Below the pieces are notes generated by a model that saw nothing but the letters and a program-made list of their open reading frames with translations, was not told where the DNA came from and did no database searches. The position numbers were made by a program, and so were the translations under genes. Below, one piece after another: positions 1-64,000 of a stretch of 64,000 nucleotides of DNA. Positions within the stretch are counted from its first letter, which is position 1. Each line of letters opens with the position of its first letter. This DNA comes from Lysobacterales bacterium (GTDB taxonomy: Bacteria > Pseudomonadota > Gammaproteobacteria > Xanthomonadales > Ahniellaceae): positions 6,828-70,827 of the forward strand of contig JAYUVY010000089.1 in assembly GCA_043753835.1 (NCBI GenBank), read 5' to 3'.

Positions 1-296
1 ACACCGGCTCGAAGATGGACGAAGTGATCTACGAAGAGTTCAAGGGCACCGGCAACATGGAAGTGCACCTGGATCGCCGTATCACCGAAAAGCGCGTCTA
101 TCCGGCCTTCAACATCAACCGTTCCGGCACGCGTCGCGAAGAACTGCTGATCGAGCCGGACCTGCTGCAGAAGATCTGGATTCTGCGCAAGTTGCTGCAT
201 CCGATGGATGAGCTCTCCGCGATCGAGTTCCTGCTCGACAAGATGAAAGACACCAAGACCAACGACGAATTCTTCAAGTTCATGAAGCGCGGTTGA
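1..296 (+). CDS. rho: transcription termination factor Rho, C-terminal fragment (5' end lies outside the window)
   Basis: ORF 15..296 translates to ...[20 protein letters not shown]...[15 protein letters not shown], the conserved Rho C-terminus. The frame stays open to the window edge. Confidence 0.9.
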
Positions 297-321
297 TCCG
301 AACGTCGAACGGCCAAATACG

Positions 322-351
322 AAACCCGCCTGGTGCGGGTTTTGTTTTTTT
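322..351 (+). terminator. rho-independent terminator downstream of rho
   Basis: GC stem acccgc/gcgggt with a 5-nt loop, followed by tttgttttttt, about 25 nt after the rho stop codon. Confidence 0.8.
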
Positions 352-418
352 GCCGGTTCGATTGCATCGGTCGAAGCACGCGCGCATCATCGTGGCGGGT
401 TCAAACGGGGAGACAAGC

Positions 419-841
419 ATGACGATCAAGATGATGCCGTTCGGGGTATTCGCCGCCGCGCTGATGGCGGGCATGTTGTTGCCGGGCGCAGACGTCCGCG
501 CCGAATTCAGCGCCGAACAGCGCGCCGAATTGGCCGCCGCGCACAAGGCGCTCGGGGCCGACGTCGAAGCCGCGCCGGCCACCGCGGATTGGGGCAAGTA
601 TGTGACCGAGCACTACGCCGCCAACGCGCAGATGCTGCCGGCGAATGGCGAGGCCGTGGTCGGTCGTGAAGCGATCACCGCATTCTTCAAGAGCTTTCCG
701 GGCATCACCCGATTCAAGACCGAAGATCTGGAAATCGATGGCGACGGCGATGTCGCATTCATCTTCAATTCGGACTTGCCGGTGGCGGCTCCTGCTCCGG
801 AGCCTGCACCAGCGACGCCCGCGGCGAAATCTTCGCCTTGA
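419..841 (+). CDS. secreted SnoaL-like/DUF4440-like (NTF2-fold) protein with a Pro/Ala-rich tail, possibly internally deleted
   Basis: The internal ATG at 419 gives MTIKMMPFGVFAAALMAGMLLPGADVRA, a signal peptide. The mature part resembles DUF4440 (GREAITAFFKSFPG...LEIDGDGDVAF) and then jumps to IFNSDLP plus a PAPEPAPATPAAK tail. Confidence 0.55.
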   Translation: MTIKMMPFGVFAAALMAGMLLPGADVRAEFSAEQRAELAAAHKALGADVEAAPATADWGKYVTEHYAANAQMLPANGEAVVGREAITAFFKSFPGITRFKTEDLEIDGDGDVAFIFNSDLPVAAPAPEPAPATPAAKSSP

Positions 842-1317
842 CGCGCATCGCCATTCTCGGCAATTCGGGTTCCGGCAAATCGACGCTGGCGCAGCGCTGG
901 TCGCGTGAAACCGCTGCGCCAGTGCTTGATCTCGACAGCATCTATTGGGAACCGGACCAAGTCGCAGTCATGCGTAATCGCGAGGCGATGCGCGCCGATC
1001 TGCTCGCGTTCTGCCGACAGCCGAGTTGGATTATCGAAGGCTGCTACGGCGATCTTATTGCGGAGGCGTTGGCGCATGGCCCGCAACTGGTGCTGTTGAA
1101 TCCGGGCGAAGCAGCCTGCATCGCCCATTGCCGCGCCAGGCCCTGGGAGCCGCACAAGTACGCCAGCAAGGCGGAGCAGGACAGCAAGCTTGAGTACCTG
1201 CTCACCTGGGTGAGCGACTACTACACGCGCGACGGGGCCATGTCGTTGTTTGGGCACCGCGCCGAGTTCGATCGCTACGCCGGGCCGAAACGCGAAATCA
1301 AAAGCGAGCTGCCCTGA
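838..1317 (+). CDS. P-loop NTPase/kinase (adenylate-kinase / topology-modulation FlaR-like family)
   Basis: Walker A motif AILGNSGSGKSTLA at the N-terminus. The TTG start overlaps the upstream stop codon (ttga). Confidence 0.7.
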   Translation: MTRIAILGNSGSGKSTLAQRWSRETAAPVLDLDSIYWEPDQVAVMRNREAMRADLLAFCRQPSWIIEGCYGDLIAEALAHGPQLVLLNPGEAACIAHCRARPWEPHKYASKAEQDSKLEYLLTWVSDYYTRDGAMSLFGHRAEFDRYAGPKREIKSELP

Positions 1318-1464
1318 GGTGGGTTCAGGGTGAGGCCGGGCCGCAATCCGGATGCAAGGTCGCTTCAATCCATTTTCGGGTGTTATCGCTGCGCCCGGAT
1401 TGTGCGACGAGTGCGCAGTTCGGCATCTCTCGTCAACTGGGCGGGTCCATTCTGGATCGCAGCA

Positions 1465-2016
1465 TCAATCGCCCGCGAACCCAGGCTTTCCGACTTGTTC
1501 GGGCAGTTGCGGCACCCGCAACAGTTGCGTCGGATCGTAGCCGTAGTGGCGAAAGCGTTCGCGCAGGGTCGCGTAGAGCCCGTCATCCAGGGTTGGTGTG
1601 CGCGCGAACACCCAGGCCAGTTTGCGATTCGGATAGCCGATCAAGGCCCACGAATAGTCGGGCGCGGTCTCCAGAATCAGGTAGTCGGCCCCGATGACCC
1701 CGAAGAAGCGGATTTTCCACTGTGCATTGCGCGTGCCTGGTACGACGCGCGCCACGCCGCGCATCTTCTTTTCCGGCGAATCGAAAGACTTGCGATACAC
1801 ATAGACATTGTCGATGCGGCCATCGGCTCGCAAGGCGTATTCGTCCCGCGCCGCCACTTTGCCGCGTTCGGCAAAATACGGGATATGCGCGATCACATAC
1901 CAACTGCCCATGTGTCGCGCGAGATCGACATCCGCCGTGCTGCGCAATTGTTCCCGGCTCATGCCACAAGCACTCAACATCACAACCCCCATCAGCAAAC
2001 CAGTGCGCAACCACAT
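1465..2016 (-). CDS. blc: outer-membrane lipocalin lipoprotein Blc
   Basis: Lipobox LSAC after MWLRTGLLMGVVM. Lipocalin core GSWYVIAHIPYFAERG...YLILETAPDYSWALIGYPNRKLAWVFARTP. GGAG lies upstream of the internal ATG at 2016. Confidence 0.85.
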   Translation of the reverse strand: MWLRTGLLMGVVMLSACGMSREQLRSTADVDLARHMGSWYVIAHIPYFAERGKVAARDEYALRADGRIDNVYVYRKSFDSPEKKMRGVARVVPGTRNAQWKIRFFGVIGADYLILETAPDYSWALIGYPNRKLAWVFARTPTLDDGLYATLRERFRHYGYDPTQLLRVPQLPEQVGKPGFAGD

Positions 2017-2130
2017 GGTGAATCTCCATTCAGTCAGCGTAGCGTGACCGGGTCGATCTGAACCTGGCGTCAAGGCTGGCGTCGTCACTGCGTGATCACC
2101 AACGACTACCGCGACGCTTGCGCCGGCTGC

Positions 2131-2169
2131 GTTTACACATGTAGACTTCAATCATCTACAGACGTAAAC
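2131..2169. promoter_or_regulatory. pair of inverted BlaI/MecI-type operator half-sites (TACA..TGTA dyads) in the blc/blaI divergent intergenic region
   Basis: gtttacacatgtagac (2131-2146) and the reverse complement of atctacagacgtaaac (2154-2169) are two copies of GTTTACnnnTGTAGA. They lie 20-60 nt upstream of the repressor ATG at 2190. Confidence 0.5.
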
Positions 2170-2189
2170 GATAAGGATTTGCGGGCACC

Positions 2190-2558
2190 ATGAGCATCAG
2201 CAGCGCCGAAAGCATCGTCATGCAAGCCTTGTGGGACAGGCACCCGCAAACCGCCGAAGATCTGGTTCATGGCATCGGGCCGGCGCAGGACTGGCAGGAA
2301 TCCACGATCAAGACCTTGCTCACGCGCCTGCTCGCGAAGCAGGCGATTTGCGCCGAGAAAGACGGGCGCCGATTCCTGTATTCGCCGTTGGTGACGCGCG
2401 ATGACTGGGTTGCGGAACAGTCCGACTCGCTGCTCGATCGCTTGTTCGGTGGGCGCGTCGCGCCGTTGGTGGCGCACTTCGCCGAGCATCGCAAACTCAC
2501 GCCCAAGGACCTCGCCGATCTGAAGAAGCTGATCGCGGAGATCGACGATGGCCATTGA
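2190..2558 (+). CDS. BlaI/MecI/CopY-family winged-helix transcriptional repressor
   Basis: MSISSAESIVMQALWDRHPQTAEDLV...WQESTIKTLLTRLLAKQAI...YSPLVTRDDW is the typical family pattern. The gene overlaps the downstream M56 sensor gene. Confidence 0.85.
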   Translation: MSISSAESIVMQALWDRHPQTAEDLVHGIGPAQDWQESTIKTLLTRLLAKQAICAEKDGRRFLYSPLVTRDDWVAEQSDSLLDRLFGGRVAPLVAHFAEHRKLTPKDLADLKKLIAEIDDGH

Positions 2559-4371
2559 TCGCTGGTGGCTGCTGCTCAGTCAGCTGACTCTCGCGGTCAG
2601 TATCGCCCTGCTGGCGATCGCCGTGATTCGCGTGTTGGCGCGTCGCTGGCTCTTCCCGCGTGCGACCTATGCCCTGTGGCTGCTGTTGCCGTTGTCGGTG
2701 TTGGCGGTGAGCCTGCCGGCAACGCGCAAGGTCGTAGTCATCGACACGTCGCCGACGGCGCAAACAACCATCGTTGGCGAAGCGACGCCGGTGCTGCCGG
2801 AAGCGAGTTCGCGACCCATGCTGCTTCTGCTCTGGGCCAGCGGTTGTGCGATCAGTTGGATCGGATTTGCCTTGCTGCAGCGGCATTTTGTGCGGCGCCT
2901 GGGCGCGCAGCGCGGCGCCGGACGCATTTGGCGTTCGCCGCGCACCGACGTGTCACCGGTGGTGATCGGGCTGTGGCGACCGCGCATCGTATTGCCCGCC
3001 GATTTCGAATTGCGCTTCGATCCCGATGAGCAGCGCTTGATCACCGACCACGAAACCGCGCACCTGCAACGCCTGGACGTGCCGGCGAACGCGCTGGCGG
3101 CGCTGATCGTCGGAGTCTTCTGGTTCCATCCGCTGGTGTGGCTGGCATGGCGCCAGTTTCGCATCGATCAGGAATTCGCCTGTGACGCCGACGTACTTGA
3201 GCAGCATCCAACTTCCCGCAAGACCTATGCCGCGGCGATGCTCAAAGCCCAACTCAATCTAGATGCGTTGCCGCTCGGCTGTCACTGGTCACGCACGCAT
3301 CCACTCACCCGGAGAATCGAAATGCTCAAGCAACCCACCCCGTCGCGTGTTCGTATCCACGCAGTGCGCATCCTGCTGGCATTGCTCGCGCTCAGTCTCA
3401 GTTATGCACTTTGGGCGCAGAAGCCGGCGGTGACAACACTGGTGTCCGCAAACGCATCGCAGGCCGAGACGGCTTTGAATGCCACCGTGTTCACCACGAT
3501 CGGCACGTCCAGAAAACTGCATGATCCGATCGTCGACCTGCGCGCTCCGATATCGCTGGTGCACAGCTTCGATGGCGTCGACTGGACCTTCGAATTGAAT
3601 GTCGTGCCCGACGAGTCACACCCGAATTCAGCGCGTGTGTCGACTGTGATCAAGCGCGACGGCGTGGTGATGGGCAGTCCCATCATCGTCGTCGGTTATG
3701 GTGAACCGGGTGTGGTTCGCATCTCGGACGATGGCGGTGCGGCCATCTATGAAATGGAGATTCGTGTTGGTGCAAGCGATGCGCCGGCGGTGTCGATGGA
3801 GATCAAGTTCGGGCCGGAAGACCGATCGGTCGAACGTGTCGAGGACGGCGTCCGCATCATCTACGCGACAGTTGAGCGCAACGCCGAAGGCATCGCGACG
3901 GCCCTGGTGATCCCGAAAAACGGGTTGGACGAAAACGACCCGCAATTGATGGTGCAGCTGATGCAGCAGTCGCTTGCGTTCCAACGCTTCGAGGAAGATG
4001 GCGTCATCAAGGCCGAGCGTTATGGTGTGCGTATTCGTGAGCATGGCGACTCGTCGGCCCCTGCGGCGACGGGCTTCAGCTTCGGCGACCGCGAGCTGAT
4101 CGACTTCGGAGTCACAAATTTTCGCCGCTCGCCGACGACTGGCCAGCTCGCGCTCGGCGTGAAGCAACTGGCGGTGCGCGATGCATTTCTCGCCGCAGCG
4201 TCTCTCGCGAACCTGCGCGTGACCAATCCGAACCTGTCGAGCACGACACAGACGCTCGATTTCGAGTTGAGCGACGTGCCCGCCAATACGCTGCTGGACA
4301 CGATCGCCCGTGCCAGCAAGCCGCCGTTCGCTTACGTCATCGACGGCGACGCGATCACCTTGTCGCGCTAG
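2548..4371 (+). CDS. M56-family (BlaR1-like) membrane metalloprotease/signal transducer with a non-PBP C-terminal domain
   Basis: N-terminal TM helices and an HExxH zinc motif (DHETAHLQRLD). It is coupled to the BlaI-like gene. The C-terminal ~300 aa show no SxxK sensor motif. Confidence 0.8.
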   Translation: MAIDRWWLLLSQLTLAVSIALLAIAVIRVLARRWLFPRATYALWLLLPLSVLAVSLPATRKVVVIDTSPTAQTTIVGEATPVLPEASSRPMLLLLWASGCAISWIGFALLQRHFVRRLGAQRGAGRIWRSPRTDVSPVVIGLWRPRIVLPADFELRFDPDEQRLITDHETAHLQRLDVPANALAALIVGVFWFHPLVWLAWRQFRIDQEFACDADVLEQHPTSRKTYAAAMLKAQLNLDALPLGCHWSRTHPLTRRIEMLKQPTPSRVRIHAVRILLALLALSLSYALWAQKPAVTTLVSANASQAETALNATVFTTIGTSRKLHDPIVDLRAPISLVHSFDGVDWTFELNVVPDESHPNSARVSTVIKRDGVVMGSPIIVVGYGEPGVVRISDDGGAAIYEMEIRVGASDAPAVSMEIKFGPEDRSVERVEDGVRIIYATVERNAEGIATALVIPKNGLDENDPQLMVQLMQQSLAFQRFEEDGVIKAERYGVRIREHGDSSAPAATGFSFGDRELIDFGVTNFRRSPTTGQLALGVKQLAVRDAFLAAASLANLRVTNPNLSSTTQTLDFELSDVPANTLLDTIARASKPPFAYVIDGDAITLSR

Positions 4372-4431
4372 TTCATCGAAGTTGCGCAAGGCGCGCGCTG
4401 CTCTGGCAGACTGCGCGCCGCGAACAACGAG

Positions 4432-5130
4432 GTGGACATGAGCGAGCTGACGGAAGCAATGATCGACGAGGCGCTGCGCCTGTCGCCGATCGAGGCGCGG
4501 ATTGTCGGGTGTCTGATCGAGAAGTCGGCGACGACGCCGGAGGCGTACCCGCTGACTGTCAATTCGCTGCTGCTGGCGTCGAACCAGAAGACCAGTCGCG
4601 AGCCGATCATGAACCTTGAAGAGGGTGCGATCGGGCACGCGCTGCGCGAGCTTGAAGACCGGCGCTGGGTGCGCGTGGTGCACGGCTCGCGTGCGCATCG
4701 CTACGAACATCGCGTCGACGAATTGCTGAGCGCGACCAAGCCGCAACGTGCCTTGCTGTGTCTGCTGATGCTGCGCGGTCCGCAGTCTGCCGGTGAATTG
4801 TTGACGCGCAGCGACCGCCTCGCCGAACTCGGCGGTTTGGATGAAGTGAAACAGGTGCTGGAACGCTTGCAGCAACGGGGTTTCGTCGCTTGCATCGGGC
4901 GCGCCGCGGGCCAGCGCGACGACCGCTATGCGCACCTGTTCTGCGGTCCGGTCGAAGCCCATGCACGGCGCGAGGACGATGAACCGGCGACCGCTGGCGG
5001 ATCAGCTTCACTCGCTCAGCGTGTCAGTGAACTCGAAGCGACGGTGGCGGCGCTTGCTGCACGCATCGCGGCGCTCGAGTCGTCCGCGCTTTCGCGTGAA
5101 ATCGGCGACGGTGCTAGCCTCGCGTCATGA
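4432..5130 (+). CDS. yceH: YceH/DUF480-family protein
   Basis: LSPIEARIVGCLIEKSATTPEAYPLTVNSLLLASNQKTSREPIM...LLMLRGPQSAGELLTRSDRL is diagnostic of DUF480. Confidence 0.85.
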   Translation: MDMSELTEAMIDEALRLSPIEARIVGCLIEKSATTPEAYPLTVNSLLLASNQKTSREPIMNLEEGAIGHALRELEDRRWVRVVHGSRAHRYEHRVDELLSATKPQRALLCLLMLRGPQSAGELLTRSDRLAELGGLDEVKQVLERLQQRGFVACIGRAAGQRDDRYAHLFCGPVEAHARREDDEPATAGGSASLAQRVSELEATVAALAARIAALESSALSREIGDGASLAS

Positions 5131-5882
5131 CAGCAAGGTCTCTCCCGTACACACACTTCGCGCTCTCCCTGATGCTGTCGGCGCTGATCGCGGCGCCGCT
5201 GCGAGCGGCGGAAACCCCGGTGTCGGTGGTTTCGGCGACATGTCCGAACATTCCGGCTTCGCGAACCGTATCCGTGGTCACCTCGCAGGCCATTGCGGCC
5301 GGCCAGAGCATCGTTCTGGCGGTCGCCATCAACAGCGCCGATGCGCCTGATCTCGTCGTCACCGGGCCAGTTGGCGTGGTCTGGTCCACGCTTGGCGGCA
5401 ACAAATCCGAGCTGCGCGACCGCAGTGTGTTGCTGATACGCGGCCGCGCCAATCAAAATCTCGCCAGCGGTGCCGCGATTCAATTGGCTTTCGGCCTGGT
5501 CGAGAGCAGCCGCAACGCCTGCGTTCTCGGTTTGCGATTCAGCAGTTTCATCGATGGCGGCGATGCGACGGCGACGGACGGACAGAACCTCGGTGTCGCG
5601 GCCGATGTGCCGACCGCGTCGGGCAAAAACTCGGTGCAGACGGCGATGGGCATTGCGGCATTCGTGTTCGACGCAAACACCGGCGTCATGTCGACGTCAC
5701 CGGGGGCGATATCCGACGGCGGCGCCTGCAATGCCGCACTGGATCTGTGCCTGCGTGTCGCGCATCAGGGTGACGTCAGCGGTGCCGTCAATATTGACAA
5801 TACACCGACCACGGCCAGCGACTGGATCGCGACATTGGCCGTGCTCAATACGCCGGGCCTGTTCAAGGATGGCTTCGAGTAG
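5127..5882 (+). CDS. secreted hypothetical protein ending in the DGFE C-terminal motif
   Basis: Signal peptide FALSLMLSALIAAPLRAAE. The ATGA overlap with the yceH stop suggests coupling. The C-terminus is ...VLNTPGLFKDGFE-stop. Confidence 0.65.
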   Translation: MTARSLPYTHFALSLMLSALIAAPLRAAETPVSVVSATCPNIPASRTVSVVTSQAIAAGQSIVLAVAINSADAPDLVVTGPVGVVWSTLGGNKSELRDRSVLLIRGRANQNLASGAAIQLAFGLVESSRNACVLGLRFSSFIDGGDATATDGQNLGVAADVPTASGKNSVQTAMGIAAFVFDANTGVMSTSPGAISDGGACNAALDLCLRVAHQGDVSGAVNIDNTPTTASDWIATLAVLNTPGLFKDGFE

Positions 5883-5883
5883 G

Positions 5884-5907
5884 CGCGCCGGCGAAACCGG
5901 CGAAGTG
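5884..5907 (+). repeat. conserved short hairpin just 3' of a DGFE gene (copy 1)
   Basis: cgcgccggcgaaaccggcgaagtg, with stem cgccgg/ccggcg. By hand count, 21 of 24 nt are identical to copy 2 at 6404..6427. Confidence 0.6.
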
Positions 5908-6030
5908 TGTGCGACCTGACGCCATCACGCCTCGGGCGCCCGCCGCGCGATGACGTGCGACGCCTCGGCGCGTCTTCCGGAGAATCTCTGAATGTACGAT
6001 CAGGTCCCTACCGGAATCGGAGTGCGGACA

Positions 6031-6402
6031 ATGCGCAGTGCGTGGGCAGTCATTCTCTTGGTCGGAACCAGCACTGCTTGTGCGGATGCTTCGATCACCT
6101 TCGTCTGCTGTGCCTACACGCCAACCGCGGCCACTATTTCGGTGGGGGAGAGTGTCAGTTTTTCGGGCGAGTTCAACTTCCATCCGTTGCGGCAGGTGGA
6201 TGGGCCATCTTCCGACACCCCGACCCCAGGTGGCTTCGCGAATAGCACCGGAACTTTCTATGCCGTGCAATTCAACACGCCCGGCACCTACTACTTCCAG
6301 TGCGCATACCACGGGACATTTGGCGGCCCCATGCGCGGCAGTGTTCAGGTTCTCCCCCTGACTCCTCCCCTCGACCTGATTTTTAACGACGGGTTTGAGT
6401 GA
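6031..6402 (+). CDS. small secreted cupredoxin-like (type-1 blue copper) protein ending in the DGFE motif
   Basis: The internal ATG at 6031 follows ggagtg and gives the signal peptide MRSAWAVILLVGTSTACA. Candidate copper ligands are FNFHPL and YYFQCAYHGTFGGPM (His, Cys, His, Met). The C-terminus is ...DLIFNDGFE-stop. Confidence 0.65.
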   Translation: MRSAWAVILLVGTSTACADASITFVCCAYTPTAATISVGESVSFSGEFNFHPLRQVDGPSSDTPTPGGFANSTGTFYAVQFNTPGTYYFQCAYHGTFGGPMRGSVQVLPLTPPLDLIFNDGFE

Positions 6403-6403
6403 G

Positions 6404-6427
6404 TGCGCCGGCGAAACCGGTGAAGCG
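6404..6427 (+). repeat. conserved short hairpin just 3' of a DGFE gene (copy 2)
   Basis: tgcgccggcgaaaccggtgaagcg. It sits at the same position relative to the stop codon as copy 1. Confidence 0.6.
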
Positions 6428-6487
6428 TAAAGGGTGAAAGTCCTCGCCAACAAATGAGTAGCGATCCACGTTGTCCCGCCACGAGGC

Positions 6488-7432
6488 TTACTGCATCGAA
6501 GTCGGGGTCACGCTACCGTTGTTGGCGTTGCCGAGGATTCGGTTGTTGCCGAATGAATTGATCACCGCACCGCTCGCGGCGAATACGCCGGTGGCATTGC
6601 CACTGATTGTGCTGTCGCCGACGCGCACGCGCGTGTTGCTGCCGGCGGCATTGATACCGGCCGCTCCGAAGTCGGTGATGCGACTGCTGTCGACATAGAC
6701 GTCGATCACCGGGCCCGGCGAGAGTACGGTTGGCGCGAGCAGGATGCCATCCTGCGCACCGCCGCTGAGCGTTGTGTCGCGCAGGTAGATTTCGGCGGCA
6801 CCCGTGACGAACAGGCCGCGCTGCACCGATTCGATCTGGCTGTCGTTCACCGTCAGCACCACGCTGCTGGCCGTCGGGGCGACGCGGATCGCGGCGAAGT
6901 CGGCGGTGCTTGCAACATTGCGGAAGCTGACACGCGAGAGCGTTACCGCCGTCGCGGTCGTAGTGTTGATGTCGAGGGCGTGCTGCGAGGTGTTTTCAAT
7001 GGTGACGTCCTCAAGCAGCACCTTGCCCGCCGACAACACCCGCACGGCCGACGTGCCGAGGGTCGTGCCGGCGCCATTCAGTCGGATATTGCGCAGGATC
7101 ACCGAGCAGCCGTCGTTCACGCCGGTGCAGTTGACGATGACGCCGCTCACTCCAGAGTGCAGGATGCTGCCGAGCGCACCGTCGGTCTGCAAGGTGATCG
7201 CCTTGGTGATGGTCACGGCGCCGAAGCCACCCGGGTCGAGCACGCTGATCTCGCCACCCGTGGCGGTCTTGCTGATCGCACCCGCAAACGTCTTGCATGG
7301 CGCCGTGCGTGAACACGGATTGACGTCGTCACCGACGCCGGAAACCCACGTGCGCGTGGCTTGGGCATGCACGGCACCAACAGCGGACAGGACGCAAAAC
7401 ACGAACATGAAACGAATGATCCGACGCATCAC
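6488..7432 (-). CDS. secreted right-handed parallel beta-helix repeat protein
   Basis: Signal peptide MMRRIIRFMFVFCVLSAVGAVHA. This is followed by TWVSGVGDDVNPCSRTAPCKTFAGAI and repetitive G/N/T/V-rich ~22-aa turns typical of beta-helix proteins. Confidence 0.7.
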   Translation of the reverse strand: MMRRIIRFMFVFCVLSAVGAVHAQATRTWVSGVGDDVNPCSRTAPCKTFAGAISKTATGGEISVLDPGGFGAVTITKAITLQTDGALGSILHSGVSGVIVNCTGVNDGCSVILRNIRLNGAGTTLGTSAVRVLSAGKVLLEDVTIENTSQHALDINTTTATAVTLSRVSFRNVASTADFAAIRVAPTASSVVLTVNDSQIESVQRGLFVTGAAEIYLRDTTLSGGAQDGILLAPTVLSPGPVIDVYVDSSRITDFGAAGINAAGSNTRVRVGDSTISGNATGVFAASGAVINSFGNNRILGNANNGSVTPTSMQ

Positions 7433-7482
7433 AGGACTCCAGAAAGTAGTGATAGCGTTGCACGAAAGGGTGGCAAAGGCAT

Positions 7483-7840
7483 CAACTCCCCGGCGGCATC
7501 GTGATCAGGTAAGCGCCGGTGCCCTGGGCGTCGTTGATGCGGGCGATGCGGCCGCCGCCGGGTGCATCGAAGGCCGGGAAACACAACTGCCCGCCACTCG
7601 CCTGGGCTTGCACGACGGTCGCGTCGACATCAAAGCGATTTCCGAATCGAGCTGATAACACGCCGCGATGGCGTCATCGCCGAGCGACAGCATCGTGTAC
7701 ACGTGATCCGAACCTGGCATCGGCGAGTCTTCCGCGCGCCAACCCAACAAGCCACACCAAAAGGCCTGCCCAGCCCGATGATCGCTGGTCTCCAGTTCAA
7801 ACCAGCACGGCGCGCCGTGCGCATAGTCGGTCATTTTCAT
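7483..7840 (-). pseudogene. VOC (glyoxalase/bleomycin-resistance) family gene interrupted by a frameshift
   Basis: The N-terminal frame gives MKMTDYAHGAPCWFELETSDHRAGQAFWCGLLGWRAEDSPMPGSDHVYTMLSLGDDAIAACYQL. Only a different frame encodes the family-typical C-terminus FDVDATVVQAQASGGQLCFPAFDAPGGGRIARINDAQGTGAYLIT. The frame switch is near 7631-7645. Confidence 0.6.
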
Positions 7841-7926
7841 TTCATTCCCCCGTCGTTTTCGCCGCAAGGCAGCAATCATTTACGCGCGAGCGGGAGTTGC
7901 TGACAGTGCCGAAAGATCGCATTCGC

Positions 7927-9513
7927 CTAAAGAAACGCCCGATACGCCGGGTTCGTGGTTTCTTCGACGTAGCTGTAGCCGAGCGCGGCGAGATGCGCGT
8001 CGAAGTCGGTCGCGGAGGCGGCATCGACTTGCACGCCGGCGAGGACGCGGCCGTAGTCGGAGCCGTGGTTGCGGTAGTGGAACAGGCTGATGTTCCAGTC
8101 GGTGCCGATGGCGTCGAGGAATTTCAGCAGCGCACCGCGGCGCTCGGGGAACTCGAAGCGGAACAGGCGCTCGTCGGTGATCGACTGGGCCTTGCCACCG
8201 ACCATGTAGCGCACGTGCAACTTGGCCATTTCGTTACGGCTCAAATCCTCGACCGCGAAGCCGGCATGGCGGATCGAGTCGACGACGGCGTGCCGATCTT
8301 CGCTTGCGGGATCGATGGCCAGACCGACAAAGATGCGTGCTGCGCTGGCGTCGGCGTAGCGGTAGTTGAATTCAGTGACGGCACGGGTGCCGATCACATC
8401 GCAGAAGCGCTTGAAACTGCCGCGTTGCTCGGGAATGGTGACGGCGAGCAGCATCTCGCGTTCGGCACCGAGGTCGGCGCGTTCGGCGACGTGGCGGAGG
8501 CGATCGAAGTTCATGTTGGCGCCGCTGACGATCGCGACGCAGGCCTTGTCCGGTGCGCCATTGGCGTGCAGATACTTCTTCAACCCGGCAATCGCGAGCG
8601 CGCCTGCGGGCTCGGCGACCACGCGCGTATCTTCGAAGACATCCTGGATCGCCGCGCAGATTTCGTCGGTCGAGACCAGCACGACGTCGTCGACCAGATC
8701 GCGCGCGACGCGGAAACTTTCATGTCCAATCTCGCGCACTGCGGCACCATCGGCAAACACGCCGACGCGCGGCAGTCGTACTGGGCGTCCGGCGCGCAAT
8801 GCCGTATGCAAAGTCGGCGCATCCTCGGGTTCGACGCCGATGATGCGGATGTGCGGGTACAGCGCCTTCGCATAGGCGGCGACGCCGGCGATCAAGCCAC
8901 CACCACCGACCGGCACGACGATGCAGTCGATCTCGTCGCCATGGCGTTGACGCAGAATTTCCATCGCAATGGTTCCCTGACCGGCGATCACTTCCGGATC
9001 ATCGAACGGATGCACAAAGCTCATGCCGTGCGCGTGTTCGAGTTCGCGCGCATGCGCATAGGCGGCATCGAAATCGTCGCCATGCAAGACGATTTCACCG
9101 CCGAGATCAGCGACCGATTGGAGCTTGATGCGCGGCGTCGTCGTCGGCATCACGATCACTGCGCGCAGACCGAGCTTGCGTGCCGCGAGCGCAACACCCT
9201 GGGCGTGATTGCCGGCCGAAGCGCAGATCACGCCGCGTGCGCGCGCTGTCGCATCAAGCGATGCGATCTTGTTGAACGCGCCGCGCAGCTTGAACGAGAA
9301 CACCGGTTGCTGGTCTTCGCGCTTGAGCAACACCAGTGCCCCGAGTTTCTTCGACAGCCGCGGCGCGCGCTCCAACGGTGACTCGATCGCGACATCGTAG
9401 ACGCGCGCCTTGAGCACGCGCTGCAGATAATCCGCGCAGACCTGCGTGCGTTGCGGCGCGATGATCGATTTCGCGTCCGCAGGCAGCGGCATGGCGAGCG
9501 CGGATTCGCTCAT
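7927..9513 (-). CDS. ilvA: biosynthetic threonine dehydratase (threonine ammonia-lyase)
   Basis: PLP-lysine motif FSFKLRGAFNK, two C-terminal ACT-like regulatory repeats, and a 4-nt overlap with ilvE. Confidence 0.9.
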   Translation of the reverse strand: MSESALAMPLPADAKSIIAPQRTQVCADYLQRVLKARVYDVAIESPLERAPRLSKKLGALVLLKREDQQPVFSFKLRGAFNKIASLDATARARGVICASAGNHAQGVALAARKLGLRAVIVMPTTTPRIKLQSVADLGGEIVLHGDDFDAAYAHARELEHAHGMSFVHPFDDPEVIAGQGTIAMEILRQRHGDEIDCIVVPVGGGGLIAGVAAYAKALYPHIRIIGVEPEDAPTLHTALRAGRPVRLPRVGVFADGAAVREIGHESFRVARDLVDDVVLVSTDEICAAIQDVFEDTRVVAEPAGALAIAGLKKYLHANGAPDKACVAIVSGANMNFDRLRHVAERADLGAEREMLLAVTIPEQRGSFKRFCDVIGTRAVTEFNYRYADASAARIFVGLAIDPASEDRHAVVDSIRHAGFAVEDLSRNEMAKLHVRYMVGGKAQSITDERLFRFEFPERRGALLKFLDAIGTDWNISLFHYRNHGSDYGRVLAGVQVDAASATDFDAHLAALGYSYVEETTNPAYRAFL

Positions 9514-10484
9514 GCCAGCGCCGTATTCAAGTCGTGCTCGACTTCAATCTCGCCGCCACCGACATGATCGAGCCAGCCCCAGGCGTCATGCGTGCGGCCG
9601 TCGAACAGGCCGAAGAACGCGTCCTGCAACTCGCGCGTGATCGCGCCGCGCACGCCCTCGCCGATGGTGAGGCCGTCGATGGATCGGATCGGCGTGACCT
9701 CGCACGCGGTGCCGGTGAAGAAGGCTTCGTCGCAGACATACAGCGCTTCGCGCGGCATGGCTTGTTCACGCACTTCGTAGCCGAGCGCGCGTGCCAGCTG
9801 GATGATGGTGTCGCGGGTGATGCCGGCGAGAATGGCTGCGCTAGCCGGCGGCGTGTAGAGAATGCCGCGCTTGACCAGGAACAGGTTCTCGCCGCCACCT
9901 TCGCTCAACATGCCATCGACGCCGAGCGCGATGCCTTCGTGGTAGCCGTGGCGCACGGCTTCCATGCTGATCTGCTGGCTGTTCAGATAATTGCCGCCGG
10001 CCTTGGCCGACACCGGCAAGGTATTCGGCGCCGGTCGCTGCCACGACGAGATGCAGGCATCGACGCCGTTCTCGAGACTCTCCGCACCCAAATACGCCGC
10101 CATCTCGGTGGCAGCAATCGCGACTTCGATCGGCGAATCAGCCTTCGGTGCCAGTGAATAGCCGCACATGCCACGGAACGCGATCGGACGCAGATAGGCG
10201 CCGCCGGTCAGACGATTGTTGCGCACGATCTGGCGGCAGGCATCGTGCAATTCGGCCATTCGATACGGAATGCGCATGCGATGGATGCGCGCCGACTCGT
10301 AAAGGCGCTCGAGATGATCGGTCAGCCGGAAGATCGCCGTGCCTTTCGGCGTCGTATACGCGCGGATGCCTTCGAACACCGAGGAACCGTAGTGCAGGCC
10401 ATGGGTCAGCACGTGCACTTTCGCGTCCTGCCACGGGACGAAGTGACCGTTGTGCCAGATGTATTGGGAAGGTTTGAAGGACAT
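9510..10484 (-). CDS. ilvE: branched-chain amino-acid aminotransferase
   Basis: IWHNGHFVPWQDAKVHVLTHGLHYGSSVFEGIRAY and the full class IV aminotransferase length. Confidence 0.9.
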   Translation of the reverse strand: MSFKPSQYIWHNGHFVPWQDAKVHVLTHGLHYGSSVFEGIRAYTTPKGTAIFRLTDHLERLYESARIHRMRIPYRMAELHDACRQIVRNNRLTGGAYLRPIAFRGMCGYSLAPKADSPIEVAIAATEMAAYLGAESLENGVDACISSWQRPAPNTLPVSAKAGGNYLNSQQISMEAVRHGYHEGIALGVDGMLSEGGGENLFLVKRGILYTPPASAAILAGITRDTIIQLARALGYEVREQAMPREALYVCDEAFFTGTACEVTPIRSIDGLTIGEGVRGAITRELQDAFFGLFDGRTHDAWGWLDHVGGGEIEVEHDLNTALA

Positions 10485-10511
10485 GGCGGAGGATTCCTTG
10501 GTGACTTGTAA

Positions 10512-10784
10512 TCAGGCAGCCGCAGCGATCTGCTGCAGGCGACGTGGTGCGGCTTCGGTATCGAGGAAACCGACGACGTCATAGAGTTTTTCGACCTGGC
10601 GTTTCAGCGTGCCGACATCGCGCGCCGAGTTCAGTTGCATCAGCACGATCCAAGTGTCGGCATCGCGTGGCTGTGTCGACAAGCCGGCGATCTCGAAACC
10701 GCGACGCTGTACCGTGCCGAGCAATCGCAACAAGGCGCCTTCGCTGCGGCTCAGGACCAGTCCCAGTGCGTGTTGGTCGTTCAT
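10512..10784 (-). CDS. ilvM: acetolactate synthase small (regulatory, ACT-domain) subunit, IlvM-like
   Basis: The internal ATG at 10784 follows AGGAGA. The 90-aa protein has GALLRLLGTVQRRGFEIAGL, resembling E. coli IlvM (LERVLRVVRHRGFHVCSM). Confidence 0.7.
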   Translation of the reverse strand: MNDQHALGLVLSRSEGALLRLLGTVQRRGFEIAGLSTQPRDADTWIVLMQLNSARDVGTLKRQVEKLYDVVGFLDTEAAPRRLQQIAAAA

Positions 10785-10821
10785 GCTGCTTTCTCCTGTG
10801 ATCTTGAATTTTTTTCGAAAC

Positions 10822-10860
10822 CCCAAAACGCGAAACCCCCGCTTCCTTCCGGAGCGGGGG
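10822..10860 (-). terminator. attenuator terminator downstream of ilv leader peptide 1
   Basis: Minus-strand RNA reads CCCCCGCUCC-GGAA-GGAAGCGGGGG followed by UUUCGCGUUUU. The left arm is perfectly complementary (8 nt) to GGAGCGGG inside the leader ORF. Confidence 0.7.
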
Positions 10861-10894
10861 TTTCGGTTGCGTCCTGATTGGGTTGCTTATTGCA

Positions 10895-11035
10895 TCAGGT
10901 CAAGCACTCGTCCCGCTCCGTTAAGGGCGTAATAAGTACGAGTACGAGCGCTACGAGCTTGCCGCCCGCGAACGCGACCGACGACACCGTGGCGGTGTTC
11001 GCGATCAAAGCGTTGCGGGTGGGGTTGTTCATCAT
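10895..11035 (-). CDS. ilv leader peptide 1 (46 aa, Leu/Val/Ile-rich)
   Basis: Hand translation: MMNNPTRNALIANTATVSSVAFAGGKLVALVLVLITPLTERDECLT-stop. The KLVALVLVLIT codon run sits about 20 nt upstream of the antiterminator segment. It is too short for the ORF track. Confidence 0.65.
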   Translation of the reverse strand: MMNNPTRNALIANTATVSSVAFAGGKLVALVLVLITPLTERDECLT

Positions 11036-11042
11036 GGCTCCG

Positions 11043-11072
11043 AAACTAGACGGCTTGTACTGGAGCTGTCAA
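11043..11072 (-). promoter_or_regulatory. sigma-70-like promoter directly in front of leader peptide 1
   Basis: Minus strand: TTGACA-18 nt-TAGTTT-cggagcc-ATG. The layout matches that upstream of leader 2, and the 10 nt after the -35 element are conserved (CTCCAGnAC). Confidence 0.5.
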
Positions 11073-11140
11073 GCCTTCATGCGAAATCGTCATATGGCCG
11101 TTACTGCACACATGGCGTGCTGCTCCGAACCGAATCGATT

Positions 11141-12820
11141 TCACGACACCTTGTCCTCGATCATTTGTGCATTGGACTTGCCGGGGGGGACGAGCGGCCA
11201 GACGTTGGCTTTCGCATCGATCTTCACGTGCAGCAGGAACGAACCTTCCACCGCGAGCAGTTCGCGTAGCGCGGGTTCGACCTGATCGCGGCGCTCGATC
11301 GTCGCTGCGGGAATGCGGAAGGCACGCGCCACTTGCGCGAAGTCCGGGTTGTCGGACAGATCGACTTCGCTGTAGCGCTCGCCGAAGAACAGCCCCTGCC
11401 ACTGACGCACCATGCCGAGGCCGGCGTTGTCGAGCAGCACGATCTTCACCGCGATGCCGTAGCGATGCAGGGTGGCGAGTTCCTGGATGTTCATCATGAT
11501 CGAACCATCGCCGCTGACGCAGACCACGGTCGCTTGCGGGCAGGCGAGCTTCGCGCCGATTGCGGCCGGCAGGCCAAAGCCCATGGTGCCGAGGCCGCCG
11601 CTGGTCAGATGATTGCTGATGCGCGCGAAGCGGCAATGTTGCGCCACCCACATCTGGTGTTGGCCGACGTCGCAGCTGATGATCATCTCCGGGCCGCCGA
11701 GATCGGACAACTGCCTTAGCAGCAGCGGTGCGTAGATGTCTTCGCCGGGCGCGTCGTAACGCCATTCGTGACGCGCGCGCAGTTCCATGCAGTGGGTACG
11801 CCAGGCACCGATCAGCAGTGGCATCGCCAGTGCATCGAGGCTACGCGACAAATCGCCGAGCAGGGCCACATCGGCACGCCGCAACTTGCTGATTTCGGCA
11901 CCGTCGGCATCGAGATGGATGACCTTGGCCTTCGGCGCGAACGTGTCCAGCTTTCCGGTGGCGCGATCATCGAAGCGCGCACCGATGCAGATCAGCAGGT
12001 CGGCTTCATCAACAGCGAAATTCGCAGCCTGGTTGCCGTGCATGCCGAGCATGCCGAGGAACAGTTCGTCATTGGCATCGATGCCGCCGAGGCCTTTCAG
12101 CGTGCACACCGCCGGTGCGCGCGTTGCGGCATGAAAGCGTTGCAGCGCCGCTTCAGCACGCGCCATGCCGACACCACCGCCGGCATAGATCACCGGGCGC
12201 TTGGCCTGTGCGAGCAGGCTGCGCGCCAGTGCGATGTCATTGCCGTGCGCGGCGCCCGGGTGCTGTGCAATGCGCGTGGCCGGCCGTGCTGCCGACTTCG
12301 CCACCGTCACATCCTTGGGCAGATCGATCAGCACCGGCCCGGGTCGACCTTCGGATGCAATCGCAAAGGCTTCGCGCACGGTCGCGACGATGTCCTCGGC
12401 GCGCCGCACGATGAAGCTGTGCTTGACGATCGGCAGGGTCATGCCGAACACGTCGACCTCCTGGAACGCATCCGTACCCATCAGGAAGGTCGGCACCTGG
12501 CCGGTAATCGCGACCATCGGCACCGAGTCCAGATAGGCATCGGCGATGCCCGTCAGCAGGTTCGTGGCGCCAGGGCCACTGGTCGCCATGCACACGCCGA
12601 CGCGACCGCTGGCGCGTGCATAGCCGACGGCGGCGAGCGCCGCACCCTGTTCGTGACGCACCAGGATGTGGCGCAGTTTCGACCCGACGAGCGCGTCGTA
12701 GACCGGCATGATCGCGCCGCCCGGATAGCCGAACAGCGTGTCCACGCCTTCCTGCTCGAGCGCATGCACCAACCACTGTGCACCGGAGCGGATATCGTCT
12801 TGGTCAGGTTCGCGCGTCAT
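11141..12820 (-). CDS. ilvG: acetolactate synthase (AHAS) large catalytic subunit
   Basis: Internal start gives [44 protein letters not shown]. It carries the ThDP motif [16 protein letters not shown]...[14 protein letters not shown]. The symbol is tentative and based on the IlvM-like partner. Confidence 0.88.
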
Positions 12821-12831
12821 GGTGTCGATGC

Positions 12832-13872
12832 TCAGGCCGTTGCGGTTTCGGGTTTTGCCAGTGCCGCAGTGCCCGGTGTCGCGGCCGTCGCTGCGCGCTT
12901 GCCGGGATCGAGCCAGGGCATGCGCGCACGCAGGCGGGCGCCGACCACTTCGATCGGATGGTCGAGATCGGCCTGCTTCATCGCGTTGTAGTTCGTGTAG
13001 CCGGACTTGTATTCGGCGACCCATTCGCGCGCGAACTGACCAGACTGGATCTCGCGCAGGATTTCGCGCATGCGTTCGCGCGTGCCGGCGTCGATGATGC
13101 GTGGGCCGCGGGTCAGGTCACCGTATTGGGCGGTCTCGCTGATGAAACGATGCATCTTGGCCATGCCGCCTTCGTGCAGCAGGTCGACGATCAATTTCAG
13201 TTCGTGCATGCATTCGAAGTAGGCGACTTCCGGTTGATAGCCGGCTTCGACCAGGGTTTCAAAACCCTGTGCCACCAGTTCGGTGACGCCGCCGCACAAC
13301 ACCGCCTGTTCGCCGAACAGGTCGGTCTCGGTCTCTTCGGCAAAGCTCGTCGTGATCAAGCCGCCGCGCGCGCCGCCGATGCCGTGTGCATAGGCCTGTG
13401 CGCGCGTCAGCGCCTGGCCGGAAACGTCCTTGTGCACGGCGACCAGGCAGGGCACGCCATGGCCGGACTCAAATTCGCGACGGACCAGCGCACCCGGGCC
13501 TTTCGGTGCGACCAGGATCACGTCCCATTTGTCGTCGGTGTGGATCTGCTTGAAGTGGATGTTGAAGCCGTGCGCGAACAGCAGCGCGCCGCCAGGTTTG
13601 AAGTTCGGCGCGATGGCATCTTCGAACACTTTCGGTTGCTGCATGTCCGGGGTCAGCAGGGCGATCAGGTCGGCCTGGGCTGCCGCTTCCGCGGGTTCAA
13701 AGGGACGCAGGGCGTCATCCAAGGCCTTGTGCCAGCTCGGGCCGTCCTTGCGCGCGCCGACGATGACGTTGAAGCCGGAGTCACGCAGGTTCAGCGCATG
13801 CGCGCGCCCCTGGCTGCCGTAGCCGATGATGGCGATGGTTTGTTCTTTCAGCGGTGCGGTGATCGGGCTCAT
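12832..13872 (-). CDS. ilvC: ketol-acid reductoisomerase
   Basis: The internal ATG at 13872 follows [29 protein letters not shown] Rossmann motif; class I KARI length. Confidence 0.9.
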
Positions 13873-13991
13873 GTGGTTCTCCTTTGGATTGACGTTATGG
13901 GTTTCGAATTTGAATCTGAAATTGCACTGGTTCGCTATTGGCTTGTCTCCCTCCCTTCGCAAAGCGAGGGGAGGGCCGGGGTGGGGTCGCT

Positions 13992-15635
13992 CTAGGGTCG
14001 TGTAATCGCGCCCTCCGAAGCCGATCCGACCAGTCGTGCATATTTCGCGAGCACGCCATGGGTGGCGCGCGGGGGCAGGGTGTGTGCGGTGCGCGCCGAC
14101 AAGTCGGACAGACAATCGAGACGACGCGCATCGACATCGATGCGCACGATATCGCCGTCGCGCAATTGCGCGATCGGTCCACCGCGCGCCGCTTCCGGCG
14201 AGATATGGCCGACCATCAAGCCGTGCGTGGCGCCACTGAAGCGACCGTCGGTGATCAGTGCGACTTCGGCACCGAGGCCACGGCCCATCAATGCTGCGGT
14301 GACCGCCAGCATCTCCGGCATGCCCGGCGCGCCAGCCGGACCTTCATGGCGGATCACGACGACATCGCCGGCCTGGATCGCACCAGCCTGCACCGCCGCG
14401 AATGCGGCCGGTTCGCCGTCGAACACGCGGGCCGGACCTTCATGTTGCATGCGGCCATGGCCGGCGAGCTTGACGACGCAGCCTTCCGGCGCCAGCGATC
14501 CGCGCAAGATCGCGAAACCGCCGCGCGGTTTCAGTGGCTGTGTCATCGGAAACACGACCGGTTCCGGCTGCGCGCCGAGTTCGATCTCCGACAACAGCTG
14601 CAACATCGACGCGCCTTCCACGGTCGGGTGGTCTTCAAGCACACCGCCGTCCTTCAGCATCTGCGCGACGCGCGTGGTGCCACCGGCGGCCGACAGTTCG
14701 ATTGCGGTATAGCGACCGCCCGGCTTCAGATCGGCGATGACCGGTGTGGCCGCTGCAATCGTGTCGAAGTCGTCGATCGACAGCGGCACCTGGGCCTCAA
14801 ACGCGATCGCGAGCAGGTGCAGCACGGCATTGGTCGAACCGGCGGTGGCGGCGACCAGGCGCGCCGCATTGCGGAATGCGGCCGCGGTCAGCGCCTGACG
14901 CGGCGTGAAGTTGCGGGCGATGCAGTCCATCACCAGCTTGCCGCAGTCTTCACCTGCGCGCGGTCGATCGGCGTGGATCGCCGGCAGATCGTTGGCACCG
15001 AGTGGCGACAGGCCGAGTGCGGTGATCACCATCGCCATCGTGTTCGCAGTGAACTGGCCGCCGCAGGCGCCAGCGCCGGGGCAGGCGCTCTTCTCCACGG
15101 CAAGCAGTTCGGCATCGTCGATCTTGCCGGCCGAATGCGCGCCGACGGCTTCGAACACGTCTTGAATCGTGATCGATTTGCCGTGGTGTACGCCATGGGC
15201 AATGCTGCCGCCATACAGCAGCACCGACGGAATGTTCAGGCGTGCTGCGGCCATCGCCGCAGCCGGGATGGTCTTGTCGCAGCCGCACAGGATCACCATC
15301 GCGTCGAGGCTGTGACCGTCGACGGCGAGCTCGATCGAGTCGGTGATCCAGTCGCGCGACACCAGCGACGCACGCATGCCGGCGGTGCCCATGGCGATGC
15401 CGTCGGTCACCGCGATGGTGTTGAACTCGATCGCGGTGCCGCCGTTTGCTTCGACACCACGACGCACATGCTGGGCCAGCGCGCGCAGGGTGAAATTGCA
15501 CGGCGACACGTCGGACCAGGAATGCACGATCGCCACGAAAGGTTTGGCAATCGCGGCGTCATCGCGTCCGGTCGCGCGCAGCATGGCGCGTGCCGGGGCG
15601 TGGTCGGGTCCGTGCTTGATGGCATTGCTACGCAT
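13992..15635 (-). CDS. ilvD: dihydroxy-acid dehydratase
   Basis: [23 protein letters not shown]...[20 protein letters not shown]...[15 protein letters not shown] are IlvD/Edd family signatures. Confidence 0.9.
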
Positions 15636-15670
15636 CCAAAATTCCCTAGTTAGCGAAATCCGGACCCCAT

Positions 15671-15705
15671 GAACGCGAAAACCCCGCTTCCGTTAGGACG
15701 CGGGG
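15671..15705 (-). terminator. attenuator terminator downstream of ilv leader peptide 2
   Basis: Minus-strand RNA reads CCCCGCGUCC-UAAC-GGAAGCGGGG followed by UUUUCGCGUUC. It lies about 35 nt upstream of the ilvD ATG. Confidence 0.7.
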
Positions 15706-15737
15706 TTTTCGTGGAGTCCTGATTTCTTCGTCTTACA

Positions 15738-15887
15738 TCAGGTCAAGCACTCATCCCGCTCGGAGTGGGCGTGAAGTACTACGGTAATAAGTACAAGCTT
15801 CGCAAGCAGCGCATTGATCCACCCGAACAGCGACAGCGCCGGTGCGGCGTTGCTGCTTGCATTCGTATTGGTGGCTGCGGTCTGCAT
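15738..15887 (-). CDS. ilv leader peptide 2 (49 aa), paralogue of leader 1
   Basis: Hand translation: MQTAATNTNASSNAAPALSLFGWINALLAKLVLITVVLHAHSERDECLT-stop. It has the same ERDECLT end and the same cctgat...atcagg hairpin overlapping the stop codon as leader 1. Confidence 0.65.
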   Translation of the reverse strand: MQTAATNTNASSNAAPALSLFGWINALLAKLVLITVVLHAHSERDECLT

Positions 15888-15894
15888 GTGCTCG

Positions 15895-15924
15895 AAGCTA
15901 GTTGGGGAGTTCTGGAGTTGTCAA
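15895..15924 (-). promoter_or_regulatory. sigma-70-like promoter directly in front of leader peptide 2
   Basis: Minus strand: TTGACA-18 nt-TAGCTT-cgagcac-ATG. Confidence 0.5.
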
Positions 15925-15997
15925 GCCCAAATTTGCGCAGTGCATCAAACGAGCTGCGCGAGACCGACCACATACCGATCCGTCATGTCGACTGCGC

Positions 15998-16027
15998 TTG
16001 ACAGCTCGCAATTTTCCGTGCGAGCTT
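15998..16027 (+). promoter_or_regulatory. candidate promoter in front of the leu leader ORF
   Basis: TTGACA-18 nt-GAGCTT-cgggtc-ATG. The spacing matches the two ilv cassettes, but the -10 element is weak. Confidence 0.35.
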
Positions 16028-16033
16028 CGGGTC

Positions 16034-16159
16034 ATGTTCATCGCATCGCACCCCGACCTGCACCTGCCGCGCATCACGGCGCGCATGGTCGTATGCGTAT
16101 CCGTACTTGGCCTGCTTCTTATGCCGCCCACATCGCGGGAAGGTGCAGCTGCAGGCTAG
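16034..16159 (+). CDS. candidate leu operon leader peptide (41 aa)
   Basis: MFIASHPDLHLPRITARMVVCVSVLGLLLMPPTSREGAAAG-stop (the last 41 codons of ORF 15902..16159). A VLGLLL run precedes CGCGGG, which mimics the right arm of the downstream terminator. Confidence 0.45.
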   Translation: MFIASHPDLHLPRITARMVVCVSVLGLLLMPPTSREGAAAG

Positions 16160-16188
16160 AACAACAGCACAGTGACAAAACACCAGAA

Positions 16189-16220
16189 CCCCGCGCCGGC
16201 AACGACGCGGGGTTTTTTTT
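16189..16220 (+). terminator. attenuator terminator upstream of leuA
   Basis: ccccgcg-ccggcaacga-cgcgggg followed by tttttttt. It ends 36 nt before the leuA ATG. Confidence 0.8.
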
Positions 16221-16255
16221 CGCCCTGATTCGACGTAAGCACCCAAGGACGTGAC

Positions 16256-17818
16256 ATGACATTGAAAAGCGAGCGCCTGCTGATCTTCGATACGACGCTG
16301 CGCGACGGCGAGCAGAGTCCGGGTTGCACGCTGAATCGTGCGCAGAAATTGCGCATGGCCGAAGCGCTGGCTGCGCTCGGTGTCGACATCATCGAGGCCG
16401 GCTATCCGAATGCGTCGGAAGACGACTTCGAAGCGGTCCGCCAGATCGCACGCCAGCTGCGCGACGTCAGCGTCTGCGGGCTCGCGCGCTGCAATGAGGC
16501 CGACATCAATGCGACCGCCGCGGCACTGCGTGATGCCGCCCATCCGCGCATCCATGTGTTCATCGCGTCCAGTCCGATCCATCGCGAGATGAAGCTGAAG
16601 ATGAGCGCGGATCAGGTGATCGAGCGCGCCGTCGCCGGGGTGCGCCAGGCGCGCGCGTTGTGTGCCGATGTCGAGTTCTCGGCGGAAGATGCGACTCGCT
16701 CGGAACCCGAATTCCTGATTCGCCTGTTCAATGCCGCGATCGACGCCGGTGCGCGCACCATCAATGTCCCGGATACCGTCGGCTTCACCACGCCCGGCGA
16801 ATATGGCGACTTGATCCGGATGTTGAAGCGCGAGGTCATCGGCATCGACGGTGTCGTGATCAGTACCCATTGCCACGACGACCTCGGGCTTGCCGCGGCA
16901 AACAGTCTGGCTGCGGTCGAGGCCGGCGCGCGTCAGGTCGAGTGCACCTTGACCGGCATCGGCGAACGCGCCGGCAATGCCGCGATGGAAGAGATCGTGA
17001 TGGCGTTACGCACCCGTGCCGACCGCTATGGCGTGCACACCAATGTCCGCACGCCGCGCATCTATGGCGCTGCGCGGCTGCTGTCCTCGTTCATCGGCCA
17101 ACCGATTGCGCGCAACAAGGCGATCATCGGCGAGAACGCGTTTGCGCACGAGTCCGGCATCCATCAGCACGGCATGATCGCCGATCGCACCACCTACGAA
17201 ATCATGAAGCCCGAAGACATCGGTGTGCCGGCCTCGCAGCTGATCCTCGGCAAACACAGCGGTCGCGCCGCGGTGCGCGAGCGCCTGATGGCACTCGGCT
17301 TCCGCATCCAGGACAGTGAACTCGATCTGTTGATGCAGAACTACAAGCGTCTGGCTGATCGCAAAAAGGAAGTGTTCGATGCCGATCTCGAAGCGCTGTG
17401 GCTCGGCGTCGACGAGGCCGCGGAGCAGCCATGGCGCTTGAACGCGCTGCACGTCGCGACCTCGGTCGGCACCAGCAACGAGCCGACCGCGAGCATTTCG
17501 CTGACCGATGCAAACGGCCAGACCGTGCGTGAGGCGGCCCTAGGCGACGGTCCGATCGACGCGATTGCGAATGCGCTGATGCGTGCGACCGGACTGCGTC
17601 TCGACGTGCATGACTTCGCGATCCAGAGCGTGACCACCGGCGGCGATGCCCAGGGTCGTGCCAGCGTGCGCGTGACCCACGAGGGTCGCGAATACCGCGG
17701 CCAGGCCGTCAGTACCGATGTGATCGAAGCTTCGGCGCGCGCCCTGCTCGATGCCGTCAACCGAATTGCCGCGGTCAATGCGGCCCGCGAACGCCAGTTC
17801 GCCGCAACCGGAACCTGA
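16256..17818 (+). CDS. leuA: 2-isopropylmalate synthase
   Basis: LLIFDTTLRDGEQSPG...HCHDDLGLAAANSLAAVEAGARQVECTLTGIGERAGNA plus the C-terminal LeuA dimerisation/regulatory domain. Confidence 0.92.
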   Translation: MTLKSERLLIFDTTLRDGEQSPGCTLNRAQKLRMAEALAALGVDIIEAGYPNASEDDFEAVRQIARQLRDVSVCGLARCNEADINATAAALRDAAHPRIHVFIASSPIHREMKLKMSADQVIERAVAGVRQARALCADVEFSAEDATRSEPEFLIRLFNAAIDAGARTINVPDTVGFTTPGEYGDLIRMLKREVIGIDGVVISTHCHDDLGLAAANSLAAVEAGARQVECTLTGIGERAGNAAMEEIVMALRTRADRYGVHTNVRTPRIYGAARLLSSFIGQPIARNKAIIGENAFAHESGIHQHGMIADRTTYEIMKPEDIGVPASQLILGKHSGRAAVRERLMALGFRIQDSELDLLMQNYKRLADRKKEVFDADLEALWLGVDEAAEQPWRLNALHVATSVGTSNEPTASISLTDANGQTVREAALGDGPIDAIANALMRATGLRLDVHDFAIQSVTTGGDAQGRASVRVTHEGREYRGQAVSTDVIEASARALLDAVNRIAAVNAARERQFAATGT

Positions 17819-17821
17819 TCC

Positions 17822-19249
17822 ATGAATCCGACCACCTTGTTCAAAAAAATCTGGAACACACATCTGGTCGAGGCCGCGGCGGCCGAACTGCCGGCGGTGC
17901 TGTACATCGACTTGCACCTGGTGCACGAGGTCACCTCGCCGCAGGCGTTTTCGCTGCTGCGCGAGCGCGGTCTGCGCGTGCGCGAGCCGAAGCGCACGCT
18001 GGCGACACTCGATCATTCGACGCCGACGACGCCGATGAACGCCGACGGTTCACGCGACTATCTCGATGAGGCGACACGCCTGCAGGTCGCCGCGCTGGTG
18101 CGCAACTGCGCCGATTTTGCGGTGCCGCTGCATGGCTACGATTCTCCGGATCGCGGCATCGTGCATGTGATGGCGCCTGAGCTCGGCGCGACGCAACCGG
18201 GCATGACCATCGTCTGCGGCGACAGCCACACCAGCACCCATGGTGCGTTCGGCGCGCTCGCTTTCGGTATCGGCAGCACCGAAGTCGGGCACGTGCTGGC
18301 GACGCAATGTCTACTGCAGCAACGCCCGAAGACCATGGCCGTGAACGTGCGCGGGCGCTTGCCTTCGGGCATCAGCGCCAAGGATATGACTCTGCACATC
18401 GTTGGGGCCGTTGGGGTCTCCGGTGGCACCGGTCATGTCATCGAATTCCGTGGCGACGCGATCCGCGCGCTGACCATGGAAGAGCGCATGACCCTGTGCA
18501 ACATGTCGATCGAAATGGGCGCGCGCGCCGGATTGATTGCGCCTGATGCGACCACGATCGAGTGGTTGCGTGGGCGCCGGTTTCTGCCGCAGGGCGCGGC
18601 GTTCGATGCGCTCGCGGCACGCTGGCGGACGCTCATCACCGACGCAGATGCGCGTTTCGATCGTGAAATCGACATCGATGCCAGCGCGATCGGACCAACC
18701 GTCACCTGGGGCACGGATCCGGGCAAGGTCACTGCGATCGATGCATTGCTGCCGCTGCGGGACGCCGCGAATGCGCGCGCCTTCGATTACATGCGCGTGA
18801 CCCCGGGCGCGCGTATCGGGGGCGAGCGCGTCGATGTCGTGTTCGTCGGCAGTTGCACGAATTCGCGCATCAATGATCTGCGCGACGCTGCTGCGGTATT
18901 GCGCGGTCGGCGGATCGCCGCGCATGTGCGCATGCTGGTGGTGCCAGGTTCGGAGCGCATCAAGCGCGAAGCGGAGGCCGAGGGTCTCGATCGCGTGTTT
19001 CGTGCCGCTGGTGCCGAATGGCGCGAGCCCGGTTGTTCGATGTGTCTCGGCATGAATGGCGACATCGCGAAGCCCGGCGAACTCGTGGTCAGCACCAGCA
19101 ACCGCAACTTCGAAGGTCGTCAGGGCAAGGGTGTGCGTACCGTGCTCGCGAGTCCCGCCACCGCAGCGGCGTCGGCACTCGCCGGCGTCATCGCCGACCC
19201 GCGCGCGTATTTGCAGCAAGAACGTCTGCAGCAGGAGGCCGCAGCATGA
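17822..19249 (+). CDS. leuC: 3-isopropylmalate dehydratase large subunit
   Basis: Aconitase-family motifs [23 protein letters not shown] and [14 protein letters not shown]...[10 protein letters not shown]. Confidence 0.92.
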
Positions 19250-19836
19250 ACGCGATCGAGTCCATTTCAGCGCGCAGCGTCGCGCTGCCGATCAGCAATA
19301 TCGATACCGACCAGATCATTCCGGCGCGCTTTCTGACGACGACGACGCGCGCCGGACTCGGCCGTCATGCGTTCCAGGATTGGCGCTGGTTGCCCGACGG
19401 GGCACCGAACCCGGAGTTCGTCTTGAATCGTCCCGAACATGCCGGGGCCGGTGTGTTGATCGCGGGCGACAATTTCGGTTGCGGCTCCTCGCGCGAACAT
19501 GCGCCCTGGGCCTTGCTCGATGCCGGCATCCGCGCCGTGATCAGCACCGCGCTCGCTGACATCTTCCGCAACAACGCGCTGAAGAACGGTCTGCTCGCCA
19601 TTGTCGTCGCGCCCGCCGAACACGCGGGCCTGCTCGCGGCGGCGGGCGAGTCACTGACCATCGATCTGCGCACGCAACGCATCGAACGTGCGGGCCATGC
19701 GCCGATCGCGTTCACGATCGATCCGTTCGCACGTCAGTGCCTGCTCGATGGCGTCGATGAACTTGGCTATCTGTTGGCGCGCAGTGACGCGATCACTCGC
19801 TTCGAAGCAACGCGCTCGACCGGAGCGCGCGCATGA
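19246..19836 (+). CDS. leuD: 3-isopropylmalate dehydratase small subunit
   Basis: The internal ATG shares an ATGA overlap with the leuC stop. [30 protein letters not shown]...[17 protein letters not shown]. Confidence 0.9.
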
Positions 19837-20903
19837 GCCGGCGTATCGTGGTGCTCGGCGGTGACGGCATTGGTCCAGAAGTCACCGGTGCTGCCGTCGA
19901 GGTGTTGCGTGTTCTCGATACGCGCTTCGGACTCGGTCTGCAGTTCGACGCGCAGCCCTTCGGCGGCGCTGCGATCGATGCGCACGGCGAGCCTTTACCG
20001 CAATCGGTCCTAGCCGCTAGCCGCGCAGCAGACGCGATCTTGCTCGGCGCCGTCGGCGGCCCCAAGTGGGCGAGGGTGCCGGTCGCGATTCGTCCGGAAG
20101 CGGGCTTGCTCAAACTGCGCAGCGAGCTCGGTTTGTACGCGAACATCCGTCCCTTGCAGGTGCATCCGGCTCTGGTCGACGCATCGCCGCTGAAGCCTGA
20201 GCGCATCCGCGATGTCGACTTGGTCGTGGTGCGCGAATTGACCGGTGGCATCTACTTCGGTGCGCGCAGCAGAACCGAGACCCGCGCCACCGACGAATGC
20301 GCCTATAGCGTCACTGAGGTCGAACGCGTCACGCGCACCGCGGCCCGCCTCGCCCGTACGCGGCGCGGCAAGCTCACCTCGGTCGACAAGGCCAACGTGC
20401 TCGAAACATCGCGCCTGTGGCGGGATGTGGTGACACGCGTGCTGTGCGACGAATTTGCCGACGTGGAGGTTGAGCACCTGCTGGTCGACGCGATGGCGAT
20501 GTATCTGGTCAGCCGCCCGCGCGACTTCGATGTCATCGTCACCGAGAACCTGTTCGGCGACATCCTCACCGACGAATGTGCGGCCGTTTCCGGCTCGCTC
20601 GGTCTGATGCCGAGTGCCTCGCTCGGCGATTCCGGTCCCGGCCTGTACGAACCGATCCACGGCTCGGCACCGGATATCGCAGGCCTTGGTGTCGCCAATC
20701 CGTACGGCACGATCTTCAGCGCCGCGATGATGTTGCGCCAGTCACTGCACGCCCCCGAAGCCGCAGCGGCACTGGAATCCGCTGCCTATGCTGCGATCAG
20801 CGACGGCGTACGCACCCGCGACATCGGCGGCGCCGCCACCACCGCCGAAGCGACGTCCGCGGTCATCGAGCGCATCAATATGGCGCGCGCGGCTGCGGCA
20901 TGA
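19833..20903 (+). CDS. leuB: 3-isopropylmalate dehydrogenase
   Basis: IVVLGGDGIGPEV...NLFGDILTDECAAVSGSLGLMPSASL...YEPIHGSAPDIAG. Confidence 0.92.
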   Translation: MSRRIVVLGGDGIGPEVTGAAVEVLRVLDTRFGLGLQFDAQPFGGAAIDAHGEPLPQSVLAASRAADAILLGAVGGPKWARVPVAIRPEAGLLKLRSELGLYANIRPLQVHPALVDASPLKPERIRDVDLVVVRELTGGIYFGARSRTETRATDECAYSVTEVERVTRTAARLARTRRGKLTSVDKANVLETSRLWRDVVTRVLCDEFADVEVEHLLVDAMAMYLVSRPRDFDVIVTENLFGDILTDECAAVSGSLGLMPSASLGDSGPGLYEPIHGSAPDIAGLGVANPYGTIFSAAMMLRQSLHAPEAAAALESAAYAAISDGVRTRDIGGAATTAEATSAVIERINMARAAAA

Positions 20904-20916
20904 ATTGTCTTCAGGA

Positions 20917-21210
20917 CTATTCGCGCTCGCGCCAATAACCGGGTCGTCGATGTTGGTGTGCGACGACGATGATCTTTACGCTTTGATCAACAACTCGGAA
21001 AATCAGCGAGTATGGGAAACGCCGAAGCGGAAACGTTCGACGACCATTCGACGTCGGTGAGCCAAGGCCATGGTTCGCGCTGATCATTTGAGCAGCGCGT
21101 TCGAACTCCGCGAGGAAGCTTGCGGCTACGACGGGGCCGGCCTCTTTTGTGTAGAACGCGGCGGCGCCTGCGATCTCTTTTGCCGCTGCGAGGGTGAGAA
21201 AGTAGCTCAA
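20917..21210 (-). CDS. parE: type II toxin, RelE/ParE superfamily (ParE-like)
   Basis: 97 aa. The fold pattern is RRFPYSLIFRVVDQSVKIIVVAHQHRRPGYW. It overlaps the upstream antitoxin-like ORF by 4 nt and has lower GC than leuB. Confidence 0.7.
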   Translation of the reverse strand: MSYFLTLAAAKEIAGAAAFYTKEAGPVVAASFLAEFERAAQMISANHGLGSPTSNGRRTFPLRRFPYSLIFRVVDQSVKIIVVAHQHRRPGYWRERE

Positions 21211-21431
21211 GCGAGCTTGTTGCGAAGATTCGCGATCACCTCATCGCCCGGCAGCCATTCGGCCTTCCCCGACGCAATTTCCGCTTCGCGCCGATCCGCC
21301 TCGGCCATCCACGCCTGTTCCCACTCCGGATCAGAGTCCAAGCTCACAATCAGTCGCTCCAGCAATCGCGCGCGCTCGACTGGTGCCAGTTGCAACGCTT
21401 CGGCTTCCAGTAGTTCGACAGAACGGGCCAT
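21207..21431 (-). CDS. addiction-module antitoxin-like protein
   Basis: Internal start gives MARSVELLEAEALQLAPVERARLLERLIVSLDSDPEWEQAWMAEADRREAEIASGKAEWLPGDEV, typical of the small 'putative addiction module component' family. Overlaps parE by 4 nt. Confidence 0.65.
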   Translation of the reverse strand: MARSVELLEAEALQLAPVERARLLERLIVSLDSDPEWEQAWMAEADRREAEIASGKAEWLPGDEVIANLRNKLA

Positions 21432-21552
21432 GGTGTGCTCCAAATTTGCGCGCAAAGCTTGCCACAAATCCTGTTGGCGGATCGATGTCACAACCATTGC
21501 AATGGGTCAAATGCTGCCAAGCAACGGCGCGTTCGCCAGTTGCGCTGAAGTC

Positions 21553-21810
21553 TCAGGCAAGTAGCGTCGCAACCATCTCTGCCAACGCGAAAAATAGAAC
21601 GATCAGCATGCCCACGAACCAGAGCAGCAACGCGCGCGGCGTCCATCCGGTGGGTGTCTTTCCAGTTGGGTCGAACAGCGGGGCCCGCTTGAAAAACGAG
21701 CGTGCCCCGGGTGCCTCCGGATTGCGCCGGTAGTGAACCAGCGCGATCACAAAGATCGCGATGTTGAACACTCCGAGGACGATCCACCAATTTTCGGCAA
21801 GCCAATGCAT
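21553..21810 (-). CDS. small two-TM membrane protein, hypothetical
   Basis: The internal ATG follows CTGGAG. MHWLAENWWIVLGVFNIAIFVIALVHY...LLLWFVGMLIVLFFALAEMVATLLA. The rest of the 371-aa track ORF has no protein-like features. Confidence 0.5.
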   Translation of the reverse strand: MHWLAENWWIVLGVFNIAIFVIALVHYRRNPEAPGARSFFKRAPLFDPTGKTPTGWTPRALLLWFVGMLIVLFFALAEMVATLLA

Positions 21811-21824
21811 GATCGACTCCAGAT

Positions 21825-22235
21825 TCAGCCGACGGCCGCCAACAGCGCATGCGCCCGCAGTGACTGATAAATGCACAGGCCGCCGCAGACCAGCAACAAC
21901 AGGAAGGTCAGGGCGGTGCCCCAGAAGCGGCCGAACTTGAAACCGTCGGTGAAGGACAGGGCGTAGCCGTGCAGCAGACGTGCGATCAGCAAGGTGGCAC
22001 CGAGGGTGTGCATCAGCCATGCCGGCCATTGTCCGAATTCGAGCATCGCGATCATCAGCAGGATGAAGGGCACGTACTCGGCGAAATTGCCGTGCGCGCG
22101 GATGCGCCGCAGAAGCACCGGGTTGCCGCCGTCGCCGAGGCTGGGCTGACCCGGTCCGCGCATCTGGATGATGCGATAGCTCAGCACGAAGTAGAGGATC
22201 GCCAGTAAACCGGCATAGATCGGGGTGATCAACAT
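21825..22235 (-). CDS. MAPEG-family membrane protein (glutathione-transferase-like)
   Basis: ITPIYAGLLAILYFVLSYRIIQMR...RRIRAHGNFAEYVPFILLMIAMLE...ARLLHGY. Confidence 0.8.
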   Translation of the reverse strand: MLITPIYAGLLAILYFVLSYRIIQMRGPGQPSLGDGGNPVLLRRIRAHGNFAEYVPFILLMIAMLEFGQWPAWLMHTLGATLLIARLLHGYALSFTDGFKFGRFWGTALTFLLLLVCGGLCIYQSLRAHALLAAVG

Positions 22236-22369
22236 GGCGCATGTTCCTCTTGAGCAAAGCCATCAGGCCGGGTCGGGCGAGCATAGCCAAGGCGCCTCGA
22301 GCGCTGGGTGATGTTCGCGGAGTCATCGGCACGATCGTGTGACAAGAAGATACAATTGCCGCCTGACCC

Positions 22370-24838
22370 ATGGACCGGACTCGATCAATGCTGCGATTTG
22401 TGCGTACCGTGCTGCTGGTCTGCAGCTTGCCGATTTGTGCTGTGGCGCTGGCCACATCGCCCAAGGGGCAAGCGAAACACGGCTTTGCCTGCACCGGCGG
22501 TTTCGCCGACGGGTATCCGTGCAGCAACGTCGACTTGAAGAGTCGGATCAGTCTCGCCGCTTTCGGTTCGACGGCCGGCAGCTCGCTGTGGGGCTGGACG
22601 GACCCGGACACGCAACGCGAATACGCGCTGATGGGCTTGAACGACGGCACCGCCTTCGTCGACATCACCGTCGCCGACCATCCGGTCTATCTCGGCAAGT
22701 TGCCGAAGCAGTCGGTGAATTCGATCTGGCGTGAGCTGAAGACTTACGGCTATTACGCCTACATCGTGTCCGAGGCGGTCGATCACGGCATGCAGGTGTT
22801 CGATCTGCGGCGTCTGCGCAATGTCGCCAATCCGCCGCAGGTGTTCGTCGCCGATAACGTCTACACGCAGATCGGGCGCGCGCACAACGTCGTCGTCAAC
22901 AACCAAAGCGGCTATGCCTACGTTACCGGTAGCCGTCAGGGCGCGCAGATGTGTGGCAATGGCCTGCACTTCATCGATCTCGCCAATCCGGTCGTACCAG
23001 TGTTTGCCGGCTGTTTTTCGTCGGACGGATATACCCATGACGCGCAATGCGTGAACTACCAGGGGCCGGACCTCGACTACGTCGGCCACGAAATCTGTTT
23101 CGCCGCGAACGAAGACACGCTGACCATCGTCGACGTCACCAACAAGGCCAATCCGGTACAGATCATTCGCCTCGCCAATCCTTATCCCGGCGTGCGCTAC
23201 CTGCATCAGGGCTGGTTGACCGAGGACAGTCGCTATTTTCTGATCAATGACGAACTCGACGAGCAGAACAACGGCCACAACGCCAAAACCTACGTGATGA
23301 ACGTCAGCAATCTCGATGCGCCGGTGTTGCACACGACCTTTGTCAGCAGCCTGCCGAACATCGATCACAATCTGTTCGTCAAGGGTCGCTTTGCCTATCA
23401 GGCGAACTATCGCGCCGGGCTGCGCGTGCTCGATATCGGTCGCCTCGATGAGAGCCTGGTCACCGAGGTGGCCTACTTCGACACGTTTCCGAGCAGCAAC
23501 ACGGCCCAGTTCAACGGCGCCTGGAATGTCTATCCGTTCTTCGCCAGCGGCCACGTCATCATCAGCGATATCGAAAGTGGTCTGTTCGTGGTGAAACCGC
23601 AGCTGTGCCCGGTCTTGCCGACGCCGTCCGCGCCGGTCGTTGCGACGACGCTCGCGAAACAGACGGATCTGCAGTTCGCGACGCCGCCGGCGGGCATGAG
23701 CATCGACGTGCTGCGTCGTTATGACGGATGCGCCGGTGCGCCGGTGCAAATTGCCAGCGGCTTACTCGGCACCGCATTTGCGGATGTCGGTGTGTCCGGC
23801 CAGGTGCCGCTCGGTTATGCCATTCGTTATCGCGACAACACGCAGTCGCAGTGCACGTCGGCAGTGAGTGCCTGCGTGCCGGTGCAAGCGGCCGGCAACT
23901 GCAGCGCGCCGCCGGCATTCGCGGGCGTCGCCAGTGTGACCTCGGCGCCGTCCGCGATTTGTGCGATCGATAGCGCCTGGACGGCCGCGCAATCGCGCTG
24001 CGGTGGATCGATCGGCTACACGGTCGAACGCAGCGCGGGTGCGAGCTTCGATCCAAAGACCGCGGTCACGCTGGCCACCGATCTGACCACGACCAACTTT
24101 GTCGACAGCTCGGTGAGCGCGCCGGGTGTCTGGAGCTATCGCGTGCGCGCCGTCGACTCGGCCACCGGTCTCGGCGACAGCAATAGCGTGACGCTCAATG
24201 CGTCGGCGGCCGGCGCCATCGCGAATGGCAGCTTCAAGACCGGCGCCGAACGGGGCGAGGAATGGTTGGGCGCATCGGGCAGCTCGCTGCTGGGTTCGGT
24301 TGCTACGGTGCCGGTTCAGTCCAAGCATGTCGCCTGGGAAGTGAGCCAGAGCACAGCCGCCAGCGGCACCCAGAGTTATCATTCGGGTGCTGGACGTTCC
24401 GAATGTCTGGCGATGACGTCGCGCGACTTCCAGATCACGCCGGGACAAACCGCCACGCTGCAATTCAAGCAACGCTTCGACCTGCTCGCGGGACAGGACG
24501 CCGGACTGGTGCAGGTCTCGACCAATGGCGGGAGCACCTGGCAGACCGTCACCCCGACCGGCGCCTATCCGTCGACCGTCGCTGCCGTCAGTAGCAACGC
24601 CTGCGGATTTTCCGCCGGCACGCCGGTGTTTTCCGGCAGTAATCTGGCCTGGCATCCGCGCAGCATCACACTCAGCGGTTTGACCGGATCGTTGCGTTTC
24701 CGCTTCATGTTTTCGTCCAGCGCCAATTCCGGCAATCTCGGTTGGTGGATCGACGACGTTGTGCTCAACCAGGTGCAGGTGCCGGGCACCTGTGCCGTGC
24801 AGCCGTTGCTGTTGCTCGACGGCTTCGAAGGCGAATAA
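22370..24838 (+). CDS. large secreted choice-of-anchor-B/LVIVD-repeat-like protein with FN3-like and jelly-roll C-terminal domains, ending in DGFEGE
   Basis: Signal peptide MLRFVRTVLLVCSLPICAVALA. N-terminal region SSLWGWTDPDTQREYALMGLNDGTAFVDIT...YAYIVSEAVDHGMQVFDL. FN3-like segment GYTVERSAG...YRVRAVDSATG. The C-terminus is ...QPLLLLDGFEGE-stop. Confidence 0.75.
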   Translation: MDRTRSMLRFVRTVLLVCSLPICAVALATSPKGQAKHGFACTGGFADGYPCSNVDLKSRISLAAFGSTAGSSLWGWTDPDTQREYALMGLNDGTAFVDITVADHPVYLGKLPKQSVNSIWRELKTYGYYAYIVSEAVDHGMQVFDLRRLRNVANPPQVFVADNVYTQIGRAHNVVVNNQSGYAYVTGSRQGAQMCGNGLHFIDLANPVVPVFAGCFSSDGYTHDAQCVNYQGPDLDYVGHEICFAANEDTLTIVDVTNKANPVQIIRLANPYPGVRYLHQGWLTEDSRYFLINDELDEQNNGHNAKTYVMNVSNLDAPVLHTTFVSSLPNIDHNLFVKGRFAYQANYRAGLRVLDIGRLDESLVTEVAYFDTFPSSNTAQFNGAWNVYPFFASGHVIISDIESGLFVVKPQLCPVLPTPSAPVVATTLAKQTDLQFATPPAGMSIDVLRRYDGCAGAPVQIASGLLGTAFADVGVSGQVPLGYAIRYRDNTQSQCTSAVSACVPVQAAGNCSAPPAFAGVASVTSAPSAICAIDSAWTAAQSRCGGSIGYTVERSAGASFDPKTAVTLATDLTTTNFVDSSVSAPGVWSYRVRAVDSATGLGDSNSVTLNASAAGAIANGSFKTGAERGEEWLGASGSSLLGSVATVPVQSKHVAWEVSQSTAASGTQSYHSGAGRSECLAMTSRDFQITPGQTATLQFKQRFDLLAGQDAGLVQVSTNGGSTWQTVTPTGAYPSTVAAVSSNACGFSAGTPVFSGSNLAWHPRSITLSGLTGSLRFRFMFSSSANSGNLGWWIDDVVLNQVQVPGTCAVQPLLLLDGFEGE

Positions 24839-24885
24839 CGGTCGCGCCGGCAGCGATGCCGGTGCCCAGCCGCTAGAATTGCCGC

Positions 24886-25443
24886 ATGAGCAAACTCCCC
24901 ATCATCCATGCCCGCCGCATGCTCGGCGAAGGCAGTCGTTTTCCGGTCGAACAGATCGATCTGGAATTCAGCAACGGCGAACGCCGCACGTACGAGCGCA
25001 TGCCCGGCTCCGGTCGCGGTGCGGTGATCATCGTGCCAATGCGCGATCCGGAAACCGTGTTGCTGATCCGCGAATACGCCGCCGGCCTGCATGCCTATGA
25101 ACTCGGTTTGCCGAAGGGTCGACTTGAGCGCGGCGAAGACGTCATCGAAGGCGCCGATCGCGAGCTGAAGGAAGAAGTCGGTTACGGCGCGCGCAAGTTG
25201 ACGATTCTGCGCACCCTGTCATTGGCACCGGGCTACATGGCGCATGTCACCCACGTCGTGCTGGCCGAGGATCTGTATCCGGAGCGATTGCAGGGTGACG
25301 AGCCTGAAGAGCTGGAAGTCGTGCCCTGGCGGCTTGATGCATTGCATGAACTTGTCGAACGCGAGGACGTGACCGAGGGCCGCTCAATCGCCGCGCTGTT
25401 TCTCGCGCGCGAACTGCTGCAACGACGAGTGTCCGGCGCATGA
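24886..25443 (+). CDS. nudE: ADP compounds hydrolase NudE (Nudix)
   Basis: Nudix box GLPKGRLERGEDVIEGADRELKEEVGY, NudE-like length, and a position upstream of cysQ. Confidence 0.8.
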   Translation: MSKLPIIHARRMLGEGSRFPVEQIDLEFSNGERRTYERMPGSGRGAVIIVPMRDPETVLLIREYAAGLHAYELGLPKGRLERGEDVIEGADRELKEEVGYGARKLTILRTLSLAPGYMAHVTHVVLAEDLYPERLQGDEPEELEVVPWRLDALHELVEREDVTEGRSIAALFLARELLQRRVSGA

Positions 25444-26252
25444 GTGGCGTGATCACGCCGGCCCTGCTGGATGCACTTAGAACCCTCGCTGCCACTGCTG
25501 CCGACGCCATCATGGCGGTGTATCGGCAAAGTTTTGAAGTCTCGAGCAAGGACGACCGTACGCCGCTGACAGAAGCCGATCTGGCCTCACATCGCATCCT
25601 GGTCGACGGCCTGCGCTCGCTGACCCCGGAGATCCCGGTGCTGTCTGAAGAATCGTCTGCGCATGAAGTCAGCGAACGCCGCAGCTGGTCGCGTTACTGG
25701 TGCGTCGACCCGCTCGACGGCACGCGTGAATTCGTCAAGCGCAACGACGAATTCTGTATTTGTATCGCCTTGATCGAGGACGGCGCGCCGGTGCTCGGCC
25801 TGGTGCATGCACCGGTCAGCAGACGCTGCCATTTCGCGGCACGCGGCCTCGGTGCTCACATTGCGGAGGCCGATGGCGCCTTACGTGAGTTGCATGCGGT
25901 CAACGTCGCGCAGACCTGGCGGGTCGCCGGCAGTCGCTCGCATGGCGATGCGCGCAGCGACGGCGTGCTGGCGAAAATCGGCACGCATGAACACCGCGCG
26001 ATGGGTTCGGCCCTGAAGTTCGGTCTGATCGCCGAGGGCGCGGCCGATCTCTATCTGCGCTTCGGTCCGACCAGCGAGTGGGATACCGCCGCAGGTCAAT
26101 GCATCGTCGAAGTTTCCGGGGGCAGCGTGCTCGATCTGCATGGCGAACCGCTGCGTTACAACCAGCACGAGAGCGTGCTGAATCCGGATTTTGTCGCAAT
26201 GGGTGCGCTTGATGCCGAGCAACGCGCACGCGTATTCGAGGCGATGGCATGA
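25440..26252 (+). CDS. cysQ: 3'(2'),5'-bisphosphate nucleotidase
   Basis: Inositol-monophosphatase-family motifs VLSEES...WCVDPLDGTREF and WDTAAGQCIVE. Confidence 0.85.
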   Translation: MSGVITPALLDALRTLAATAADAIMAVYRQSFEVSSKDDRTPLTEADLASHRILVDGLRSLTPEIPVLSEESSAHEVSERRSWSRYWCVDPLDGTREFVKRNDEFCICIALIEDGAPVLGLVHAPVSRRCHFAARGLGAHIAEADGALRELHAVNVAQTWRVAGSRSHGDARSDGVLAKIGTHEHRAMGSALKFGLIAEGAADLYLRFGPTSEWDTAAGQCIVEVSGGSVLDLHGEPLRYNQHESVLNPDFVAMGALDAEQRARVFEAMA

Positions 26253-27043
26253 GCACGCACGATATCGGGAAACTGCTGGCGATCATGGCGCAACTGCGCA
26301 ACCCGGAGGGTGGCTGTCCGTGGGACGTGCAGCAGAATTTCGCGAGCGTCGCGCCGTACACAATCGAGGAAGCCTACGAAGTCGTGGATGCGATCGATCG
26401 TGGTGACCGTAGCGACTTGTGCGACGAACTTGGCGACCTGTTGCTGCAGGTGGTGTTCCACGCACGGATGGCTGAGGAGGAGGGCAGTTTCGCGTTCAAC
26501 GATGTCGTCGTGGCGATCTGCGACAAGATGATCCGCCGTCATCCGCATGTCTTCGGCGACGCCTCGGTGCGCGACGCTGGCGAACAGACGCGACTGTGGG
26601 AAGCGCACAAGCGTGCTGAGAAAGCGGATCAGACCGATACCAGTGCGCTCGCTGGCGTCGCCGCCGGTCTGCCGGAGTGGATGCGTGCGCTGAAGTTGCA
26701 GAAGCGTGCAGCCAGCGTCGGTTTCGAATGGCCGACACCGATGCCGGTGCTGGACAAGTTGCACGAAGAGGTCGAAGAGGTGCGCGCCGAATTCGTCGCC
26801 GGATCCGATCCGGCACGCCTGCTGGATGAAGTCGGCGACGTGTTGTTCGTCGCGGTGAATTTGGCGCGGCATGCACGCGTCGATCCATCCGCCGCGCTGC
26901 GTCACGCGAATGCGAAGTTCGAACGCCGTTTCCGCGCGATGGAAGTGGCTGCCGCTGTGCAGGGCGGCACGTTGGCGGCACTGGATCTGGCCGAGCAGGC
27001 ACAGCTCTGGAACGACGCGAAGCGCGATGAGCGCTCACTCTGA
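26249..27043 (+). CDS. mazG: nucleoside triphosphate pyrophosphohydrolase MazG
   Basis: LRNPEGGCPWDVQQNFASVAPYTIEEAYEVVDAI...ELGDLLLQVVFHARMAEE and the tandem MazG domains. Confidence 0.88.
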   Translation: MSTHDIGKLLAIMAQLRNPEGGCPWDVQQNFASVAPYTIEEAYEVVDAIDRGDRSDLCDELGDLLLQVVFHARMAEEEGSFAFNDVVVAICDKMIRRHPHVFGDASVRDAGEQTRLWEAHKRAEKADQTDTSALAGVAAGLPEWMRALKLQKRAASVGFEWPTPMPVLDKLHEEVEEVRAEFVAGSDPARLLDEVGDVLFVAVNLARHARVDPSAALRHANAKFERRFRAMEVAAAVQGGTLAALDLAEQAQLWNDAKRDERSL

Positions 27044-27196
27044 ATCACACGTGAAAGGTGCAGCCAATCCGATGGCCGGAACAAAATTCCAACGAATCGG
27101 CGACTACACTGCCACGATGATCGTTGCGCATACTCATCGATCGAGTCTGAAACGGCGCGTAGACGCTGGCGGTTTCAAATTTTTTTGGAGTGAATC

Positions 27197-29882
27197 AATG
27201 ACCAAGACCAACCCGTTCGGGCGCGCGCTGTTGCTTACGGCATCGATGTTTGCCGCAGCGACTGTGCTTGCTGAACCGTTGCAACGCAGCCTCGGACTGG
27301 CGCGTTCCGTTTCTGCGCCGATGACTGCTGCCAAGACTCAGCGCCCCATTTCGGAGAAATCGATTTTTGCCGACGTGACGGAGAGTCAGCGTTTGGTTGC
27401 GTCGGTGCCAGGCGCGTTTGATGAATTTGGGCGTGCGGTTGCGACCGACGGTAATACCCTCGCAGTCGGCGCTTGGGGCAACGATGAAGGCGCGGCAGAT
27501 CCGGAAAATGATCCCATTTCAGGTGACGGCGCTGTCTCGGTGTTCTTGCGAACGGGTGCGACCTGGGCGCAACAGCAGCGCATCCTTCCGTCCGGCCTCG
27601 ACAAGTACGACGAGTTTGGCTGGTCGGTCGCGCTTTCCGGCGACACCCTCGTGGTTGGCAGTCCGGGTGAGGACACGCTGATCGGTGGATCCGAGTCGGG
27701 ATCTGTCTATGTATTTACGCGCAGCGCTGGCGTCTGGACCGAACAACAGAAGTTGCTTGGCAGCAATGTCGGGGTCAACTCTCGTTTTGGATACGCAGTT
27801 GCAGTCGAGGGCGACACCCTGATCGCCAGCGCGCCGCGCGAAAATGTGGACGGTGTTTCGCGTGCTGGCTCAGTCTATGTGTTTACCCGTTCGGGCAGCA
27901 CGTGGACGCAACAGGCGCGTCTGAAAGTCGCGGGAGCCGTCGCTGACGACATCTTGGGCACGAGTGTGGACTTGTCGGGTAATTACGCGGTCATCGGTGC
28001 GGAAGCGGCAGATACCCCGACCGGTGCCGATGCGGGCGCTGCCTATGTGTTCCTGCGCAGCGGCGTGAACTGGACGTTTCAGCTGCGGCTGCTTTCACCT
28101 GCACCGGTGATAGGTGGCGAGTTTGGGCGCTCGGTCGCCATCGACGGTGGCACGATCGCTGTCTCCGACCACGCTCGCGACAACGCGACCGGAAGGGTGG
28201 TTGTCTTCACGGGCGCGACAACGGTCTGGCCGGTTCAACAGACGCTGGCGGCCAGCGGTGGCCAGCCAGTGGACTTCTTCGGGCACGCGGTCGCCTTGCG
28301 TGGCGACGTGCTGTTCATCGGCGCCTATCAGGCCGATCTGAACACCAATGTGGATCGTGGCGCCGCGTATTCGTTTCTGCGCACCAGCAATGTATGGGCT
28401 CAAGTCGACAAGTTTTTTGCGAGTGATGCTTCAACGACCGGTGGCACGGAACGATTTGGTTTCGGTGTTGCGCTGTCGCCCAGCGTCGCTGTGGCGGGTG
28501 CCCCGCTGGATGAGAATGGCGCACTCTCCGACGCTGGCGCGGCTTATGTCTTCAATCGTGGCAGCGAGACGACGACAGCATTGTTCGCCAATCCGACCAC
28601 CATGAGCTATGGCCAGCAGATCACGCTGACCGCACAGGTCACCGGCGGGACGCCAACGGGCTCGGTCGAATTTCGCAATGGCGTGAACGTGCTTGCGACA
28701 GCGCCAGTCAATGGTTCCGGCATCGCTTCGAGCACTTTGACATTGGGTGTCGGCAGCTATTCGATTACGGCACGTTACCTGGGCGATATCGCTCACGTGG
28801 CCAGCACTTCGCCAGCGACCGCTGTCACCGTCAACCTCGCAGCGACCACGACCGCACTCAGCCTGAGCGCCGGCAGCAATCCCAGTGTGTATGGCCAGAG
28901 CGTCAGCTTCCGTGCTGCGGTCGCCGTCACGCCGCCCGGTGTCGGTCCGGCTACCGGCAACGTCGAGTTCCGCGACAACGGTGTCCTTGTCGCCACGCGC
29001 GCGCTGATTGCCGGCGAAGCGACGTTCACCACGAACACGCTGACGCACAATACCGGCACGGCGCATCCGATTACGGCGACTTACCTCGGCAACAGCAACT
29101 ACGGCACCAGCACGATCGGGCCGCTCAATCATGTCGTCAATCGCGCGGCGCCGACCAATGCCTTGACGAGTTCGCAGAATCCGTCGCTGTCCGGCCAGCA
29201 AGTCACGATCACCGCCACCATCACCGGCGGCATTCCGATCTGCTTCATGGATTTCTTTGCTGATGATTTGGGAAATGCCGATCCACGCGTCTTGATCGGA
29301 TCAAACGCGGTCAGCGGCAACACCGCGTCTGTACCGTGGACGCCGCTTGCGGCTGGCCAATACGCAATCACCGCCGACTGCGGGTCAGACCCGAACCAGT
29401 TCTCGGCCAATGCCAGCGGCTTGACCCAGATCGTCAACCTCGCCGCCGAAATCGCCGTGACCAAGTCCAACGGTGTCAACTCGGTTGAGGAAGGGGTGCC
29501 GACGACCTACACCATCACCGTCACCAACAACGGCCCGGAAAACATCACCGGCCTGCGCGTGGTCGATGACGTCAATACGGTCACCTTCGACGACAGCGTG
29601 AACGAAACCTCGTGGACCTGTGCCGTGGCGGGTGCCAGTGTTTGCAGCGCATCCGCCGGAGTCGGCGACTTGGCACTCGCCGGCACGCCGCTGTTGCTCG
29701 ATCTGACTGCTGGCGACGTCGCCACCATCACCCTCACCACCCGCGTCCGCGCCGGCCAGGAAGGCCCAGTCTCGAATACCGCATCGGTCGTTATCCCCGC
29801 CGGTTGGGGCGACGCGGTTCCTGCGAACAACACCGCCACCGACACCGATACCTCCGGACTCTTCGCCGACGGTTTCGAGTGA
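27197..29882 (+). CDS. large secreted FG-GAP beta-propeller / Ig-like repeat / DUF11-like protein ending in DGFE
   Basis: The ATG at 27197 follows ggagtg. Signal peptide MTKTNPFGRALLLTASMFAAATVLA. Seven FG-GAP-like blades (FGRAVATDGNTLAVGA, FGWSVALSGDTLVVGS, ...), then repeated Ig-like units (GSVEFRNG..., GNVEFRDNG...) and a DUF11-like unit (TYTITVTNNGPENITGLRVVDD). The C-terminus is ...TSGLFADGFE-stop. Confidence 0.8.
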
Positions 29883-29893
29883 TCGAGCAACGA

Positions 29894-30415
29894 ATGCCGA
29901 TGATGTTAGTGCGAACGTTGGCCTCGATGCTGATTGCTGGAACGATGTTTTTGGGTGCCCCTGCCGGCGCCCAGTCCGTTGTCCCCGCAATCATCGAGGT
30001 GCACCAAGCCAATACAGGCGAGGTGCTGCTCACGGCGAACGCAACGATGAGTTGCGGCTCGTATCCGGACGGCGCATTTTCGACGAGTCTCACGCGAAAC
30101 GTTGGCGACATCGAGGTGCTGACGCCGATGATCAATCTTGGATGTGCGCCGCCGGGGTCGGGGTCGCCGCCGGGGTCCTGGAGTTTTCAATTGGTTGAGA
30201 ACGCGGGTGTATTGGACGACGGCGTCTATAACGTCATCTGGAGATTCAGGTTCAGGGATGGACTTGAATTTCAGGCGACGAAGTCATTCCAAATCGTCAA
30301 CGGGGCTTTGCCGGGTCGGCATGCGGTGCCTGCGTCGGGTGTGGTTTCTTTGCTGCTGTTGGCCATGCTGGTGATCGCGGCCGCACACGTGGCGCGGCCG
30401 CGAATCGCGGCCTGA
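29894..30415 (+). CDS. small secreted protein with a tripartite C-terminal sorting-signal-like tail
   Basis: The start is 11 nt after the upstream stop. Signal peptide MPMMLVRTLASMLIAGTMFLGAPAGAQS. The C-terminus is HAVPASG-VVSLLLLAMLVIAAAHVA-RPRIAA (short motif, TM helix, basic residues). Confidence 0.6.
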   Translation: MPMMLVRTLASMLIAGTMFLGAPAGAQSVVPAIIEVHQANTGEVLLTANATMSCGSYPDGAFSTSLTRNVGDIEVLTPMINLGCAPPGSGSPPGSWSFQLVENAGVLDDGVYNVIWRFRFRDGLEFQATKSFQIVNGALPGRHAVPASGVVSLLLLAMLVIAAAHVARPRIAA

Positions 30416-30419
30416 TAGT

Positions 30420-30815
30420 TCAGCGCAACTTCGTCAGACGCGCATCGATGCGCTGGCGCAGCTCGGCGATGGTGGCTTCCGGATGTACGACGCGATCGGC
30501 GTGTTTTAGGCGGCGTTCGGCGAAGGCGCGCAGTTTCGGGTGTTGCGTGTGTTGCAACAGATCCTGATACATGGAGACGATCTCGCGGTCATGGCCGCTG
30601 TGGCGATAGATCCGTTCAAGGCGTCGCAGATCGATGGCGACGGCGAGTGCCGGATGCTGCCGTGCCGCGCGCTCAAATCGGGTGCCGGCGGGTGCGGCGG
30701 CGTGACCGTCGCGCATGCACGGCGCCTGTTGCGGATGGGCGGCGAGCGGGGTGCTGACGACGACTGTGGTGCCGAGGGCGAGCGCCAGCAGCAGGGATTT
30801 GTTGGGAAAGTTCAT
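30420..30815 (-). CDS. secreted helical hypothetical protein
   Basis: Internal start gives the signal peptide MNFPNKSLLLALALGTTVVVSTPLAA. I recognise no family. Confidence 0.5.
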   Translation of the reverse strand: MNFPNKSLLLALALGTTVVVSTPLAAHPQQAPCMRDGHAAAPAGTRFERAARQHPALAVAIDLRRLERIYRHSGHDREIVSMYQDLLQHTQHPKLRAFAERRLKHADRVVHPEATIAELRQRIDARLTKLR

Positions 30816-30929
30816 GGCGACGGTGACTCCGATTTTGCGCACCGGTTGTGCGTATGCTCAACAACGCGTCGCCGCAATCGGCGTTGACGATGACTTGCGG
30901 CACAGCGCAAATCGCGCGAGGCTAGGCGC

Positions 30930-31238
30930 ATGAGCCAGCCCTACCGCCGTTTCGCCGATTTCTATCCGTACTACCTCGGCGAGCATCGTCATCCGGTATG
31001 TCGGCGTCTGCATTTTGTGGGCAGCGCGCTGATCCTGTTGCTGTTGGCGCTCGTGCTGGCGCGCGCGATTTCGCCGTGGGCGCTGGTTGCCGTGCCTGTG
31101 ATCGGCTACGGCTTTGCCTGGGTCGGACATTTCTTCTTCGAGCACAATCGACCGGCGACCTTCACGTATCCCTTCTACAGCTTTCTCGGCGACTGGGCGA
31201 TGTTTCGCGACATGCTCATCGGCCGCATTCCCTTCTGA
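30930..31238 (+). CDS. DUF962 (Mpo1-like) membrane protein
   Basis: FADFYPYYLGEHRHPVCRRLHFVGS...GYGFAWVGHFFFEHNRPATFTYPFYSFLGDW. Confidence 0.8.
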   Translation: MSQPYRRFADFYPYYLGEHRHPVCRRLHFVGSALILLLLALVLARAISPWALVAVPVIGYGFAWVGHFFFEHNRPATFTYPFYSFLGDWAMFRDMLIGRIPF

Positions 31239-31252
31239 TCAGGATCGAACCC

Positions 31253-31642
31253 ATGTCTGCCATTGTCGTTGTTGCTGTCGTCGCCCTCATCCAGTTCATC
31301 GGTTTCGGATTTCTGGTTGGGCGCGCACGCGGTCGCTACGGCGTGCATGCGCCGGCGACTTCCGGGCATGAACTGTTCGATCGCTACTACCGCGTGCACT
31401 ACAACACCATGGAACAGTTGCTGGTGTTCCTGCCGGCCTTGTTCCTGTCTGCCGGATTCGGTTTCGGCGATGACCGCATCAGTGCCGCCGTCGGCGTCGT
31501 GTATCTGCTCGGTCGACAGATTTTTCTGTCGAGTTACGTGCGTGAACCGAAGTCGCGCGGCGTCGGTTTCGGGCTGACACTGCTGCCCACGGTACTGTTG
31601 TTGCTCAATGCACTCGCCGGCGCGATTTACACGGAGCTTTGA
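31253..31642 (+). CDS. MAPEG-family membrane protein (second copy in the window)
   Basis: The ATG at 31253 gives MSAIVVVAVVALIQFIGFGFLVGRARGRYGV...RVHYNTMEQLLVFLPALF...LLGRQIFLSSY. Confidence 0.75.
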   Translation: MSAIVVVAVVALIQFIGFGFLVGRARGRYGVHAPATSGHELFDRYYRVHYNTMEQLLVFLPALFLSAGFGFGDDRISAAVGVVYLLGRQIFLSSYVREPKSRGVGFGLTLLPTVLLLLNALAGAIYTEL

Positions 31643-31672
31643 GGCGCTGGTCTGGCCTCGTGCGCCGTCTGC

Positions 31673-32554
31673 TCAGCCGGCCAGCCAGTGATCGATCAGA
31701 AACCGCGAGATCGAGAAGCGCGGTGACAGCTTGACCGCACCGCTTTGCAGTTCTTCGCGCGAAAACCAGCGCACATCGGCCATCTCGGCGCCGATCTTGA
31801 TCTCGCGCGAGGTGGCCTGGGCGGTGAAGCCGAGCATCAGCGAAGCCGGAAACGGCCAAGGCTGCGAGGCCAGGTAGCGGCAGTCGCCGACACGTACGCC
31901 CGATTCTTCAAAGGTCTCGCGACGTACCGCATCCTCCAGGGTCTCGCCGGGTTCGATGAATCCGGCCAAGGTCGAATAGCGACCTTCCGGCCACGACGGC
32001 TGGCGTCCGAGCAAGGCATGGTCACCATCGTGCACGAGCATGATCACGCAGGGGTCGGTGCGCGGGAAAAACGACGCGCCACAGTCGCTGTTGCTGCACA
32101 GCGCACGGTGGCCGCCAGCACTGAAGATGGTGCGCGCGCCGCAGACGCCACAATGGCGCGAGCGCGACTGCCAATACGCCACCGAACTGGCAAAGGCGGC
32201 AAGACCGGCTTCGTGTGCCGGCAAGGTCAGTGCGGCGGCGCGCAATTCGCTGGCGGTGGCCTGATGGATGGCGGCGAATTCGTCGTGTTCGTGCGCGTGC
32301 AAGCTGAGCGAGAACAACGAGCGCTCAGCTTGCTGCCCGAGAAAATTGAATCGGTCGAAGTCGAAACGGTCACGCAGCAACGACATCGGAATTTGCAGCA
32401 AACGCGGTTCCGGTTGCGCCAACAGTACGTCGCGACTGCCGCGTAGCACTATCACCAAGGCTTGATCATCGTCGAAGCGCGCACGCAGCCAACTGCTGTC
32501 TTCGCGTGCTTCGCCGAAACGATCGAACTGGCCGCCAATGAACGCGAAATCCAT
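31673..32554 (-). CDS. nudC: NAD(+) diphosphatase NudC (Nudix with zinc ribbon)
   Basis: The internal ATG at 32554 is the likely start. Zinc ribbon CGVCGARTIFSAGGHRALCSNSDCG and Nudix box GFIEPGETLEDAVRRETFEESGV. Confidence 0.85.
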   Translation of the reverse strand: MDFAFIGGQFDRFGEAREDSSWLRARFDDDQALVIVLRGSRDVLLAQPEPRLLQIPMSLLRDRFDFDRFNFLGQQAERSLFSLSLHAHEHDEFAAIHQATASELRAAALTLPAHEAGLAAFASSVAYWQSRSRHCGVCGARTIFSAGGHRALCSNSDCGASFFPRTDPCVIMLVHDGDHALLGRQPSWPEGRYSTLAGFIEPGETLEDAVRRETFEESGVRVGDCRYLASQPWPFPASLMLGFTAQATSREIKIGAEMADVRWFSREELQSGAVKLSPRFSISRFLIDHWLAG

Positions 32555-32567
32555 GCAGGTTGCCGGA

Positions 32568-32936
32568 TCAGACCGTGAACGACGAGCCGCAGCCGCAGGT
32601 CGTCTTCGCGTTCGGGTTGCGGATGACGAACTGCGCGCCTTGCAGGCTTTCGCTGTAGTCGATTTCGGCACCGCCGAGGTATTGCAGGCTGAGCGGGTCG
32701 CACAACAGGGTGACGCCGTCGCGCTCGACGGCGAGGTCGTCGTCTTCCGCGCCTTCTTCGAAGCTGAAGCCGTACTGGAATCCGGAACAGCCGCCGCCCT
32801 GGATGTAGACGCGCAACTTGAGCGCCGGGTTCTGTTCTTCCTCGATCAACTCACGCACCTTGCGCGCCGCTGATTCGGTGAAGTGCAGTGCCGCTGCGGC
32901 GCTGGTCTGGTAGTTCGGAATGATGGTGTCGGTCAT
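32568..32936 (-). CDS. erpA: iron-sulfur cluster insertion protein ErpA
   Basis: A-type carrier motifs [11 protein letters not shown] and C-terminal CGCGSSF. Confidence 0.9.
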
Positions 32937-32950
32937 GGTTGTTGCCCTAC

Positions 32951-33018
32951 GGTCGCGCGCTGAAGCGCGCTCCTACAAGTGTGCCGCGAACCTGTAGGAG
33001 CGGGCCATGCCCGCGACC
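32951..33018. repeat. inverted pair of REP-like palindromic units in the erpA/bactofilin intergenic region
   Basis: ggtcgcgcgctgaagcgcgctcctacaag and cctgtaggagcgggccatgcccgcgacc. Each unit has its own GC hairpin, and the second is roughly the reverse complement of the first (shared gtaggagcg...gcgacc ends). Confidence 0.6.
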
Positions 33019-33067
33019 ACAAGCCACGATGTACATCAGATCCACATGGCCGCATGAACCGCAGATT

Positions 33068-33568
33068 TCAACTGCGCTTCGCGTCGACCTTCGAGCGGTC
33101 CTTGGGTTCGACCCGCGCCTGCATCGCGGACTCACCCGCATCGAGTTGCAGCACTTCGATCGCGACCTTGGTTTCGGGCTTCGGCAGCTGCTTGCGAATA
33201 TCGTCTTCGCGCACCACGCGTCCGGTGATCTGTGCGCCCGCCGCCATCTCCAGCACCTTGTAATGCACGTTGCCGACCACGCGCGCCTGCGCCGCGAGCT
33301 CAACGCGTTCGCTGGCGATGACATCGCCTTTCATGCTGCCGTTGATGATCACGTGCGGCGCACGCACTTCGCCTTCGACCGACCCCTGCTCGGAAATCAT
33401 CAGTACCGCGTCCGGCCCACCCTCGGCGATGACCGTGCCAATCACGCAACCGTCGACCCGGAAGCCACCGGAAAAGGTGATGTCGCCCTTGATCTTGGTT
33501 TTTGCGCCCACCAAAGTATCAATTGTCATCGTCGGTCGGTTGTTCGCGGCTTTGCTACTTCCAAACAT
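33068..33568 (-). CDS. bactofilin (polymer-forming cytoskeletal protein)
   Basis: TLVGAKTKIKGDITFSGGFRVDGCVIGTV...VEGEVRAPHVIINGSMKGDVIASERVELAAQARVVGNVHY is the typical beta-helical repeat. Confidence 0.85.
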   Translation of the reverse strand: MFGSSKAANNRPTMTIDTLVGAKTKIKGDITFSGGFRVDGCVIGTVIAEGGPDAVLMISEQGSVEGEVRAPHVIINGSMKGDVIASERVELAAQARVVGNVHYKVLEMAAGAQITGRVVREDDIRKQLPKPETKVAIEVLQLDAGESAMQARVEPKDRSKVDAKRS

Positions 33569-34322
33569 GTTCTTCGGCTCCGGTGGCAATGGTCTGATCC
33601 CAGGGAAAGCTGCGCTCGAACTGGTCGCCCTGCGCTGATTTCACCACGAGCACGACGCGGTTGGGGGTGAATCCTTCCGGCAGCACGAAACTCACGTCGA
33701 GTTCCTGGAAATATTTGAACGAGAAGTCGGGGGCCAGTTCCGGCTTGCGCTGTGCCAGGTCGTTCCAACCCAGTGCGCGCAAATCGCCGTCGAGCATGCC
33801 TTCGACGCGAATCGAGGCCGAGCCGCTGGTGACTTCGCCCTTGCGCAGGTTCTGTGTCAGGGTCGCACGCATCTCGTAGCCGTTGCCCTCGCCGATCTTG
33901 CGCAACGCGAGTTGCTGCACGGTCAGGCCCTGACGCGGCGCCTTGCCGCCCATCAGTCGTTGGTAGAAGGCGAGGTCGGCACGCAGCGATGCGATTTCTT
34001 CTTCGCGTGAGGTCAGCGAGTCGCGCAAGGCATCGTTCGCACTGCGCGAGACCTGGTCGGAGCGGTCACTGACGCTGAGCTTCTGTTTGCCGCTCTCGAG
34101 CTCGATACGCGCGTCGCGCAATTCCGACTGTGCCTGCGACAACCGCTGCTGCATGTCGAACAAGCCCGGTGCGGCGCGCTTTGATGCGATGATCCAAGTC
34201 GCGGCGATGCTCAACAACCAGAACGCGACGATCGCGATACGCAAGCGGCGCGCATGCGCAGGATCGTGCGCTTGCACGATCAGGGGCATGGAACTGGGAT
34301 GGAATCTGAACGGGTTCTTCAT
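33555..34322 (-). CDS. membrane-anchored coiled-coil protein (DUF6776-like), hypothetical
   Basis: One TM helix (RIAIVAFWLLSIAATWIIA) followed by a coiled coil (LSQAQSELRDARIELESGKQKL). It overlaps the bactofilin start. Confidence 0.6.
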   Translation of the reverse strand: MKNPFRFHPSSMPLIVQAHDPAHARRLRIAIVAFWLLSIAATWIIASKRAAPGLFDMQQRLSQAQSELRDARIELESGKQKLSVSDRSDQVSRSANDALRDSLTSREEEIASLRADLAFYQRLMGGKAPRQGLTVQQLALRKIGEGNGYEMRATLTQNLRKGEVTSGSASIRVEGMLDGDLRALGWNDLAQRKPELAPDFSFKYFQELDVSFVLPEGFTPNRVVLVVKSAQGDQFERSFPWDQTIATGAEEHVWK

Positions 34323-34392
34323 TCGTGCGCCGAAAAAACGCGAGCGGCCTTATAGCCCGCGATTTGCGGCCTTCGCAAGGAACAGTTTGCAC

Positions 34393-35163
34393 TTAACGGA
34401 ATTTGAACTCGAAGGCGACGGCATTACGTCCGGGATCGAGAACCTCGAGGTCGATCGTTGCTGTCGCATTGGGCGCGAGCCCGCGTGCCAGAGCGCGCAT
34501 GTCGACCAGATAATCCTGCGGCGCGACGCGACGCATGGCAATGCGCTGCTCATCGAGATCGGCGAGCGTGATCTCGACGGTGGGATACGGCTGCGTGAAC
34601 GGCGCGCGATTCAGCATCGTCGCCGAAATGATCAACGCGCCGGCATGACTCGGATGCGGCCGCACGTCACGTGACACGAGCGCGATCTGGCTCAGGTCGG
34701 TGCGCGCCGGTAGTCGACATTGCAGGCGCAGGCAGGCGGCATCAAGCCATGGACGAATACGCGGCTCATTCATCCAGTAGCCGCGCCCGGCATAGGCCGC
34801 CTGGCCAAGCAGACCAAGCAACAACAGCACATTCGCGTAGCGCAGGAAGCGATTGCTGCGTGGCTGCGGCACCGGTTCGTGCATGAAGCTCGGCGCAGGC
34901 GCGATGTCGTCATCGCCATCGATCGCGAACAGATCATGTTGCCCCGCCTTCGGGCGCATCGCCGGCACGTCGAGGATCGGCAGCGGCCCAGGGTAATGGC
35001 GGGTCAGGCGACCGACCGGTTCCGGCGGCAATTGCTCGGCGAGCGTGGCCAGAACGTCGAATTCGGCGCGACACACCCCGCAGCGCGCTCGCCCATGCGC
35101 CCGCGTCAACGCGGTCACGGGTATGCGATAGATGGTCAGACATTCGGGGCACTGGGTGTACAT
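34393..35163 (-). CDS. MJ0042-type zinc-ribbon / DUF3426 protein
   Basis: MYTQCPECLTIYRIPVTALTRAHGRARCGVCRAEFDVL at the N-terminus, then a TM helix and a C-terminal beta-rich domain. Confidence 0.75.
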   Translation of the reverse strand: MYTQCPECLTIYRIPVTALTRAHGRARCGVCRAEFDVLATLAEQLPPEPVGRLTRHYPGPLPILDVPAMRPKAGQHDLFAIDGDDDIAPAPSFMHEPVPQPRSNRFLRYANVLLLLGLLGQAAYAGRGYWMNEPRIRPWLDAACLRLQCRLPARTDLSQIALVSRDVRPHPSHAGALIISATMLNRAPFTQPYPTVEITLADLDEQRIAMRRVAPQDYLVDMRALARGLAPNATATIDLEVLDPGRNAVAFEFKFR

Positions 35164-35202
35164 CGCGACGATTATGCCCGCGCCGGCCCGAATCTGTGGG
35201 CG

Positions 35203-36102
35203 CTAATTGTCGCTGGCCGCCTTGCGTGTGGCGCTGATGCGCACCCAATCGTCCTGTTGCTTGATCTCTATGGCATCGAAATCGCCGCGGTAGGCGGCGG
35301 CGACTTCCACAGCCTGGTCGACGAGGATGCCGGACAAGGCCAGCGGGGCGCCCATGCGGCAGTGCCCGGTGATGATCGGCTGCAGCGTGGTCAGCGCGCC
35401 GGCGAGGATGTTCGCGACCACGACATCGGCGGTCAGTCCGGCTGGCACTTCGTCGGGCAGATACAGATCGAATTGCGCGCTGACGCCATTGCGTTCGGCG
35501 TTGTCGCGACTCGCGGTGATCGCCTGCGGATCGTTGTCGATGCCGATCGCGCGCGCGGCGCCGAGTTTCAACGCGGCGATCGCGAGGATGCCCGAGCCGC
35601 AGCCGAAATCGAGCACGGTACGCCCGTGCAGATCGAGCCCGTCCAGCCATTCAAGGCAGAGCGCGGTGGTTGGGTGCGTGCCGGTGCCGAAGGCGAGGCC
35701 GGGATCGAGCCGCACAACGACGGCATCGGTATCGGCCGGTGGTTCGATGTTGGACGGATAGATCCAGGTACGACGACCGAATTGCATCGGCTTGAACTGA
35801 TCCATCCAGGCGCGCGTCCAGTCGGCATCGGCGACGTCGCGGGTCACGAGTTTCTCGGGCGTCAGCCACGGCACCATCAACTGCAACGCGTCGAACAAGC
35901 CGATGCGGTCCACCGTGGTCGGAAACAGCGCACGCACGATGACCTGCGGCCACATCGGCGTCTCGCCCGGGCCGGGCTCAAGGATCGGATGATCTTCTGC
36001 GTCGAGCAGGGTGATCGACGCGGCTTCAAGATCCTCGAGCGCAGCCTCGACGCGCGAGAGCGAACGCTGTTCCACTTCGATCGAGAGTTCGAGCCAGGCC
36101 AC
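35203..36102 (-). CDS. prmA: ribosomal protein L11 methyltransferase
   Basis: GLAFGTGTHPTTALCLEWL...VLDFGCGSGILAIAALKLGA. The GTG start shares one base with the upstream stop codon (TAGTG). Confidence 0.9.
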   Translation of the reverse strand: MAWLELSIEVEQRSLSRVEAALEDLEAASITLLDAEDHPILEPGPGETPMWPQVIVRALFPTTVDRIGLFDALQLMVPWLTPEKLVTRDVADADWTRAWMDQFKPMQFGRRTWIYPSNIEPPADTDAVVVRLDPGLAFGTGTHPTTALCLEWLDGLDLHGRTVLDFGCGSGILAIAALKLGAARAIGIDNDPQAITASRDNAERNGVSAQFDLYLPDEVPAGLTADVVVANILAGALTTLQPIITGHCRMGAPLALSGILVDQAVEVAAAYRGDFDAIEIKQQDDWVRISATRKAASDN

Positions 36103-37097
36103 TAACGAACCTCGGGAATTTGAAGATTCACGTGACTAGCAATGTTCAGTGCGAGTCGCTTGAAATCGAGGCGACAAGCCCGGACAGCATCCGTATGCGC
36201 ACCAATTACGCCATCTGACGCCTTCAATTCGAACATTGGTTTGCGCGCCTGCATGGCCAGAGGTGCGAGGCTCCGATAGTGCTTAAGGCTCGCGAGGTGA
36301 TATGGATCCTCGGCGATTGTTTTGCCGAAAGAATCCATCACAATATTTTCGTGAAATTCCGACGGGATGCGCGCCAGGAATCGCTCGTAGGCCTTGACGG
36401 GGCTTCCGTCTCGAAGTCCGAACTGCATCACAACGTATCCAGCAGGATGCATATCCCCGCTGGGTAGATTGAAATCCAGGTCTGTAGGTCGTTTTGCGAC
36501 ACGGTCGGCCCATTCGCTCCGCCATGCTTTGATTCGGGGCCCAAGATTTCGCAGTGCTTGAATCGAAAACAGGTCCGGGGCTAATGGGACCACGACGAAG
36601 TCGGCAGCGATCAATGCGGCGCGTGTTATCGCTCCCAGATTCGGGCCCAAATCAACGAGTGCCAATTGAGCGCCGGTGGCTGATCCGGCCATGGTTATTG
36701 CGCGGGAGAACGACGCGGTGAACCGCAGCGCCGACTCGTTTCCGCTGCTCGCCTGCATCCAGTCAATAGACATTCGGTCTTCGACCTGCGACAGGGCCAA
36801 GTCGCCAGGAAGCAATGAAAGACGTCGATTTACAGGCACTATCGGAGGAGGAAGAAGATCTCCTTTGCCGCGAATGAGCGGCTCAAGCATCCCGAAAATG
36901 CTGGCACGCGATCCACTGTCCGGCCAGATGCGTTGCAATCCAGCATCTGGCAGACACATGCTGGTCAGATTTGACTGCGGGTCGAGATCGACGCATACAG
37001 ATTCAATGCCAAGGTCGGCAAACATCCATGCGACGTGGTAAAGCAAGGTGGTCTTCCCTACGCCGCCCTTGTTGTTGAAGAAGGCAACAGTGATCAT
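36102..37097 (-). CDS. ParA/MinD-like deviant Walker-A ATPase with a ~100-aa C-terminal extension (no ParB partner)
   Basis: MITVAFFNNKGGVGKTTLLYHVA...VDLDPQSNLTS...ALVDLGPNLG. About 50-52 % GC in hand-counted lines, against ~62 % in accC. It shares an ATGA overlap with the upstream gene. Confidence 0.75.
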   Translation of the reverse strand: MITVAFFNNKGGVGKTTLLYHVAWMFADLGIESVCVDLDPQSNLTSMCLPDAGLQRIWPDSGSRASIFGMLEPLIRGKGDLLPPPIVPVNRRLSLLPGDLALSQVEDRMSIDWMQASSGNESALRFTASFSRAITMAGSATGAQLALVDLGPNLGAITRAALIAADFVVVPLAPDLFSIQALRNLGPRIKAWRSEWADRVAKRPTDLDFNLPSGDMHPAGYVVMQFGLRDGSPVKAYERFLARIPSEFHENIVMDSFGKTIAEDPYHLASLKHYRSLAPLAMQARKPMFELKASDGVIGAHTDAVRACRLDFKRLALNIASHVNLQIPEVR

Positions 37098-38287
37098 GCG
37101 CCGCGCGCAGCCATCGTGACGGCAAATTGACGATCGTCAGCAACAAACATCGCGGGCGCATGGCCGGCCTCGTTCAGTCGTCTCTGCGCTAGGCGAATTC
37201 CAGAGCCGTATCGATTGACATATCCAAGTGTCTTCATGGCCTCGGCGATGATTGGATTGCGATAGCTACTGCGAGTTTCCAACGTTTCCTTCGTAACTTC
37301 ACCTACCAGACCGCCTGGACTAATGATCTCTACCCGATCCAGAAACCAGTAGACGCGAATGGGTGTGTTCGATTGGTAGTCTCGATGCATGACAGCATTG
37401 TTGAATAGCTCGCTCAAGGCAACTTCAGGGTAGTCAGGTTGATAACGCTCAGCGATCCCGCCAGTACGGGCTACGGCAACTTGTATGCGCGCTCGAAACA
37501 GTTCTTGGACTTGCGAAACAACGCTTCTCAAGTCCCCCGACACTTCTCGCTCACTAATCGGCGAATCCGTCACGTCGGTGCTCGGCCACACTACGAACTG
37601 TACGTACGCCCCGGGTAAGAAGAATCTTGGGTTGATGCCGAACAACAGGAGCCCCGCATGCGTCGGGAGTTCCGCTCGCAAATCAAAGAAGCGAAGCGCT
37701 GCAAGCTGCTCACTGGGTGTTCGATGATTGGCCGCGATGATTTCGTCTGCAACCACGGCCGCGCGGTATTCCCCAAACAATCGCATTGACAAGTCTTCGT
37801 TCGCAGCGCCCTGACATGGCTCAGCGTCAAAGGATCTTGCCGAGATTGACCTTCGCTCGGACAGCATCCGTTCTTCTTGTTCCGTCGCAATCGCTTTGGA
37901 GGGCCCTACTCGAATCCAGACTCGACCCCGGTAATTCACTGGCGGCAATAACGCAGGTTCAACAGCGACGACTGCTACATCTCCGCCTTCGAAAGTATGT
38001 TTGCTAACGGTCATCGCGGGAAGGGGTTGGATATTTCCATCTCGACGCAATCCAGCAAGTCCCTCAAGTAAGCGCTCCGTGACGATCAAGCCTGAGGGCT
38101 GCCCGTTCTTGCGCACGCCGAGCAGCAAATAGCCGGGCTTGCGATGATTAGGAAAGTCATTCGCAAATGCACAGACGGCTTCACTGAACTTGTCCGTGTT
38201 TGTAGTTGATTCGGTGCGCTCGACGCGATCCGATTCCAAATCGGCCATCAACGCGAATACCTGATCGTCCGTAAGAGCGGCCATCAT
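37094..38287 (-). CDS. Schlafen-like AlbA_2 domain protein with a C-terminal HATPase_c_4-like domain
   Basis: N-terminal pattern DLESDRVERTES...EAVCAFANDFPNHRKPGYLLLGVRKNG...VWIRVGPS (AlbA_2-like). C-terminal pattern ELFNNAVMHRDYQSNTPIRVYWFLDRVEIISPGGL...YRNPIIAEAMKTLGYVNRYGSGI (HATPase_c_4-like). The start is 8 nt after the accC stop. Confidence 0.7.
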   Translation of the reverse strand: MMAALTDDQVFALMADLESDRVERTESTTNTDKFSEAVCAFANDFPNHRKPGYLLLGVRKNGQPSGLIVTERLLEGLAGLRRDGNIQPLPAMTVSKHTFEGGDVAVVAVEPALLPPVNYRGRVWIRVGPSKAIATEQEERMLSERRSISARSFDAEPCQGAANEDLSMRLFGEYRAAVVADEIIAANHRTPSEQLAALRFFDLRAELPTHAGLLLFGINPRFFLPGAYVQFVVWPSTDVTDSPISEREVSGDLRSVVSQVQELFRARIQVAVARTGGIAERYQPDYPEVALSELFNNAVMHRDYQSNTPIRVYWFLDRVEIISPGGLVGEVTKETLETRSSYRNPIIAEAMKTLGYVNRYGSGIRLAQRRLNEAGHAPAMFVADDRQFAVTMAARGA

Positions 38288-38295
38288 CTTGATCC

Positions 38296-39660
38296 CTACA
38301 AGCCGATCGGCTTGTCCTTGCGTTCGGCGATGCGTTTTTCGAGGTAGTGGATGTTCATGCCGCCGAGCTGGAAACCACGGTCGGCCAGGATGCGGCTTTG
38401 CAGCGGCACATTGGTCTTGATGCCGTCGATGACCATTTCCGCGAGCGCCACACGCATGCGCGCGATCGCGGTGGCGCGGTCGGCGCCGTGCACGATCAGC
38501 TTGCCGATCATCGAGTCATAGTTCGGCGGAATGCGGTAACCGTCGTAGATGTGCGTGTCGACGCGTACGCCCGGACCGCCTGGCGCATGGAAGCGCGTGA
38601 TCATGCCCGGGCTCGGCATGAAGGTGTCCGGGTCCTCGGCATTGATGCGGCATTCGATGGCGTGGCCACGCAACACGATGTCGCTCTGCTTGATCGACAG
38701 CTTCTCGCCGCCGGCGATCAGCAGTTGTTCGCGCACCAGATCGACGCCGGTAACGAACTCGGTCACCGGATGCTCGACCTGGATTCGGGTATTCATCTCG
38801 ATGAAATAGAAGCGCCCGTCCTGAAACAGGAACTCGAAGGTGCCGGCGCCGCGATAGCCGATGCGGATGCAGGCTTCGACGCAGACCGCGCCGATCTCGT
38901 CGCGCATCGCCGGGGTGATGCCGGGCGCGGGCGCTTCCTCGACCACCTTTTGATGGCGACGCTGCATCGAGCAGTCGCGCTCGCCCAGATGGATGGCATT
39001 GCCCTGGCCGTCGGCGAGCACCTGGATCTCGATATGGCGCGGGTTCTCGAGGAATTTCTCCATGTACACCATGTCGTTGCCGAACGCGGCCTTGGCTTCG
39101 GCCTTCGTGGTGCTGATGGCGTTGTGCAGCGTCGATTCGGTATGCACGACGCGCATGCCGCGACCGCCGCCGCCGCCTGCGGCCTTGATGATCACCGGAT
39201 AGCCGATGTCGCGCGCATGGCGCGAATTCTCGTCCGGGTCGTCGCCGAGCGGACCGCCGGAGCCCGGCACGCAGGGCACGCCGGCCGCCTTCATGGCGCG
39301 GATCGCCTCGACCTTGTCACCCATCAAGCGGATGACTTCCGCGGTCGGGCCGATAAACACGAAGCCGGACTTCTCGACGCGCTCGGCGAAGTCGGCGTTC
39401 TCGCTCAGAAACCCGTAGCCGGGATGAATTGCTTCGGCATCGGTCACTTCCGCCGCGGCAATGATGCGCGGGATGTTCAGATAACTTTCGCTGGCCGGGG
39501 CCGGGCCGATGCAGACCGATTCATCGGCCATGCCGACATGCTTCAGATTGCGGTCGACCGTGGAATGCACTGCCACCGTCTTGATGCCGAGCGCATGGCA
39601 GGCGCGCAGCACGCGGAGCGCGATTTCGCCGCGATTGGCGATGACGACTTTGTCGAGCAT
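38296..39660 (-). CDS. accC: acetyl-CoA carboxylase biotin carboxylase subunit
   Basis: [33 protein letters not shown] and the full ATP-grasp architecture. Confidence 0.93.
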
Positions 39661-39670
39661 CTGGGCGCGC

Positions 39671-40147
39671 TCAGCTGATCACGAACATGGGTTCGTCGAA
39701 TTCGACCGGCTGACCACTGGTCGCGAGGATCGCCGTCAGCGTGCCGGAAAAATCGGCTTCGATCTGGTTGAACATCTTCATCGCTTCGATGATGCCGAGC
39801 ACGTCACCGGCCTTCACCTGTTGTCCGATCTTGACGAAGGCTGGCGCTTCCGGGTTCGCCGAGCCGTAATAGGTGCCGACCATCGGTGCGCGGATCACAT
39901 GGCCGTCCGGCAGTTCGCGTCCGCCACTGTGGCCACTCTCCGCATGCGCGTGATGCTTGCCGGCGCTCGGGCGCTGTTCGACGTGCACATGGGTGACCGG
40001 AGCGGCCTGCTGGGGGGCGGCCATCATCGGCATGTTCTTGGGAAAGCGCGCCAGGCGCACCACTTCCTCGCCTTCCTTGATTTCCAGCTCGCTCAGGTTG
40101 CTCGCTTCGAGCAGGTCGATGAGTTTCTTGATCTTGCGCAGATCCAT
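39671..40147 (-). CDS. accB: acetyl-CoA carboxylase biotin carboxyl carrier protein
   Basis: The internal ATG follows GGGAG and gives [23 protein letters not shown]. Biotinylation motif [11 protein letters not shown]. Confidence 0.9.
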
Positions 40148-40209
40148 GGTCTTGCTCCCTCGTTTGGCCTGGGCTTTGGGCTCAGGTCCGCGTTTGTTGG
40201 TAGCCATAT

Positions 40210-40659
40210 CTATTTGCCCGCTGCGAGGCGCCGAAGCGCCGCATTCAGGGCCATGTCGTAGCCGTCCGTGCCGAAGCCGACGATCACGCCAGCAGCGCGA
40301 TCGGAAAACAGCGAGCGGTGGCGGAAGGGTTCGCGTGCATGCACATTGGAGACATGGACTTCGATGAACGGGATGTCTGCCGCGATGATCGCGTCACGCA
40401 AGGCGACACTCTGGTGGGTGAATGCACCCGGATTGATCACGATGAAGGCAGTTTGGTCGGTTCTTGCGGCGTGAAGTCGTTCGATCAGCGCCAGTTCGCT
40501 GTTGGACTGCAGGTGTTCAACGGTATGGCCGGCCGCGTTGGCCAGCGCCTGCGCATGCGCCTGAACCTCGGCCAGCGTGGTGGCGCCATAGAGCTGTGGT
40601 TCGCGCTGACCAAGCAAATTCAAGTTCGGGCCGTTGAGCAACAGGATCTTCGCCACCAA
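40210..40659 (-). CDS. aroQ: type II 3-dehydroquinate dehydratase
   Basis: [21 protein letters not shown]...[16 protein letters not shown]...[15 protein letters not shown]. Confidence 0.92.
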
Positions 40660-40801
40660 CCGCCTCCGTCAGAGCGGCGTAGTCTGCAAGCCAAAGCCCG
40701 ATCTGTCCAGTTAGCAGCGTGATCGCCGCCGATTCGCGCCGAAATGCCGCTTGAAACGTGCGTTTGATGCGTATGGTGTCGCTCGACTGCGACTGCGGGA
40801 C

Positions 40802-41203
40802 TCAGATCACCAGAAAGGCGACGTCGGTATGCGTGGCGACGAGACCTTGGTCAAGCGTCGCCAGCTTCAATTCGTGGTGGCGCGCCAGACCGGCCAGATA
40901 GGCGTCGGTGATCTGTTGGTGGCCAAGCGTCATGCGCCAATCGGCGCTGCGTACATCGATATCGGCCGGGATGAAAAAATGCCGCCGATCGCTGCAAATG
41001 CTCTCCAGTACCGCACCGATCTGGTGAATGCTGATGTCACGTCGGAGCTGTTTAACAATGCGCAGAAAGCCCAATTGCGTCAGTGGACAGGTGGCAAATC
41101 GGTCGTCGTTTGTCGACAGCCAGCGTTCTGCAATCGTGTTGTGCACATGATCGGTCAGCCCCAGCGCCAGCAGCACGCTGGTGTCCAGCAGGTAATCGGG
41201 CAT
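40802..41203 (-). CDS. vapC: PIN-domain type II toxin VapC
   Basis: MPDYLLDTSVLLAL... N-terminal acidic PIN motif; LATLDQG near the C-terminus. It overlaps the antitoxin stop by 1 nt (TAATG). Confidence 0.8.
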   Translation of the reverse strand: MPDYLLDTSVLLALGLTDHVHNTIAERWLSTNDDRFATCPLTQLGFLRIVKQLRRDISIHQIGAVLESICSDRRHFFIPADIDVRSADWRMTLGHQQITDAYLAGLARHHELKLATLDQGLVATHTDVAFLVI

Positions 41204-41430
41204 TACTCGTCCAGCGCCTTGAGTTCTGCAGTGGTCACCGGGCGCCCGATCGCCAATTTGAGAAAGCCCGTCACCGGACTCTGGATGAGTCCGGTTTTCG
41301 CGTCGGTGTCGAGCCCAAGGGCCTTGTCGCTCAGCGCCAGCAGCAGAGCGCCGAGATTCATGCCGCGGGCCTGCGCCAATTGCTTGAGTCGGCGGTGGGC
41401 CTGATCTGGAATGTCAATCGTGGTGCGCAT
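41203..41430 (-). CDS. vapB: VapB-type antitoxin (MRTTIDIPD family)
   Basis: The last 75 codons of track ORF 41203..42483: MRTTIDIPDQAHRRLKQLAQARGMNLGALLLALSDKAL. The rest of that ORF is antisense to the MFS gene. Confidence 0.7.
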   Translation of the reverse strand: MRTTIDIPDQAHRRLKQLAQARGMNLGALLLALSDKALGLDTDAKTGLIQSPVTGFLKLAIGRPVTTAELKALDE

Positions 41431-41610
41431 GAGATGACTCGTTTGATGCGGTCGCATCATGATGCGAGTTGCGCCAAGGGTCAACGCTGAAGCGTCCTGC
41501 GGTCGATGCGCCTGGTCGCTGATTTCGCGACTTGCGCCGTTCGCACCCGGACGGCGTAGCCCGTGGTGAGTTGGGCTTGCTAAGGTCGGCGGCATTCCGC
41601 TGGAGCCTGC

Positions 41611-43500
41611 ATGAGCACGTCGAACCAATTCGCGTTGTTGAAGGAACGCCGCTTTCTGCCGTTTTTCCTGACCCAGGCGCTCGGGGCGTTCAACGACAAC
41701 GTGTTCAAGCAGGCGCTGATCGTGCTCATCACGTTCGTGATGGTTGGGCTGAATGCCGAGCAGGAGCACGAACTGACGAATCTGGCGGCGGCGTTGTTCA
41801 TCCTGCCGTTTTTCCTGTTCTCGGCGACTTCGGGCCAGTTGTCGGACAAATTCGACAAGGCGCGGCTGGCGCAGGCGGTAAAGGTGCTGGAACTGGTGAT
41901 CATGTCTGTCGCCGCGGTCGGGTTCATGCAGCAGAGCATTCCGTTGTTGCTGGGCTTGCTGTTCATGATGGGCGTGCATTCGACCCTGTTCGGCCCGCTC
42001 AAGTACGGCATCCTGCCGCAGGTGCTCGATCAAAAAGAGCTGGTCGGCGGCAATGGTCTGATTGAAATGGCGACCTTTCTCGCCATCCTGCTCGGCACCC
42101 TGCTCGGCACCGGGCTGATCCAGATTGAGGGCAGTGGGCCAATGTGGGTGGCGGTCGCAGCGATCGTCTTTGCCGTGCTCGGTCTCGGCACATCGCTGGC
42201 GATGCCGCCGGCGGCGCGCATCGACCCGGACCTGAAAATCAACTGGAACATCCCGCAGGAAACCTGGCGCACACTGAAGTTGCTCAGCGAAAACCGGGTG
42301 GTGTTTCTGTCCTGCCTCGGCATTTCCTGGTTCTGGTTCTTCGGCGCGGTGTATTTCACGCAGCTGCCGGTGTATGCGAAACAGGTGCTCGGCGGCGCGC
42401 CCGGCGTGTACACGGCGCTGCTGGCGCTGTTTTCGATCGGTATCGGACTCGGCTCGATCTTGTGTGAACGTCTTTCCGGACACAAGGTCGAGATCGGACT
42501 GGTGCCGTTCGGGGCGATCGGCATGACCTTGTTCGGCGTCGATCTGTTCTTCGCCTGGCCCAACAGCGTCGGCGAACTCGGCCGGCCGCTGCGCGCATTT
42601 ATTGCCGAGCCCGCGGCCTGGCGAGTCCTGTTCGATCTGGTCGGCATGGCGGTGTTCAGCGGCTTCTTCATCGTGCCGCTGTTCGCGCTGATCCAGACGC
42701 GTTCAGATCCGAAGCGGCGCTCACGCATCATCGCCGGGAACAACATTCTCAATGCGCTGTTCATGGTTGTCGCCTCGGTATTTGCGGTCGTGCTCGTCAA
42801 CCAGTTCAAGTTCACGATCCCGCAACTGTTGCTGACGACGGCGATCCTGAATGCACTGGTGGCGATCTACATCTTCACCCTGGTGCCCGAATTCCTGATG
42901 CGGTTTCTGACCTGGATCATCATCAACACCCTGTACCGGTTGAAGATCGACGGTCTCGACCAAGTGCCCGACGAAGGGCCGTGCGTCGTCGTCTGCAACC
43001 ATGTCAGCTTCGTCGACGCGCTGATCGTCGGCGGCACGGTGCGTCGTCCGATCCGTTTCGTGATGGACCACGGCATCTTCAAGATTCCGGTACTGAGTTT
43101 CATCTTCCGCACCGCGAAGGCGATACCGATCGCGTCGGCCAAGGTCGATCCGGAGATGCTCGAGCGCGCCTATGCCGCGATCGACCAGGCGCTCGCGGAA
43201 GGCGAAGTGGTCTGCATCTTTCCGGAAGGTGCGATCACCCGCAGCGGCGACATGCTGCCGTTCCGTCCCGGCATCGAACGCATCCTTGCGGCACGCCCGG
43301 TACCGGTCGTGCCGATCGCGCTGCGCGGCCTCTGGGGTTCGCTGTTCTCGCGCAAGGACTCCGCACTCGGCCGCACCCGCCTGCCGCGCCGCTTCTGGTC
43401 GCGTATCGCGATGGTCGTCGGCGCCCCGCTCGCACCCGCCGACGTGACGGCCGCTGCGCTCGAAGCGAAGGTGCGTGAGCTGCGTGGTGATTGGGCTTGA
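41611..43500 (+). CDS. fusion of an MFS lysophospholipid-transporter-like domain (LplT-like) with a PlsC-type acyltransferase domain
   Basis: The N-terminal ~400 aa form a 12-TM MFS domain (RRFLPFFLTQALGAFNDNVFKQAL). The C-terminal part has the acyltransferase motifs CNHVSFVDALIVGG (HX4D) and IFPEGAITRSG. Confidence 0.8.
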   Translation: MSTSNQFALLKERRFLPFFLTQALGAFNDNVFKQALIVLITFVMVGLNAEQEHELTNLAAALFILPFFLFSATSGQLSDKFDKARLAQAVKVLELVIMSVAAVGFMQQSIPLLLGLLFMMGVHSTLFGPLKYGILPQVLDQKELVGGNGLIEMATFLAILLGTLLGTGLIQIEGSGPMWVAVAAIVFAVLGLGTSLAMPPAARIDPDLKINWNIPQETWRTLKLLSENRVVFLSCLGISWFWFFGAVYFTQLPVYAKQVLGGAPGVYTALLALFSIGIGLGSILCERLSGHKVEIGLVPFGAIGMTLFGVDLFFAWPNSVGELGRPLRAFIAEPAAWRVLFDLVGMAVFSGFFIVPLFALIQTRSDPKRRSRIIAGNNILNALFMVVASVFAVVLVNQFKFTIPQLLLTTAILNALVAIYIFTLVPEFLMRFLTWIIINTLYRLKIDGLDQVPDEGPCVVVCNHVSFVDALIVGGTVRRPIRFVMDHGIFKIPVLSFIFRTAKAIPIASAKVDPEMLERAYAAIDQALAEGEVVCIFPEGAITRSGDMLPFRPGIERILAARPVPVVPIALRGLWGSLFSRKDSALGRTRLPRRFWSRIAMVVGAPLAPADVTAAALEAKVRELRGDWA

Positions 43501-43554
43501 GTCCGGTCGCGTTGGTCTATACTTCGGTCTAGACCAAAGTTCGGAGGGTCGACC

Positions 43555-43809
43555 ATGCGCCAGACCGCGAAGCTGTTCAACAATGGCCGTAGCCAAGCCG
43601 TGCGCTTGCCGGCGGCGTTCCGGTTCGAGGGCACTGAAGTGTTCGTGCGTCGTGATCCGGCAAGTGGCGATGTGATTCTGTCTTCCAGGCCGGATACATG
43701 GGATGGTTTTTTCGCCGCCTTGAAAGGAGCGAATTTTCCGGATGACTTCCTGAGTCCCGAGGAACGGAAAGTGATCGAGACTGATCGCGATCCGTTTGCG
43801 GACGAATAG
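43555..43809 (+). CDS. vapB: AbrB/SpoVT-fold antitoxin (VapB/VagC-like)
   Basis: MRQTAKLFNNGRSQAVRLPAAFRFEGTEVFVRRDPASGDVILS. It sits directly upstream of a PIN gene. Confidence 0.8.
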   Translation: MRQTAKLFNNGRSQAVRLPAAFRFEGTEVFVRRDPASGDVILSSRPDTWDGFFAALKGANFPDDFLSPEERKVIETDRDPFADE

Positions 43810-43811
43810 CG

Positions 43812-44216
43812 GTGCGCCGATACCTGCTCGACACCAACACCGTCAGTTTGTTGGTGCGAGAAAATCTTGGAATCCTTCGGCGCATCGCACGGCAGCCGAC
43901 CTCGTCGATCACAGTGTCGTCGATCAGCGTCGGCGAACTCATGTTTGGACTGGCGAAGCGCGGTTACGCCACGCGCTGGTCGGTTGCCACCGAAGCGTTC
44001 CTGCGTCGCGTCGAAATCATGAGTTGGGATGAGTCGGCCGCACGACGATACGGCGATCTGCGCGCCGAACTTGAGCGAGCGGGGAAATCACTGTCGGCGC
44101 TCGATACGCAAATCGCTGCGCACGCGCTCGCGCTTGACATGATTCTCGTCACGCACGACATCGCCTTCCGCAACGTGCCTGGTTTACGGGTCGAAGATTG
44201 GTCGGACGGGCAATAG
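43812..44216 (+). CDS. vapC: PIN-domain type II toxin VapC
   Basis: RRYLLDTNTVSLLVR...ISVGELMFG...LDTQIAAHALALDMILVTHD. Confidence 0.85.
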   Translation: MRRYLLDTNTVSLLVRENLGILRRIARQPTSSITVSSISVGELMFGLAKRGYATRWSVATEAFLRRVEIMSWDESAARRYGDLRAELERAGKSLSALDTQIAAHALALDMILVTHDIAFRNVPGLRVEDWSDGQ

Positions 44217-44243
44217 CCCTGATCGCGCTGCAAATGCGCGCAA

Positions 44244-45206
44244 TCAGCTCAGCGTGTAAGTCAGCCGCGCCCGCACTTCGTCGACGATCGCCGGCAATTC
44301 GCGTAGTGGCGGGCGTGGCCAGCCTTTGGCGCCGAGGTCGTGCAGCAAGCCGCGTTCGCGCAGCGCGCCATGGAAGCGTTGCAGCTTGCCCTTGAGTGGC
44401 TGGGTCAGCACCGTGTGTACCGGCACGCCAACGGCGCAGGCCTCGGAGAGCATGTTCACCGAGTCGGGCGAGACGACGATGCGATCGGCATAGGCGAGCA
44501 GGGCCGGATAGGGATTGCGACCATCGCGGTCGTCGAGCCAGAGCAGGGCCTCCATGCGCTGGGCTTTCTGGCGGATCAATTCACGCAATGCAGTCGGTGT
44601 GCGACGTGACGCGCTGATCGCCAACGTCTGCGGACGCGCATCGCGTTCGGCGGCGAGTCGGTCGAACAGGCGTTCAACCCAGTGCCGGTCGAGCGCATGC
44701 GTGCGGTTCGGTCCACCAATCAACACGCTGGTCCACGGCCTCGGACGATCGGCGAACTCCGGAAAATCGATGCGTGCCTGCGACAGCCAGTGTTCGTTCA
44801 CGGGATGCAGGGCGCCGAGTGTGCGCAGCACCTTCGGACCAGCAAGGCCATCGTGTTCGGGCGCTATGACCAGATCGAAATCATCGAGCGCACAGCGTGG
44901 GTCAAGAATTTGCAGTGTGAATACCTTGTCGCCGTGCAAGCGTTTGAGTGCCCGCACCGCGAGCGCCGACTGACGCCCGCAGCCGATTGCCAGCATCGGC
45001 GTCGATGCGCTTCGCAGTGCAGAGGGAAGGTGCGCGATCGCACTGCGCGGTGCATGTGGTGCCAGCAATTTCATCAGCGGCGGGAACGCGATGTCGACGT
45101 GCGTTGCGTCGACGCGCAACGCGAGCGCGAGTGCAATCGCCTGACGCCGATTGCCGGCGGCGTGGTCGCTGATCGAGATGACGCTGGCAAATCGCCCGGA
45201 ATTCAT
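44244..45206 (-). CDS. ELM1/DUF1022-family (mitochondrial fission ELM1-like) protein
   Basis: The internal ATG at 45206 is the likely start. [19 protein letters not shown]...[15 protein letters not shown]...DLVIAPEHD...LIGGPN...SRRTP...[14 protein letters not shown]. Confidence 0.7.
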
Positions 45207-45339
45207 GAGCGCGAGCCTAGCCACACCGGCGTCTGCGGCAAAGCCTTGCACGCCTGCAAGGCACGATTGCGCACCGATACCTTGCACAAATGGCGTGCTG
45301 CCCCGAATCTTCGCCGCCAGCAAACCGTCGGAGCAAGTC

Positions 45340-45960
45340 TTGAACCAGTCCACGTTGAACCAGCCGTTGTCGCAAGAAGCACTGAACCAGTTGTTCCTGG
45401 AAGCGCGCACGTTTGCGACCAGTCCGAACCCGTGGCAGAACCGCGCCGTGGGGGATGCGCTGCTCGAAGAGATCTGGAATCTGGCGCGCATGGGGCCGAC
45501 CTCGGCCAATATGTCGCCGATGCGCGTGGTCTTCGTGCGCTCGCCGGAAGCCAAAGCCAAGCTCAAGCCGGCACTGGACGCCGGCAACCTCGACAAGACC
45601 ATGAATGCGCCGGTGACGGCGATTGTCGCGATGGACATGACCTTCTACGAGAAGCTGCCGTACCTGTTCCCGCACGCCGACGCACGCAGCTGGTTTGCCG
45701 GCAAGTCCGACGCCGAGTTGATGCCCGCCGTGATGCGCAATGCGTCCTTGCAGGCGGCGTATCTGATCATCGCCGCTCGCGCGCTGGGGCTTGATTGCGG
45801 GCCGATGTCCGGCTTCAGCAATGACCAGGTCGATGCCGCCTTCTTCGCCGGAACCACGATCAAGTCGAATTTCCTGATCAACCTCGGTTATGGCCGCCGC
45901 GACACCCTGCATCCACGCAGCCCGCGCCTTGCTTTCGCCGACGCCTGCAGCATCGTCTGA
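45340..45960 (+). CDS. nitroreductase-family protein, malonic semialdehyde reductase RutE-like
   Basis: Proposed TTG start 6 nt after [24 protein letters not shown]...[17 protein letters not shown]...GPMSGF...NFLINLGYG. Confidence 0.75.
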
Positions 45961-46003
45961 CCCGACCCGCTCTGACTGCCACCCCATCCCCTGGAGACCG
46001 CAT

Positions 46004-46612
46004 ATGAAAACCATCCTCGCTTCCCTGATTGCCGCCGCTGCCCTCGCATCTGCACCGCTCGCAGCCGCCGACCGCTACGAATTCGACAAGTCGCACACCA
46101 GCATCCTGTTCTTCGTCGAGCACATGGGCCTGTCGGAAATGCAGGGTGAATTCCGCGCGTTCGACGGCGAATTGCTGGTCGACGAGAATGATCTGTCGAA
46201 GTCGAGCGTCAATGTCTCGATCGACGCCGGCAGCATCGACATGGATCACGACAAGCTCAACGCGCATCTGAAGAGCAAGGACTTCTTCAATGTCGGCAAT
46301 CAGGCCAAGCTTGGCTTCAAGAGCACCAAGCTCGAAGCCAAGGGCGAGAATGCGTTCTTGCTGACCGGTGACTTGACCATTCTCGGTGTGACCAAGCCGG
46401 TGACGCTCGACGTGACCATGAAGAAGCTCGACTCGCATCCGTTCGCCAAGGTGCCCGCAATCGGCTTCCACGCCGAAGGCGTGATCAAGCGCAGCGACTT
46501 CGGCATGAGCTACATCCTCGGCCCGGTCGCCGATGTGGTGAAGATCCGCATCGACACCGAAACCCTGAAGGCAGCGCCAGCCGAGGCGAAAACGGACGTG
46601 GCCAAGGGCTGA
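46004..46612 (+). CDS. YceI-family periplasmic protein
   Basis: Signal peptide MKTILASLIAAAALASAPLAAA, then YEFDKSHTSILFFVEHMGLSEMQGEF...LTGDLTILGVTKPVTLDV. Confidence 0.85.
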   Translation: MKTILASLIAAAALASAPLAAADRYEFDKSHTSILFFVEHMGLSEMQGEFRAFDGELLVDENDLSKSSVNVSIDAGSIDMDHDKLNAHLKSKDFFNVGNQAKLGFKSTKLEAKGENAFLLTGDLTILGVTKPVTLDVTMKKLDSHPFAKVPAIGFHAEGVIKRSDFGMSYILGPVADVVKIRIDTETLKAAPAEAKTDVAKG

Positions 46613-46639
46613 TCAGCACCAAACCACGGAGAGTTCGCA

Positions 46640-47338
46640 ATGATCAGCGTACGCAGGGCGTCCGATCGCGGCGCAGCCAATTTCGGTTGGCTCGACAGTC
46701 GCCACACCTTCTCGTTCGGGCACTACCACGACCCGGCGCATATGGGGTTCGGGTCATTGCGCGTGATCAATGAGGATCGCGTCGCGCCGGCCGGCGGTTT
46801 TGCGCCACACGGTCACGCGAATATGGAGATCGTCAGCTACGTACTCGCCGGTGGTCTGCAACACAAGGACAGTATCGGTACCGGATCGGTGATCCGCCCC
46901 GGCGATGTGCAGCGCATGAGTGCCGGCAGCGGCATTCAGCACAGCGAATACAACGCATCGAAGACGGAACCCGTTCACTTCCTGCAGATCTGGATCCTGC
47001 CCGATCGCCAGAACATCGCGCCGGGATACGACCAGAAGCACTTCGCGGTGGAGGACCGTCGCGGCCAGTTGCGCTTGGTGGCCAGCGGCGACGGTGCTGA
47101 GGGTGCCATCAGCATTCGCCAGGACGCGCAAATCTTCGCAAGCCTGCTGGCGCCCGGCGACACCGTGGCGCATGACTACGCACCGGGGCGTCGCGGTTGG
47201 CTGCAGGTGGCGAGCGGCGAGGTCAGCGTCAATGGCACGTCGCTCAAAGCTGGCGACGGTGCGGCGATCGAAGCCGAAGCCGCTGTGCAATTGACGGCTG
47301 CCACCGACAGCGAATTCCTGCTGTTCGATCTGCCCTGA
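46640..47338 (+). CDS. pirin-family protein
   Basis: FGWLDSRHTFSFGHYHDP...GFAPHGHANMEIVSYVLAGGLQHKDS...MSAGSGIQHSE. Confidence 0.88.
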   Translation: MISVRRASDRGAANFGWLDSRHTFSFGHYHDPAHMGFGSLRVINEDRVAPAGGFAPHGHANMEIVSYVLAGGLQHKDSIGTGSVIRPGDVQRMSAGSGIQHSEYNASKTEPVHFLQIWILPDRQNIAPGYDQKHFAVEDRRGQLRLVASGDGAEGAISIRQDAQIFASLLAPGDTVAHDYAPGRRGWLQVASGEVSVNGTSLKAGDGAAIEAEAAVQLTAATDSEFLLFDLP

Positions 47339-47404
47339 GCAAAGGGCGGCTCGCCTCAATGGGGCGGGCCGCCTACAATGCGCGCAGGAACACAGGAATC
47401 GACC

Positions 47405-47611
47405 ATGACCGCGAATGTCACCCAGCCCGCCGCCGGCAAACCGGCCAATACCGAACGTGTCTACCGGGTGGCGCGCGCCGATTTGCCGATCTCCTGCCCG
47501 ACGCCTGAAATGGCCTTGTGGAATTCGCATCCGCGCGTCTATCTGCCGCTCGAAGAACAGGCCGAGGCGAAGTGCCCGTATTGCGGCGCCCTGTTCCAGC
47601 GTGTCGACTGA
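47405..47611 (+). CDS. small zf-CHCC-type zinc-finger protein
   Basis: The internal ATG gives MTANV...ISCPTPEMALWNSHPRVYLPLEEQAEAKCPYCGALF. Confidence 0.7.
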   Translation: MTANVTQPAAGKPANTERVYRVARADLPISCPTPEMALWNSHPRVYLPLEEQAEAKCPYCGALFQRVD

Positions 47612-47645
47612 AGCCGGCCGCGGTCTCGCGCGTGCACTCACTGTT

Positions 47646-48752
47646 GTGCAATTGCTGCCGGCGCTTGATTCTGGCGGCGTCGAGCGTGGAACGCTGGAAA
47701 TCGCGGCGGCACTGGTAGCCGCTGGCCATCGCTCAATCGTGGTGTCTGCGGGCGGGAAACTGGTCGAACGCCTGATCGCCGGCGGCAGCGAGCACATTCA
47801 CCTCGATGTCGGTGCGAAGTCGATCTTCAGCCTGGCCCTGGTGCCGAAGTTGCGGGGCTTGTTCAAGACGCTCAACGCCGACATCGTGCATGCACGCTCG
47901 CGTCTGCCGGCGTGGCTGACCTGGTTCGCCTGGCACAGCATGTCCACAGCGACGCGACCGCGCTTCGTGACCACCGTGCATGGCCTGAACTCGGTCAACG
48001 CCTATTCGCGCATCATGACCCGCGGCGAGCGCGTGATCTGCGTTTCGAACACGGTACGCGACTACGTGCAGACGAGCTATCCGAACTGCGACGCCTCGCG
48101 TTTGCGGGTGATCGCACGCGCTGTCGACCCCAACGAATTTCCGCATGGTCATCGGCCCAGCGGCGACTGGCGCAAGCTGTTCGTCTCCGAACATCCGGCC
48201 TTGTCGGCTTCGGCACCGTGGTTGTGCCTGGCCGGACGCGGCACGCGCATCAAGGGTCATCAGGAGGCGATTCGTTTGACCGCCGCACTGCGCGATGCCG
48301 GCCTGGAGACACGCCTGATCCTGCTCGGCGTGCGCGAACGTGGCCGCGAACGTTATGTCGATGAATTGCGGCGCTACGCCCAGAAACACGGCGTCGCCGA
48401 TGCCGTGGTGATGACCGCCTCGCGCCCGGACGTGCGCGATGTCATGGCCGCAAGCGCGCTCGTCTTGCAGTTGTCGACCAATGCCGAAGCCTTTGGACGC
48501 ACGGTCGTGGAAGCCCTGAATCTCGGTGTGCCGGTGCTCGGTTTCGATCACGCCGGTGTCGGTGAGCAACTGCGCGATCTGTTTCCGCGCGGTGCGGTGC
48601 CGCTGGGCGATCGTGCCGCTCTGGTCGAACGCGCACGCGAACTGCTCGCCAGCGGCGAGCGACCGGCGGCGTTCAGCAGCTATCGACTCGCACAGATGCA
48701 AGCCGCCACACTTGCGCTCTACCGGGAGCTGCTGGAGTCATCGCGCGCATGA
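47646..48752 (+). CDS. family 4 glycosyltransferase (LPS core region)
   Basis: The proposed GTG start gives (M)QLLPALDSGGVERGTLEIAAALVAAGH. The C-terminal part has an EAFGRTVVEAL motif. The start codon is uncertain. Confidence 0.75.
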   Translation: MQLLPALDSGGVERGTLEIAAALVAAGHRSIVVSAGGKLVERLIAGGSEHIHLDVGAKSIFSLALVPKLRGLFKTLNADIVHARSRLPAWLTWFAWHSMSTATRPRFVTTVHGLNSVNAYSRIMTRGERVICVSNTVRDYVQTSYPNCDASRLRVIARAVDPNEFPHGHRPSGDWRKLFVSEHPALSASAPWLCLAGRGTRIKGHQEAIRLTAALRDAGLETRLILLGVRERGRERYVDELRRYAQKHGVADAVVMTASRPDVRDVMAASALVLQLSTNAEAFGRTVVEALNLGVPVLGFDHAGVGEQLRDLFPRGAVPLGDRAALVERARELLASGERPAAFSSYRLAQMQAATLALYRELLESSRA

Positions 48753-49981
48753 ATCTCAATCGCCGCCAACTGGCCGCCGTGTTGTGCCTGTGGTCGGTGT
48801 TGCTGTTGCTGCCGTTCGGGCGGGCGTCGGAATTGCCGATCGTCATCGGTGCGATGTACGCCATCGTCTTCCTGATCCGCGATCCACAGCAGTTGCGCGA
48901 GCCACGCTACCGGCTCGCGTTCTGGGCCTTCCTCGCCTACTGGCTGCCGGAGTTGTGTTCTGCGATCGACAGCATTGCGCCCGAGAAGAGCTGGCTCGAA
49001 GTCGCGACCGATCTGCGCTATTTGCCGTTCGCGGTGTTCGTGATCGATGCCCTGGCGACCGCACCGGCAAGACGCCAGTTGGCGTGGTGGAGTGCCCTGC
49101 TGGTGCTGTTCTGGACGATCGATGCATTGCTGCAGGCAACGTTTGGCAGCGGCTTCGGCGGGGCGTTGCAAACCGACCGGGTCAGCGGCATTTTCGGCGA
49201 CGACAATTTGAAGCTCGGCCCGGTGTTGGCTCTGTTGGCACCGATCACCGTGCTGATTGCGCTCGATCGGTATGGGCGCGCCATGGCGGTGCTGATGTGG
49301 GCGCTGGCGGCCGTCGCAGTGCTGCTGGCGGGTTCGCGTGGCGGCTGGATCAGTTTCGCGGTTGTCACACTGGCCCTGATCTGGCGCGTGGCGGCGACGC
49401 CGAAACGCTTCGCGTTGGCGCTGTTGCTGGCCACGCTCGCCGGCAGCGCTTTTGTGGGTGGCAGCTACGCTGTATCCGAACGCTTCGCCGCACGTGTTGA
49501 CCGAACTTTGGCCGCATTTGAAGGTTCGCGCGCAAGCATTGAAACCGCGCTTGCCTACCGCCTGTCGATCTGGGAAACCGCAACACGCATGAGCCTCGCA
49601 CACCCGTTCAATGGCGTCGGCGTGCGTGCATTCCGCCATGACTACATCGAACACGCCGCGGCCAACGATCAGTGGCTCGCGGAAAATCCTGGTGTTGCTG
49701 CGTTTCATGCGCATCAGTGGGTGCTGGAAGTGGCGTCGGAAACCGGCATCATCGGACTCGGCTGCTGGTTCGCCCTGCTGGTCGTATTGGTACGCCGATG
49801 GCGCGCACTTTCGCGTGATTGCCGACACGCGGCGGCGCCCTACAGCATTGCCATGCTGGCCATGCTGTTCCCGTTGAACACGCATTTCGCGTTCTACTCG
49901 AGTTTCTGGTCGAACCTGTATTTCTGGTTGCTGCTGGTGTGGATCGCGCACTTGGCACCGCCGCGTGACCGCCGCGCATGA
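48749..49981 (+). CDS. O-antigen ligase-like (Wzy_C/WaaL family) polytopic membrane protein
   Basis: At least 10 TM segments with a LLAGSRGGWISFAVV loop motif. Overlaps both flanking glycosyltransferase genes by 4 nt. Confidence 0.75.
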   Translation: MNLNRRQLAAVLCLWSVLLLLPFGRASELPIVIGAMYAIVFLIRDPQQLREPRYRLAFWAFLAYWLPELCSAIDSIAPEKSWLEVATDLRYLPFAVFVIDALATAPARRQLAWWSALLVLFWTIDALLQATFGSGFGGALQTDRVSGIFGDDNLKLGPVLALLAPITVLIALDRYGRAMAVLMWALAAVAVLLAGSRGGWISFAVVTLALIWRVAATPKRFALALLLATLAGSAFVGGSYAVSERFAARVDRTLAAFEGSRASIETALAYRLSIWETATRMSLAHPFNGVGVRAFRHDYIEHAAANDQWLAENPGVAAFHAHQWVLEVASETGIIGLGCWFALLVVLVRRWRALSRDCRHAAAPYSIAMLAMLFPLNTHFAFYSSFWSNLYFWLLLVWIAHLAPPRDRRA

Positions 49982-50826
49982 CTCGGGTCGCACTATCGGC
50001 GGTGGTTACCACCTTCGAGAATGCCCGCACGCTCGATGCCTGTCTCGCTTCGCTGAAATTCGCCGATGAACTGCTCGTGCTGGATTCGGGTAGCAGCGAT
50101 GCGACGCTCGAGATTGCACGGCACCACGGTGCACGTATCCTGCACGAGCCGTTCAAGGGGTATGGCCCACAGAAGCAGAGTGCGATCGATCAGGCCACGC
50201 ATGACTGGGTGCTTCTGCTCGATGCCGACGAGGTGGTGACCCCGGCATTGGCAACACAGATTCTCGCCGCGCTCGACACGCCGCTCGCGACCGGATTCGA
50301 ACTGCCGCGTTGTGAACGCATGTTCTGGCGCTGGCAGCATCGGCTCAGCAAGCACAACCTGCATCTGCGGCTGTTCGATCGACGTCACCATCGCATGGGC
50401 GACGATCCGATCCATGCCGCGCCGCGTCGCGATGTCGGGGTCATCGCCCGTCTCGACGGCTTGCTGCTGCACGATGGCGAGCACCATATCGCCAGCAAGG
50501 TGGCGCGCATCAACCACTATTCCAGCGGCGTCGCCGCGCAGCGTGCGGCGCGTTCGTCGGCCTGGGCGTTGCGTCTGCGCCTGCTCTGGTACCCGCCGAT
50601 CGTGTTCCTGAAGCAATGGCTGCTCAAGCGGCATTTCCTCAATGGCTGGGCGGGTTACATCGGTGCCGTCAGTCTCGCCTATCACGCCTTTCTCAAGGAC
50701 GCGAAGGCGCTTGAATGCATCGAGACGCAGCACGCCGGTCGATCACTCGCGCGCCGGCTCACGCAACAATCGCAGGGCCAGCCAGGCGATCACCGCAGCG
50801 ACCAGCACGAGCACCGTCCACAGTAG
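49978..50826 (+). CDS. family 2 glycosyltransferase (LPS core region)
   Basis: LSAVVTTFENARTLDACLASLKFADELLVLDSGSSDATLEIA...VLLLDADEVV. The last ~28 codons overlap the convergent DUF3999 gene and look non-conserved. Confidence 0.8.
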   Translation: MTRVALSAVVTTFENARTLDACLASLKFADELLVLDSGSSDATLEIARHHGARILHEPFKGYGPQKQSAIDQATHDWVLLLDADEVVTPALATQILAALDTPLATGFELPRCERMFWRWQHRLSKHNLHLRLFDRRHHRMGDDPIHAAPRRDVGVIARLDGLLLHDGEHHIASKVARINHYSSGVAAQRAARSSAWALRLRLLWYPPIVFLKQWLLKRHFLNGWAGYIGAVSLAYHAFLKDAKALECIETQHAGRSLARRLTQQSQGQPGDHRSDQHEHRPQ

Positions 50827-52020
50827 CCAGGCGCGATACGGCGGCGGTGGCGGTGATGGTTTCAGCACCACCTTGCCGGCGCGTTCACTGCGCGCACCGA
50901 GTCGTGCCGGTGGTGGCGACCAGCTGGTGCCGAATTGCGCGCGCAACTCGTTCATCAGCGGATCGATCGGGAACGATTCGCGCACCGCGCGCGCACTGCC
51001 GGCAACCAGCAGCAACTGCGCCGGACCTTGATGTGCGATCAGAAACACATCCGGTCGATAGCCGACCTCGACGATCGGCGTACCGATTGGTGGTTCCACG
51101 CCGAGTCGCCAGCGCTGGCTGCGTGTGGTCGGAAACGCGAGGCGATTGCGCACCACGCTTGCGTCGCCAACGGCGATATCGAATGCGGTGTCGCGTGCCA
51201 GTTCACGCCACCACTCGCCTTCGCGCGTGGCGAGCGACACCGTGGCCAAGGCACCGCCATCACCGAGCTGGATGCGTGCTGCATTCACCGGCAACGATGG
51301 CGGCAGGTTGAAATGGAAGCTGTGCGGCGTGGTCGCGTCGCGCACCAGGGCCGCGCGCCGGTATTGGCGCTTGAGTCCGGGCGGGGTTTCGTATTCGGCG
51401 AGCACGCTGAAGATTTCGAGATCGGCGGGCACCGGCGCCACGCTCAGACGCAGTGCGTCGCCCTCGAAGTCGGACAACAACAGGCGCGTCTCGCCGACGC
51501 TGCTGCCAAGCGCGTAGGAATGCGACATCACCTCGGCATGCACAGCACCACGTCGGCGACTCGCCTCGACGCGCCAACTGGCGTCGGCCGGCAGGCTGGC
51601 ACGATGCCGCCAACTGACGCGCAGGGCGCGGATCACCGCGGCTTCCGGCACGCGTGAGCGCAGTGCCAGCGTCAGGCGCTGCGGGCTCGGGAACGCCACG
51701 GGTACGTCGTTGCGCGCCATCGGTTCACGATTGCTGGCGGCGATTTCGAGCGCATAGGGCGCGTCGCGCCAAGGCGAATCCGGTGCTTGCGGCAGCGGTC
51801 CGAAGCTGACGCGCTCACCGCTGCTGGTGAACAGCGCCATGTCCTGGCCATCGGTGCGGGTGATGGCGTCGTAGATCTCCGGCGTCAACACCAGTTCGTG
51901 CACGTCACCGCTGCCGATATCGAGCGGCCATTGCCAGGCGAAGTCGTCCGGTGTCGCGGCGCCGACGACGGACGCACCCAGTGCGAGGACCAGTGCGGGA
52001 AAGCGCGCGCGCTGGTTCAT
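50743..52020 (-). CDS. DUF3999-family protein (signal peptide plus C-terminal TM anchor)
   Basis: MNQRARFPALVLALGASVVGA, then DDFAWQWPL. C-terminal helix WLLWTVLVLVAAVIAWLAL. It overlaps the upstream DUF2339 gene by 4 nt. Confidence 0.7.
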   Translation of the reverse strand: MNQRARFPALVLALGASVVGAATPDDFAWQWPLDIGSGDVHELVLTPEIYDAITRTDGQDMALFTSSGERVSFGPLPQAPDSPWRDAPYALEIAASNREPMARNDVPVAFPSPQRLTLALRSRVPEAAVIRALRVSWRHRASLPADASWRVEASRRRGAVHAEVMSHSYALGSSVGETRLLLSDFEGDALRLSVAPVPADLEIFSVLAEYETPPGLKRQYRRAALVRDATTPHSFHFNLPPSLPVNAARIQLGDGGALATVSLATREGEWWRELARDTAFDIAVGDASVVRNRLAFPTTRSQRWRLGVEPPIGTPIVEVGYRPDVFLIAHQGPAQLLLVAGSARAVRESFPIDPLMNELRAQFGTSWSPPPARLGARSERAGKVVLKPSPPPPPYRAWLLWTVLVLVAAVIAWLALRLLREPARE

Positions 52021-54779
52021 GACGACGCATCCTGATCACGTGGCGGCATCGGTGCGAAGTAGCCGAGCGTCACGAACAGCAAGCCGACGCCCACGGTCGA
52101 GACGATGCCGGAGACGGTGCCGAGGAAGCGCATGTCGATCAGCAGCAGCTTTGCCAGCACGATGCCGAGCAAGATGGCACCGGCGATCCACGCGCCGCGC
52201 ACCATGCGTTTCGCGCCGAAGCCCATCGCCGCCGCACCGACCAGAGTCCAGGTCCACGACAGCGCCGCATGCGCCTTCGGTCGCGTCAGCATGTCGAGCG
52301 ACCACGCCTCGTTGCCGAAGTGATGCACGCCGCGCAGGACCGCCGCCGTCAATACGACGAAGGCGAGCAGCGCGATCATGCTGCGGACCACATCGCTGCC
52401 GCCGTCCAGTTCATGGCTCACGGCACGCGTCAGCAACAACAGCAAAGCGATCTGGCTGAGCTCGAGCGGATTTAGGATCGGCAGATAACTGATCGGCGGT
52501 GTGTGCCCGGCCAGCGTGCAGGCGAACAGGGTGTAGACAATGCTGCCGACGATCAGTGGCCACAACGCGCGGTGGCGATACAACGTGAATTCCGCGCGTA
52601 CCGGCGCGCCGACCACATCGAAGCGCGAGAGCAGCGCTGCGAGTGCGATCCAGAACGGTGCGAAAGTCAGCACGTAGCGCCAGTCGCCGCTCATGCCGGC
52701 GAACGCGACGGATTCGACCTGGGCATAAAGGCCAGTGCGCGCATGGATCTCGAAGGCGAAGATCAGCGGCACGCTCAGCCAGGCGACGACATGCGCCCAG
52801 CCGAGGCCGCGTGGCCAGGGATTGCGCAGGCAGTGCAGAACGACGAAGGCGCTGAAGAAAGTCAGTGGCCAGATCCAGGCGCCGTGCTCGGACAACGGCG
52901 AGCGCGTCGCATCGGCGCTCATCGCCACGAACAGCGGCAGCGACCACATCAGGGCGATGCCCGGCCACGACAGCGCGCGCAGCCCGCTGATCGTGCGCAG
53001 CACGGCTGCGAGCACAGCGCTGAGCGCGACGAACAGCAGTACCGCATGCGTCTCATTCGCGCCGTCGACGACGCGGTCGACTTCGATGACACCACCGACG
53101 TACCAGGCCAGGTAACCATAGGCCGCAAGCGCACCGATCAGCGGATGGCTCGCATGCGCGAGCGTGTAGCGCCAGGCGCTGAACAGGGCGGCGAGTGCAA
53201 TCGCGAGGGTGCCGAGCGTGGTCGGATTCAACACGATGATGGCGTCAGGCGTTTGTGTGCCGATATCGAGTGCGGCGAGCCCGGCGAACAGTTGCAACGC
53301 AATGCCGGCCCAGCGCAGTCGGCGCTCGTCCTGCTTGAGACCGATCCAGACCAGCAATGCACCTTCGATCGCCCACAGCACCGTGGTCGTGCCGCTGGTG
53401 AAGGCGAGCGGAAACACCAGGGTGACAAAGATGAGCGCAAGGCCGGCATAGGCCGCTTTCCAGCGCGCCAACTGGTGGTGTTTCCAGACATAGAGCGCGA
53501 GGCCGAGATAGATGACGGCCATCACCAGCGCGGAGATCGCGAGCAGGGTGCGGTCGTCGTGCAGCAGAGCACTTTGCAGGGCGAATGCGATCAGCGGGGT
53601 GCCGAACACCAGCGAGCCTTCGACATGGTCGCGTCGCGACGGATCATGACCGCGCAGCGCCGGCAGCAGCGGAATGACCAGATAGAACAGGAAGAACACG
53701 ATCAGGAAGGGTTCGGTCGTGGCGAAGTCTTCCGGGCGATAGCGGGTGACGCCCCAAAGCGTGCCGATGACGAAGGTGAACAGGAAGCCGAGCGTGTTCA
53801 AGATCCGCCAGCCGCGCGCCCAGCTCATCGCCAGGATGCCGAGATTCAACACGGCGTAGAACGAGAACAAGGCGACATGGTTGCCCGAGCCGGTCGAGGC
53901 CAGGATCGGTGCCGCGAAGCCGCCAATCACGCCGAACACCGCAAGGCCGAGCGAGTTCTGGCGGATCGCCAGCACCGAGCATCCGGCGACGAGCACGAGC
54001 AGCATCGCAAACGTCGCCGACGCCGGAATCAGCTGGTACATGTGGTACGACGCGAACACCACCATCATCAACACCGCAATCGCGCCGCCCTGCAGGTTCA
54101 GCGCGAACACGCGTTTTTCTTCGCGTTTGCGCCAGCCGATTACGAGTGCGGCGAGTGCGCCTGCGGCAATGCCGGCCAGACGCATTTCGATCGGGAAATC
54201 GAACCAGCCTTCCTTGATCGCGAGACGCATGAATGCGCCGAGACCGATCAGCACGATGCTGATGCCGATCTTCGTGATCCAGCTGCTCTCGAACAGCCAG
54301 CGTGCAAGGACTGATGGCTCGCTCTCGATCACCGACGCGGGCACGGGTGCGGATCTGCGCGCGGGCAGGGGCGGCGGCGTTGGGCGGGCGCTCGGTTCAC
54401 GCGCTTCGAAGCGCGGTCGGTCGGCGGCGGCACTGTCGACACTTGCCGCTGCGGCGGTCTGGAAACTTGTTGGTGCTGAGGATTGGGCCGGCGCGGGTCG
54501 CTCGGGGAGTGGTGGCATCCGCTCCGGTGCCGCTGATTTCGGCACCGTTTCCGCCGCACGTGGTTGAACCGAAAAGCGCTCGTCGCTGCGCGACCGCTGT
54601 AGCGCCACGACTTCCTCTTCGAGCGCCCTGATGCGCTCGCGCATCGAGATCCAGCCGCCATAAAGCGCGCCGATCAATGCACCGCCGAACAATCCGAGTG
54701 CCCATTCGCCGGCGCTCGCGCAGGCGATGCCGAAGATCAATCCGATGAAGGCGAGTAGCCAGGCCATGCAGTTCCCCAT
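52017..54779 (-). CDS. DUF2339-family large polytopic membrane protein
   Basis: N-terminal helix plus coiled coil (ISMRERIRALEEEVVALQRS), a Pro/Ala-rich linker, then more than 20 predicted TM helices. Confidence 0.75.
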   Translation of the reverse strand: MGNCMAWLLAFIGLIFGIACASAGEWALGLFGGALIGALYGGWISMRERIRALEEEVVALQRSRSDERFSVQPRAAETVPKSAAPERMPPLPERPAPAQSSAPTSFQTAAAASVDSAAADRPRFEAREPSARPTPPPLPARRSAPVPASVIESEPSVLARWLFESSWITKIGISIVLIGLGAFMRLAIKEGWFDFPIEMRLAGIAAGALAALVIGWRKREEKRVFALNLQGGAIAVLMMVVFASYHMYQLIPASATFAMLLVLVAGCSVLAIRQNSLGLAVFGVIGGFAAPILASTGSGNHVALFSFYAVLNLGILAMSWARGWRILNTLGFLFTFVIGTLWGVTRYRPEDFATTEPFLIVFFLFYLVIPLLPALRGHDPSRRDHVEGSLVFGTPLIAFALQSALLHDDRTLLAISALVMAVIYLGLALYVWKHHQLARWKAAYAGLALIFVTLVFPLAFTSGTTTVLWAIEGALLVWIGLKQDERRLRWAGIALQLFAGLAALDIGTQTPDAIIVLNPTTLGTLAIALAALFSAWRYTLAHASHPLIGALAAYGYLAWYVGGVIEVDRVVDGANETHAVLLFVALSAVLAAVLRTISGLRALSWPGIALMWSLPLFVAMSADATRSPLSEHGAWIWPLTFFSAFVVLHCLRNPWPRGLGWAHVVAWLSVPLIFAFEIHARTGLYAQVESVAFAGMSGDWRYVLTFAPFWIALAALLSRFDVVGAPVRAEFTLYRHRALWPLIVGSIVYTLFACTLAGHTPPISYLPILNPLELSQIALLLLLTRAVSHELDGGSDVVRSMIALLAFVVLTAAVLRGVHHFGNEAWSLDMLTRPKAHAALSWTWTLVGAAAMGFGAKRMVRGAWIAGAILLGIVLAKLLLIDMRFLGTVSGIVSTVGVGLLFVTLGYFAPMPPRDQDASS

Positions 54780-54865
54780 TGATTGCGGTCGATTCTTGCC
54801 GAATCACGAACGCATGGCGATGGCGCGTGCACACGGGTCGCACAAAACGCGACCGCCGGTCTTGC

Positions 54866-55774
54866 TCAGTAGACGCCCGTTTCGCCCGGCGGTCGCGATT
54901 TGAAGCGTTTGTGGATCCACAGGTATTCGTCCGGTGCCTCGCGCACCATCGCCTCGATCAATGCATTGACGCGCGCCGTATGCGCCGCATCCTCCTCACC
55001 CGTGATTTCGGCCAAAGGCTCGCCGATGCGCAGCACATAGCCGCCACGACCGTCACGATGGTGGAAGAACGGAATCACCGCCGCCCCGGTCAAACGCGCC
55101 AACTGCCACGTCGCGGTGATGGTCGAGGCCGGTACGCCGAAGAACGGCGCGAACACGGTGTCCTTGCCGCGCATGTCCTGATCCGGTGCGTACCACAGGC
55201 AGCCGCCGGCCTTGACGTGTTTCACCGCGGGCCGAAGTTCCTCGCGCGCGAACATGGCGCAGGCATAATGCAGCCGGCCGCGCCTCACGGCCCATTCGAA
55301 TACTGGCGCGCCATGGCGGCGATACATTCCGGCGAGCGCGATGTGCTTGCATAGCAACCGCCCGCAGATCTCCAGCGTCAGGAAATGCCCGGACAGCAAC
55401 AACACGCCGCGCCCCTCGGCGTGCGCGCGCTCGATGTGTTCGAGCCCGGAGATCGTGTAGTTGACGTTGTCGACCGAACCCCACCAGGCGCGCGCGAATT
55501 CATACGCACCTTCGCCCAGACTCGCAAAGCTGCGATCCGCGATGTGTGCGCGTGCGGCTTCGTCGAATTCCGGGAAACACAGCGCCAGGTTGCGCATCGC
55601 GACGCGTTTGCGACTGCGCATCAATACGCCCAGAAGGCGTCCGAACGCACGCGCCACGGGTCGCGCGATCACGCCCGGCATGCGCGCCAGCAACGCCATC
55701 ACGCCGACACCGAACCAGACCGGCCAGTGTTGCGGGGCGAACAGGGCGCGCGGCAATGGGTGCGGGCTCGGCAT
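54866..55774 (-). CDS. lpxL: lipid A biosynthesis lauroyl/myristoyl acyltransferase (LpxL/HtrB family)
   Basis: N-terminal TM helix, the SGHFLTLE catalytic motif, and YAPDQDMRGKDTVFAPFFG. Confidence 0.85.
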   Translation of the reverse strand: MPSPHPLPRALFAPQHWPVWFGVGVMALLARMPGVIARPVARAFGRLLGVLMRSRKRVAMRNLALCFPEFDEAARAHIADRSFASLGEGAYEFARAWWGSVDNVNYTISGLEHIERAHAEGRGVLLLSGHFLTLEICGRLLCKHIALAGMYRRHGAPVFEWAVRRGRLHYACAMFAREELRPAVKHVKAGGCLWYAPDQDMRGKDTVFAPFFGVPASTITATWQLARLTGAAVIPFFHHRDGRGGYVLRIGEPLAEITGEEDAAHTARVNALIEAMVREAPDEYLWIHKRFKSRPPGETGVY

Positions 55775-55860
55775 CCCGGCATTCTATCGGGCGCGACTCG
55801 CTACCGTTGCGACATCGGCGCGCGCCCTTCATGCTTCGCCACCGCTGATGTGACGCCTCG

Positions 55861-57144
55861 ATGTTCTTCCTGCACGCGCTGTATACCCTGACCATGTACC
55901 TGCTGACCCCGGTGATCCTGTATCGCCTGGCATTGCGTGGTCTGGGTTATCGCGATTACTGGGGTCGCTGGCGCGAACGCTTCGGGTTTTTCGCTGACCC
56001 TGAACTGCAGGACACGATCTGGGTGCACGCGGTGTCGGTTGGCGAAATGAATGCAGCGGCGCCGCTGATCGAGGCGCTGATGAAACGCTTCGAGGGCCGC
56101 AAGTTTGTCGTCACCACGGTCACCCCGACGGGTTCGGCGCGGGTGCAGAAACTGTTCGGCGATCGCGTCTTCCATGTCTATCTGCCCTACGACCTGACCG
56201 CGTCGATCCGGCGCTTTCTAGACCGCGTCAATCCGTCGCTGGCGGTGGTGATGGAAACCGAGATCTGGCCGAATCTCTACTACGAGTGCGCGCGCCGCAA
56301 GATCCCGATCGTGCTCGCGAATGCGCGTTTGTCCGAGCGTTCGCTGAAAGGTTACGGGCCGGTTCGACCGCTGGCGCGCGAAGCGATCCGCTCGGTCGCT
56401 TTCGTCGCCGCGCAATCGCAACAGGACTACGTGCGTCTGGCGCAACTCGGCGCGCGCAACGAGCGCATGCGTGTCGTCGGCAACGTCAAGTTCGACATGC
56501 GCGTGCCCAGCGGCTTGCCGCGCATCGGCAAGGTGCTGCGCGAATACTGGGGCGAGAATCGGCCGGTGTGGATCGCCGCGAGTACCCATGAAGCCGAGGA
56601 GGCGTCCGTGCTTGAAGCGCACACGCGCGTGCTGCGGCGCTTTCCGGATTCGTTGCTCGTCATCGCACCGCGCCATCCGGAGCGCTTTTATCCTGTCGTC
56701 AAACTCTGCCGTGGCTACGGCCTGCGCACGCTGTCGCGTTCCGAAGACACGGTCGCGCGTCTGGACACCCAAGCATTTGTGGTCGACACCATGGGTGAGC
56801 TGCTGAACTTCTTCGCGGCCAGCGACTGCGCCTTCATCGCCGGCAGCTTCGACAACATCGGTGGCCACAACGTGCTGGAACCCGCTGCCGTCGGCAAACC
56901 GGTTCTGGTCGGGCCGCATACCTTCAATTTCGCCGAAGTCACCGAAAACCTGATCAGCGACGGCGCCGCCATCCGTGTCTCCAATGCGGTCGAACTCGGC
57001 GACAGCATCTCGCGCCTGATGGCCGACCCCAAAGCCCGTAGCCGCATGTCCGAAGCCGCCCTCGCCGCCGTCGAACGCGAACGCGGTGCCGTCAGCCGCA
57101 TCGTCGAAATCGTTGCGGCGGTGATGGCGGGGGAAGAGCCGTAA
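55861..57144 (+). CDS. waaA: 3-deoxy-D-manno-octulosonic acid transferase
   Basis: IWVHAVSVGEMNAAAPLIEAL...IAPRHPERF...GGHNVLEPAAVGKPVLVGPHTFNF. Confidence 0.9.
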   Translation: MFFLHALYTLTMYLLTPVILYRLALRGLGYRDYWGRWRERFGFFADPELQDTIWVHAVSVGEMNAAAPLIEALMKRFEGRKFVVTTVTPTGSARVQKLFGDRVFHVYLPYDLTASIRRFLDRVNPSLAVVMETEIWPNLYYECARRKIPIVLANARLSERSLKGYGPVRPLAREAIRSVAFVAAQSQQDYVRLAQLGARNERMRVVGNVKFDMRVPSGLPRIGKVLREYWGENRPVWIAASTHEAEEASVLEAHTRVLRRFPDSLLVIAPRHPERFYPVVKLCRGYGLRTLSRSEDTVARLDTQAFVVDTMGELLNFFAASDCAFIAGSFDNIGGHNVLEPAAVGKPVLVGPHTFNFAEVTENLISDGAAIRVSNAVELGDSISRLMADPKARSRMSEAALAAVERERGAVSRIVEIVAAVMAGEEP

Positions 57145-57201
57145 TGGTCGCTACTCCTGCGGCACGAAGCACAAGCGAGACTTCTTGGCTAAAGTCCGCG
57201 C

Positions 57202-57381
57202 ATGAAGACGAAGCAAGATCAATCCTGTGACGGTCATCCGCCGAGCACCCAGTCGTCCGCAGACAACCCGAAGCGTCCGACGCTTGCAGAACTTCTGGCG
57301 AGTTGCGACCTCAGCGCACCGTTCCCGCCGCCCGATCCAGAGTGGGAAAAAATGGCGGCGGTTGGCAGCGAAATTTGGTGA
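57202..57381 (+). CDS. 59-aa ORF resembling only the C-terminal half of a MazE/AbrB-type antitoxin (possible remnant)
   Basis: Hand translation: MKTKQDQSCDGHPPSTQSSADNPKRPTLAELLASCDLSAPFPPPDPEWEKMAAVGSEIW. The PTLAELL...EWE...VGSEIW pattern recalls the MazE C-terminus. There is no SpoVT/AbrB N-domain and no toxin gene follows. Confidence 0.3.
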   Translation: MKTKQDQSCDGHPPSTQSSADNPKRPTLAELLASCDLSAPFPPPDPEWEKMAAVGSEIW

Positions 57382-57397
57382 GGCGGGTTGAACAGAA

Positions 57398-57733
57398 ATG
57401 GAATCGACAATGAAACGTCGCGAACAAGTCTTGTTGAGTTTCTACGTCAAGTTTCATGGACGGACGCCGACGGTGATGGAGGCATTCGCCCGCCAGCCAG
57501 CGGTGTACTGGCTCGGGATGGCTGTGTTACTTGCCATCCCCATGTTCGCAACCGCTTGGTGGGAATTCGCGCAACTACAACTGCCCTTTGGCATCGTGGC
57601 GGGTGCGATGCTGCGTGACATCGGCTTGATGCTGCGATTCAAGCGCGACTGGCCGATCTTGGATCGCGCCTTAAATTGGAGCGAGATTGATCGGCGTCTG
57701 TCACAACAATCTGTGCGCCCATCGGCGGACTGA
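57398..57733 (+). CDS. two-TM hypothetical membrane protein
   Basis: VYWLGMAVLLAIPMFATAWWEF and LPFGIVAGAMLRDIGLML helices. GC is lower than in the flanking genes. I recognise no family. Confidence 0.45.
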   Translation: MESTMKRREQVLLSFYVKFHGRTPTVMEAFARQPAVYWLGMAVLLAIPMFATAWWEFAQLQLPFGIVAGAMLRDIGLMLRFKRDWPILDRALNWSEIDRRLSQQSVRPSAD

Positions 57734-57756
57734 GGCAATTCCACGCGTCATGCGGG

Positions 57757-57850
57757 CTCACATATCAAACTTGCGCAACTCGAAGCCGCTATCACCGCCG
57801 TCGAACGCGAGCGAGGTGCCGTCAGGCGAATTGTCGAATTCGACGCCGCG
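57757..57850. pseudogene. chimeric relic: a holC 3'-end copy (minus sense) fused to a waaA 3'-end copy (plus sense)
   Basis: 57757-57790 matches holC 58531-58564 at 30 of 34 nt, including the stop codon and the codons for GFELRKFDM. 57791-57850 matches waaA 57061-57120 at 49 of 60 nt without gaps. Both are hand counts. Confidence 0.75.
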
Positions 57851-57859
57851 ATGCTGCAG

Positions 57860-58138
57860 TCAACCGCGCTTGAGATTCCGATAAAAATTCTCGTGGCTGC
57901 CGAGCAAGAGCAACACCCGCATTTTCGGATTCCATTCGTAGGCCAGCAGCATCTGCTGGCGGTTGATCAGAAACTTGTGGACGTATATGCCGACGAGGTC
58001 GCCCTTTTTTGCCTCGCCGATCCCTGGGTTGGCGACGATCGTGCGCACCGCATCGTCCACCACGGCTTGGTGGCTGGCGGCGAGCTTCTTGTACACCCGC
58101 TTGAACGCGGGCATTTGCAATAGGGCGACGTCAGCCAT
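57860..58138 (-). CDS. type II toxin, RelE/ParE superfamily
   Basis: 92 aa with ...KGDLVGIYVHKFLINRQQMLLAYEWNPKMRVLLLLGSHENFYRNLKR. Overlaps the upstream antitoxin by 8 nt. Confidence 0.75.
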   Translation of the reverse strand: MADVALLQMPAFKRVYKKLAASHQAVVDDAVRTIVANPGIGEAKKGDLVGIYVHKFLINRQQMLLAYEWNPKMRVLLLLGSHENFYRNLKRG

Positions 58139-58394
58139 GTCGGCGCGGCGTGCGCGCTTTGGACGCCGCCTTCTTCGCCGGCTTGAGGTCGAACGGCTCG
58201 GCGAGTGCCCGGTCGGTGTGCTTGCTGATCAATAGCTCGCGCACGAATTCGATCGGCAAGTCCGGGTTTTCCAGAGCCGTCTTGCCGACCAGCGCCCAGA
58301 ACTCGATCTGCTGCGGAATCGAACGCCGCTCCGCGCCGGCCACGCGCTGCGCGGCGAGATAAATGGCATTGTCGATCCGGATCGCAGTGCCCAC
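58131..58394 (-). CDS. ParD-like antitoxin
   Basis: IRIDNAIYLAAQRVAGAERRSIPQQIEFWALVGKTALENPDLP is typical of the ParD-like antitoxin family. Confidence 0.7.
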   Translation of the reverse strand: MGTAIRIDNAIYLAAQRVAGAERRSIPQQIEFWALVGKTALENPDLPIEFVRELLISKHTDRALAEPFDLKPAKKAASKARTPRRHG

Positions 58395-58531
58395 GTCGCC
58401 ACCTCAATATGTAGTGAATTGCCACAACTGTAGTCAAGCGCTACGTTCGCGTCCAGCGTCCGCGTGACAACGGGTTGCGCACGTGTCGCTGCCCTTGACC
58501 AGCAGCCCATTTGGGCTGCCACTTCATGCAC

Positions 58532-58954
58532 TCACATATCGAATTTACGCAACTCGAAGCCGCGTGACTTGTAGGCGATCCAGCGCGCGCGTGAGCCTTC
58601 GCGGTCGGCGGTTTCGGCGGGGATGACTTCCTTGACCGATTCCGGATCGCCGGGCACGGCGCTGTCGCGCAGGTTGATGATGAGGGCGCGCAGCGGCGTG
58701 TCGACGTCGGGCGGAACGATCAGTATCGGCGTCAGGTCGTCTTCTTCGTCGCCGGCGATCTGGTGGGCGATGAAGGCGTCCGGATCGAATTCCCAGAGCA
58801 GCTCGTCGAGTGCTTCGGCCTGGTCGCGGTCGCGCGTATGAATCAGCGTCGGAATCTGCTGGTCGAAGGCTTTCTTCGCGAGTTCGCAGACAAGCAGCAG
58901 CGGGTTCTCGCGAAAGCGCGGTTTGTCGATCAGGTAGAAGTCAGCGCGGGGCAT
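58532..58954 (-). CDS. holC: DNA polymerase III chi subunit
   Basis: MPRADFYLIDKPRFRENPLLLVCELAKKAF...LDELLWEF. It sits downstream of pepA, as in other gammaproteobacteria. Confidence 0.88.
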   Translation of the reverse strand: MPRADFYLIDKPRFRENPLLLVCELAKKAFDQQIPTLIHTRDRDQAEALDELLWEFDPDAFIAHQIAGDEEDDLTPILIVPPDVDTPLRALIINLRDSAVPGDPESVKEVIPAETADREGSRARWIAYKSRGFELRKFDM

Positions 58955-58969
58955 GGTCGTGATCTCGCG

Positions 58970-60454
58970 TCAGGCGCCCGTCTGCGAGGCGACGTGCTGC
59001 ATCAGCCATTGCATCAGCAGCGGCAGTGGACGACCGGTGGCACCGCCCTTGCGGCCTTCGTCCGATGCGCTGCCGGCGACGTCGAGATGCGCCCAGCGCA
59101 GGCCCTCGGTGAAGCGCGCGAGGAAGCAGCCGGCGGTGATCGCGCCGGCGTTCTTGCCACCGATGTTGGCGATGTCGGCGAAGCTCGTTTCCAGTTGCGT
59201 CTGGTAGTCGTCCCACAGTGGCAGGCGCCAGGCGCGGTCGTGCACTTCGTCGCCGGCGGCGATCAATTCGTTGGCGAGATCATCGTGCTTGCTCATCAAG
59301 CCGCTCGCGTGTTTGCCGAGGGCAACGATGCACGCGCCGGTCAGGGTCGCGATATCGATCACGGTGTGCGGTTCGAAGCGGCGTGCGTAGGTGAGCGCGT
59401 CGCACAGGATCAGGCGGCCTTCGGCGTCGGTGTTCAGCACTTCGACGGTGATGCCGGACATCGTGGTGACGACATCGCCGGGGCGCGACGCATCGCCGTC
59501 GGGCATGTTCTCGACGGCCGGCACGATGCCGATCAGATCCACCGGCAGACCGAGGCGCGCACTCGCTTCGATCGCACCGAATACTGACGCGGCACCGCAC
59601 ATGTCGTACTTCATTTCGTCCATGCCGGCCGCGGGCTTGATGCTGATGCCGCCCGTGTCGAAGGTGACACCCTTGCCGACCAGCACGACGGGTTTTCGCT
59701 CGCGCGAACCCTGGTAACGCATCACGATCAGCTGCGGCGGGTTGGCGCTGCCACGGGCGACGCCGAGCAGCGCACCCATCCCGAGTTCCTGCATCTGTGC
59801 ACGATCGAGCACTTCGACGCTGACGTGGGTCAGTTCCCGCGCCATCTGCTGCGCGACCTCGGCGAGATACAACGGCGTGCAGATGTTCGGCGGCAGGTTG
59901 CCGAGTTCACGCGTACGACGCATGCCGTGCGCGATGGCGCGACCGGCTTGCACCGTGGTCTCCTCAGTCGTGGCAATGGCGAGTTCACTGACGCCGTCAA
60001 CGCGTTCCGATTTGCGTCGCGTCGCCTCGTAGCGATAAAGCGCGGCTTCGGCGGCGATCACATGCTCGCGCACCGCCCAGGCATTGTCGCGACCGATGAT
60101 GGTGAGCTCTGCAAGCCAACTCGCCGCGCGTCGCGACGGCCCGCTACGCAGCGCCTTCAGCGCCTCGCGCACGGCACCGATATAACGCGCCGCACCGAAC
60201 TGGTTCGCATCACCTAGGCCGACCAGCAGCACGCGCTTGGCGCTGACACCGGGCAGGTCATAAAGCCGCGTCAACTGGTTGACCTTGGTGCCGACATCGC
60301 CGGCGTCGATACGCGCGCGGATCGCCCCGCTGCTGGCGCGATCGATATCCGCAGTCGCCACCGGCAGCACGCCGCGCTCGAACACGCCAAGGATCAGAAT
60401 GTCGGCGACGCATTCAGCGGGTTGTGCTTTCAGTGAAACGACATCGATATTCAT
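58970..60454 (-). CDS. pepA: leucyl aminopeptidase
   Basis: The internal ATG at 60454 is the likely start. VGKGVTFDTGGISIKP...MKYDMCGAA...NTDAEGRLILCDAL are M17 signatures. Confidence 0.92.
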   Translation of the reverse strand: MNIDVVSLKAQPAECVADILILGVFERGVLPVATADIDRASSGAIRARIDAGDVGTKVNQLTRLYDLPGVSAKRVLLVGLGDANQFGAARYIGAVREALKALRSGPSRRAASWLAELTIIGRDNAWAVREHVIAAEAALYRYEATRRKSERVDGVSELAIATTEETTVQAGRAIAHGMRRTRELGNLPPNICTPLYLAEVAQQMARELTHVSVEVLDRAQMQELGMGALLGVARGSANPPQLIVMRYQGSRERKPVVLVGKGVTFDTGGISIKPAAGMDEMKYDMCGAASVFGAIEASARLGLPVDLIGIVPAVENMPDGDASRPGDVVTTMSGITVEVLNTDAEGRLILCDALTYARRFEPHTVIDIATLTGACIVALGKHASGLMSKHDDLANELIAAGDEVHDRAWRLPLWDDYQTQLETSFADIANIGGKNAGAITAGCFLARFTEGLRWAHLDVAGSASDEGRKGGATGRPLPLLMQWLMQHVASQTGA

Positions 60455-60669
60455 GCTTGTCCTGCGGAAGCCGGGCTTCCATAGTGGTTTTCGGGACGGC
60501 GACTGCGCGTCGCCTGATAGACTCGCGCCACCCGCAAACGGGCGTTGTGATGGCCGGCAGTCTAGCAAACCGGCGCAGCTTGTCTGACGAACGAATGCTC
60601 CGAACCGAACGCCCTGACGCTCCAACGCCCTGACGACCGAGAACGCTGCTGCGCATCATTGACCGCTAT

Positions 60670-61734
60670 TTGCTGCGCGAACTCGGCCGCTCCTTCGTGG
60701 CGGTGAACATCGTGCTGTTGATGGTGACGTTTGGTGGCGTGCTCACCAATGTGCTCAATCGCATTGCCAGCGGCAAATTGCCGGCGTCGCTGCTGTTGGC
60801 GCAGGTCGGGCTGCGTTCACTCGACGGTCTCGCGATCATCCTGCCACTTGGCATGTTCCTGACCGTATTGCTCGCCTACGGGCGTCTGTATCGCGATAGT
60901 GAAATGGCGGTGATTGCGGCATCCGGTTTGCGTCTGCGCGCGATGCTGCGGCCGGTGTTGTGGCTGGCGCTGCCGTTGGCCGGGGTGCTCGCGGCCATCA
61001 CCTTTGTCGCCAGCCCGCGTGCGCTAGCGCTTGCCGACAAGCTCGTCCAGGAAGCGAACCGTTCATTGCTGGTCGCGGGCCTTGAAGCCGGCCGCTTCGT
61101 CGATCTGCCGGGGTCGCTCGGCGTCATCTACATCGGCACCATGAGCGCCGACGGCCGCAGCTTCACGCGCCTGTTCCTGCAGTCGGAACAGGATGGCCGG
61201 CTCGATGTCGTTACCGCTGCGCGCGGCGAGCTGTACAACGACCGCGCCGGGCGCGAGCGTTATCTGCGCCTGTACGAAGGCTTTCGCGTCGAAGGCACGC
61301 TCGACCAACCGGACTTCCGCGCCATGCGTTTCGCGCGCAACGACATCCGCCTGCCGGAACCCGAGGAAGCCGGTCCGAAGAAAGCGGAAACACGCCGCGA
61401 CAGCACTGTGCTGTTTGCCAGCAATCGCCGCGCCGATCAGGCCGAATTGCATTGGCGCGCGGCCTTGCCGATTTCGGCGCTGGTGCTGGCCTTGCTGGCG
61501 TTTCCGCTGGCGCGTTCGGCGCCGCGTTCGCCACGCTTCGGCAAGCTGATCATCGCCGTGCTCGCCTATGTCGTGTACTTCAATCTGCTTGCGCTTGGCC
61601 GCGGTTGGTTGGCCGATGGCAGTCTGCCGATGGCCGGTGGGTTGTGGTGGGTGCATGGTGCAGCGCTGCTGGTGTTCGTCGTGCTGTATGCGCTCGGCAG
61701 TCGCCTGCCGCGCCCGGCAAAGGTGCGCGCATGA
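60670..61734 (+). CDS. lptF: LPS export ABC transporter permease LptF (true start probably upstream at a non-canonical codon)
   Basis: LLRELGRSFVAVNIVLLMVTF... The conserved IIDRY residues are encoded in frame at 60655-60669, but no ATG or GTG lies between them and the stop at 60631. Confidence 0.85.
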   Translation: MLRELGRSFVAVNIVLLMVTFGGVLTNVLNRIASGKLPASLLLAQVGLRSLDGLAIILPLGMFLTVLLAYGRLYRDSEMAVIAASGLRLRAMLRPVLWLALPLAGVLAAITFVASPRALALADKLVQEANRSLLVAGLEAGRFVDLPGSLGVIYIGTMSADGRSFTRLFLQSEQDGRLDVVTAARGELYNDRAGRERYLRLYEGFRVEGTLDQPDFRAMRFARNDIRLPEPEEAGPKKAETRRDSTVLFASNRRADQAELHWRAALPISALVLALLAFPLARSAPRSPRFGKLIIAVLAYVVYFNLLALGRGWLADGSLPMAGGLWWVHGAALLVFVVLYALGSRLPRPAKVRA

Positions 61735-61744
61735 GCGGTTTCGC

Positions 61745-62827
61745 ATGATCGGCCTCAAGCGTGCCGACCGTCTGATCGCGGCGCAGGTGCTCGGCGCTGC
61801 GCTGCTGGCCTTGTTGATCTTTGTCGGCATCGATGCCATCGGCGCTTTCGTGCGCGAGATCGACGAGATCGGCGAAGGCGATTACACGCTGGCGATGGCC
61901 GCGACCTATGTCGCCTACACCATCCCGCGGCGCATGTACGACTTGTTCCCGTTGGCGGCCGCGACCGGTGCCGCAATGGGTCTCGGCGGACTGGCGCCGA
62001 CATCAGAACTCACCGCTCTGCGTGCGGCTGGCTGGTCGAAGCTGCGACTGTGTCTGGGCGCATTGCTGTCACTTGCTGTGATCACGGCAGGTGCGATGCT
62101 CATCGGCGAGACGATTGGTCCCGCCGGCGAGCGCGCGGCGCAAGGCGTGGCGATCGGCGCGAAGTCGCAGGATCTGGTCACCGCCAATGCCTCCGGCGTG
62201 TGGGCGCGCGATCACGAAGATCTGTTGAACGCGACGCGTGGTGCGTTTGTTGGCGGCGATGTCGAGCTGATCGATGCGCGCCTGTACCGTTTCGACGACC
62301 GCGGCCGCTTGCTGTCCATCACCCGTGGCGAGAAGGCGCGTCACGATGCCGGCACTTGGTTGTTCACGAAGGTGCAGCGCTACGTGTTTGGCGCGGACGC
62401 CGTGGTGTCGGAAGTGCTCGCGCAATGGCGTTGGGAAGTCGCACTCGACCCGGCCTTGATCTCCGCTTCGGTGGTACGGCCGCATTACCAGTCGATGCGC
62501 GAACTGCGCGAACACATCGCTTATCTCGAACGCAATCGCCTCGATGCACAGACGTTTCTCTCGGCGTTCTGGGCGCGCGTGTTCTATCCCCTGGGCGTGC
62601 TGGCGACGGCGGTGCTGGCGATGCCGTTCGCGTTCTCGAGCTTGCGTTCCGGTGGCTTCGGCAAGCGCCTGTTCTTCGGTCTGACCATCGCGATTGGTTT
62701 TTACTACGGGCAACAGGCGATCGTGAATGCGGTCGAAGTCGCGCGTGGTCCGCTGTCGCTCGCCTATGCGTTGCCGCCGCTATTCGCGATGGCGTTCTCG
62801 TGGCTGTGGTTGCGTCGCAGTTTCTGA
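61745..62827 (+). CDS. lptG: LPS export ABC transporter permease LptG
   Basis: The internal ATG at 61745 gives MIGLKRADRLIAAQVLGAALLALLIFVGID. The gene starts 11 nt after lptF. Confidence 0.88.
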   Translation: MIGLKRADRLIAAQVLGAALLALLIFVGIDAIGAFVREIDEIGEGDYTLAMAATYVAYTIPRRMYDLFPLAAATGAAMGLGGLAPTSELTALRAAGWSKLRLCLGALLSLAVITAGAMLIGETIGPAGERAAQGVAIGAKSQDLVTANASGVWARDHEDLLNATRGAFVGGDVELIDARLYRFDDRGRLLSITRGEKARHDAGTWLFTKVQRYVFGADAVVSEVLAQWRWEVALDPALISASVVRPHYQSMRELREHIAYLERNRLDAQTFLSAFWARVFYPLGVLATAVLAMPFAFSSLRSGGFGKRLFFGLTIAIGFYYGQQAIVNAVEVARGPLSLAYALPPLFAMAFSWLWLRRSF

Positions 62828-62849
62828 CGCAGTCAGTGCATTCAACGGA

Positions 62850-63293
62850 TCAGCGTTTCGGCCGATGGATGACGACCGTGTGTGCCGCCAGATCATGCAG
62901 CGCGCGGCGTTTCGAATCGAACAGACACCACAGCCAGCCGATCGGCGCGAACAGGCCGATGCCGAAGCGCAGCAGCGCACGCTTGAGCGTCAGCGTGTTC
63001 GCGTCGGCGCGCACCGCGATGCGCCAGGCGCGCATGCCGATGGTCTGGCCGCCGCGCAGCCACGACACCAGATAGTAGGCGAGCGTCAATACGCCCAGCC
63101 ACAGTTGCAACAGCAGATGCGGCCAGCCGCTGCGCAACACCAGATCGGCGCGCTCCGCGGGCACCGACAGACGCGCCAACACCAACGCGATCGCGGTCGC
63201 AATCATCAGCAGTGCTGCGAGTGGCAACAGGTCGTAAAGGGCAGCCAGTACGCGACGCCACAGTGGCGCGTAGATCGGTGGGTCGGTTTGCAA
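62850..63293 (-). CDS. RDD-family membrane protein
   Basis: Proposed TTG start gives (M)QTDPPIYAPLWRRVLAALYDLLP...GGQTIGMRAWRIAV...RALHDLAAHTVV. The N-terminal part of the track ORF is not protein-like. Confidence 0.7.
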   Translation of the reverse strand: MQTDPPIYAPLWRRVLAALYDLLPLAALLMIATAIALVLARLSVPAERADLVLRSGWPHLLLQLWLGVLTLAYYLVSWLRGGQTIGMRAWRIAVRADANTLTLKRALLRFGIGLFAPIGWLWCLFDSKRRALHDLAAHTVVIHRPKR

Positions 63294-63322
63294 GGTCGCG
63301 GGCTCGGGATAAGGTGGCGGGC

Positions 63323-64000
63323 ATGGTAACGAAGCTGCCCGCAAGCCCCAATGACGCGCTGATCCGTTCGGTGCTGGAACAGTTGTGGTCGGAGCTGGGT
63401 TTGTCGAAGAACACACTCGCGTCCTATCGCGCCGATCTGGTCGCAGTCGATCGTCTGCTCGCGGCCCGCAGTCGCGCGCTTGATGCAGCCACGCGCGAAG
63501 ACCTGTTTGCGGTGCTCGCCGAACGTGGCCGCAGCGGCATCGGTGCGCGCAGCAGTGCGCGCATGCTGTCGGCGCTGAGGTTGTTCTACCGGCATCTGTT
63601 GCGGACGGGTCGCATCGCGGGCGATCCGACGGTGCTGATCGATGCACCGAAGTTGCCGAAGCCGCTGCCGAAGGCGCTCGGTGAAACCGAGGTCGAATTG
63701 CTGCTCAACACGCCGGATATCGCCACACCACTCGGACTGCGCGATCGCGCCATGATTGAGATGATGTACGCGACCGGCCTGCGCGTCACCGAACTGGTCA
63801 CGCTCGAAGTCGATCAGGTCAACCTGCGCCAGGGCGCGCTGCGCGTGCGCGGCAAGGGCGACAAGGATCGCTTGGTGCCGGTCGGCGAAGTCGCACTCGA
63901 CTGGCTCACGCGTTACGTGAGCGAGGCGCGGCCGCTGCTGCTCAAAGGCCGCCCAAGCAAGAGCCTGTTCGTCACCAACCGGCGCACACCGCTGTCGCGC
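63323..64000 (+). CDS. xerD: tyrosine recombinase XerD, N-terminal ~226 codons (3' end lies outside the window)
   Basis: Hand translation from the ATG at 63323: MVTKLPASPNDALIRSVLEQLWSELGLSKNTLASYRADL...LRDRAMIEMMYATGLRVTELVTL...LRVRGKGDKDRLVP. The frame is open to the window end and is absent from the ORF track because it has no stop codon. Confidence 0.88.
   Translation, partial: MVTKLPASPNDALIRSVLEQLWSELGLSKNTLASYRADLVAVDRLLAARSRALDAATREDLFAVLAERGRSGIGARSSARMLSALRLFYRHLLRTGRIAGDPTVLIDAPKLPKPLPKALGETEVELLLNTPDIATPLGLRDRAMIEMMYATGLRVTELVTLEVDQVNLRQGALRVRGKGDKDRLVPVGEVALDWLTRYVSEARPLLLKGRPSKSLFVTNRRTPLSR

What the first reader, a model, noticed from the sequence alone, without database searches (positions are those of the whole stretch)
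5127..6427. Recurrent extreme C-terminal motif [LIF][LF]xDGFE on secreted proteins: two adjacent genes plus two more in the window
Four proteins with clear signal peptides end almost identically. They are ...TPGLFKDGFE* (5127..5882), ...LDLIFNDGFE* (6031..6402), ...PLLLLDGFEGE* (22370..24838) and ...TSGLFADGFE* (27197..29882). Their bodies are unrelated: unknown fold, cupredoxin, LVIVD/jelly-roll, and FG-GAP propeller/Ig/DUF11. That is four of roughly eleven signal-peptide proteins I can see in the window. No TM helix follows the motif, so it is not of the PEP-CTERM/LPXTG/GlyGly-CTERM type. It looks more like a free C-terminal tag for secretion, outer-membrane or cell-surface attachment, or recognition by a processing enzyme. 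The two adjacent genes also share the sequence just after the stop codon (the GCGCCGGCGAAACCGGyGAAG hairpin, 21 of 24 nt identical), which suggests the tail plus 3' flank spread as a unit. One caveat comes from memory. FxD[DG]FExG is a common motif at the start of jelly-roll domains in secreted bacterial proteins, so the tails could be vestiges of domain boundaries rather than a signal.
Basis: partly seen in the sequence, partly recalled or inferred. Interest (0 to 1): 0.75.

Follow-up and report, generated by a model that had tools for sequence, protein, structure and literature searches.

The report
Short C-terminal "DGFE" protein tag
Four unrelated exported proteins in this window end in the same flexible seven-residue tail ([L/I]-F-x-D-G-F-E), which is conserved and common in Lysobacterales, has a 20-residue version in other soil bacteria, and is probably an undescribed secretion or surface-attachment tag.

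Summary
Four of about 60 genes end in [LI][FL]xDGFE(GE)-stop, and even the relaxed core [DN][GS]F[DE] occurs nowhere else in the window's genes.

- **Conservation:** The tail ends 17/17 homologues of gene A and 12/14 of gene B. It lies within 9 residues of the end in 77/120 homologues of gene C. No orthologue has a further domain after it.
- **Distribution:** A capped scan of about 185,000 species genomes found about 50 long, signal-peptide ORFs with the tail. Almost all were from Dokdonella, Ahniellaceae, Aquimonas, Chiayiivirga, Tahibacter, Rudaea, Wenzhouxiangellaceae and related MAGs. In 364 kb of these loci, 57 occurrences were terminal and 10 internal.
- **Structure:** AlphaFold2 leaves the tail disordered in A and C.
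- **Cargo:** Cargo includes choice-of-anchor B/D/Q/Z, M36 protease and rhombotarget families, which elsewhere carry PEP-CTERM, GlyGly-CTERM or T9SS signals.
- **Long form:** A 20-residue version ([IL]FxDGFESGDTSAWSxxVP-stop) is common in Acidobacteriota and metagenomes. It resembles the first strand of ConA-like jelly-roll domains.
- **Known models:** No Pfam or NCBIfam model and no paper found covers either form.

The best reading is a helix-less C-terminal sorting or attachment tag whose partner is unknown. The shared 3' hairpin is local to this genome and unrelated to the tail.

The parts
5127..5882 (+). Gene A: 251-aa signal-peptide protein, all-beta, no known family. It ends in ...TPGLFKDGFE-stop.
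   Evidence: It has no Pfam or NCBIfam hit. All 17 homologues end in [LI]F[KA][DN][GS]FE, and F246, F250 and E251 are invariant. The AlphaFold2 body has pLDDT around 90. No PDB fold match was found.
5859..5879 (+). Tail of A (LFKDGFE).
   Evidence: It is invariant or nearly invariant across homologues. AlphaFold2 pLDDT is about 51 over residues 241-250 and 32 at residue 251, below 50 for residues 247-251, with no secondary structure.
6031..6402 (+). Gene B: 123-aa signal-peptide cupredoxin-like protein. It ends in ...LDLIFNDGFE-stop.
   Evidence: Of 14 homologues, 12 end in [IVM][FY]x[DNS]GFE-stop. The gene is absent from the orthologous locus L001.
6379..6399 (+). Tail of B (IFNDGFE).
22370..24838 (+). 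Gene C: choice-of-anchor B plus MAM-like secreted protein. It ends in ...PLLLLDGFEGE-stop.
   Evidence: TIGR04312 scores 489 bits against a cut-off of 100. Among 120 homologues, 77 have the short tail, about 30 have the long tail, and a few have a transmembrane or T9SS anchor instead.
24809..24835 (+). Tail of C (LLLDGFEGE).
   Evidence: In the AlphaFold2 model, built from a 65-sequence alignment, the last strand is residues 791-805. Residues 811-822 have pLDDT falling from 52 to 42, with no secondary structure.
27198..29882 (+). Gene D: 894-aa FG-GAP_2 / Big_3_5 / DUF11 secreted protein. It ends in ...TSGLFADGFE-stop.
   Evidence: The DUF11 match ends at residue 883 and the tail follows directly. 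Orthologues P0166 and P0179 end in GLFKDSFED and GLFDDGFED.
29859..29879 (+). Tail of D (LFADGFE).
5883..5906 (+). 24-nt copy of the start of gene B's 3' element, placed directly after the stop of A. It is not part of the tail phenomenon.
6403..6450 (+). Conserved 3' element of about 48 nt directly after the stop of B, beginning GUGCG. It is not part of the tail phenomenon.
   Evidence: It matches at 43/48 positions after the B homologue in L124. The only Rfam result is a sub-threshold RF02005 hit.

Best explanation
The motif D-x-[IL]-F-x-[DN]-G-F-E at, or within a few residues of, the C-terminus is a short linear sorting or attachment tag. It sits on Sec-exported proteins of extracellular type in a subset of Lysobacterales and in Wenzhouxiangellaceae.

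**Shown**
- It is portable across unrelated protein bodies.
- It is under strong purifying selection at the protein level.
- It is almost exclusively terminal.
- It is predicted to lie outside the folded domain.
- It is present on several per cent of the genes sampled near other tailed genes.
- It sits where homologues from other lineages carry established sorting signals.
- It is the trimmed form of a 20-residue tail, [IL]FxDGFESGDTSAWSxxVP-COOH. That tail is common in Acidobacteriota and soil and sediment metagenomes, and resembles the first beta-strand or hairpin of ConA-like jelly-roll domains.

**Inferred**
After Sec export and folding in the periplasm, an unidentified partner reads the exposed tail. 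The partner either routes the cargo across the outer membrane or holds it on the cell surface. Recognition is probably by beta-strand addition to an acceptor domain. No helix-dependent sortase-type cleavage is involved, because there is no membrane-spanning segment.
For: **Chance is excluded.** Four of about 60 genes carry the tail, and the core occurs nowhere else in the window.

**Conservation.** The tail ends 17/17 A homologues, with invariant F, F and E, and 12/14 B homologues. In the C family, 77 of 120 homologues have the short tail and about 30 the long tail.

- Of 93 hits followed by a stop, 53 are long ORFs with [LIVM] at position -7. That position was not part of the search pattern.
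- Of those 53, 36 are in records named as Lysobacterales-type or Wenzhouxiangellaceae.
- None of the 31 control hits followed by TGG instead of a stop is from such a record.
- D at position -9 occurs in 30 of 61 tails. This position was also not in the pattern.

**Terminal bias.** In 48 loci (364 kb, 277 genes) there are 57 terminal and 10 internal occurrences. Only one internal case has the full motif. About 13 tailed genes were not ascertained by the scan pattern, roughly 5% of neighbouring genes.

**Export.** At least 46 of 50 tailed genes with complete N-termini have signal peptides.

**Not part of the fold.** AlphaFold2 gives confident bodies but disordered tails in A and C.

**Cargo class.** Among 61 tailed proteins are 8 choice-of-anchor Q, 3 B, 1 D, 1 Z, 2 M36 proteases whose NCBIfam relatives are split by sorting system, and 2 rhombotarget A. 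Pfam finds propellers, beta-helices, Ig and cadherin domains, DUF11, peptidase M14 and endonuclease I. Homologues of C and D in other phyla end in a transmembrane helix plus Arg cluster, a T9SS domain or dockerin-like tails.

**Long form.** Of 66 metagenome hits to DGFExGD..W, 50 stop within 24 residues and 39 at exactly 16. Six contigs carry 2-3 such genes.
Against: - There is no experimental localisation.
- No cognate machinery was found. The only recurrent neighbours of tailed genes are regulators: Ser/Thr kinase-TPR proteins and an ECF sigma factor.
- The window contains no secretion or sorting genes.
- A seven-residue acidic-aromatic tail with no helix has no precedent among characterised bacterial sorting signals.
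- The motif tolerates 0-9 trailing residues, so a free carboxylate is not what is read.
- In other phyla the long form can be internal, and can coexist with a transmembrane anchor further downstream, as in P0223 and P0247.
- The 5% figure comes from loci chosen because they contain a tail, so it is probably inflated.
- Both collection scans were cut at 120 rows, so the taxonomic picture is a sample.
Confidence: 0.5

Rival explanations
1. The tail is an assembly or adhesion peptide, not an export signal. It would act outside the cell as an orphan first strand of a jelly-roll. It could insert into an incomplete acceptor domain by donor-strand complementation, possibly with a covalent link through the Asx-Gly. 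Alternatively it could bind Ca2+, LPS or exopolysaccharide. Either way it would tether or cross-link matrix and surface proteins.
For: The long form matches the opening strand of Laminin_G_3 / ConA-like domains. The [DN]-G pair is conserved and D and N interchange. This fits a tight turn or a reactive Asx. The tail is flexible and exposed. Cargo is adhesin-like.
Against: No acceptor protein was identified. Seven residues is very short for stable strand insertion. This reading overlaps with the surface-attachment half of the main explanation, and sequence alone cannot separate the two.
Confidence: 0.22
2. The tail is a recognition site for a periplasmic or extracellular protease or quality-control factor, for example a PDZ protease. 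It would control maturation or turnover rather than location.
For: It is an exposed, conserved C-terminal peptide. PDZ-type proteases read C-terminal peptides (established knowledge).
Against: Known PDZ ligands end in a hydrophobic residue with a free carboxylate. Here the end is Glu, and 0-9 extra residues are tolerated. The cargo families are those that elsewhere carry sorting signals.
Confidence: 0.1
3. The tail is a vestige or a structural cap. It would be a leftover domain boundary from a lost C-terminal jelly-roll domain, or a cap strand packing on the preceding domain, with no signalling role.
For: The long form does open jelly-roll domains in about 10 of 66 metagenome cases.
Against: The tail is the best-conserved segment in families at 50-60% identity. 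It follows at least four unrelated folds. No orthologue keeps a downstream domain. There is no space for a decayed domain after the four stops. AlphaFold2 does not pack the tail onto the body. The long form has a fixed length of 16 residues after D in 39 of 50 cases.
Confidence: 0.06
4. The recurrence is a DNA-level feature. The tail plus its flank would be a repeat, a mobile-element end or an integration site, as the first reader suggested for A and B.
For: A 24-nt direct repeat flanks gene B. B is absent from the orthologous locus L001. The element begins GUGCG and gives a weak group II intron hit.
Against: The four tails differ at synonymous sites. The element is found only in this genome and, after gene B only, in L124. 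Tails elsewhere have unrelated flanks. This can explain how B arrived, but not the motif.
Confidence: 0.02

Closest known systems
Tripartite C-terminal sorting domains (LPXTG, PEP-CTERM/exosortase, GlyGly-CTERM/rhombosortase, MYXO-CTERM/myxosortase, IPTL-CTERM)
   Same: Both sit at the extreme C-terminus of signal-peptide proteins. Both have a short signature motif and many cargo proteins per genome with unrelated bodies. Both are lineage-specific. The cargo families are the same: choice-of-anchor families, M36 proteases and rhombotargets.
   Different: The DGFE tail has no hydrophobic helix and no Arg cluster after the motif. Both are defining parts of the tripartite design (preprint 10.1101/2023.06.07.544157, read). 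An intramembrane sortase-type enzyme is therefore unlikely. The whole signal is 7-9 residues, or 20 in the long form.
Type IX secretion C-terminal domain (Por_Secre_tail)
   Same: Both are C-terminal signals without a transmembrane helix on Sec-exported surface proteins. Both are found on homologues of the same cargo. P0063, a choice-of-anchor B homologue, carries PF18962.
   Different: The T9SS domain is a folded beta-sandwich of about 70-100 residues and is restricted to Bacteroidota and relatives (established knowledge). The DGFE tail is a disordered heptapeptide in Gammaproteobacteria. No Pfam or NCBIfam hit was found.
N-terminal strand of ConA-like jelly-roll domains (Pfam Laminin_G_3 and relatives)
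   Same: The long form, [IL]FxDGFESGDxSxW, is the sequence that opens such domains in some metagenome proteins.
   Different: In the tails nothing follows. The sequence stops 0-9 residues after GFE in the short form, or exactly 16 residues after D in the long form. No domain is present.
Donor-strand or split-domain tags (chaperone-usher pilin N-terminal extensions; isopeptide tags of the SpyTag type)
   Same: These are also short, exposed, strand-forming peptides that complete another protein's beta-sandwich. The reactive residue in isopeptide tags is Asp or Asn (established knowledge). The resemblance is by analogy only.
   Different: No acceptor domain, Lys partner or usher was identified here. 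Nothing was tested.

Membership tests
Tripartite C-terminal sorting signals (PEP-CTERM / GlyGly-CTERM / MYXO-CTERM / LPXTG type) | Signature motif close to the C-terminus of a signal-peptide protein | tested here: met
   The motif lies 0-9 residues from the end. Signal peptides are present.
Tripartite C-terminal sorting signals (PEP-CTERM / GlyGly-CTERM / MYXO-CTERM / LPXTG type) | Hydrophobic transmembrane segment after the motif | tested here: not met
   Zero to two residues follow the motif in the window. In related loci 51 of 61 tails have none. The definition is taken from the paper read.
Tripartite C-terminal sorting signals (PEP-CTERM / GlyGly-CTERM / MYXO-CTERM / LPXTG type) | Arg-rich cluster at the very end | tested here: not met
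   The tails end in E, or in short trailing sequences such as GE, DP or SP.
Tripartite C-terminal sorting signals (PEP-CTERM / GlyGly-CTERM / MYXO-CTERM / LPXTG type) | Co-occurring dedicated sorting enzyme | not testable with these tools
   Whole-genome phylogenetic profiling was not available. Neighbour clustering found only kinases, a sigma factor and ABC ATPases.
Tripartite C-terminal sorting signals (PEP-CTERM / GlyGly-CTERM / MYXO-CTERM / LPXTG type) | Many cargo proteins per genome with unrelated domains | tested here: met
   There are four in 64 kb here. Loci of 8 kb hold up to 3. Several genomes were hit more than once within a 120-row sample. The cargo covers 54 Pfam families.
Type IX secretion C-terminal domain | Folded C-terminal domain of about 70-100 aa matching Por_Secre_tail models | tested here: not met
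   No such hit was found in A-D. The tail is 7-9 residues and disordered.
Type I secretion C-terminal signal | No N-terminal signal peptide; one-step export | tested here: not met
   Clear Sec signal peptides are present on A-D and on at least 46 of 50 tailed proteins.
Outer-membrane protein beta-signal | Terminal aromatic residue at the end of a beta-barrel | tested here: not met
   The last residue is Glu. The bodies are soluble propellers, Ig domains, a cupredoxin and beta-helices.
ConA-like jelly-roll domain (Laminin_G_3) | Full domain of about 150-200 aa following the opening FxDxFE..G....W strand | tested here: not met
   A stop codon follows the motif. No orthologue has a following domain. 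The full domain appears only in unrelated metagenome proteins.
Choice-of-anchor B family (TIGR04312), gene C only | Match to the family model above its curated cut-off | tested here: met
   The score is 489 bits against a cut-off of 100, over residues 40-409.

The most novel reading that the evidence does not exclude
The DGFE tail and its 20-residue relative ...FxDGFESGDTSAWSxxVP would form a new class of bacterial protein-sorting or surface-docking signal. It would be a helix-less orphan jelly-roll strand, read by a dedicated and still unknown acceptor or export factor. It might act by donor-strand insertion or by a covalent Asx-Gly-based link. It would be used by tens to hundreds of proteins per genome in many Lysobacterales, Acidobacteriota and uncultured soil bacteria.
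Probability: 0.3. Interest if true: 0.85.

Novelty: new variant of a known kind. Interest (0 to 1): 0.72.

Why it matters
Short C-terminal tags are how bacteria decide which exported proteins stay on the surface. Each new tag (LPXTG, PEP-CTERM, GlyGly-CTERM, MYXO-CTERM, the T9SS domain) has led to a new enzyme or secretion pathway.

This tail marks a large and diverse set of adhesin-like proteins, proteases and nucleases. The carriers are environmentally abundant but poorly studied groups: Dokdonella, Ahniella and Wenzhouxiangella-type Gammaproteobacteria, plus Acidobacteriota for the long form. The tail lacks the helix and Arg cluster that every characterised short tag has. Pfam and NCBIfam do not model it.

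It gives a simple handle for several things:
- predicting surface and secreted proteomes in these groups
- finding the partner by phylogenetic profiling
- possibly using the tail as a small display or secretion tag

Tried and rejected
- **Exhaustive representative search with gene D.** It returned mostly giant repeat proteins from other phyla. Only two true orthologues were found. It was useful only to show which other anchors occupy the same position.
- **Structure search of the gene A model against PDB.** No match reached E below 0.01, so the body remains of unknown fold.
- **PDB sequence search with the long tail.** Nothing significant.
- **NCBIfam and Pfam scans of isolated tails.** No model matched.
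- **Literature searches.** I searched for DGFE, tail hexapeptides, choice-of-anchor, Xanthomonadales sorting and Wenzhouxiangella secretome. No description of the motif was found. Only open-access PMC and bioRxiv were searched.
- **Neighbour clustering of 340 genes from 49 loci, to find a processing enzyme.** The only recurrent untailed neighbours were Ser/Thr kinase-TPR proteins, an ECF sigma factor and generic ABC ATPases.
- **Cobalamin riboswitch idea for the GGUGAAAGUCC stretch after gene B.** Rejected. Rfam gives no hit at gathering thresholds and only a weak group II intron hit.
- **'LLRPLLP' ends of Chloroflexi homologues of C as another tail.** Rejected. That sequence is the end of the choice-of-anchor B domain itself, matching GLFVVKPQLCP inside gene C.
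- **First DNA pattern for the genome scan.** The pattern actually used requires TTC/TTC/GAG codons, so it under-samples tails. It misses gene B, for example.
Full report
**1. The observation**

The window is 63% G+C. It carries rho, blaI/blaR1-like genes, DUF480, the ilv and leu operons, accC, aroQ, waaA and holC-pepA-lptF-lptG. This is the gene order of a Lysobacterales-type gammaproteobacterium. The closest named homologues are Lysobacterales, Dokdonella and Rhodanobacteraceae MAGs.

| Gene | Coordinates | C-terminus |
|---|---|---|
| A | 5127-5882 | ...TPGLFKDGFE* |
| B | 6031-6402 | ...LDLIFNDGFE* |
| C | 22370-24838 | ...PLLLLDGFEGE* |
| D | 27198-29882 | ...TSGLFADGFE* |

The start of D was off by one base in the finding.

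All four have Sec signal peptides. Their bodies are unrelated:
- A has no family match.
- B is a weak cupredoxin match.
- C is choice-of-anchor B (489 bits, cut-off 100) plus a MAM-like domain.
- D is FG-GAP_2, Big_3_5 and DUF11. The tail starts right after the DUF11 match ends.

In about 60 called genes, the relaxed core [DN][GS]F[DE] occurs only in these four and only at the end. The four tails use different synonymous codons, so the similarity is selected at the protein level.

**2. Conservation in orthologues**

- **Gene A:** all 17 homologues (53-91% identical) end in [LI]F[KA][DN][GS]FE-stop. The two Phe and the final Glu are invariant, while the family averages 70% column identity.
- **Gene B:** 12 of 14 homologues end in [IVM][FY]x[DNS]GFE-stop. 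Of the other two, P0295 has a Pro/Thr-rich linker and a different end, and P0301 has an unrelated extension. A third homologue, P0300 (a Thermoflexales record), also has a Pro/Thr-rich linker.
- **Gene C:** the 120 best homologues split as follows:

| C-terminal feature | Number |
|---|---|
| Motif within 9 residues of the end | 77 |
| Longer W-containing version | about 30 |
| CoA-B domain itself at the C-terminus (Chloroflexi) | 8 |
| Transmembrane helix plus basic end | 2 |
| T9SS domain (PF18962) | 1 |

- None of the 120 has the motif more than 30 residues from the end.
- **Gene D:** the two true orthologues end in GLFKDSFED and GLFDDGFED. More distant homologues end in a transmembrane helix plus Arg cluster or in dockerin-like tails.

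The window also has no room for a decayed domain after any of the four stops.

**3. Distribution and enrichment**

I scanned one genome per species (about 185,000 species) for TTC-NNN-GAY-GGN-TTC-GAG-TRR.

- Of 93 hits followed by a stop codon, 53 are ORFs of at least about 100 aa with [LIVM] just before the first Phe. That position was not in the search pattern.
- Of those 53, 36 lie in records named Lysobacteraceae, Lysobacterales, Rhodanobacteraceae, Ahniellaceae, Dokdonella, Aquimonas, Chiayiivirga, Tahibacter, Rudaea, Denitratimonas or Wenzhouxiangellaceae. Most of the rest are unclassified gammaproteobacterial MAGs.
- These groups are, from my own knowledge, only a per cent or two of species. 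No named Xanthomonas, Stenotrophomonas or Lysobacter species appeared in the sample.
- The 31 hits followed by TGG (Trp) serve as an internal control. None is from those taxa, and most are cytoplasmic proteins such as GyrB.

In 48 such loci (364 kb, 277 called genes):
- The core is within 12 residues of the end in 57 genes and internal in 10. Only one internal case has the full motif.
- About 13 tailed genes were not ascertained by the scan pattern. That is roughly 5% of neighbouring genes. The figure is probably inflated because tailed genes cluster.
- An Asp three residues before the first Phe occurs in 30 of 61 tails. The extended consensus is D-x-[IL]-F-x-[DN]-G-F-E.
- Nothing follows the motif in 51 of 61 tails.
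- At least 46 of 50 tailed genes with complete N-termini have signal peptides.
- Variants such as IFKDHFE exist (L001), so my regular expressions undercount.

**4. The tail is outside the fold**

The AlphaFold2 model of A (18-sequence alignment) is a confident all-beta body with pLDDT around 90. Its last strand is residues 233-241. Mean pLDDT is about 51 over residues 241-250 and 32 at residue 251, below 50 for residues 247-251, with no secondary structure.

The model of C (65 sequences, mean pLDDT 87) has its last strand at 791-805. Residues 811-822 have pLDDT falling from 52 to 42.

The tail is conserved, terminal and disordered, which is the signature of a short linear motif read by something else.

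**5. What carries it**

Pfam hits among 61 tailed proteins include DUF5122, FG-GAP and WD40 propellers, beta-helices, Ig and cadherin domains, DUF11, peptidase M14 and endonuclease I.

NCBIfam finds 8 choice-of-anchor Q, 3 B, 1 D and 1 Z. It also finds 2 M36 metalloproteases, whose curated relatives are split into rhombosortase-, myxosortase- and T9SS-dependent families, 2 rhombotarget A and 7 delta-60 repeat proteins.

These are the protein classes that other lineages equip with PEP-CTERM, GlyGly-CTERM, MYXO-CTERM, LPXTG or T9SS signals. The tail occupies that slot. Periplasmic proteins in the window (YceI, lipocalin) lack it.

**6. A longer relative and its origin**

C homologues from Acidobacteriota end in ...LFADGFESGDTSAWSxxVP. 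Intermediates such as ...IFADGFEAATTTP from Dokdonella immobilis link the two forms in one orthologous family.

I then scanned metagenomes for DGFExGD without requiring a stop. This scan was also cut at 120 rows and gave 121 hits.

| Class of hit | Number |
|---|---|
| With the following Trp (DGFExGD..W) | 66 |
| Of these, stop within 24 residues | 50 |
| Of these, stop at exactly 16 residues after the Asp | 39 |
| Of the 66, sequence continues beyond 24 residues | 16 |

- The consensus of the terminal cases is [IL]F[AS]DGFESGDTSAWSATVP-stop.
- Six contigs carry two or three such genes, including variants the pattern could not have selected.
- Of the 16 cases that continue, about ten open a larger domain. 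Two of these are Laminin_G_3 / ConA-like jelly-rolls (E 1.7e-9 and 1.2e-3).
Terminal use nevertheless dominates, and in Lysobacterales it is almost exclusive.
- Neither form hits any Pfam or NCBIfam model. Six literature searches found no description.

**7. The 3' hairpin**

- GCGCCGGCGAAACCGGYGAAG occurs twice in the window, starting 2 nt after the stops of A and B. Among all fetched loci it is found only in this genome.
- It does not fold better than shuffled sequence, and no T-run follows it.
- It is the start of an element of about 48 nt, beginning GUGCG, that follows gene B. The element is 43/48 identical after the B homologue of another species, L124, where the protein is only 64% identical. 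It is absent after three other B homologues.
- Gene B is missing from the orthologous locus L001, where A is followed after 13 nt by the convergent beta-helix gene.
- B and its flank therefore look inserted in this lineage, leaving a 24-nt direct repeat.
- Rfam gives only a sub-threshold group II intron hit (15.9 bits against a gathering score of 49).
- This is a local curiosity. It does not explain the tail and is not linked to it.

**8. Mechanism**

*Shown:* the tail is a portable, selected, exposed, terminal peptide on Sec-exported proteins of surface or extracellular type. It stands in for known sorting signals. It has a longer homologous form in other phyla.

*Inferred:* a partner reads it after export, either for passage across the outer membrane or for retention on the surface. 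I put this at 0.5.

Known short sorting signals are tripartite: a motif, a helix and an Arg cluster (preprint 10.1101/2023.06.07.544157). This tail has only the motif, so an intramembrane sortase-type enzyme is unlikely. Its resemblance to the first jelly-roll strand makes beta-strand addition to an acceptor domain the most concrete guess.

Rival explanations:

| Rival | Confidence |
|---|---|
| Extracellular assembly or ligand-binding peptide | 0.22 |
| Protease or quality-control recognition site | 0.10 |
| Vestige or structural cap | 0.06 |
| DNA-level repeat or mobile-element feature | 0.02 |

I found no partner. The only recurrent neighbours are Ser/Thr kinase-TPR proteins and an ECF sigma factor.

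**9. Verdict**

The finding is real, non-random and conserved. As far as these libraries show, it is undescribed. It works like a C-terminal sorting tag but fails two of the three defining features of the tripartite family. It also fails the tests for T9SS, T1SS and outer-membrane beta-signals.

I rate it a new variant of a known kind. There is a fair chance that it marks a new pathway.

Noticed in passing
L035, L079, L094 (Acidobacteriota genomes); metagenome loci L131, L137, L141, L177, L217 and about 45 others; P0094-P0137: A 20-residue C-terminal tail, [IL]FxDGFESGDTSAWSxxVP-stop, is common in Acidobacteriota and in soil and sediment metagenomes. Its length is fixed at 16 residues after the Asp in 39 of 50 cases. 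Several copies can occur per contig. Pfam and NCBIfam do not model it.
   Followed up: partly
window 6403-6450 and 5883-5906; L124 7189-7236: A non-coding element of about 48 nt begins GUGCG directly after the stop of gene B. It is about 90% conserved after the B homologue of another species. Its first 24 nt are repeated after gene A. The only Rfam result is a weak sub-threshold hit to group II intron RF02005. Gene B looks like an insertion relative to L001.
   Followed up: partly
window 29897-30415 (+): A small signal-peptide protein lies 14 nt downstream of gene D. It ends in ...AVPASGVVSLLLLAMLVIAAAHVARPRIAA, a hydrophobic helix plus a basic end. This resembles a classical tripartite sorting signal, but no NCBIfam or Pfam model matches it.
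   Followed up: partly
window 36102-38287 (-): A two-gene low-G+C island (0.55-0.57 against 0.63) lies between prmA and accC. It encodes a Schlafen AlbA_2 + HATPase_c_4 protein and a ParA-like AAA_31 ATPase. It may be a mobile or defence insertion.
   Followed up: partly
L023, L032, L038, L064, L099, L103 and L001 (3182-5743): Large Ser/Thr protein kinase-TPR genes lie next to tailed genes in seven scan loci and in L001. In three loci there is an ECF sigma factor of the TIGR02999 type, and in L001 an FHA-sigma54 activator. This suggests dedicated regulation of these secreted proteins.
   Followed up: partly
window 2175-5882; L001 7043-10759; L002: Gene A always follows blaI-like, blaR1-like (Peptidase_M56) and DUF480 genes. 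Its ATG overlaps the DUF480 stop (ATGA). This looks like a conserved four-gene operon linking a signal-sensing protease system to a tailed protein of unknown fold.
   Followed up: no
P0295, P0300 (homologues of gene B): Homologues P0295 and P0300 (the latter from a Thermoflexales record) replace the DGFE tail with a long Pro/Thr-rich linker ending in ...AYLPFTLR or ...AFLPAVLR. This may be another lineage-specific C-terminal motif.
   Followed up: no
L001 1-1462; L124 3592-6606: Tail variants fall outside my regular expressions. A DUF7948/P_proprotein protein ends in ...EIFKDHFE. A BNR/sortilin protein ends in ...LLQSGFEDGQVLTPPSCN. The true number of tailed proteins is therefore higher than counted.
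   Followed up: no

Follow-up and report, generated by a model that had tools for sequence, protein, structure and literature searches.

A Schlafen–GHKL protein and a ParA-like ATPase encoded between accC and prmA: probable parts of a two-gene conflict module

Organisation of the accC–prmA locus

The window analysed here is a 64-kb stretch of a Lysobacterales genome (64,000 nucleotides in full) in which two genes, referred to below as gene 1 and gene 2, lie between accC and prmA (Table 1). The pair is bordered by aroQ–accB–accC on one side and by prmA–DUF3426–DUF6776–bactofilin on the other. As the preliminary description had it, the order accC–gene 1–gene 2–prmA is tightly packed, with the 8-nt, ATGA and TAGTG junctions all read directly from the sequence. 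An 8-nt spacer leaves no space for a promoter between accC and gene 1, and neither a promoter-like nor a terminator-like site was found within the module on its own strand. The ATGA overlap implies translational coupling of gene 1 and gene 2, and a 4-nt overlap is also seen at loci L004, L088, L181 and L183–L186.

Table 1. Features of the accC–prmA region, with positions in the window
Feature	Position	Strand	Basis
accC (biotin carboxylase), flank upstream of the insertion	38296–39660	minus	Pfam
accC stop codon, TAG	38296–38298	minus	direct sequence reading
Shine–Dalgarno-like AGGGA overlapping the accC stop	38293–38297	minus	direct sequence reading
Spacer from accC stop to gene 1 ATG, 8 nt, GGATCAAG	38288–38295	minus	direct sequence reading
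Gene 1 start codon, ATG	38285–38287	minus	direct sequence reading
Gene 1, stand-alone "Schlatpase", 397 aa	37094–38287	minus	Pfam, PADLOC domain-level matches, AlphaFold model, motif conservation
ATGA overlap of gene 1 stop and gene 2 start	37094–37097	minus	direct sequence reading
Gene 2, ParA/MinD-type deviant Walker A ATPase, 331 aa	36102–37097	minus	Pfam, NCBIfam, structure model, motif conservation
Right junction: GAGG (36110–36113) within the end of gene 2, then TAGTG (36100–36104)	36100–36113	minus	sequence reading and comparison with empty sites
prmA (L11 methyltransferase), GTG start, flank downstream of the insertion	35203–36102	minus	Pfam PrmA, E=1.5e-93

At the right junction, a single G belongs both to the gene 2 stop codon (TAG) and to the GTG start of prmA. 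In relatives in which the site is empty, the same position carries AAGGAG, a 7-nt spacer and ATG. On this comparison, insertion of the pair remodelled both the start codon and the ribosome-binding site of prmA. The accC–prmA operon region also picks up VapBC and TumE-type pairs.

Composition and insertion history

The composition of the two genes is foreign to their surroundings. The GC content of gene 1 (54.8%) and gene 2 (55.3%) is well below that of accC (64.0%), prmA (65.4%) and the window as a whole (63.0%), and GC3 is 0.56–0.59 in the pair vs 0.70–0.85 in the eleven other genes measured nearby. The 2.2-kb module is the lowest-GC stretch of the window: all 1-kb windows below 58% GC in the 64 kb begin at 35.9–37.6 kb (z = −3.3). 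The dip noted in the preliminary description is thus real but smaller than its hand-counted figure of 50–52%.

Comparison of the junction across relatives shows insertion of the 2.2 kb into an accC–prmA site, as had been proposed. In two related Rhodanobacteraceae genomes (L089 and L091) accC directly abuts prmA, whilst the pair is present in three; occupied sites are those of the window, L001, L003, L004 and L088. The pair is accordingly neither present at this junction in all relatives nor host-like in composition. In the comparison of the window with L001, dS is 0.017–0.030 across the cassette and 0.20–0.39 across the flanks, and identity falls from 97–100% to 80–92% at the gene 2/prmA junction. 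In L004 (whose accC is 94% identical to that of the window) and L088, the pair has co-diverged with its flanks, and in the Rhodanobacteraceae lineage the two module genes are under purifying selection (dN/dS 0.10 and 0.11). The locus illustrates how a small module, probably of the conflict kind, can enter an essential operon by recombination exact to the base and spread between related lineages. The preliminary description had listed no integrase, transposase, tRNA or flanking repeats; the last two points hold, in that the 64-kb window contains no tRNA and the module has no convincing flanking repeats, nor was a target-site duplication found. Its suggestion that the site makes loss difficult holds only in part, since close relatives include both occupied and empty alleles.

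The Schlafen–GHKL protein

Pfam searches confirm the two domains previously proposed for gene 1, with SLFN_AlbA_2 (PF04326) matching residues 18–132 above the Pfam cut-off (E=7.5e-15) and HATPase_c_4 (PF13749, GHKL) matching with E=2.7e-19. The protein comprises an N-terminal Schlafen/AlbA_2 domain of RNase type (residues ~18–132), a linker or winged-helix-like middle and a C-terminal GHKL ATP-binding domain. The AlphaFold model (pLDDT 78.8) matches DIP2311 (3LMM) and the nuclease domains of SLFN11, SLFN14 and SAMD9, and its C-terminal fold resembles the ATP (CA) domains of PDK and histidine kinases. Searches of PADLOC-DB v2.0.0 gave domain-level matches only, to the pAgo and Aga_SIR2-PNTD models, with residues 19–354 aligning to the N-terminal part of the former. 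From its domains, gene 1 is assigned to the "Schlatpase" or pSlfn-HisKinase class.

Motif conservation was counted over 75 orthologues. The acidic pair at the catalytic position, E18 and E23—its counterpart having been mutated in CbCash—is found in 74 of 74, and the GHKL motif residues N297, G325, G329 and G361 in all 75 (G363 in 74/75). Position 25 departs from the canonical E-x4-(E/D)-x-K: the window copy has T here, as do 44 of the 75 orthologues, whereas 30 have K. With T in place of K, the nuclease activity of this subfamily could be altered or lost. No HEPN family was detected in gene 1 with Pfam at E≤0.01, and there is no conserved Rx4-6H, the sole R-x5-H (RAELPTH) not being kept in the alignment.

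The ParA-like ATPase

Gene 2 had been described as a deviant Walker A ATPase of the ParA/MinD type, on which Pfam (AAA_31, E=9.4e-20; CbiA, E=8.2e-10), motif alignment and Foldseek agree. The KGGVGKT motif includes K10 (72/75 orthologues) and K15 (71/75), and D37, D39 and D149 are universal. The structure model (pLDDT 93, pTM 0.92) best matches DIP2308 (3PG5), followed by Soj, ParA, McdA and MinD, all four at Foldseek probability 1.00. All Pfam and NCBIfam matches nonetheless lie under the curated cut-offs for true ParA, RepA and SopA, with NCBIfam bit scores of 58.7 against a cut-off of 180 for ParA_partition, 44.7 against 348 for RepA and 16.5 against 725 for SopA. What had been taken for a C-terminal extension of ~100 aa proves to be roughly 70 residues beyond Soj, a conserved, family-specific part of a full-length fold common with 3PG5. 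In PADLOC-DB v2.0.0 only the Walker A stretch (residues 3–42) is matched, by PDC-M28B. No ParB-like gene adjoins gene 2, whether here or at the other loci examined, and a repeat search of the window module found no centromere-like array; for the window, both points agree with the preliminary description.

Linkage and genomic surroundings of the pair

The pairing is not due to chance, and the two genes are obligately linked elsewhere. Amongst the 80 best genome loci with a gene 2 homologue, drawn from ~20 phyla, a gene 1 homologue lies immediately upstream in all 80; in the reverse direction the partner is present at 3 of 3 loci. The distance matrices of the two proteins are correlated (r=0.65, Mantel p=0.001), the proteins are ~50–60% identical across phyla, and fused Schlatpase–ParA polypeptides occur (P0372, on 7 contigs, and P0496). 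No close homologues were found in the GenBank phage set or the PLSDB plasmid set.

The preliminary description associated gene 1's architecture with defence islands, and this holds for a sizeable subset of loci but not for most stand-alone copies. At about 15% of loci the pair sits within an Hma or BREX defence operon, with the helicase HmaA upstream in 12 of 80 and HmaB downstream in several. Copies in Marinobacter and Burkholderiaceae have the order BrxR–HmaA–pair–HmaB, with HEPN/DUF499 further downstream, one pair sits between a PglX-like methylase and PglZ, and the copy in Cellvibrio japonicus lies between VapBC/Fic and a type III-like restriction–modification (RM) system. Most stand-alone copies are flanked by housekeeping genes (gyrA, recA, RNR, SRP54, tRNA synthetases), and only a handful of defence-model matches were seen among the 140 second or third neighbours scanned.

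That the closest relatives outside Xanthomonadales (58–60% identity) are located between HmaA and HmaB raises the prospect that the dyad is an accessory, or "backup effector", of RM-like Hma/BREX systems that works only with a helicase–methylase–ATPase system, perhaps watching for its inhibition as PrrC does for EcoprrI, and that the window copy is an orphaned, stranded remnant with little or no function. The HmaA genes just mentioned fit such an origin, as does the published description of Schlafen–HisK RNases as accessories of BREX and BREX-related loci (PMC12839542). We regard it as improbable: at most loci the ORFs examined include no Hma or BREX gene, none lies within ~5 kb of the window pair, and the stand-alone Rhodanobacteraceae pair is under purifying selection (dN/dS ~0.1) and has co-diverged with its flanks in L004 and L088.

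Solitary copies scattered among unrelated housekeeping genes at most loci would be expected of a purely selfish addiction cassette, in which a Schlatpase toxin and ParA-like antitoxin owe their persistence to post-segregational killing and to their lodging in essential operons, with no anti-phage role. Tight translational coupling of the genes, patchy presence among close relatives, the gathering of VapBC and TumE-type pairs in the same operon region and the proposal made by Anantharaman et al. (2013) for ParA/Soj–HEPN dyads all agree with this. Against it stand the ~15% of loci inside Hma/BREX operons and others in RM/Fic/PIN islands, and both proteins are large, well-conserved enzymes (394 and 327 aa), unlike typical labile antitoxins. 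We therefore think a solely selfish role unlikely, with the proviso that it is not cleanly separable from a defensive one because many toxin–antitoxin systems are also defence systems.

The housekeeping neighbours would also suit a cellular role outside conflict, in which the ParA-like ATPase positions or regulates a nucleic-acid-binding Schlatpase acting in transcription or RNA metabolism, much as orphan ParAs (McdA, PpfA, MipZ) work with a partner protein to place their cargo. The intact ParA fold and ATPase motifs, the invariant partner gene and the K-to-T change in the nuclease motif lend themselves to such a role, which is nevertheless very improbable given the invariant acidic catalytic pair, the foreign composition, the copies inside defence operons, a sporadic distribution suggestive of horizontal transfer (~50% identity across phyla, presence or absence in close relatives) and the association of related ParA-like ATPases with SIR2, RES and RelA_SpoT toxin domains.

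Comparison with known systems

PADLOC-DB v2.0.0 gives no system-level match to a named defence system, in line with the preliminary description, which had not recognised the pair as one. It is not, however, wholly without precedent: a ParA/Soj-like ATPase with a HEPN protein of the MAE_18760 family, in some cases with a Schlafen N-domain, was predicted as a toxin–antitoxin dyad, in which the nucleotide-dependent antitoxin would be the ATPase (Anantharaman et al., Biol Direct 2013). Both arrangements place a ParA/Soj-type ATPase in an operon with an RNase-type toxin, possibly Schlafen-bearing. Gene 1 differs in having a GHKL ATPase in place of HEPN and no conserved Rx4-6H, and the order in the window is effector first, the opposite of that in ParA–SIR2 and MNT–HEPN-like dyads.

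Nor is the architecture of gene 1 without an assigned mechanism, as had been thought: papers of 2026 give tRNA cleavage and ATP-driven tetramerisation for the class. According to one (Perez Taboada et al., Nat Microbiol 2026), pSlfn proteins cleave tRNA via an N-terminal acidic pair, and the two pSlfn-HisKinase genes tried in E. coli were not protective. Cash proteins likewise cleave tRNA via such a pair. In SLFN-pAgo, ATP binding by GHKL tetramerises the Schlafen domains into an active nuclease (bioRxiv 10.64898/2026.05.29.728809). Gene 1 has the same SLFN_AlbA_2 and PF13749 GHKL domains, acidic-pair position and intact ATP motifs as these proteins; it differs in standing alone, lacking the Ago, Ig-like, DUF262 and additional C-terminal HTH domains, in its E-x4-E-x-T rather than ExK motif and in always having a ParA-like partner, which is mentioned in the searched text of neither 2026 paper. 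A third paper (NAR 2026, PMC12839542) reports RNases of Schlafen plus minimal histidine kinase from at least 1017 taxa, inside BREX or BREX-related loci, and lists them as backup effectors; a ParA-like partner is likewise unmentioned in the text searched. About 15% of the loci studied share this arrangement with Hma (helicase–methylase–ATPase, "type-1 BR") and BREX accessory effectors, whereas most copies, that of the window included, stand alone. For the specific, obligate Schlatpase–ParA pairing we found no description, the class of gene 1 having been named and given a mechanism in 2026 and a ParA/Soj–toxin dyad predicted in 2013.

PARIS, composed of the ABC-ATPase AriA and the TOPRIM tRNase AriB, offers a parallel in its combination of an NTPase keeper or sensor with a tRNA-cutting suicide effector, as proposed here, and many copies of the pair lie inside RM-like loci (Hma, BREX). 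PrrC–EcoprrI follows the same keeper/sensor and suicide tRNase logic, and PrrC and PARIS-like modules are likewise embedded in RM-like loci. In protein fold the pair is unrelated to these systems: it has a SIMIBI ParA-type ATPase and a Schlafen–GHKL nuclease, they an ABC ATPase with TOPRIM or HEPN. With ParABS, MinDE and McdAB, gene 2 shares deviant Walker A, A′ and B motifs and a Soj-like fold; it lacks both a partner of the ParB, MinE or McdB type and centromere-like repeats, lies far under the ParA/RepA/SopA cut-offs, has a C-terminal part common with DIP2308 (3PG5) and is partnered by a nuclease-type protein.

A proposed mechanism and its significance

Taking these lines of evidence together, we consider it reasonably probable that the two genes of the 2.2 kb make up a conflict module, self-contained and horizontally mobile, of the abortive-infection or toxin–antitoxin kind, with an ATP-gated Schlafen RNase effector and a ParA-like keeper or sensor. 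We infer this function from the comparisons above, along with RNA cleavage and what is cleaved, which way regulation runs, what triggers it and any phage phenotype. The module recombined into the accB–accC–prmA operon of its host, an uncultured Rhodanobacteraceae bacterium, and would be transcribed from that operon. Gene 1 would be the effector, a Schlafen-type endoribonuclease acting most likely on tRNA, with ATP binding by its GHKL domain driving the oligomerisation that assembles the active nuclease. Gene 2 would be a dedicated regulator that forms ATP-dependent dimers; it may keep the nuclease inactive in the manner of an antitoxin, or sense an infection-linked cue and then release or activate it, or both. 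Counting against the conflict-module reading are the lack of such a system in PADLOC v2, the housekeeping flanks, the absence of close homologues in the phage and plasmid sets, the T for K substitution, the two unprotective pSlfn-HisKinase genes and the effector-first order.

To our knowledge, and in the papers searched, it was not until 2025–2026 that Schlafen nucleases were established as antiviral tRNases of bacteria. Schlafen plus GHKL is the commonest prokaryotic Schlafen architecture, accounting for more than half of all, with no demonstrated phenotype in single-gene tests. At all the loci examined, one large, very conserved branch of it comes with a ParA-like ATPase of its own; this could account for the negative single-gene tests and names the missing component. 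The pair is probably an undescribed two-part abortive-infection or toxin–antitoxin-like module. If so, it would be, as far as we know, the first immune or toxin–antitoxin system under the control of a ParA-type ATPase, with ties to further ParA-like dyads (SIR2, RES, RelA_SpoT) on plasmids and prophages.

Related ParA-like dyads

More tentatively, the SIMIBI ATPases of the DIP2308/gene 2 clade may form an unrecognised class of immune or toxin–antitoxin regulators, in which one conserved ATP-dependent dimerising switch gates interchangeable toxic effectors (Schlafen–GHKL RNase, SIR2, RES, RelA_SpoT-type synthetases, HEPN). The Schlatpase–ParA dyad would be its most widespread member, able to work alone wherever it sits in the chromosome, essential operons included, or to add a second layer to Hma and BREX systems from within. 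This is a possibility about which we have some doubt; it draws on distant ParA-like relatives, carried by plasmids and prophages, whose partners are SIR2, RelA_SpoT or RES toxin domains. ParA-like and SIR2 operons are present on two plasmids, and a ParA–RES fusion was found. In one cluster of 18 viral contigs the ParA-like gene is accompanied by the same 282–300-aa downstream gene, confirmed as SIR2_2 in one member and likewise SIR2_2 at L161. Another ParA-like cluster comprises 25 viral contigs, and its annotated representative carries RelA_SpoT.

Structure of the locus

A two-gene module had been described as fitted without gaps into the accBC-prmA operon, and the junctions are exactly as claimed: the gene 1 ATG follows the accC TAG after 8 nt, the end of gene 1 and the start of gene 2 share ATGA, and the G of the gene 2 TAG doubles as the first base of the prmA GTG (TAGTG). 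The domains proposed for the Schlafen-like protein (AlbA_2 and HATPase_c_4) and its ParA-type neighbour are confirmed by Pfam. In the SLFN-pAgo preprint the Schlafen-GHKL unit is named ‘Schlatpase’ and reported in 58.6% of 103,533 prokaryotic Schlafen proteins (bioRxiv 10.64898/2026.05.29.728809). Downstream of prmA, on the same strand, lie genes for DUF3426, DUF6776, bactofilin and Fe–S proteins.

The dip in GC content is real but shallower than counted by hand, gene 1 having 54.8% and gene 2 55.3% (accC 64.0%, prmA 65.4%, window 63.0%). The cassette is nonetheless the lowest-GC stretch of the whole 64 kb (z = -3.3), with a GC3 of 0.56–0.59 versus 0.70–0.85 in eleven other measured genes of the region. 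A scan of the module found no promoter-like or terminator-like sites on its own strand; in the window, the pair is predicted to be transcribed as part of accBC-prmA.

Coordinates of features in the window and in the loci compared with it
Sequence	Feature	Coordinates	Strand	Domain or remark
Window	75-aa partner of PIN toxin	~41203-41430	minus	
Window	VapBC-like PIN toxin	40802-41203	minus	
Window	aroQ	40210-40659	minus	
Window	accB	39671-40207	minus	
Window	accC	38296-39660	minus	
Window	gene 1 (397 aa)	37094-38287	minus	SLFN_AlbA_2 + HATPase_c_4
Window	gene 2 (331 aa)	36102-37097	minus	AAA_31/CbiA
Window	prmA	35203-36102	minus	GTG start
Window	cassette segment close to L001	36035-38334		97-100% identity
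Window	further patch shared with L001	33938-34337		100% identity
L002 (ENA scaffold)	shortened prmA and antisense ORF	1100-2060		
L012	interrupted pair, truncated gene 1 match	7624-10001		
L071 (Roseateles sp. MS654)	interval with 319-aa ORF	8770-10004		
L088, L089	TumE + HVO_A0114-type module	5959-6599		both loci
L095 (phage ST160)	DUF3024 and ParA-like genes	3512-5065		
L096 (plasmid)	ParA-like gene and downstream SIR2_2	4001-5889		31-35% identical to gene 2
L097 (plasmid)	ParA-like gene and downstream SIR2_2	3995-5850		31-35% identical to gene 2
L142 (IMG/VR)	RelA_SpoT representative	8001-9769		

Insertion at the accC-prmA junction

Homologues of PrmA place the host in an uncultured Rhodanobacteraceae clade, within which the junction is found both occupied and empty, showing that the pair is an insertion. 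The pair lies at the same junction in loci L088 (PrmA 88% identical to that of the window) and L004 (85%), whilst in L089 (GCA_020054605.1, 84%) and L091 (81%) accC is followed directly by prmA, so that this is not a fixture of host-like composition common to all relatives. At the empty sites the spacer measures 14–16 nt and carries a Shine–Dalgarno sequence before an ATG. In the window the insertion has taken the place of the entire spacer and of the first base (A) of the prmA start codon, which has become GTG, and a GAGG within the end of gene 2 serves as the ribosome-binding site of prmA. Comparison with the empty junctions revealed no target-site duplication and, as the preliminary description had it, there is no integrase or tRNA and no convincing flanking repeat, so that target-site duplication, integrase and tRNA were all rejected as pointers to the mechanism of insertion. 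With the prmA start reshaped by the integration, any imprecise loss of the module would harm that gene, and in this respect the suggestion that the module is difficult to lose holds; clean gain or loss by homologous recombination with an occupied or empty allele, however, evidently happens.

When L004 is compared with L088, divergence of the pair keeps pace with that of its flanks (dS 0.44–0.48 versus 0.33–0.43), and both genes are under constraint (dN/dS of 0.10 for gene 1 and 0.11 for gene 2). Between the window and L004, protein identity is 74–94% in the flanks and only 68% in the pair. Against L001, a further occupied locus, the cassette has a dS of 0.017–0.030 and prmA and the DUF3426 and DUF6776 genes one of 0.20–0.39, identity falling from 97–100% to 80–92% at the gene 2/prmA junction. 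We read this as recent spread of the low-GC cassette allele by recombination among diverged backbones, with the caveat that these genomes look mosaic elsewhere too: a further patch of 100% identity to L001 suggests generally mosaic, recombining populations. The shortened prmA and antisense ORF beside an identical gene 2 in L002 are an artefact of an N-run scaffold gap.

Linkage of the two genes

Homologues of either protein number in the thousands, vary little in length (~394 and ~327 aa) and remain 50–60% identical across phyla. With one genome scanned per species, at least 588 relatives of gene 2 were confirmed, and the loci of the best 80, drawn from ~20 phyla (including Nitrospirota, Acidobacteriota, Verrucomicrobiota, Planctomycetota, Chloroflexota, Cyanobacteriota, Actinomycetota, Bacteroidota, Chlorobiota, Fusobacteriota, Omnitrophota and WOR-3), were compared. 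Far from being neighbours in the window alone, the two genes are linked in every one of these 80 loci, with the gene 1 homologue upstream on the same strand and directly adjacent in 78. The two interruptions may be IS insertions or decay: in L071 ~1.2 kb with a 319-aa ORF separates the genes, and in L012 there is merely a truncated gene 1 match 1.9 kb upstream of gene 2. In the reverse direction, all three gene 1 homologues examined are followed by a ParA-like gene with a 4-nt overlap. Across 75 pairs, identities between orthologues of one protein track those of the other (r = 0.65, Mantel p = 0.001), and the two are also found fused, in P0372 (731 aa; seven contigs from several sources) and P0496 (690 aa). 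When 1.84 billion cluster representatives were searched with a profile, 814 clusters matched at E ≤ 1e-30. GenBank phages and PLSDB plasmids yielded no homologue above 35% identity.

The Schlafen-GHKL protein

The AlphaFold model of gene 1 (pLDDT 78.8) has DIP2311 (PDB 3LMM) as its best match; its predicted N-domain resembles the nuclease domains of SLFN11, SLFN14 and SAMD9, and its predicted C-domain the ATP-binding domains of PDK and histidine kinases. In an alignment of 75 orthologues E18 and E23 are universal, and they occupy the position of the catalytic acidic pair of SLFN11 and of CbCash (E17/D22), a CRISPR-associated Schlafen protein. The GHKL Mg/ATP residues N297, G325, G329 and G361 are likewise universal, and G363 is found in 74. 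The lysine of the canonical Ex4ExK motif is T25 in the window. Two co-varying subfamilies can be distinguished, K25/Q293/Q358 (29/75) and T25/E293/N358 (42/75, the window among them), loss of the nuclease-motif lysine coinciding with Glu for Gln in GHKL motif I. Members of either subfamily can lie within loci of the helicase-methylase-ATPase (Hma) defence system.

The ParA-like protein and its relatives

The gene 2 model (pLDDT 93, pTM 0.92) matches DIP2308 (PDB 3PG5) over its full length, followed by Soj, ParA, McdA and MinD. D37, D39 and D149 are universal; of the Walker A lysines, K10 is retained in 72 of the 75 orthologues and K15 in 71. A true partition ParA was rejected, given NCBIfam scores far under the cut-offs and the absence of ParB. 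DIP2311 and DIP2308, the best structural matches of the two proteins, are uncharacterised structural-genomics proteins encoded three locus tags from each other in one Corynebacterium diphtheriae genome (NCTC 13129); their proximity hints at a distant version of the gene 1–gene 2 association.

Plasmids and prophages carry more distant relatives of gene 2 (24–40% identity, aligned near full length), paired with genes of other kinds. The ParA-like gene of a Spirosoma plasmid overlaps the SIR2 gene directly downstream by 4 nt, as does that of Vibrio ponticus pVPon1, a plasmid with a true ParAB of its own. Among IMG/VR contigs, a cluster of 18 (L126–L140) shares a downstream gene of 282–300 aa, SIR2_2 being confirmed in its representative L126 and, separately, in L161; PADLOC v2 holds no such ParA-like–SIR2_2 system. 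A further 25 IMG/VR contigs (L142–L160) share a gene downstream of a more distant ParA-like ATPase, with a RelA_SpoT domain of the small-alarmone-synthetase type seen in the one annotated representative, L142. P0427 is a ParA-like domain fused to a RES toxin domain. In the P22-like Salmonella phages ST160 and SE1, a DUF3024 gene, its product a full-length match to the PADLOC candidate PDC-S43, precedes the ParA-like gene between the c2 repressor gene and gp24, a classic prophage moron/defence position. The clade is thus modular, with SIR2, RelA_SpoT, RES and DUF3024 partners in its plasmid and prophage members, and conflict systems typically show such a combination of a constant NTPase with swappable toxic effectors.

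The best-supported reading, and one that we consider reasonably probable, is that the pair is a mobile two-gene conflict module comprising a Schlatpase effector and a ParA-like keeper or sensor. The Schlatpase would be an ATP-gated Schlafen RNase controlled by the ParA-like ATPase, which would be dedicated to it and depend on nucleotide, and the pair would work either alone or as a second layer within Hma and BREX loci. The insertion, the linkage and fusions of the two genes, their constraint, their genomic company and the modularity of the ATPase are seen directly in the sequences, whereas the RNA that is cut, which protein controls the other, what triggers the module and its phenotype are what we infer here. 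Our confidence is lowered by the K25T change in the window's subfamily, by the negative tests of HisKinase-type pSlfn genes discussed below and by the weak defence-island signal of stand-alone copies.

Genomic context

No universal third gene emerged from all-against-all clustering of up to five ORFs on each side in the 80 loci, and an apparent ‘NOV_C protein’ neighbour proved to be the C-terminus of HmaA. The HmaA SNF2 helicase-nuclease lies upstream of the pair in 12 of the 80, and a same-strand gene for the HmaB DUF1156 methylase often follows the pair. Cultured carriers include Cellvibrio japonicus Ueda107 (L181; CP000934.1, about 1,829,819–1,831,986), Neopusillimonas aromaticivorans CC-YST667 (L061; NZ_CP128233.1) and, for the Hma-embedded form, Marinobacter sp. 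1-3A (L183). Marinobacter sp. 1-3A has the order BrxR-HmaA-[pair]-HmaB, and HmaA-[pair]-HmaB-HEPN-DUF499 is a very common variant in Burkholderiaceae. On one IMG/VR contig the pair lies between a PglX-like methylase and PglZ, and in Cellvibrio japonicus Ueda107 it has VapBC/Fic on one side and a type III-like restriction-modification system on the other. Defence islands had been anticipated, and a clear subset does sit inside Hma/BREX-type operons, but stand-alone copies lie mostly among housekeeping genes. Immediate neighbours across the 80 loci are mostly of this unrelated kind (gyrA, recA, ribonucleotide reductase, SRP54, tRNA synthetases, mutS, catalase), and only a handful of PADLOC matches appeared among 140 second and third neighbours in the non-Hma loci. 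Such surroundings might suggest a non-conflict cellular role, which, beside the Hma/BREX-type subset, we think very improbable. That the pair is an orphaned Hma/BREX accessory would accord with that same subset and sits less easily with the many copies found elsewhere; we rate it as improbable, and favour the conflict module.

Relation to known systems

Bacterial Schlafen proteins are described as phage-activated tRNases in the pSlfn paper, which reports 34% of pSlfn fused to ‘HisKinase’ (PF13749) and neither of two fusions tested as protective (Perez Taboada et al. 2026). RNases combining Schlafen, a minimal histidine kinase and wHTH are presented as backup suicidal effectors in BREX and BREX-related (Hma-type) loci, with Schlafen–histidine kinase RNases in such loci in at least 1017 taxa (NAR 2026, PMC12839542). 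The searched text of these two papers and of the SLFN-pAgo preprint makes no mention of a ParA-like partner; nor was a Schlatpase–ParA dyad found in the domain-centric discovery paper, the Menshen paper or further text searches. PADLOC v2 contains no system matching the pair, agreeing with the earlier failure to recognise a named system.

The only precedent found is the dyad of a ParA/Soj-like ATPase, proposed as antitoxin, with a MAE_18760-family HEPN toxin that in some cases has a Schlafen N-domain (Anantharaman et al. 2013). Unlike that dyad, the present pair has no HEPN domain in gene 1 (there is no Pfam match, and a single Rx5H is not conserved), and membership was rejected. A purely selfish toxin-antitoxin cassette would fit this precedent and the patchy presence among close relatives, less readily the copies within Hma operons, and seems to us unlikely. 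The conflict-module interpretation is supported to the limits of comparative genomics, although parts of the preliminary description have been outdated by the 2026 literature; what appears to be new, judging from the texts searched, is an unreported, obligate ParA-type ATPase component of a Schlafen-based conflict system.

Other small cassettes in the region

Between aroQ and an MFS-acyltransferase gene, the window carries a VapBC-like PIN toxin and its small partner. L004 and L089 have this pair too and L091 lacks it, so that the same conserved region contains a second small insertion of two genes that is polymorphic. In L088 and L089, though not in L004, L091 or the window, a two-gene TumE + HVO_A0114-type module is inserted just downstream of prmA. 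Small conflict cassettes seem to gather around accC-prmA.

What the first reader, a model, noticed from the sequence alone, without database searches (positions are those of the whole stretch)
57051..58564. Chimeric holC-end/waaA-end relic joined at a 9-nt microhomology separates two different cassettes at the waaA/holC junction
The interval between convergent waaA (ends at 57144) and holC (ends at 58532) contains, in order: cassette A (a MazE-like remnant and a small membrane protein, 57145-57756); a 94-nt relic; and cassette B (a RelE/ParE toxin with a ParD-like antitoxin, 57851-58531). The relic has two parts. A copy of the last holC codons plus the stop codon lies at 57757-57790, with 30 of 34 nt identical to 58531-58564 and still encoding GFELRKFDM*. 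It is fused to a copy of the waaA 3' end at 57791-57850, with 49 of 60 nt identical to 57061-57120 and encoding ITAVERERGAVRRIVEFDAA versus LAAVERERGAVSRIVEIVAA. The fusion point is the string CGAAGCCGC, which occurs in both genes (waaA 57051-57059; holC 58555-58563). The order holC-end then waaA-end is what a tandem duplication junction produces. A Campbell-type insertion of a circularised allelic segment (waaA end - cassette - holC end) would produce it too. Because the two cassettes are unrelated and the relic is only ~82-88 % identical to the resident genes, I favour capture of an allelic segment from a diverged relative that carried a different cassette at the same locus.
Basis: seen in the sequence. 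Interest (0 to 1): 0.65.

Follow-up and report, generated by a model that had tools for sequence, protein, structure and literature searches.

The report
Recombination scar between two stacked cassettes
A roughly 90-base leftover, made of the tail ends of two neighbouring housekeeping genes (holC and waaA), marks where two different versions of the same small variable region were stitched side by side at a 9-base overlap; it is real and instructive, but it is an example of a known kind of recombination event.

Summary
Window 57757-57789 copies the last holC codons plus stop (30/33 nt). Window 57781-~57848 copies the waaA 3' end (82%). The two are fused inside CGAAGCCGC, which both genes contain. 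Scores are far above shuffles. Independent contigs from four sequencing runs reproduce the structure exactly.

Relatives show that the waaA/holC junction is a cassette hotspot. States found are empty, mazEF, higBA, a larger mixed islet, or this double arrangement. The holC half of the relic is 33/33 identical to the functional holC end of the two closest relatives. The waaA half is about 80% identical to every known allele. It diverges from the first base after the 9-mer, and mostly at third codon positions. So the joint links two functional alleles and is not a decayed in-situ duplicate.

Best explanation (0.6): one homologous crossover in a flanking gene plus one illegitimate joint at the microhomology (HFIR-like) stacked a second unit "waaA-end - cassette - holC-end" beside the resident one. 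Which unit was resident is unresolved. No waaA-parDE-holC donor was found. parDE is itself a free-moving 610-nt module. A second lineage (L163) carries the same joint next to mazF.

Verdict: a new instance of a known kind of event, of moderate interest.

The parts
55861..57144 (+). waaA (Kdo transferase), intact, 427 aa. Its last 94 nt (57051-57144) are the resident copy of the repeated waaA end.
   Evidence: NCBIfam NF004388 at 528 bits and Pfam PF04413. Repeat D1.
57145..57756 (+). Cassette A. It holds a mazE remnant (ORF 57202-57381; only 57262-57381 is homologous to MazE, and the DNA-binding N-terminus is replaced by unrelated sequence). It also holds a 111-aa (107-aa as called) ORF of unknown function at 57398-57733, which by eye has two hydrophobic stretches. 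There is no mazF.
   Evidence: tblastn 65-68% to MazE of L001, L002 and L005. The 111-aa ORF is 50% identical to an ORF beside holC in L002. No Pfam, NCBIfam or PADLOC family.
57757..57789 (-). Relic, holC half: the last 9 codons plus the stop of holC (GFELRKFDM*).
   Evidence: 30/33 to the resident end at 58531-58563. 33/33 to the functional holC ends of L001 and L164, and 33/34 in an X8 contig.
57781..57789 (.). Joint: CGAAGCCGC, shared by holC (58555-58563) and waaA (57051-57059). The crossover lies inside these 9 nt.
   Evidence: Direct reading and pattern positions.
57790..57848 (+). Relic, waaA half: a copy of waaA codons about -30 to -9 from a diverged allele. The last ~26 nt and the stop are missing.
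   Evidence: 47/59 to the resident waaA and 46-48/59 to the best relatives. 8 of its 12 differences are at third codon positions.
57846..58455 (-). parDE minimal module: parE 57860-58138, parD 58131-58394, and a conserved upstream region of ~60 nt (58395-58455), presumably the promoter/operator.
   Evidence: Pfam PF15781 and PF11903. Eleven or more metagenome loci carry the same ~610 nt at 85-90% identity in unrelated flanks, and homology stops at these edges.
58456..58531 (.). 76-nt spacer between the parDE module and the holC stop. It has a hairpin at about 58502-58520 and no match in any fetched locus.
   Evidence: blastn found no hits. An X6 contig covers 58357-58576 with 7 differences.
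58532..58954 (-). holC (DNA polymerase III chi), intact, 140 aa. Its end at 58531-58563 is the resident copy of the repeated holC end.
   Evidence: Pfam PF04364. Repeat D6.

Best explanation
The waaA/holC junction is a permissive slot where small cassettes, mostly type II toxin-antitoxin pairs, come and go among a group of recombining Lysobacterales lineages. Each cassette travels with the adjoining ends of waaA and holC. Here two such allelic units sit in tandem:
- unit 1 = waaA end - (mazE remnant + 111-aa ORF) - holC end;
- unit 2 = waaA end' - parDE - holC end.

They were joined by one illegitimate crossover inside the 9-nt microhomology CGAAGCCGC, between the holC end of unit 1 and the waaA end of unit 2. 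The simplest path is homology-facilitated illegitimate recombination on incoming linear DNA. One end of the incoming DNA pairs homologously in a flanking core gene. The other end, too diverged (~80%) for RecA pairing, is joined at the microhomology. The result adds the incoming unit instead of replacing the resident one, and leaves the 90-nt holC-end|waaA-end scar.

Shown: the joint, its microhomology, the allelic (coding-type) divergence of both halves, the hotspot nature of the locus, and the presence of the same joint in a second lineage.

Inferred: linear DNA, one homologous anchor, and a single event.

Unresolved: which unit was resident, and whether parDE arrived with unit 2 or was inserted into it later.
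For: 1. The relic is real and reproducible.

2. Occupancy states of the locus:
- empty, with abutting stop codons TGATCA (L004, L006);
- 31-47-nt spacers (L003, L165, L166);
- mazEF (L001);
- higBA plus a 207-aa ORF (L164);
- deacetylase + 163-aa ORF + mazEF + a homologue of the 111-aa ORF (L002);
- the window's double unit.

3. The holC half of the relic equals the functional allele of L001 and L164, 33/33. The resident holC end differs from it only by three synonymous third-position changes.

4. The waaA half differs from the resident copy at 12 of 59 sites, 8 of them at third positions. Over both halves 11 of 15 differences are at third positions (binomial P=0.0018). The first differences are the two bases right after the 9-mer. 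The halves are also asymmetric against L001: 0/33 versus 13/59, Fisher P=0.003.

5. Allele classes 15-16% apart already circulate in waaA. The window matches L164 over 56527-56860 (1.5% divergence) where L001 is 16% off. It matches L001 over 57047-57143 with 1 mismatch. This shows frequent recombination in these flanks.

6. L163, from another metagenome, has the same joint plus parDE (97.8% over 638 nt) but with a mazF end to its left, as in L001.

7. An independent parallel exists in L005. A 112-140-nt copy of the holC 3' end (97% identical, with a TAG stop instead of TGA) lies on the far side of a mazEF cassette from holC.

8. HFIR joints at 3-10-bp microhomologies are documented experimentally. 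HFIR has been proposed for additive toxin/immunity arrays (PMC6382021, PMC2884548, PMC5361080).
Against: - No donor-type locus (waaA'-parDE-holC, or unit 1 alone with the window's cassette A) was found.
- The homologous anchor crossover cannot be located. There is a cluster of 7 mismatches to L001 in 58541-58592 followed by 1 in 200 nt. This is only suggestive, given the mosaic background.
- The waaA copy of unit 2 lacks its last ~8 codons and reads on for 90 codons into parE antisense. A genome carrying unit 2 alone would therefore have had an altered waaA, unless parDE was inserted afterwards.
- Two different left-hand cassettes next to one identical joint (window and L163) need one of two things. 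Either there was a further crossover within the 33-nt holC copy, or the same 9-mer was used twice.
- Competence or another route of DNA entry is unknown for this organism.
Confidence: 0.6

Rival explanations
1. Campbell-type insertion of a circular allelic segment. A circle (waaA end' - parDE - holC end) closes at the 9-mer and then integrates by a crossover in the short holC-end homology. Once formed, such circles could also arise from the array by recombination between the repeats and carry the joint to other genomes.
For: It gives the observed order. It would explain why the identical joint with parDE sits next to two different left-hand cassettes (window versus L163). The 33-nt identity with the common holC allele is about the minimal length for RecA-dependent exchange, which is established knowledge cited in PMC2884548.
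Against: The relic carries the L001/L164-type base at all three diagnostic sites and the resident end the alternative base at all three. The integration crossover would therefore have to fall in the last 16 nt before or within the 9-mer. That makes two microhomology-scale events instead of one. A crossover in the waaA-end repeat would give the opposite cassette order, or would have to fall in the 9-mer itself. There is no evidence of circles and no joint reads.
Confidence: 0.15
2. In-situ tandem duplication of waaA end - cassette - holC end by slippage at the 9-mer, followed by replacement of one cassette and divergence or conversion of the copies.
For: The joint has exactly the end|start topology of a tandem duplication, and the resident genes do carry the 9-mer. 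L005 shows a 97%-identical holC-end duplicate that could be a young duplication.
Against: The cassettes are unrelated. Differences between the copies are coding-like (11 of 15 at third positions), not neutral decay. The holC half shows no change relative to relatives while the waaA half is 20% off. The allele switch starts at the base after the 9-mer, so any later replacement would itself need a crossover at the 9-mer. A 1.5-kb perfect tandem repeat would be unstable.
Confidence: 0.12
3. Site-specific insertion by a recombinase (integron-, XerCD- or integrase-type) that targets the holC 3' end.
For: Direct repeats of a target gene's 3' end flank the insert, as with many integrative elements. 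holC-end copies recur (window, L163, L005).
Against: The cassettes hold no recombinase gene. No shared motif appears at the cassette boundaries of L001, L002, L164, L163 and the window. The copy lengths differ (33 versus 112-140 nt). The partner sequence at the joint is another core gene's end, not an element end.
Confidence: 0.03
4. Assembly chimera of two co-existing strains that carry different cassettes.
For: The source is a metagenome in which related strains co-occur.
Against: Two independent Logan contigs from different runs span the whole region without a difference and at uniform depth. The relic's words are complete in four runs. The copies share no 31-mer that could mis-join a graph. 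An ENA assembly from another study has the same joint.
Confidence: 0.02

Closest known systems
Homology-facilitated illegitimate recombination (HFIR) in natural transformation (Acinetobacter baylyi, Streptococcus pneumoniae, Pseudomonas stutzeri; de Vries & Wackernagel 2002, Prudhomme et al. 2002, Meier & Wackernagel 2003, as cited in PMC6382021 and PMC2884548)
   Same: There is one illegitimate joint at a short GC-rich microhomology (9 nt here, 7 of 9 G+C; 3-10 bp in the experiments). It connects foreign or diverged DNA next to a homologous flank. It operates where divergence (~20%) is too high for ordinary exchange.
   Different: Here it is inferred from a natural scar, not observed. From my own recollection of the de Vries & Wackernagel (2002) report, which I could not open, the experimental outcome is usually insertion with loss of recipient DNA; here the outcome is purely additive and duplicates two gene ends. 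The anchor crossover and the route of DNA entry are unknown.
Arrays of orphan immunity genes and displaced toxin 3' ends at T6SS, Rhs and CDI loci (Vibrio cholerae; PMC5361080)
   Same: Toxin/immunity-type modules are added successively at one conserved chromosomal slot. Remnants of the previous unit are kept. HFIR is proposed as the mechanism, and retention of the resident protective gene as the selective reason.
   Different: Here the modules are type II toxin-antitoxin cassettes between two convergent housekeeping genes. The remnant is made of the ends of the flanking core genes, not of the toxin gene.
Microhomology-mediated tandem duplication junction
   Same: The same end|start joint topology, at a short repeat present in both parents.
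   Different: The two units are different alleles with unrelated cassettes and coding-type divergence that begins at the joint.
Integrative elements that carry a replacement copy of the 3' end of their target gene (for example tRNA- or gene-end-targeting islands)
   Same: A partial copy of the target gene's 3' end is left on the far side of the insert, and the gene stays intact.
   Different: There is no integrase and no conserved att core. The copy length varies, and the scar also contains the end of the opposite flanking gene.
Chromosomal toxin-antitoxin 'spots' of high turnover (Photorhabdus; PMC13617665)
   Same: Small TA cassettes cluster in discrete permissive intervals between core genes, with frequent gain, erosion (the mazE remnant here) and loss.
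   Different: That work attributes acquisition to mobile elements. A text search of the paper for 'illegitimate', 'microhomolog' and 'scar' found no occurrence. Here no mobility gene is present and a junction is preserved.

Membership tests
HFIR-type capture | Illegitimate joint at a short (3-10 bp), usually G+C-rich microhomology | tested here: met
   CGAAGCCGC (9 nt, 7 G+C) is shared by both parental sequences exactly at the switch point.
HFIR-type capture | The joint links DNA of two different origins (resident versus incoming allele) | tested here: met
   The holC half is 33/33 to the L001/L164 allele. The waaA half is 80% to all alleles and diverges from base +1. 11 of 15 differences are at third codon positions.
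HFIR-type capture | A homologous anchor crossover on the other side of the inserted segment | tested here: inconclusive
   Both flanks are mosaics of allele classes. A mismatch cluster at 58541-58592 and near-identity to L001 at 57047-57143 each fit one polarity, and neither is decisive.
HFIR-type capture | Uptake of linear DNA and RecA dependence | not testable with these tools
   Needs genetics in an isolate.
Tandem duplication | Novel joint of the type end-of-unit | start-of-unit | tested here: met
   The order is holC end then waaA end, both in native orientation.
Tandem duplication | Both copies derive from the same sequence (the same content, with differences by neutral decay) | tested here: not met
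   The cassettes are unrelated. The divergence is coding-type and is asymmetric between the halves.
Campbell-type integration of a circle | Crossover within a homologous segment, leaving hybrid direct repeats | tested here: inconclusive
   The repeats are not visibly hybrid. Only the last 16 nt of the holC copy could hold the crossover.
Site-specific cassette system (integron-like, Xer, integrase) | A recombinase gene and a conserved recombination site at cassette boundaries | tested here: not met
   No recombinase domain in the interval. Boundaries in L001, L002, L163, L164 and the window share no motif.
ParDE-type type II toxin-antitoxin pair | Adjacent, overlapping small genes with ParD-like antitoxin and ParE-like toxin domains | tested here: met
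   PF11903 (2.1e-14) and PF15781 (3.8e-33), with an 8-nt overlap and full-length matches. Toxicity was not tested.
MazEF toxin-antitoxin pair (cassette A) | MazE with a SpoVT/AbrB-type DNA-binding domain, plus a MazF/PemK toxin | tested here: not met
   Only the C-terminal ~38 aa of MazE remain and there is no PemK gene. The intact pair is present in L001, L002 and L005.

The most novel reading that the evidence does not exclude
The scar records addiction-enforced stacking. Simple allelic replacement would remove a resident toxin-antitoxin pair and kill or arrest the recombinant. Only additive, illegitimate integrations that keep the old cassette would then survive. TA hotspots would grow as tandem allelic units separated by chimeric remnants of the flanking core genes, and the remnant would later serve as a short homology handle for moving the neighbouring cassette.

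Three cases of a flank-gene end duplicated beside TA cassettes were seen here: the window/L163, L005 and L095.
Probability: 0.2. Interest if true: 0.6.

Novelty: new member of a known kind. Interest (0 to 1): 0.4.

Why it matters
How minimal toxin-antitoxin cassettes without any mobility gene enter and pile up in chromosomes is still described as unclear (PMC13617665). This locus preserves a base-resolved junction. It shows an element-independent route, in which flanking core-gene ends travel with the cassette and a microhomology joint adds the new unit beside the old one.

It also supplies a ready natural series for testing whether resident TA pairs bias recombination towards addition rather than replacement. 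The series runs from empty, through one cassette of several kinds, to two stacked units. For genome annotation, it is a reminder that short pseudo-ends of core genes in intergenic regions can be recombination scars rather than noise.

Tried and rejected
- Search for a donor carrying parDE alone at this locus. A JGI metagenome scan with ParE returned 80 loci, none with waaA or holC. ENA look-ups of 88-89% ParE homologues showed unrelated contexts. Low-depth contigs of runs X5-X8 showed other flanks.
- Search for a WaaA carrying the relic peptide. A 23-aa query was too short. A 43-aa chimeric query found no candidates.
The relic's words are indexed only in runs X1-X4.
- Function for the relic itself. 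No Rfam match in the region or the window. No tRNA. No promoter-like site and only chance-level terminator-like sites. The RNA fold is no better than shuffles, z=+1.75.
- PADLOC found nothing for the four small proteins.
- The 76-nt spacer 58456-58531 and the left 117 nt of cassette A match nothing fetched.
- The 15-nt inverted match 57116-57130 / 57786-57800 was judged to be chance. Two other pairs of equal quality occur in the same 2.7 kb.
- Using L001 or L164 to decide which unit is native was abandoned, once their ~8-9% background divergence and the mosaic waaA became clear.
Full report
**What is there**

waaA (55861-57144, +) and holC (58532-58954, -) converge, and both are intact. The 1387 nt between them hold, in order:
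- Cassette A (57145-57756). It contains a 59-aa ORF whose last 38 residues are a MazE C-terminus; the DNA-binding N-terminal domain is replaced by unrelated sequence. It also contains a 111-aa ORF that by eye has two hydrophobic stretches and matches no family.
- The relic (57757-~57848).
- A ParE-like toxin (57860-58138, -) with a ParD-like antitoxin (58131-58394, -) and their conserved upstream region (to ~58455).
- A unique 76-nt spacer that runs up to the holC stop.

- 57757-57789 matches the holC end at 58531-58563 in 30 of 33 positions. 57781-57856 matches the waaA end at 57051-57126 in 62 of 76.
- The two tracts overlap in CGAAGCCGC, which is present in both genes.
- Scores are 35 and 24, against maxima of 14 and 12 in 300 dinucleotide shuffles.
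- The relic still reads GFELRKFDM* on the minus strand and EAAITAVERERGAVRRIVEFDAA on the plus strand.
- It is not an assembly product. Independent Logan contigs of 3177 and 3425 nt from different runs cover pepA to waaA without a difference and at flat depth. The relic's 31-mers are complete in four runs. The copies share no 31-mer.
- One correction: homology to other parDE loci begins at 57846-57849. The waaA copy therefore ends near 57848 and lacks the last ~26 nt of the gene.

**The locus in relatives**

A scan of species-representative genomes with HolC showed that only the closest six (Lysobacterales / Ahniellaceae-type MAGs) have waaA next to holC. With three more contigs found through HolC homologues, the slot shows these states:

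| State | Loci |
|---|---|
| Empty, stop codons abutting (TGATCA) | L004, L006 |
| 31-47-nt spacer | L003, L165, L166 |
| Intact mazE-mazF | L001 |
| higB-higA plus a 207-aa ORF | L164 |
| Polysaccharide deacetylase, 163-aa ORF, mazE-mazF and a 50%-identical homologue of the 111-aa ORF | L002 |
| Double arrangement | window |

 This is a cassette hotspot between two convergent core genes.

**Origin of the two halves**

- The holC half of the relic is 33/33 identical to the working holC end of L001 and L164. It has one difference from a mazF-holC contig in run X8.
- The window's own holC end differs from that allele at three positions, all synonymous third positions.
- The waaA half is only 46-48/59 identical to the best alleles known (window, L001, L164, L166).
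- Its first differences are the two bases directly after the 9-mer. 8 of its 12 differences are at third positions.
- Over both halves 11 of 15 differences are at third positions (P=0.0018).

Divergence of this kind accumulates in functional genes, not in a decaying duplicate. The allele switch also coincides with the joint. The joint is therefore an illegitimate crossover between two allelic versions of the "waaA end - cassette - holC end" unit.

Such allele classes do circulate. In waaA the window is 1.5% from L164 but 16% from L001 over 56527-56860. It is nearly identical to L001 over the last 97 nt. These lineages are about 91-92% identical overall and recombine often in these flanks.

**Mechanism**

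One homologous crossover in a flank plus one microhomology joint on linear incoming DNA yields the structure in a single event. This is homology-facilitated illegitimate recombination (HFIR). It is documented experimentally with 3-10-bp microhomologies, and it has been proposed for additive toxin/immunity arrays.

The alternatives each need at least two microhomology-scale events.
- A circle closed at the 9-mer would have to integrate through the last 16 nt of the holC copy. This follows because the relic and the resident end each keep their own base at all three diagnostic sites.
- An in-situ duplication would need a later replacement whose crossover again falls at the 9-mer.

No recombinase gene or shared boundary motif supports a site-specific system.

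**What remains open**

- Polarity. Unit 1 (resident waaA end + cassette A + relic holC end) looks L001-like. Unit 2 (relic waaA end + parDE + resident holC end) differs from L001 by about the background divergence. Either unit could be the newcomer. The mismatch cluster at 58541-58592 and the near-identity at 57047-57143 each favour a different anchor.
- The second parent. No locus with parDE alone between waaA and holC was found.
- The arrival of parDE. parDE is a ~610-nt minimal module, running from its conserved upstream region to ~14 nt past the stop. It is found at 85-90% identity in at least eleven unrelated contexts. It truncates the waaA copy, which then reads on for 90 codons. It may therefore have been inserted into the scar region after the joint formed.

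**A second lineage with the same joint**

L163 is a 901-nt ENA contig from another study. It is 97.8% identical to 57756-58393 and carries the same joint with one substitution. To its left lies a mazF end with the same mazF|holC junction as L001, not the 111-aa ORF. To its right, past the parD start, lies a PIN-domain fragment.

So the joint is older than the present cassette A. Alternatively it has been moved through the 33-nt homology, or the 9-mer has been used twice.

**Parallels**

- L005 has a 112-140-nt copy of the holC 3' end on the far side of a deacetylase-fragment + mazFE cassette. The copy is 97% identical to its own holC, with a TAG stop instead of TGA.
- L095 has a ~105-nt, 80%-identical copy of the 5' end of a DinB-like gene on the far side of parDE-higBA.

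These suggest that partial duplication of a flanking gene end is a recurring footprint of TA cassette gain. This was not tested systematically.

**Verdict**

The finding is real. It is revised in mechanism, and the donor remains unproven. It is a new, well-preserved instance of a known kind of event. Its moderate interest comes from the question of how minimal TA cassettes spread and stack without mobile elements.

Noticed in passing
L005:8238-8377 (with holC at L005:6995-7417): A second, independent partial duplication of the holC 3' end. It is 112-140 nt long and 97% identical to the locus's own holC, with a TAG stop instead of TGA. It lies on the far side of a deacetylase-fragment + mazF-mazE cassette. 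waaA is not within 7 kb in this MAG.
   Followed up: partly
L095:3254-3352 and L095:4596-4694 (also L093, L096); L085 flanks: In unrelated metagenome loci, an ~105-nt, 80%-identical copy of the 5' end of a DinB-like gene lies upstream of parDE-higBA, and the intact gene lies downstream. L085 has 47-nt direct repeats (94%) on both sides of parDE. This may be the same kind of footprint.
   Followed up: partly
window 57846-58455; L082-L101, L167, L168: The parDE pair behaves as a discrete ~610-nt module. It runs from a conserved upstream stretch (presumably the promoter/operator, GGACGC..TTGCTACAATTGTCGCAATTCACTACA) to about 14 nt after the parE stop. It is 85-90% identical in at least 11 different genomic contexts, with no mobility gene and no terminal repeats.
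   Followed up: partly
window 55861-57144 versus L001 and L164: waaA is a sharp mosaic. 56527-56860 is L164-like (1.5% versus 16% to L001). 56862-56967 is closer to L001. The last 97 nt are nearly identical to L001. This indicates frequent recombination among lineages that are about 8-9% diverged.
   Followed up: partly
L163:1-180 (window orientation: right of the parD start): In the second lineage that carries the relic, the sequence upstream of parD (including the presumed promoter region) is replaced by a fragment of a PIN-domain (VapC-like) gene. This is either a further rearrangement or a chimeric low-coverage contig.
   Followed up: no
window 57398-57733; L002:3346-3681: A conserved 111-aa ORF of unknown function, with two hydrophobic stretches by eye and 50% aa identity between the two loci. 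It sits directly beside the holC end in both, downstream of mazE(F) on the same strand. It has no family in Pfam, NCBIfam or PADLOC.
   Followed up: partly
window 57145-57261: A unique 117 nt replaces the 5' part of mazE (the DNA-binding domain) and matches nothing fetched. This is another illegitimate event inside cassette A.
   Followed up: no
L004:7415-7421, L006:7415-7421: In empty-site relatives the stop codons of waaA and holC abut with no spacer (TGATCA / TAATCA). Every cassette at this slot is therefore a clear insertion.
   Followed up: yes
L164:1-1534: A close relative (HolC 98% identical) has a Cas9-like gene (Cas9_a, HNH_4 and RuvC_III domains) about 5.5 kb from holC, beyond lptFG and a XerC/D-type recombinase gene. 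The corresponding position lies just outside the window.
   Followed up: no
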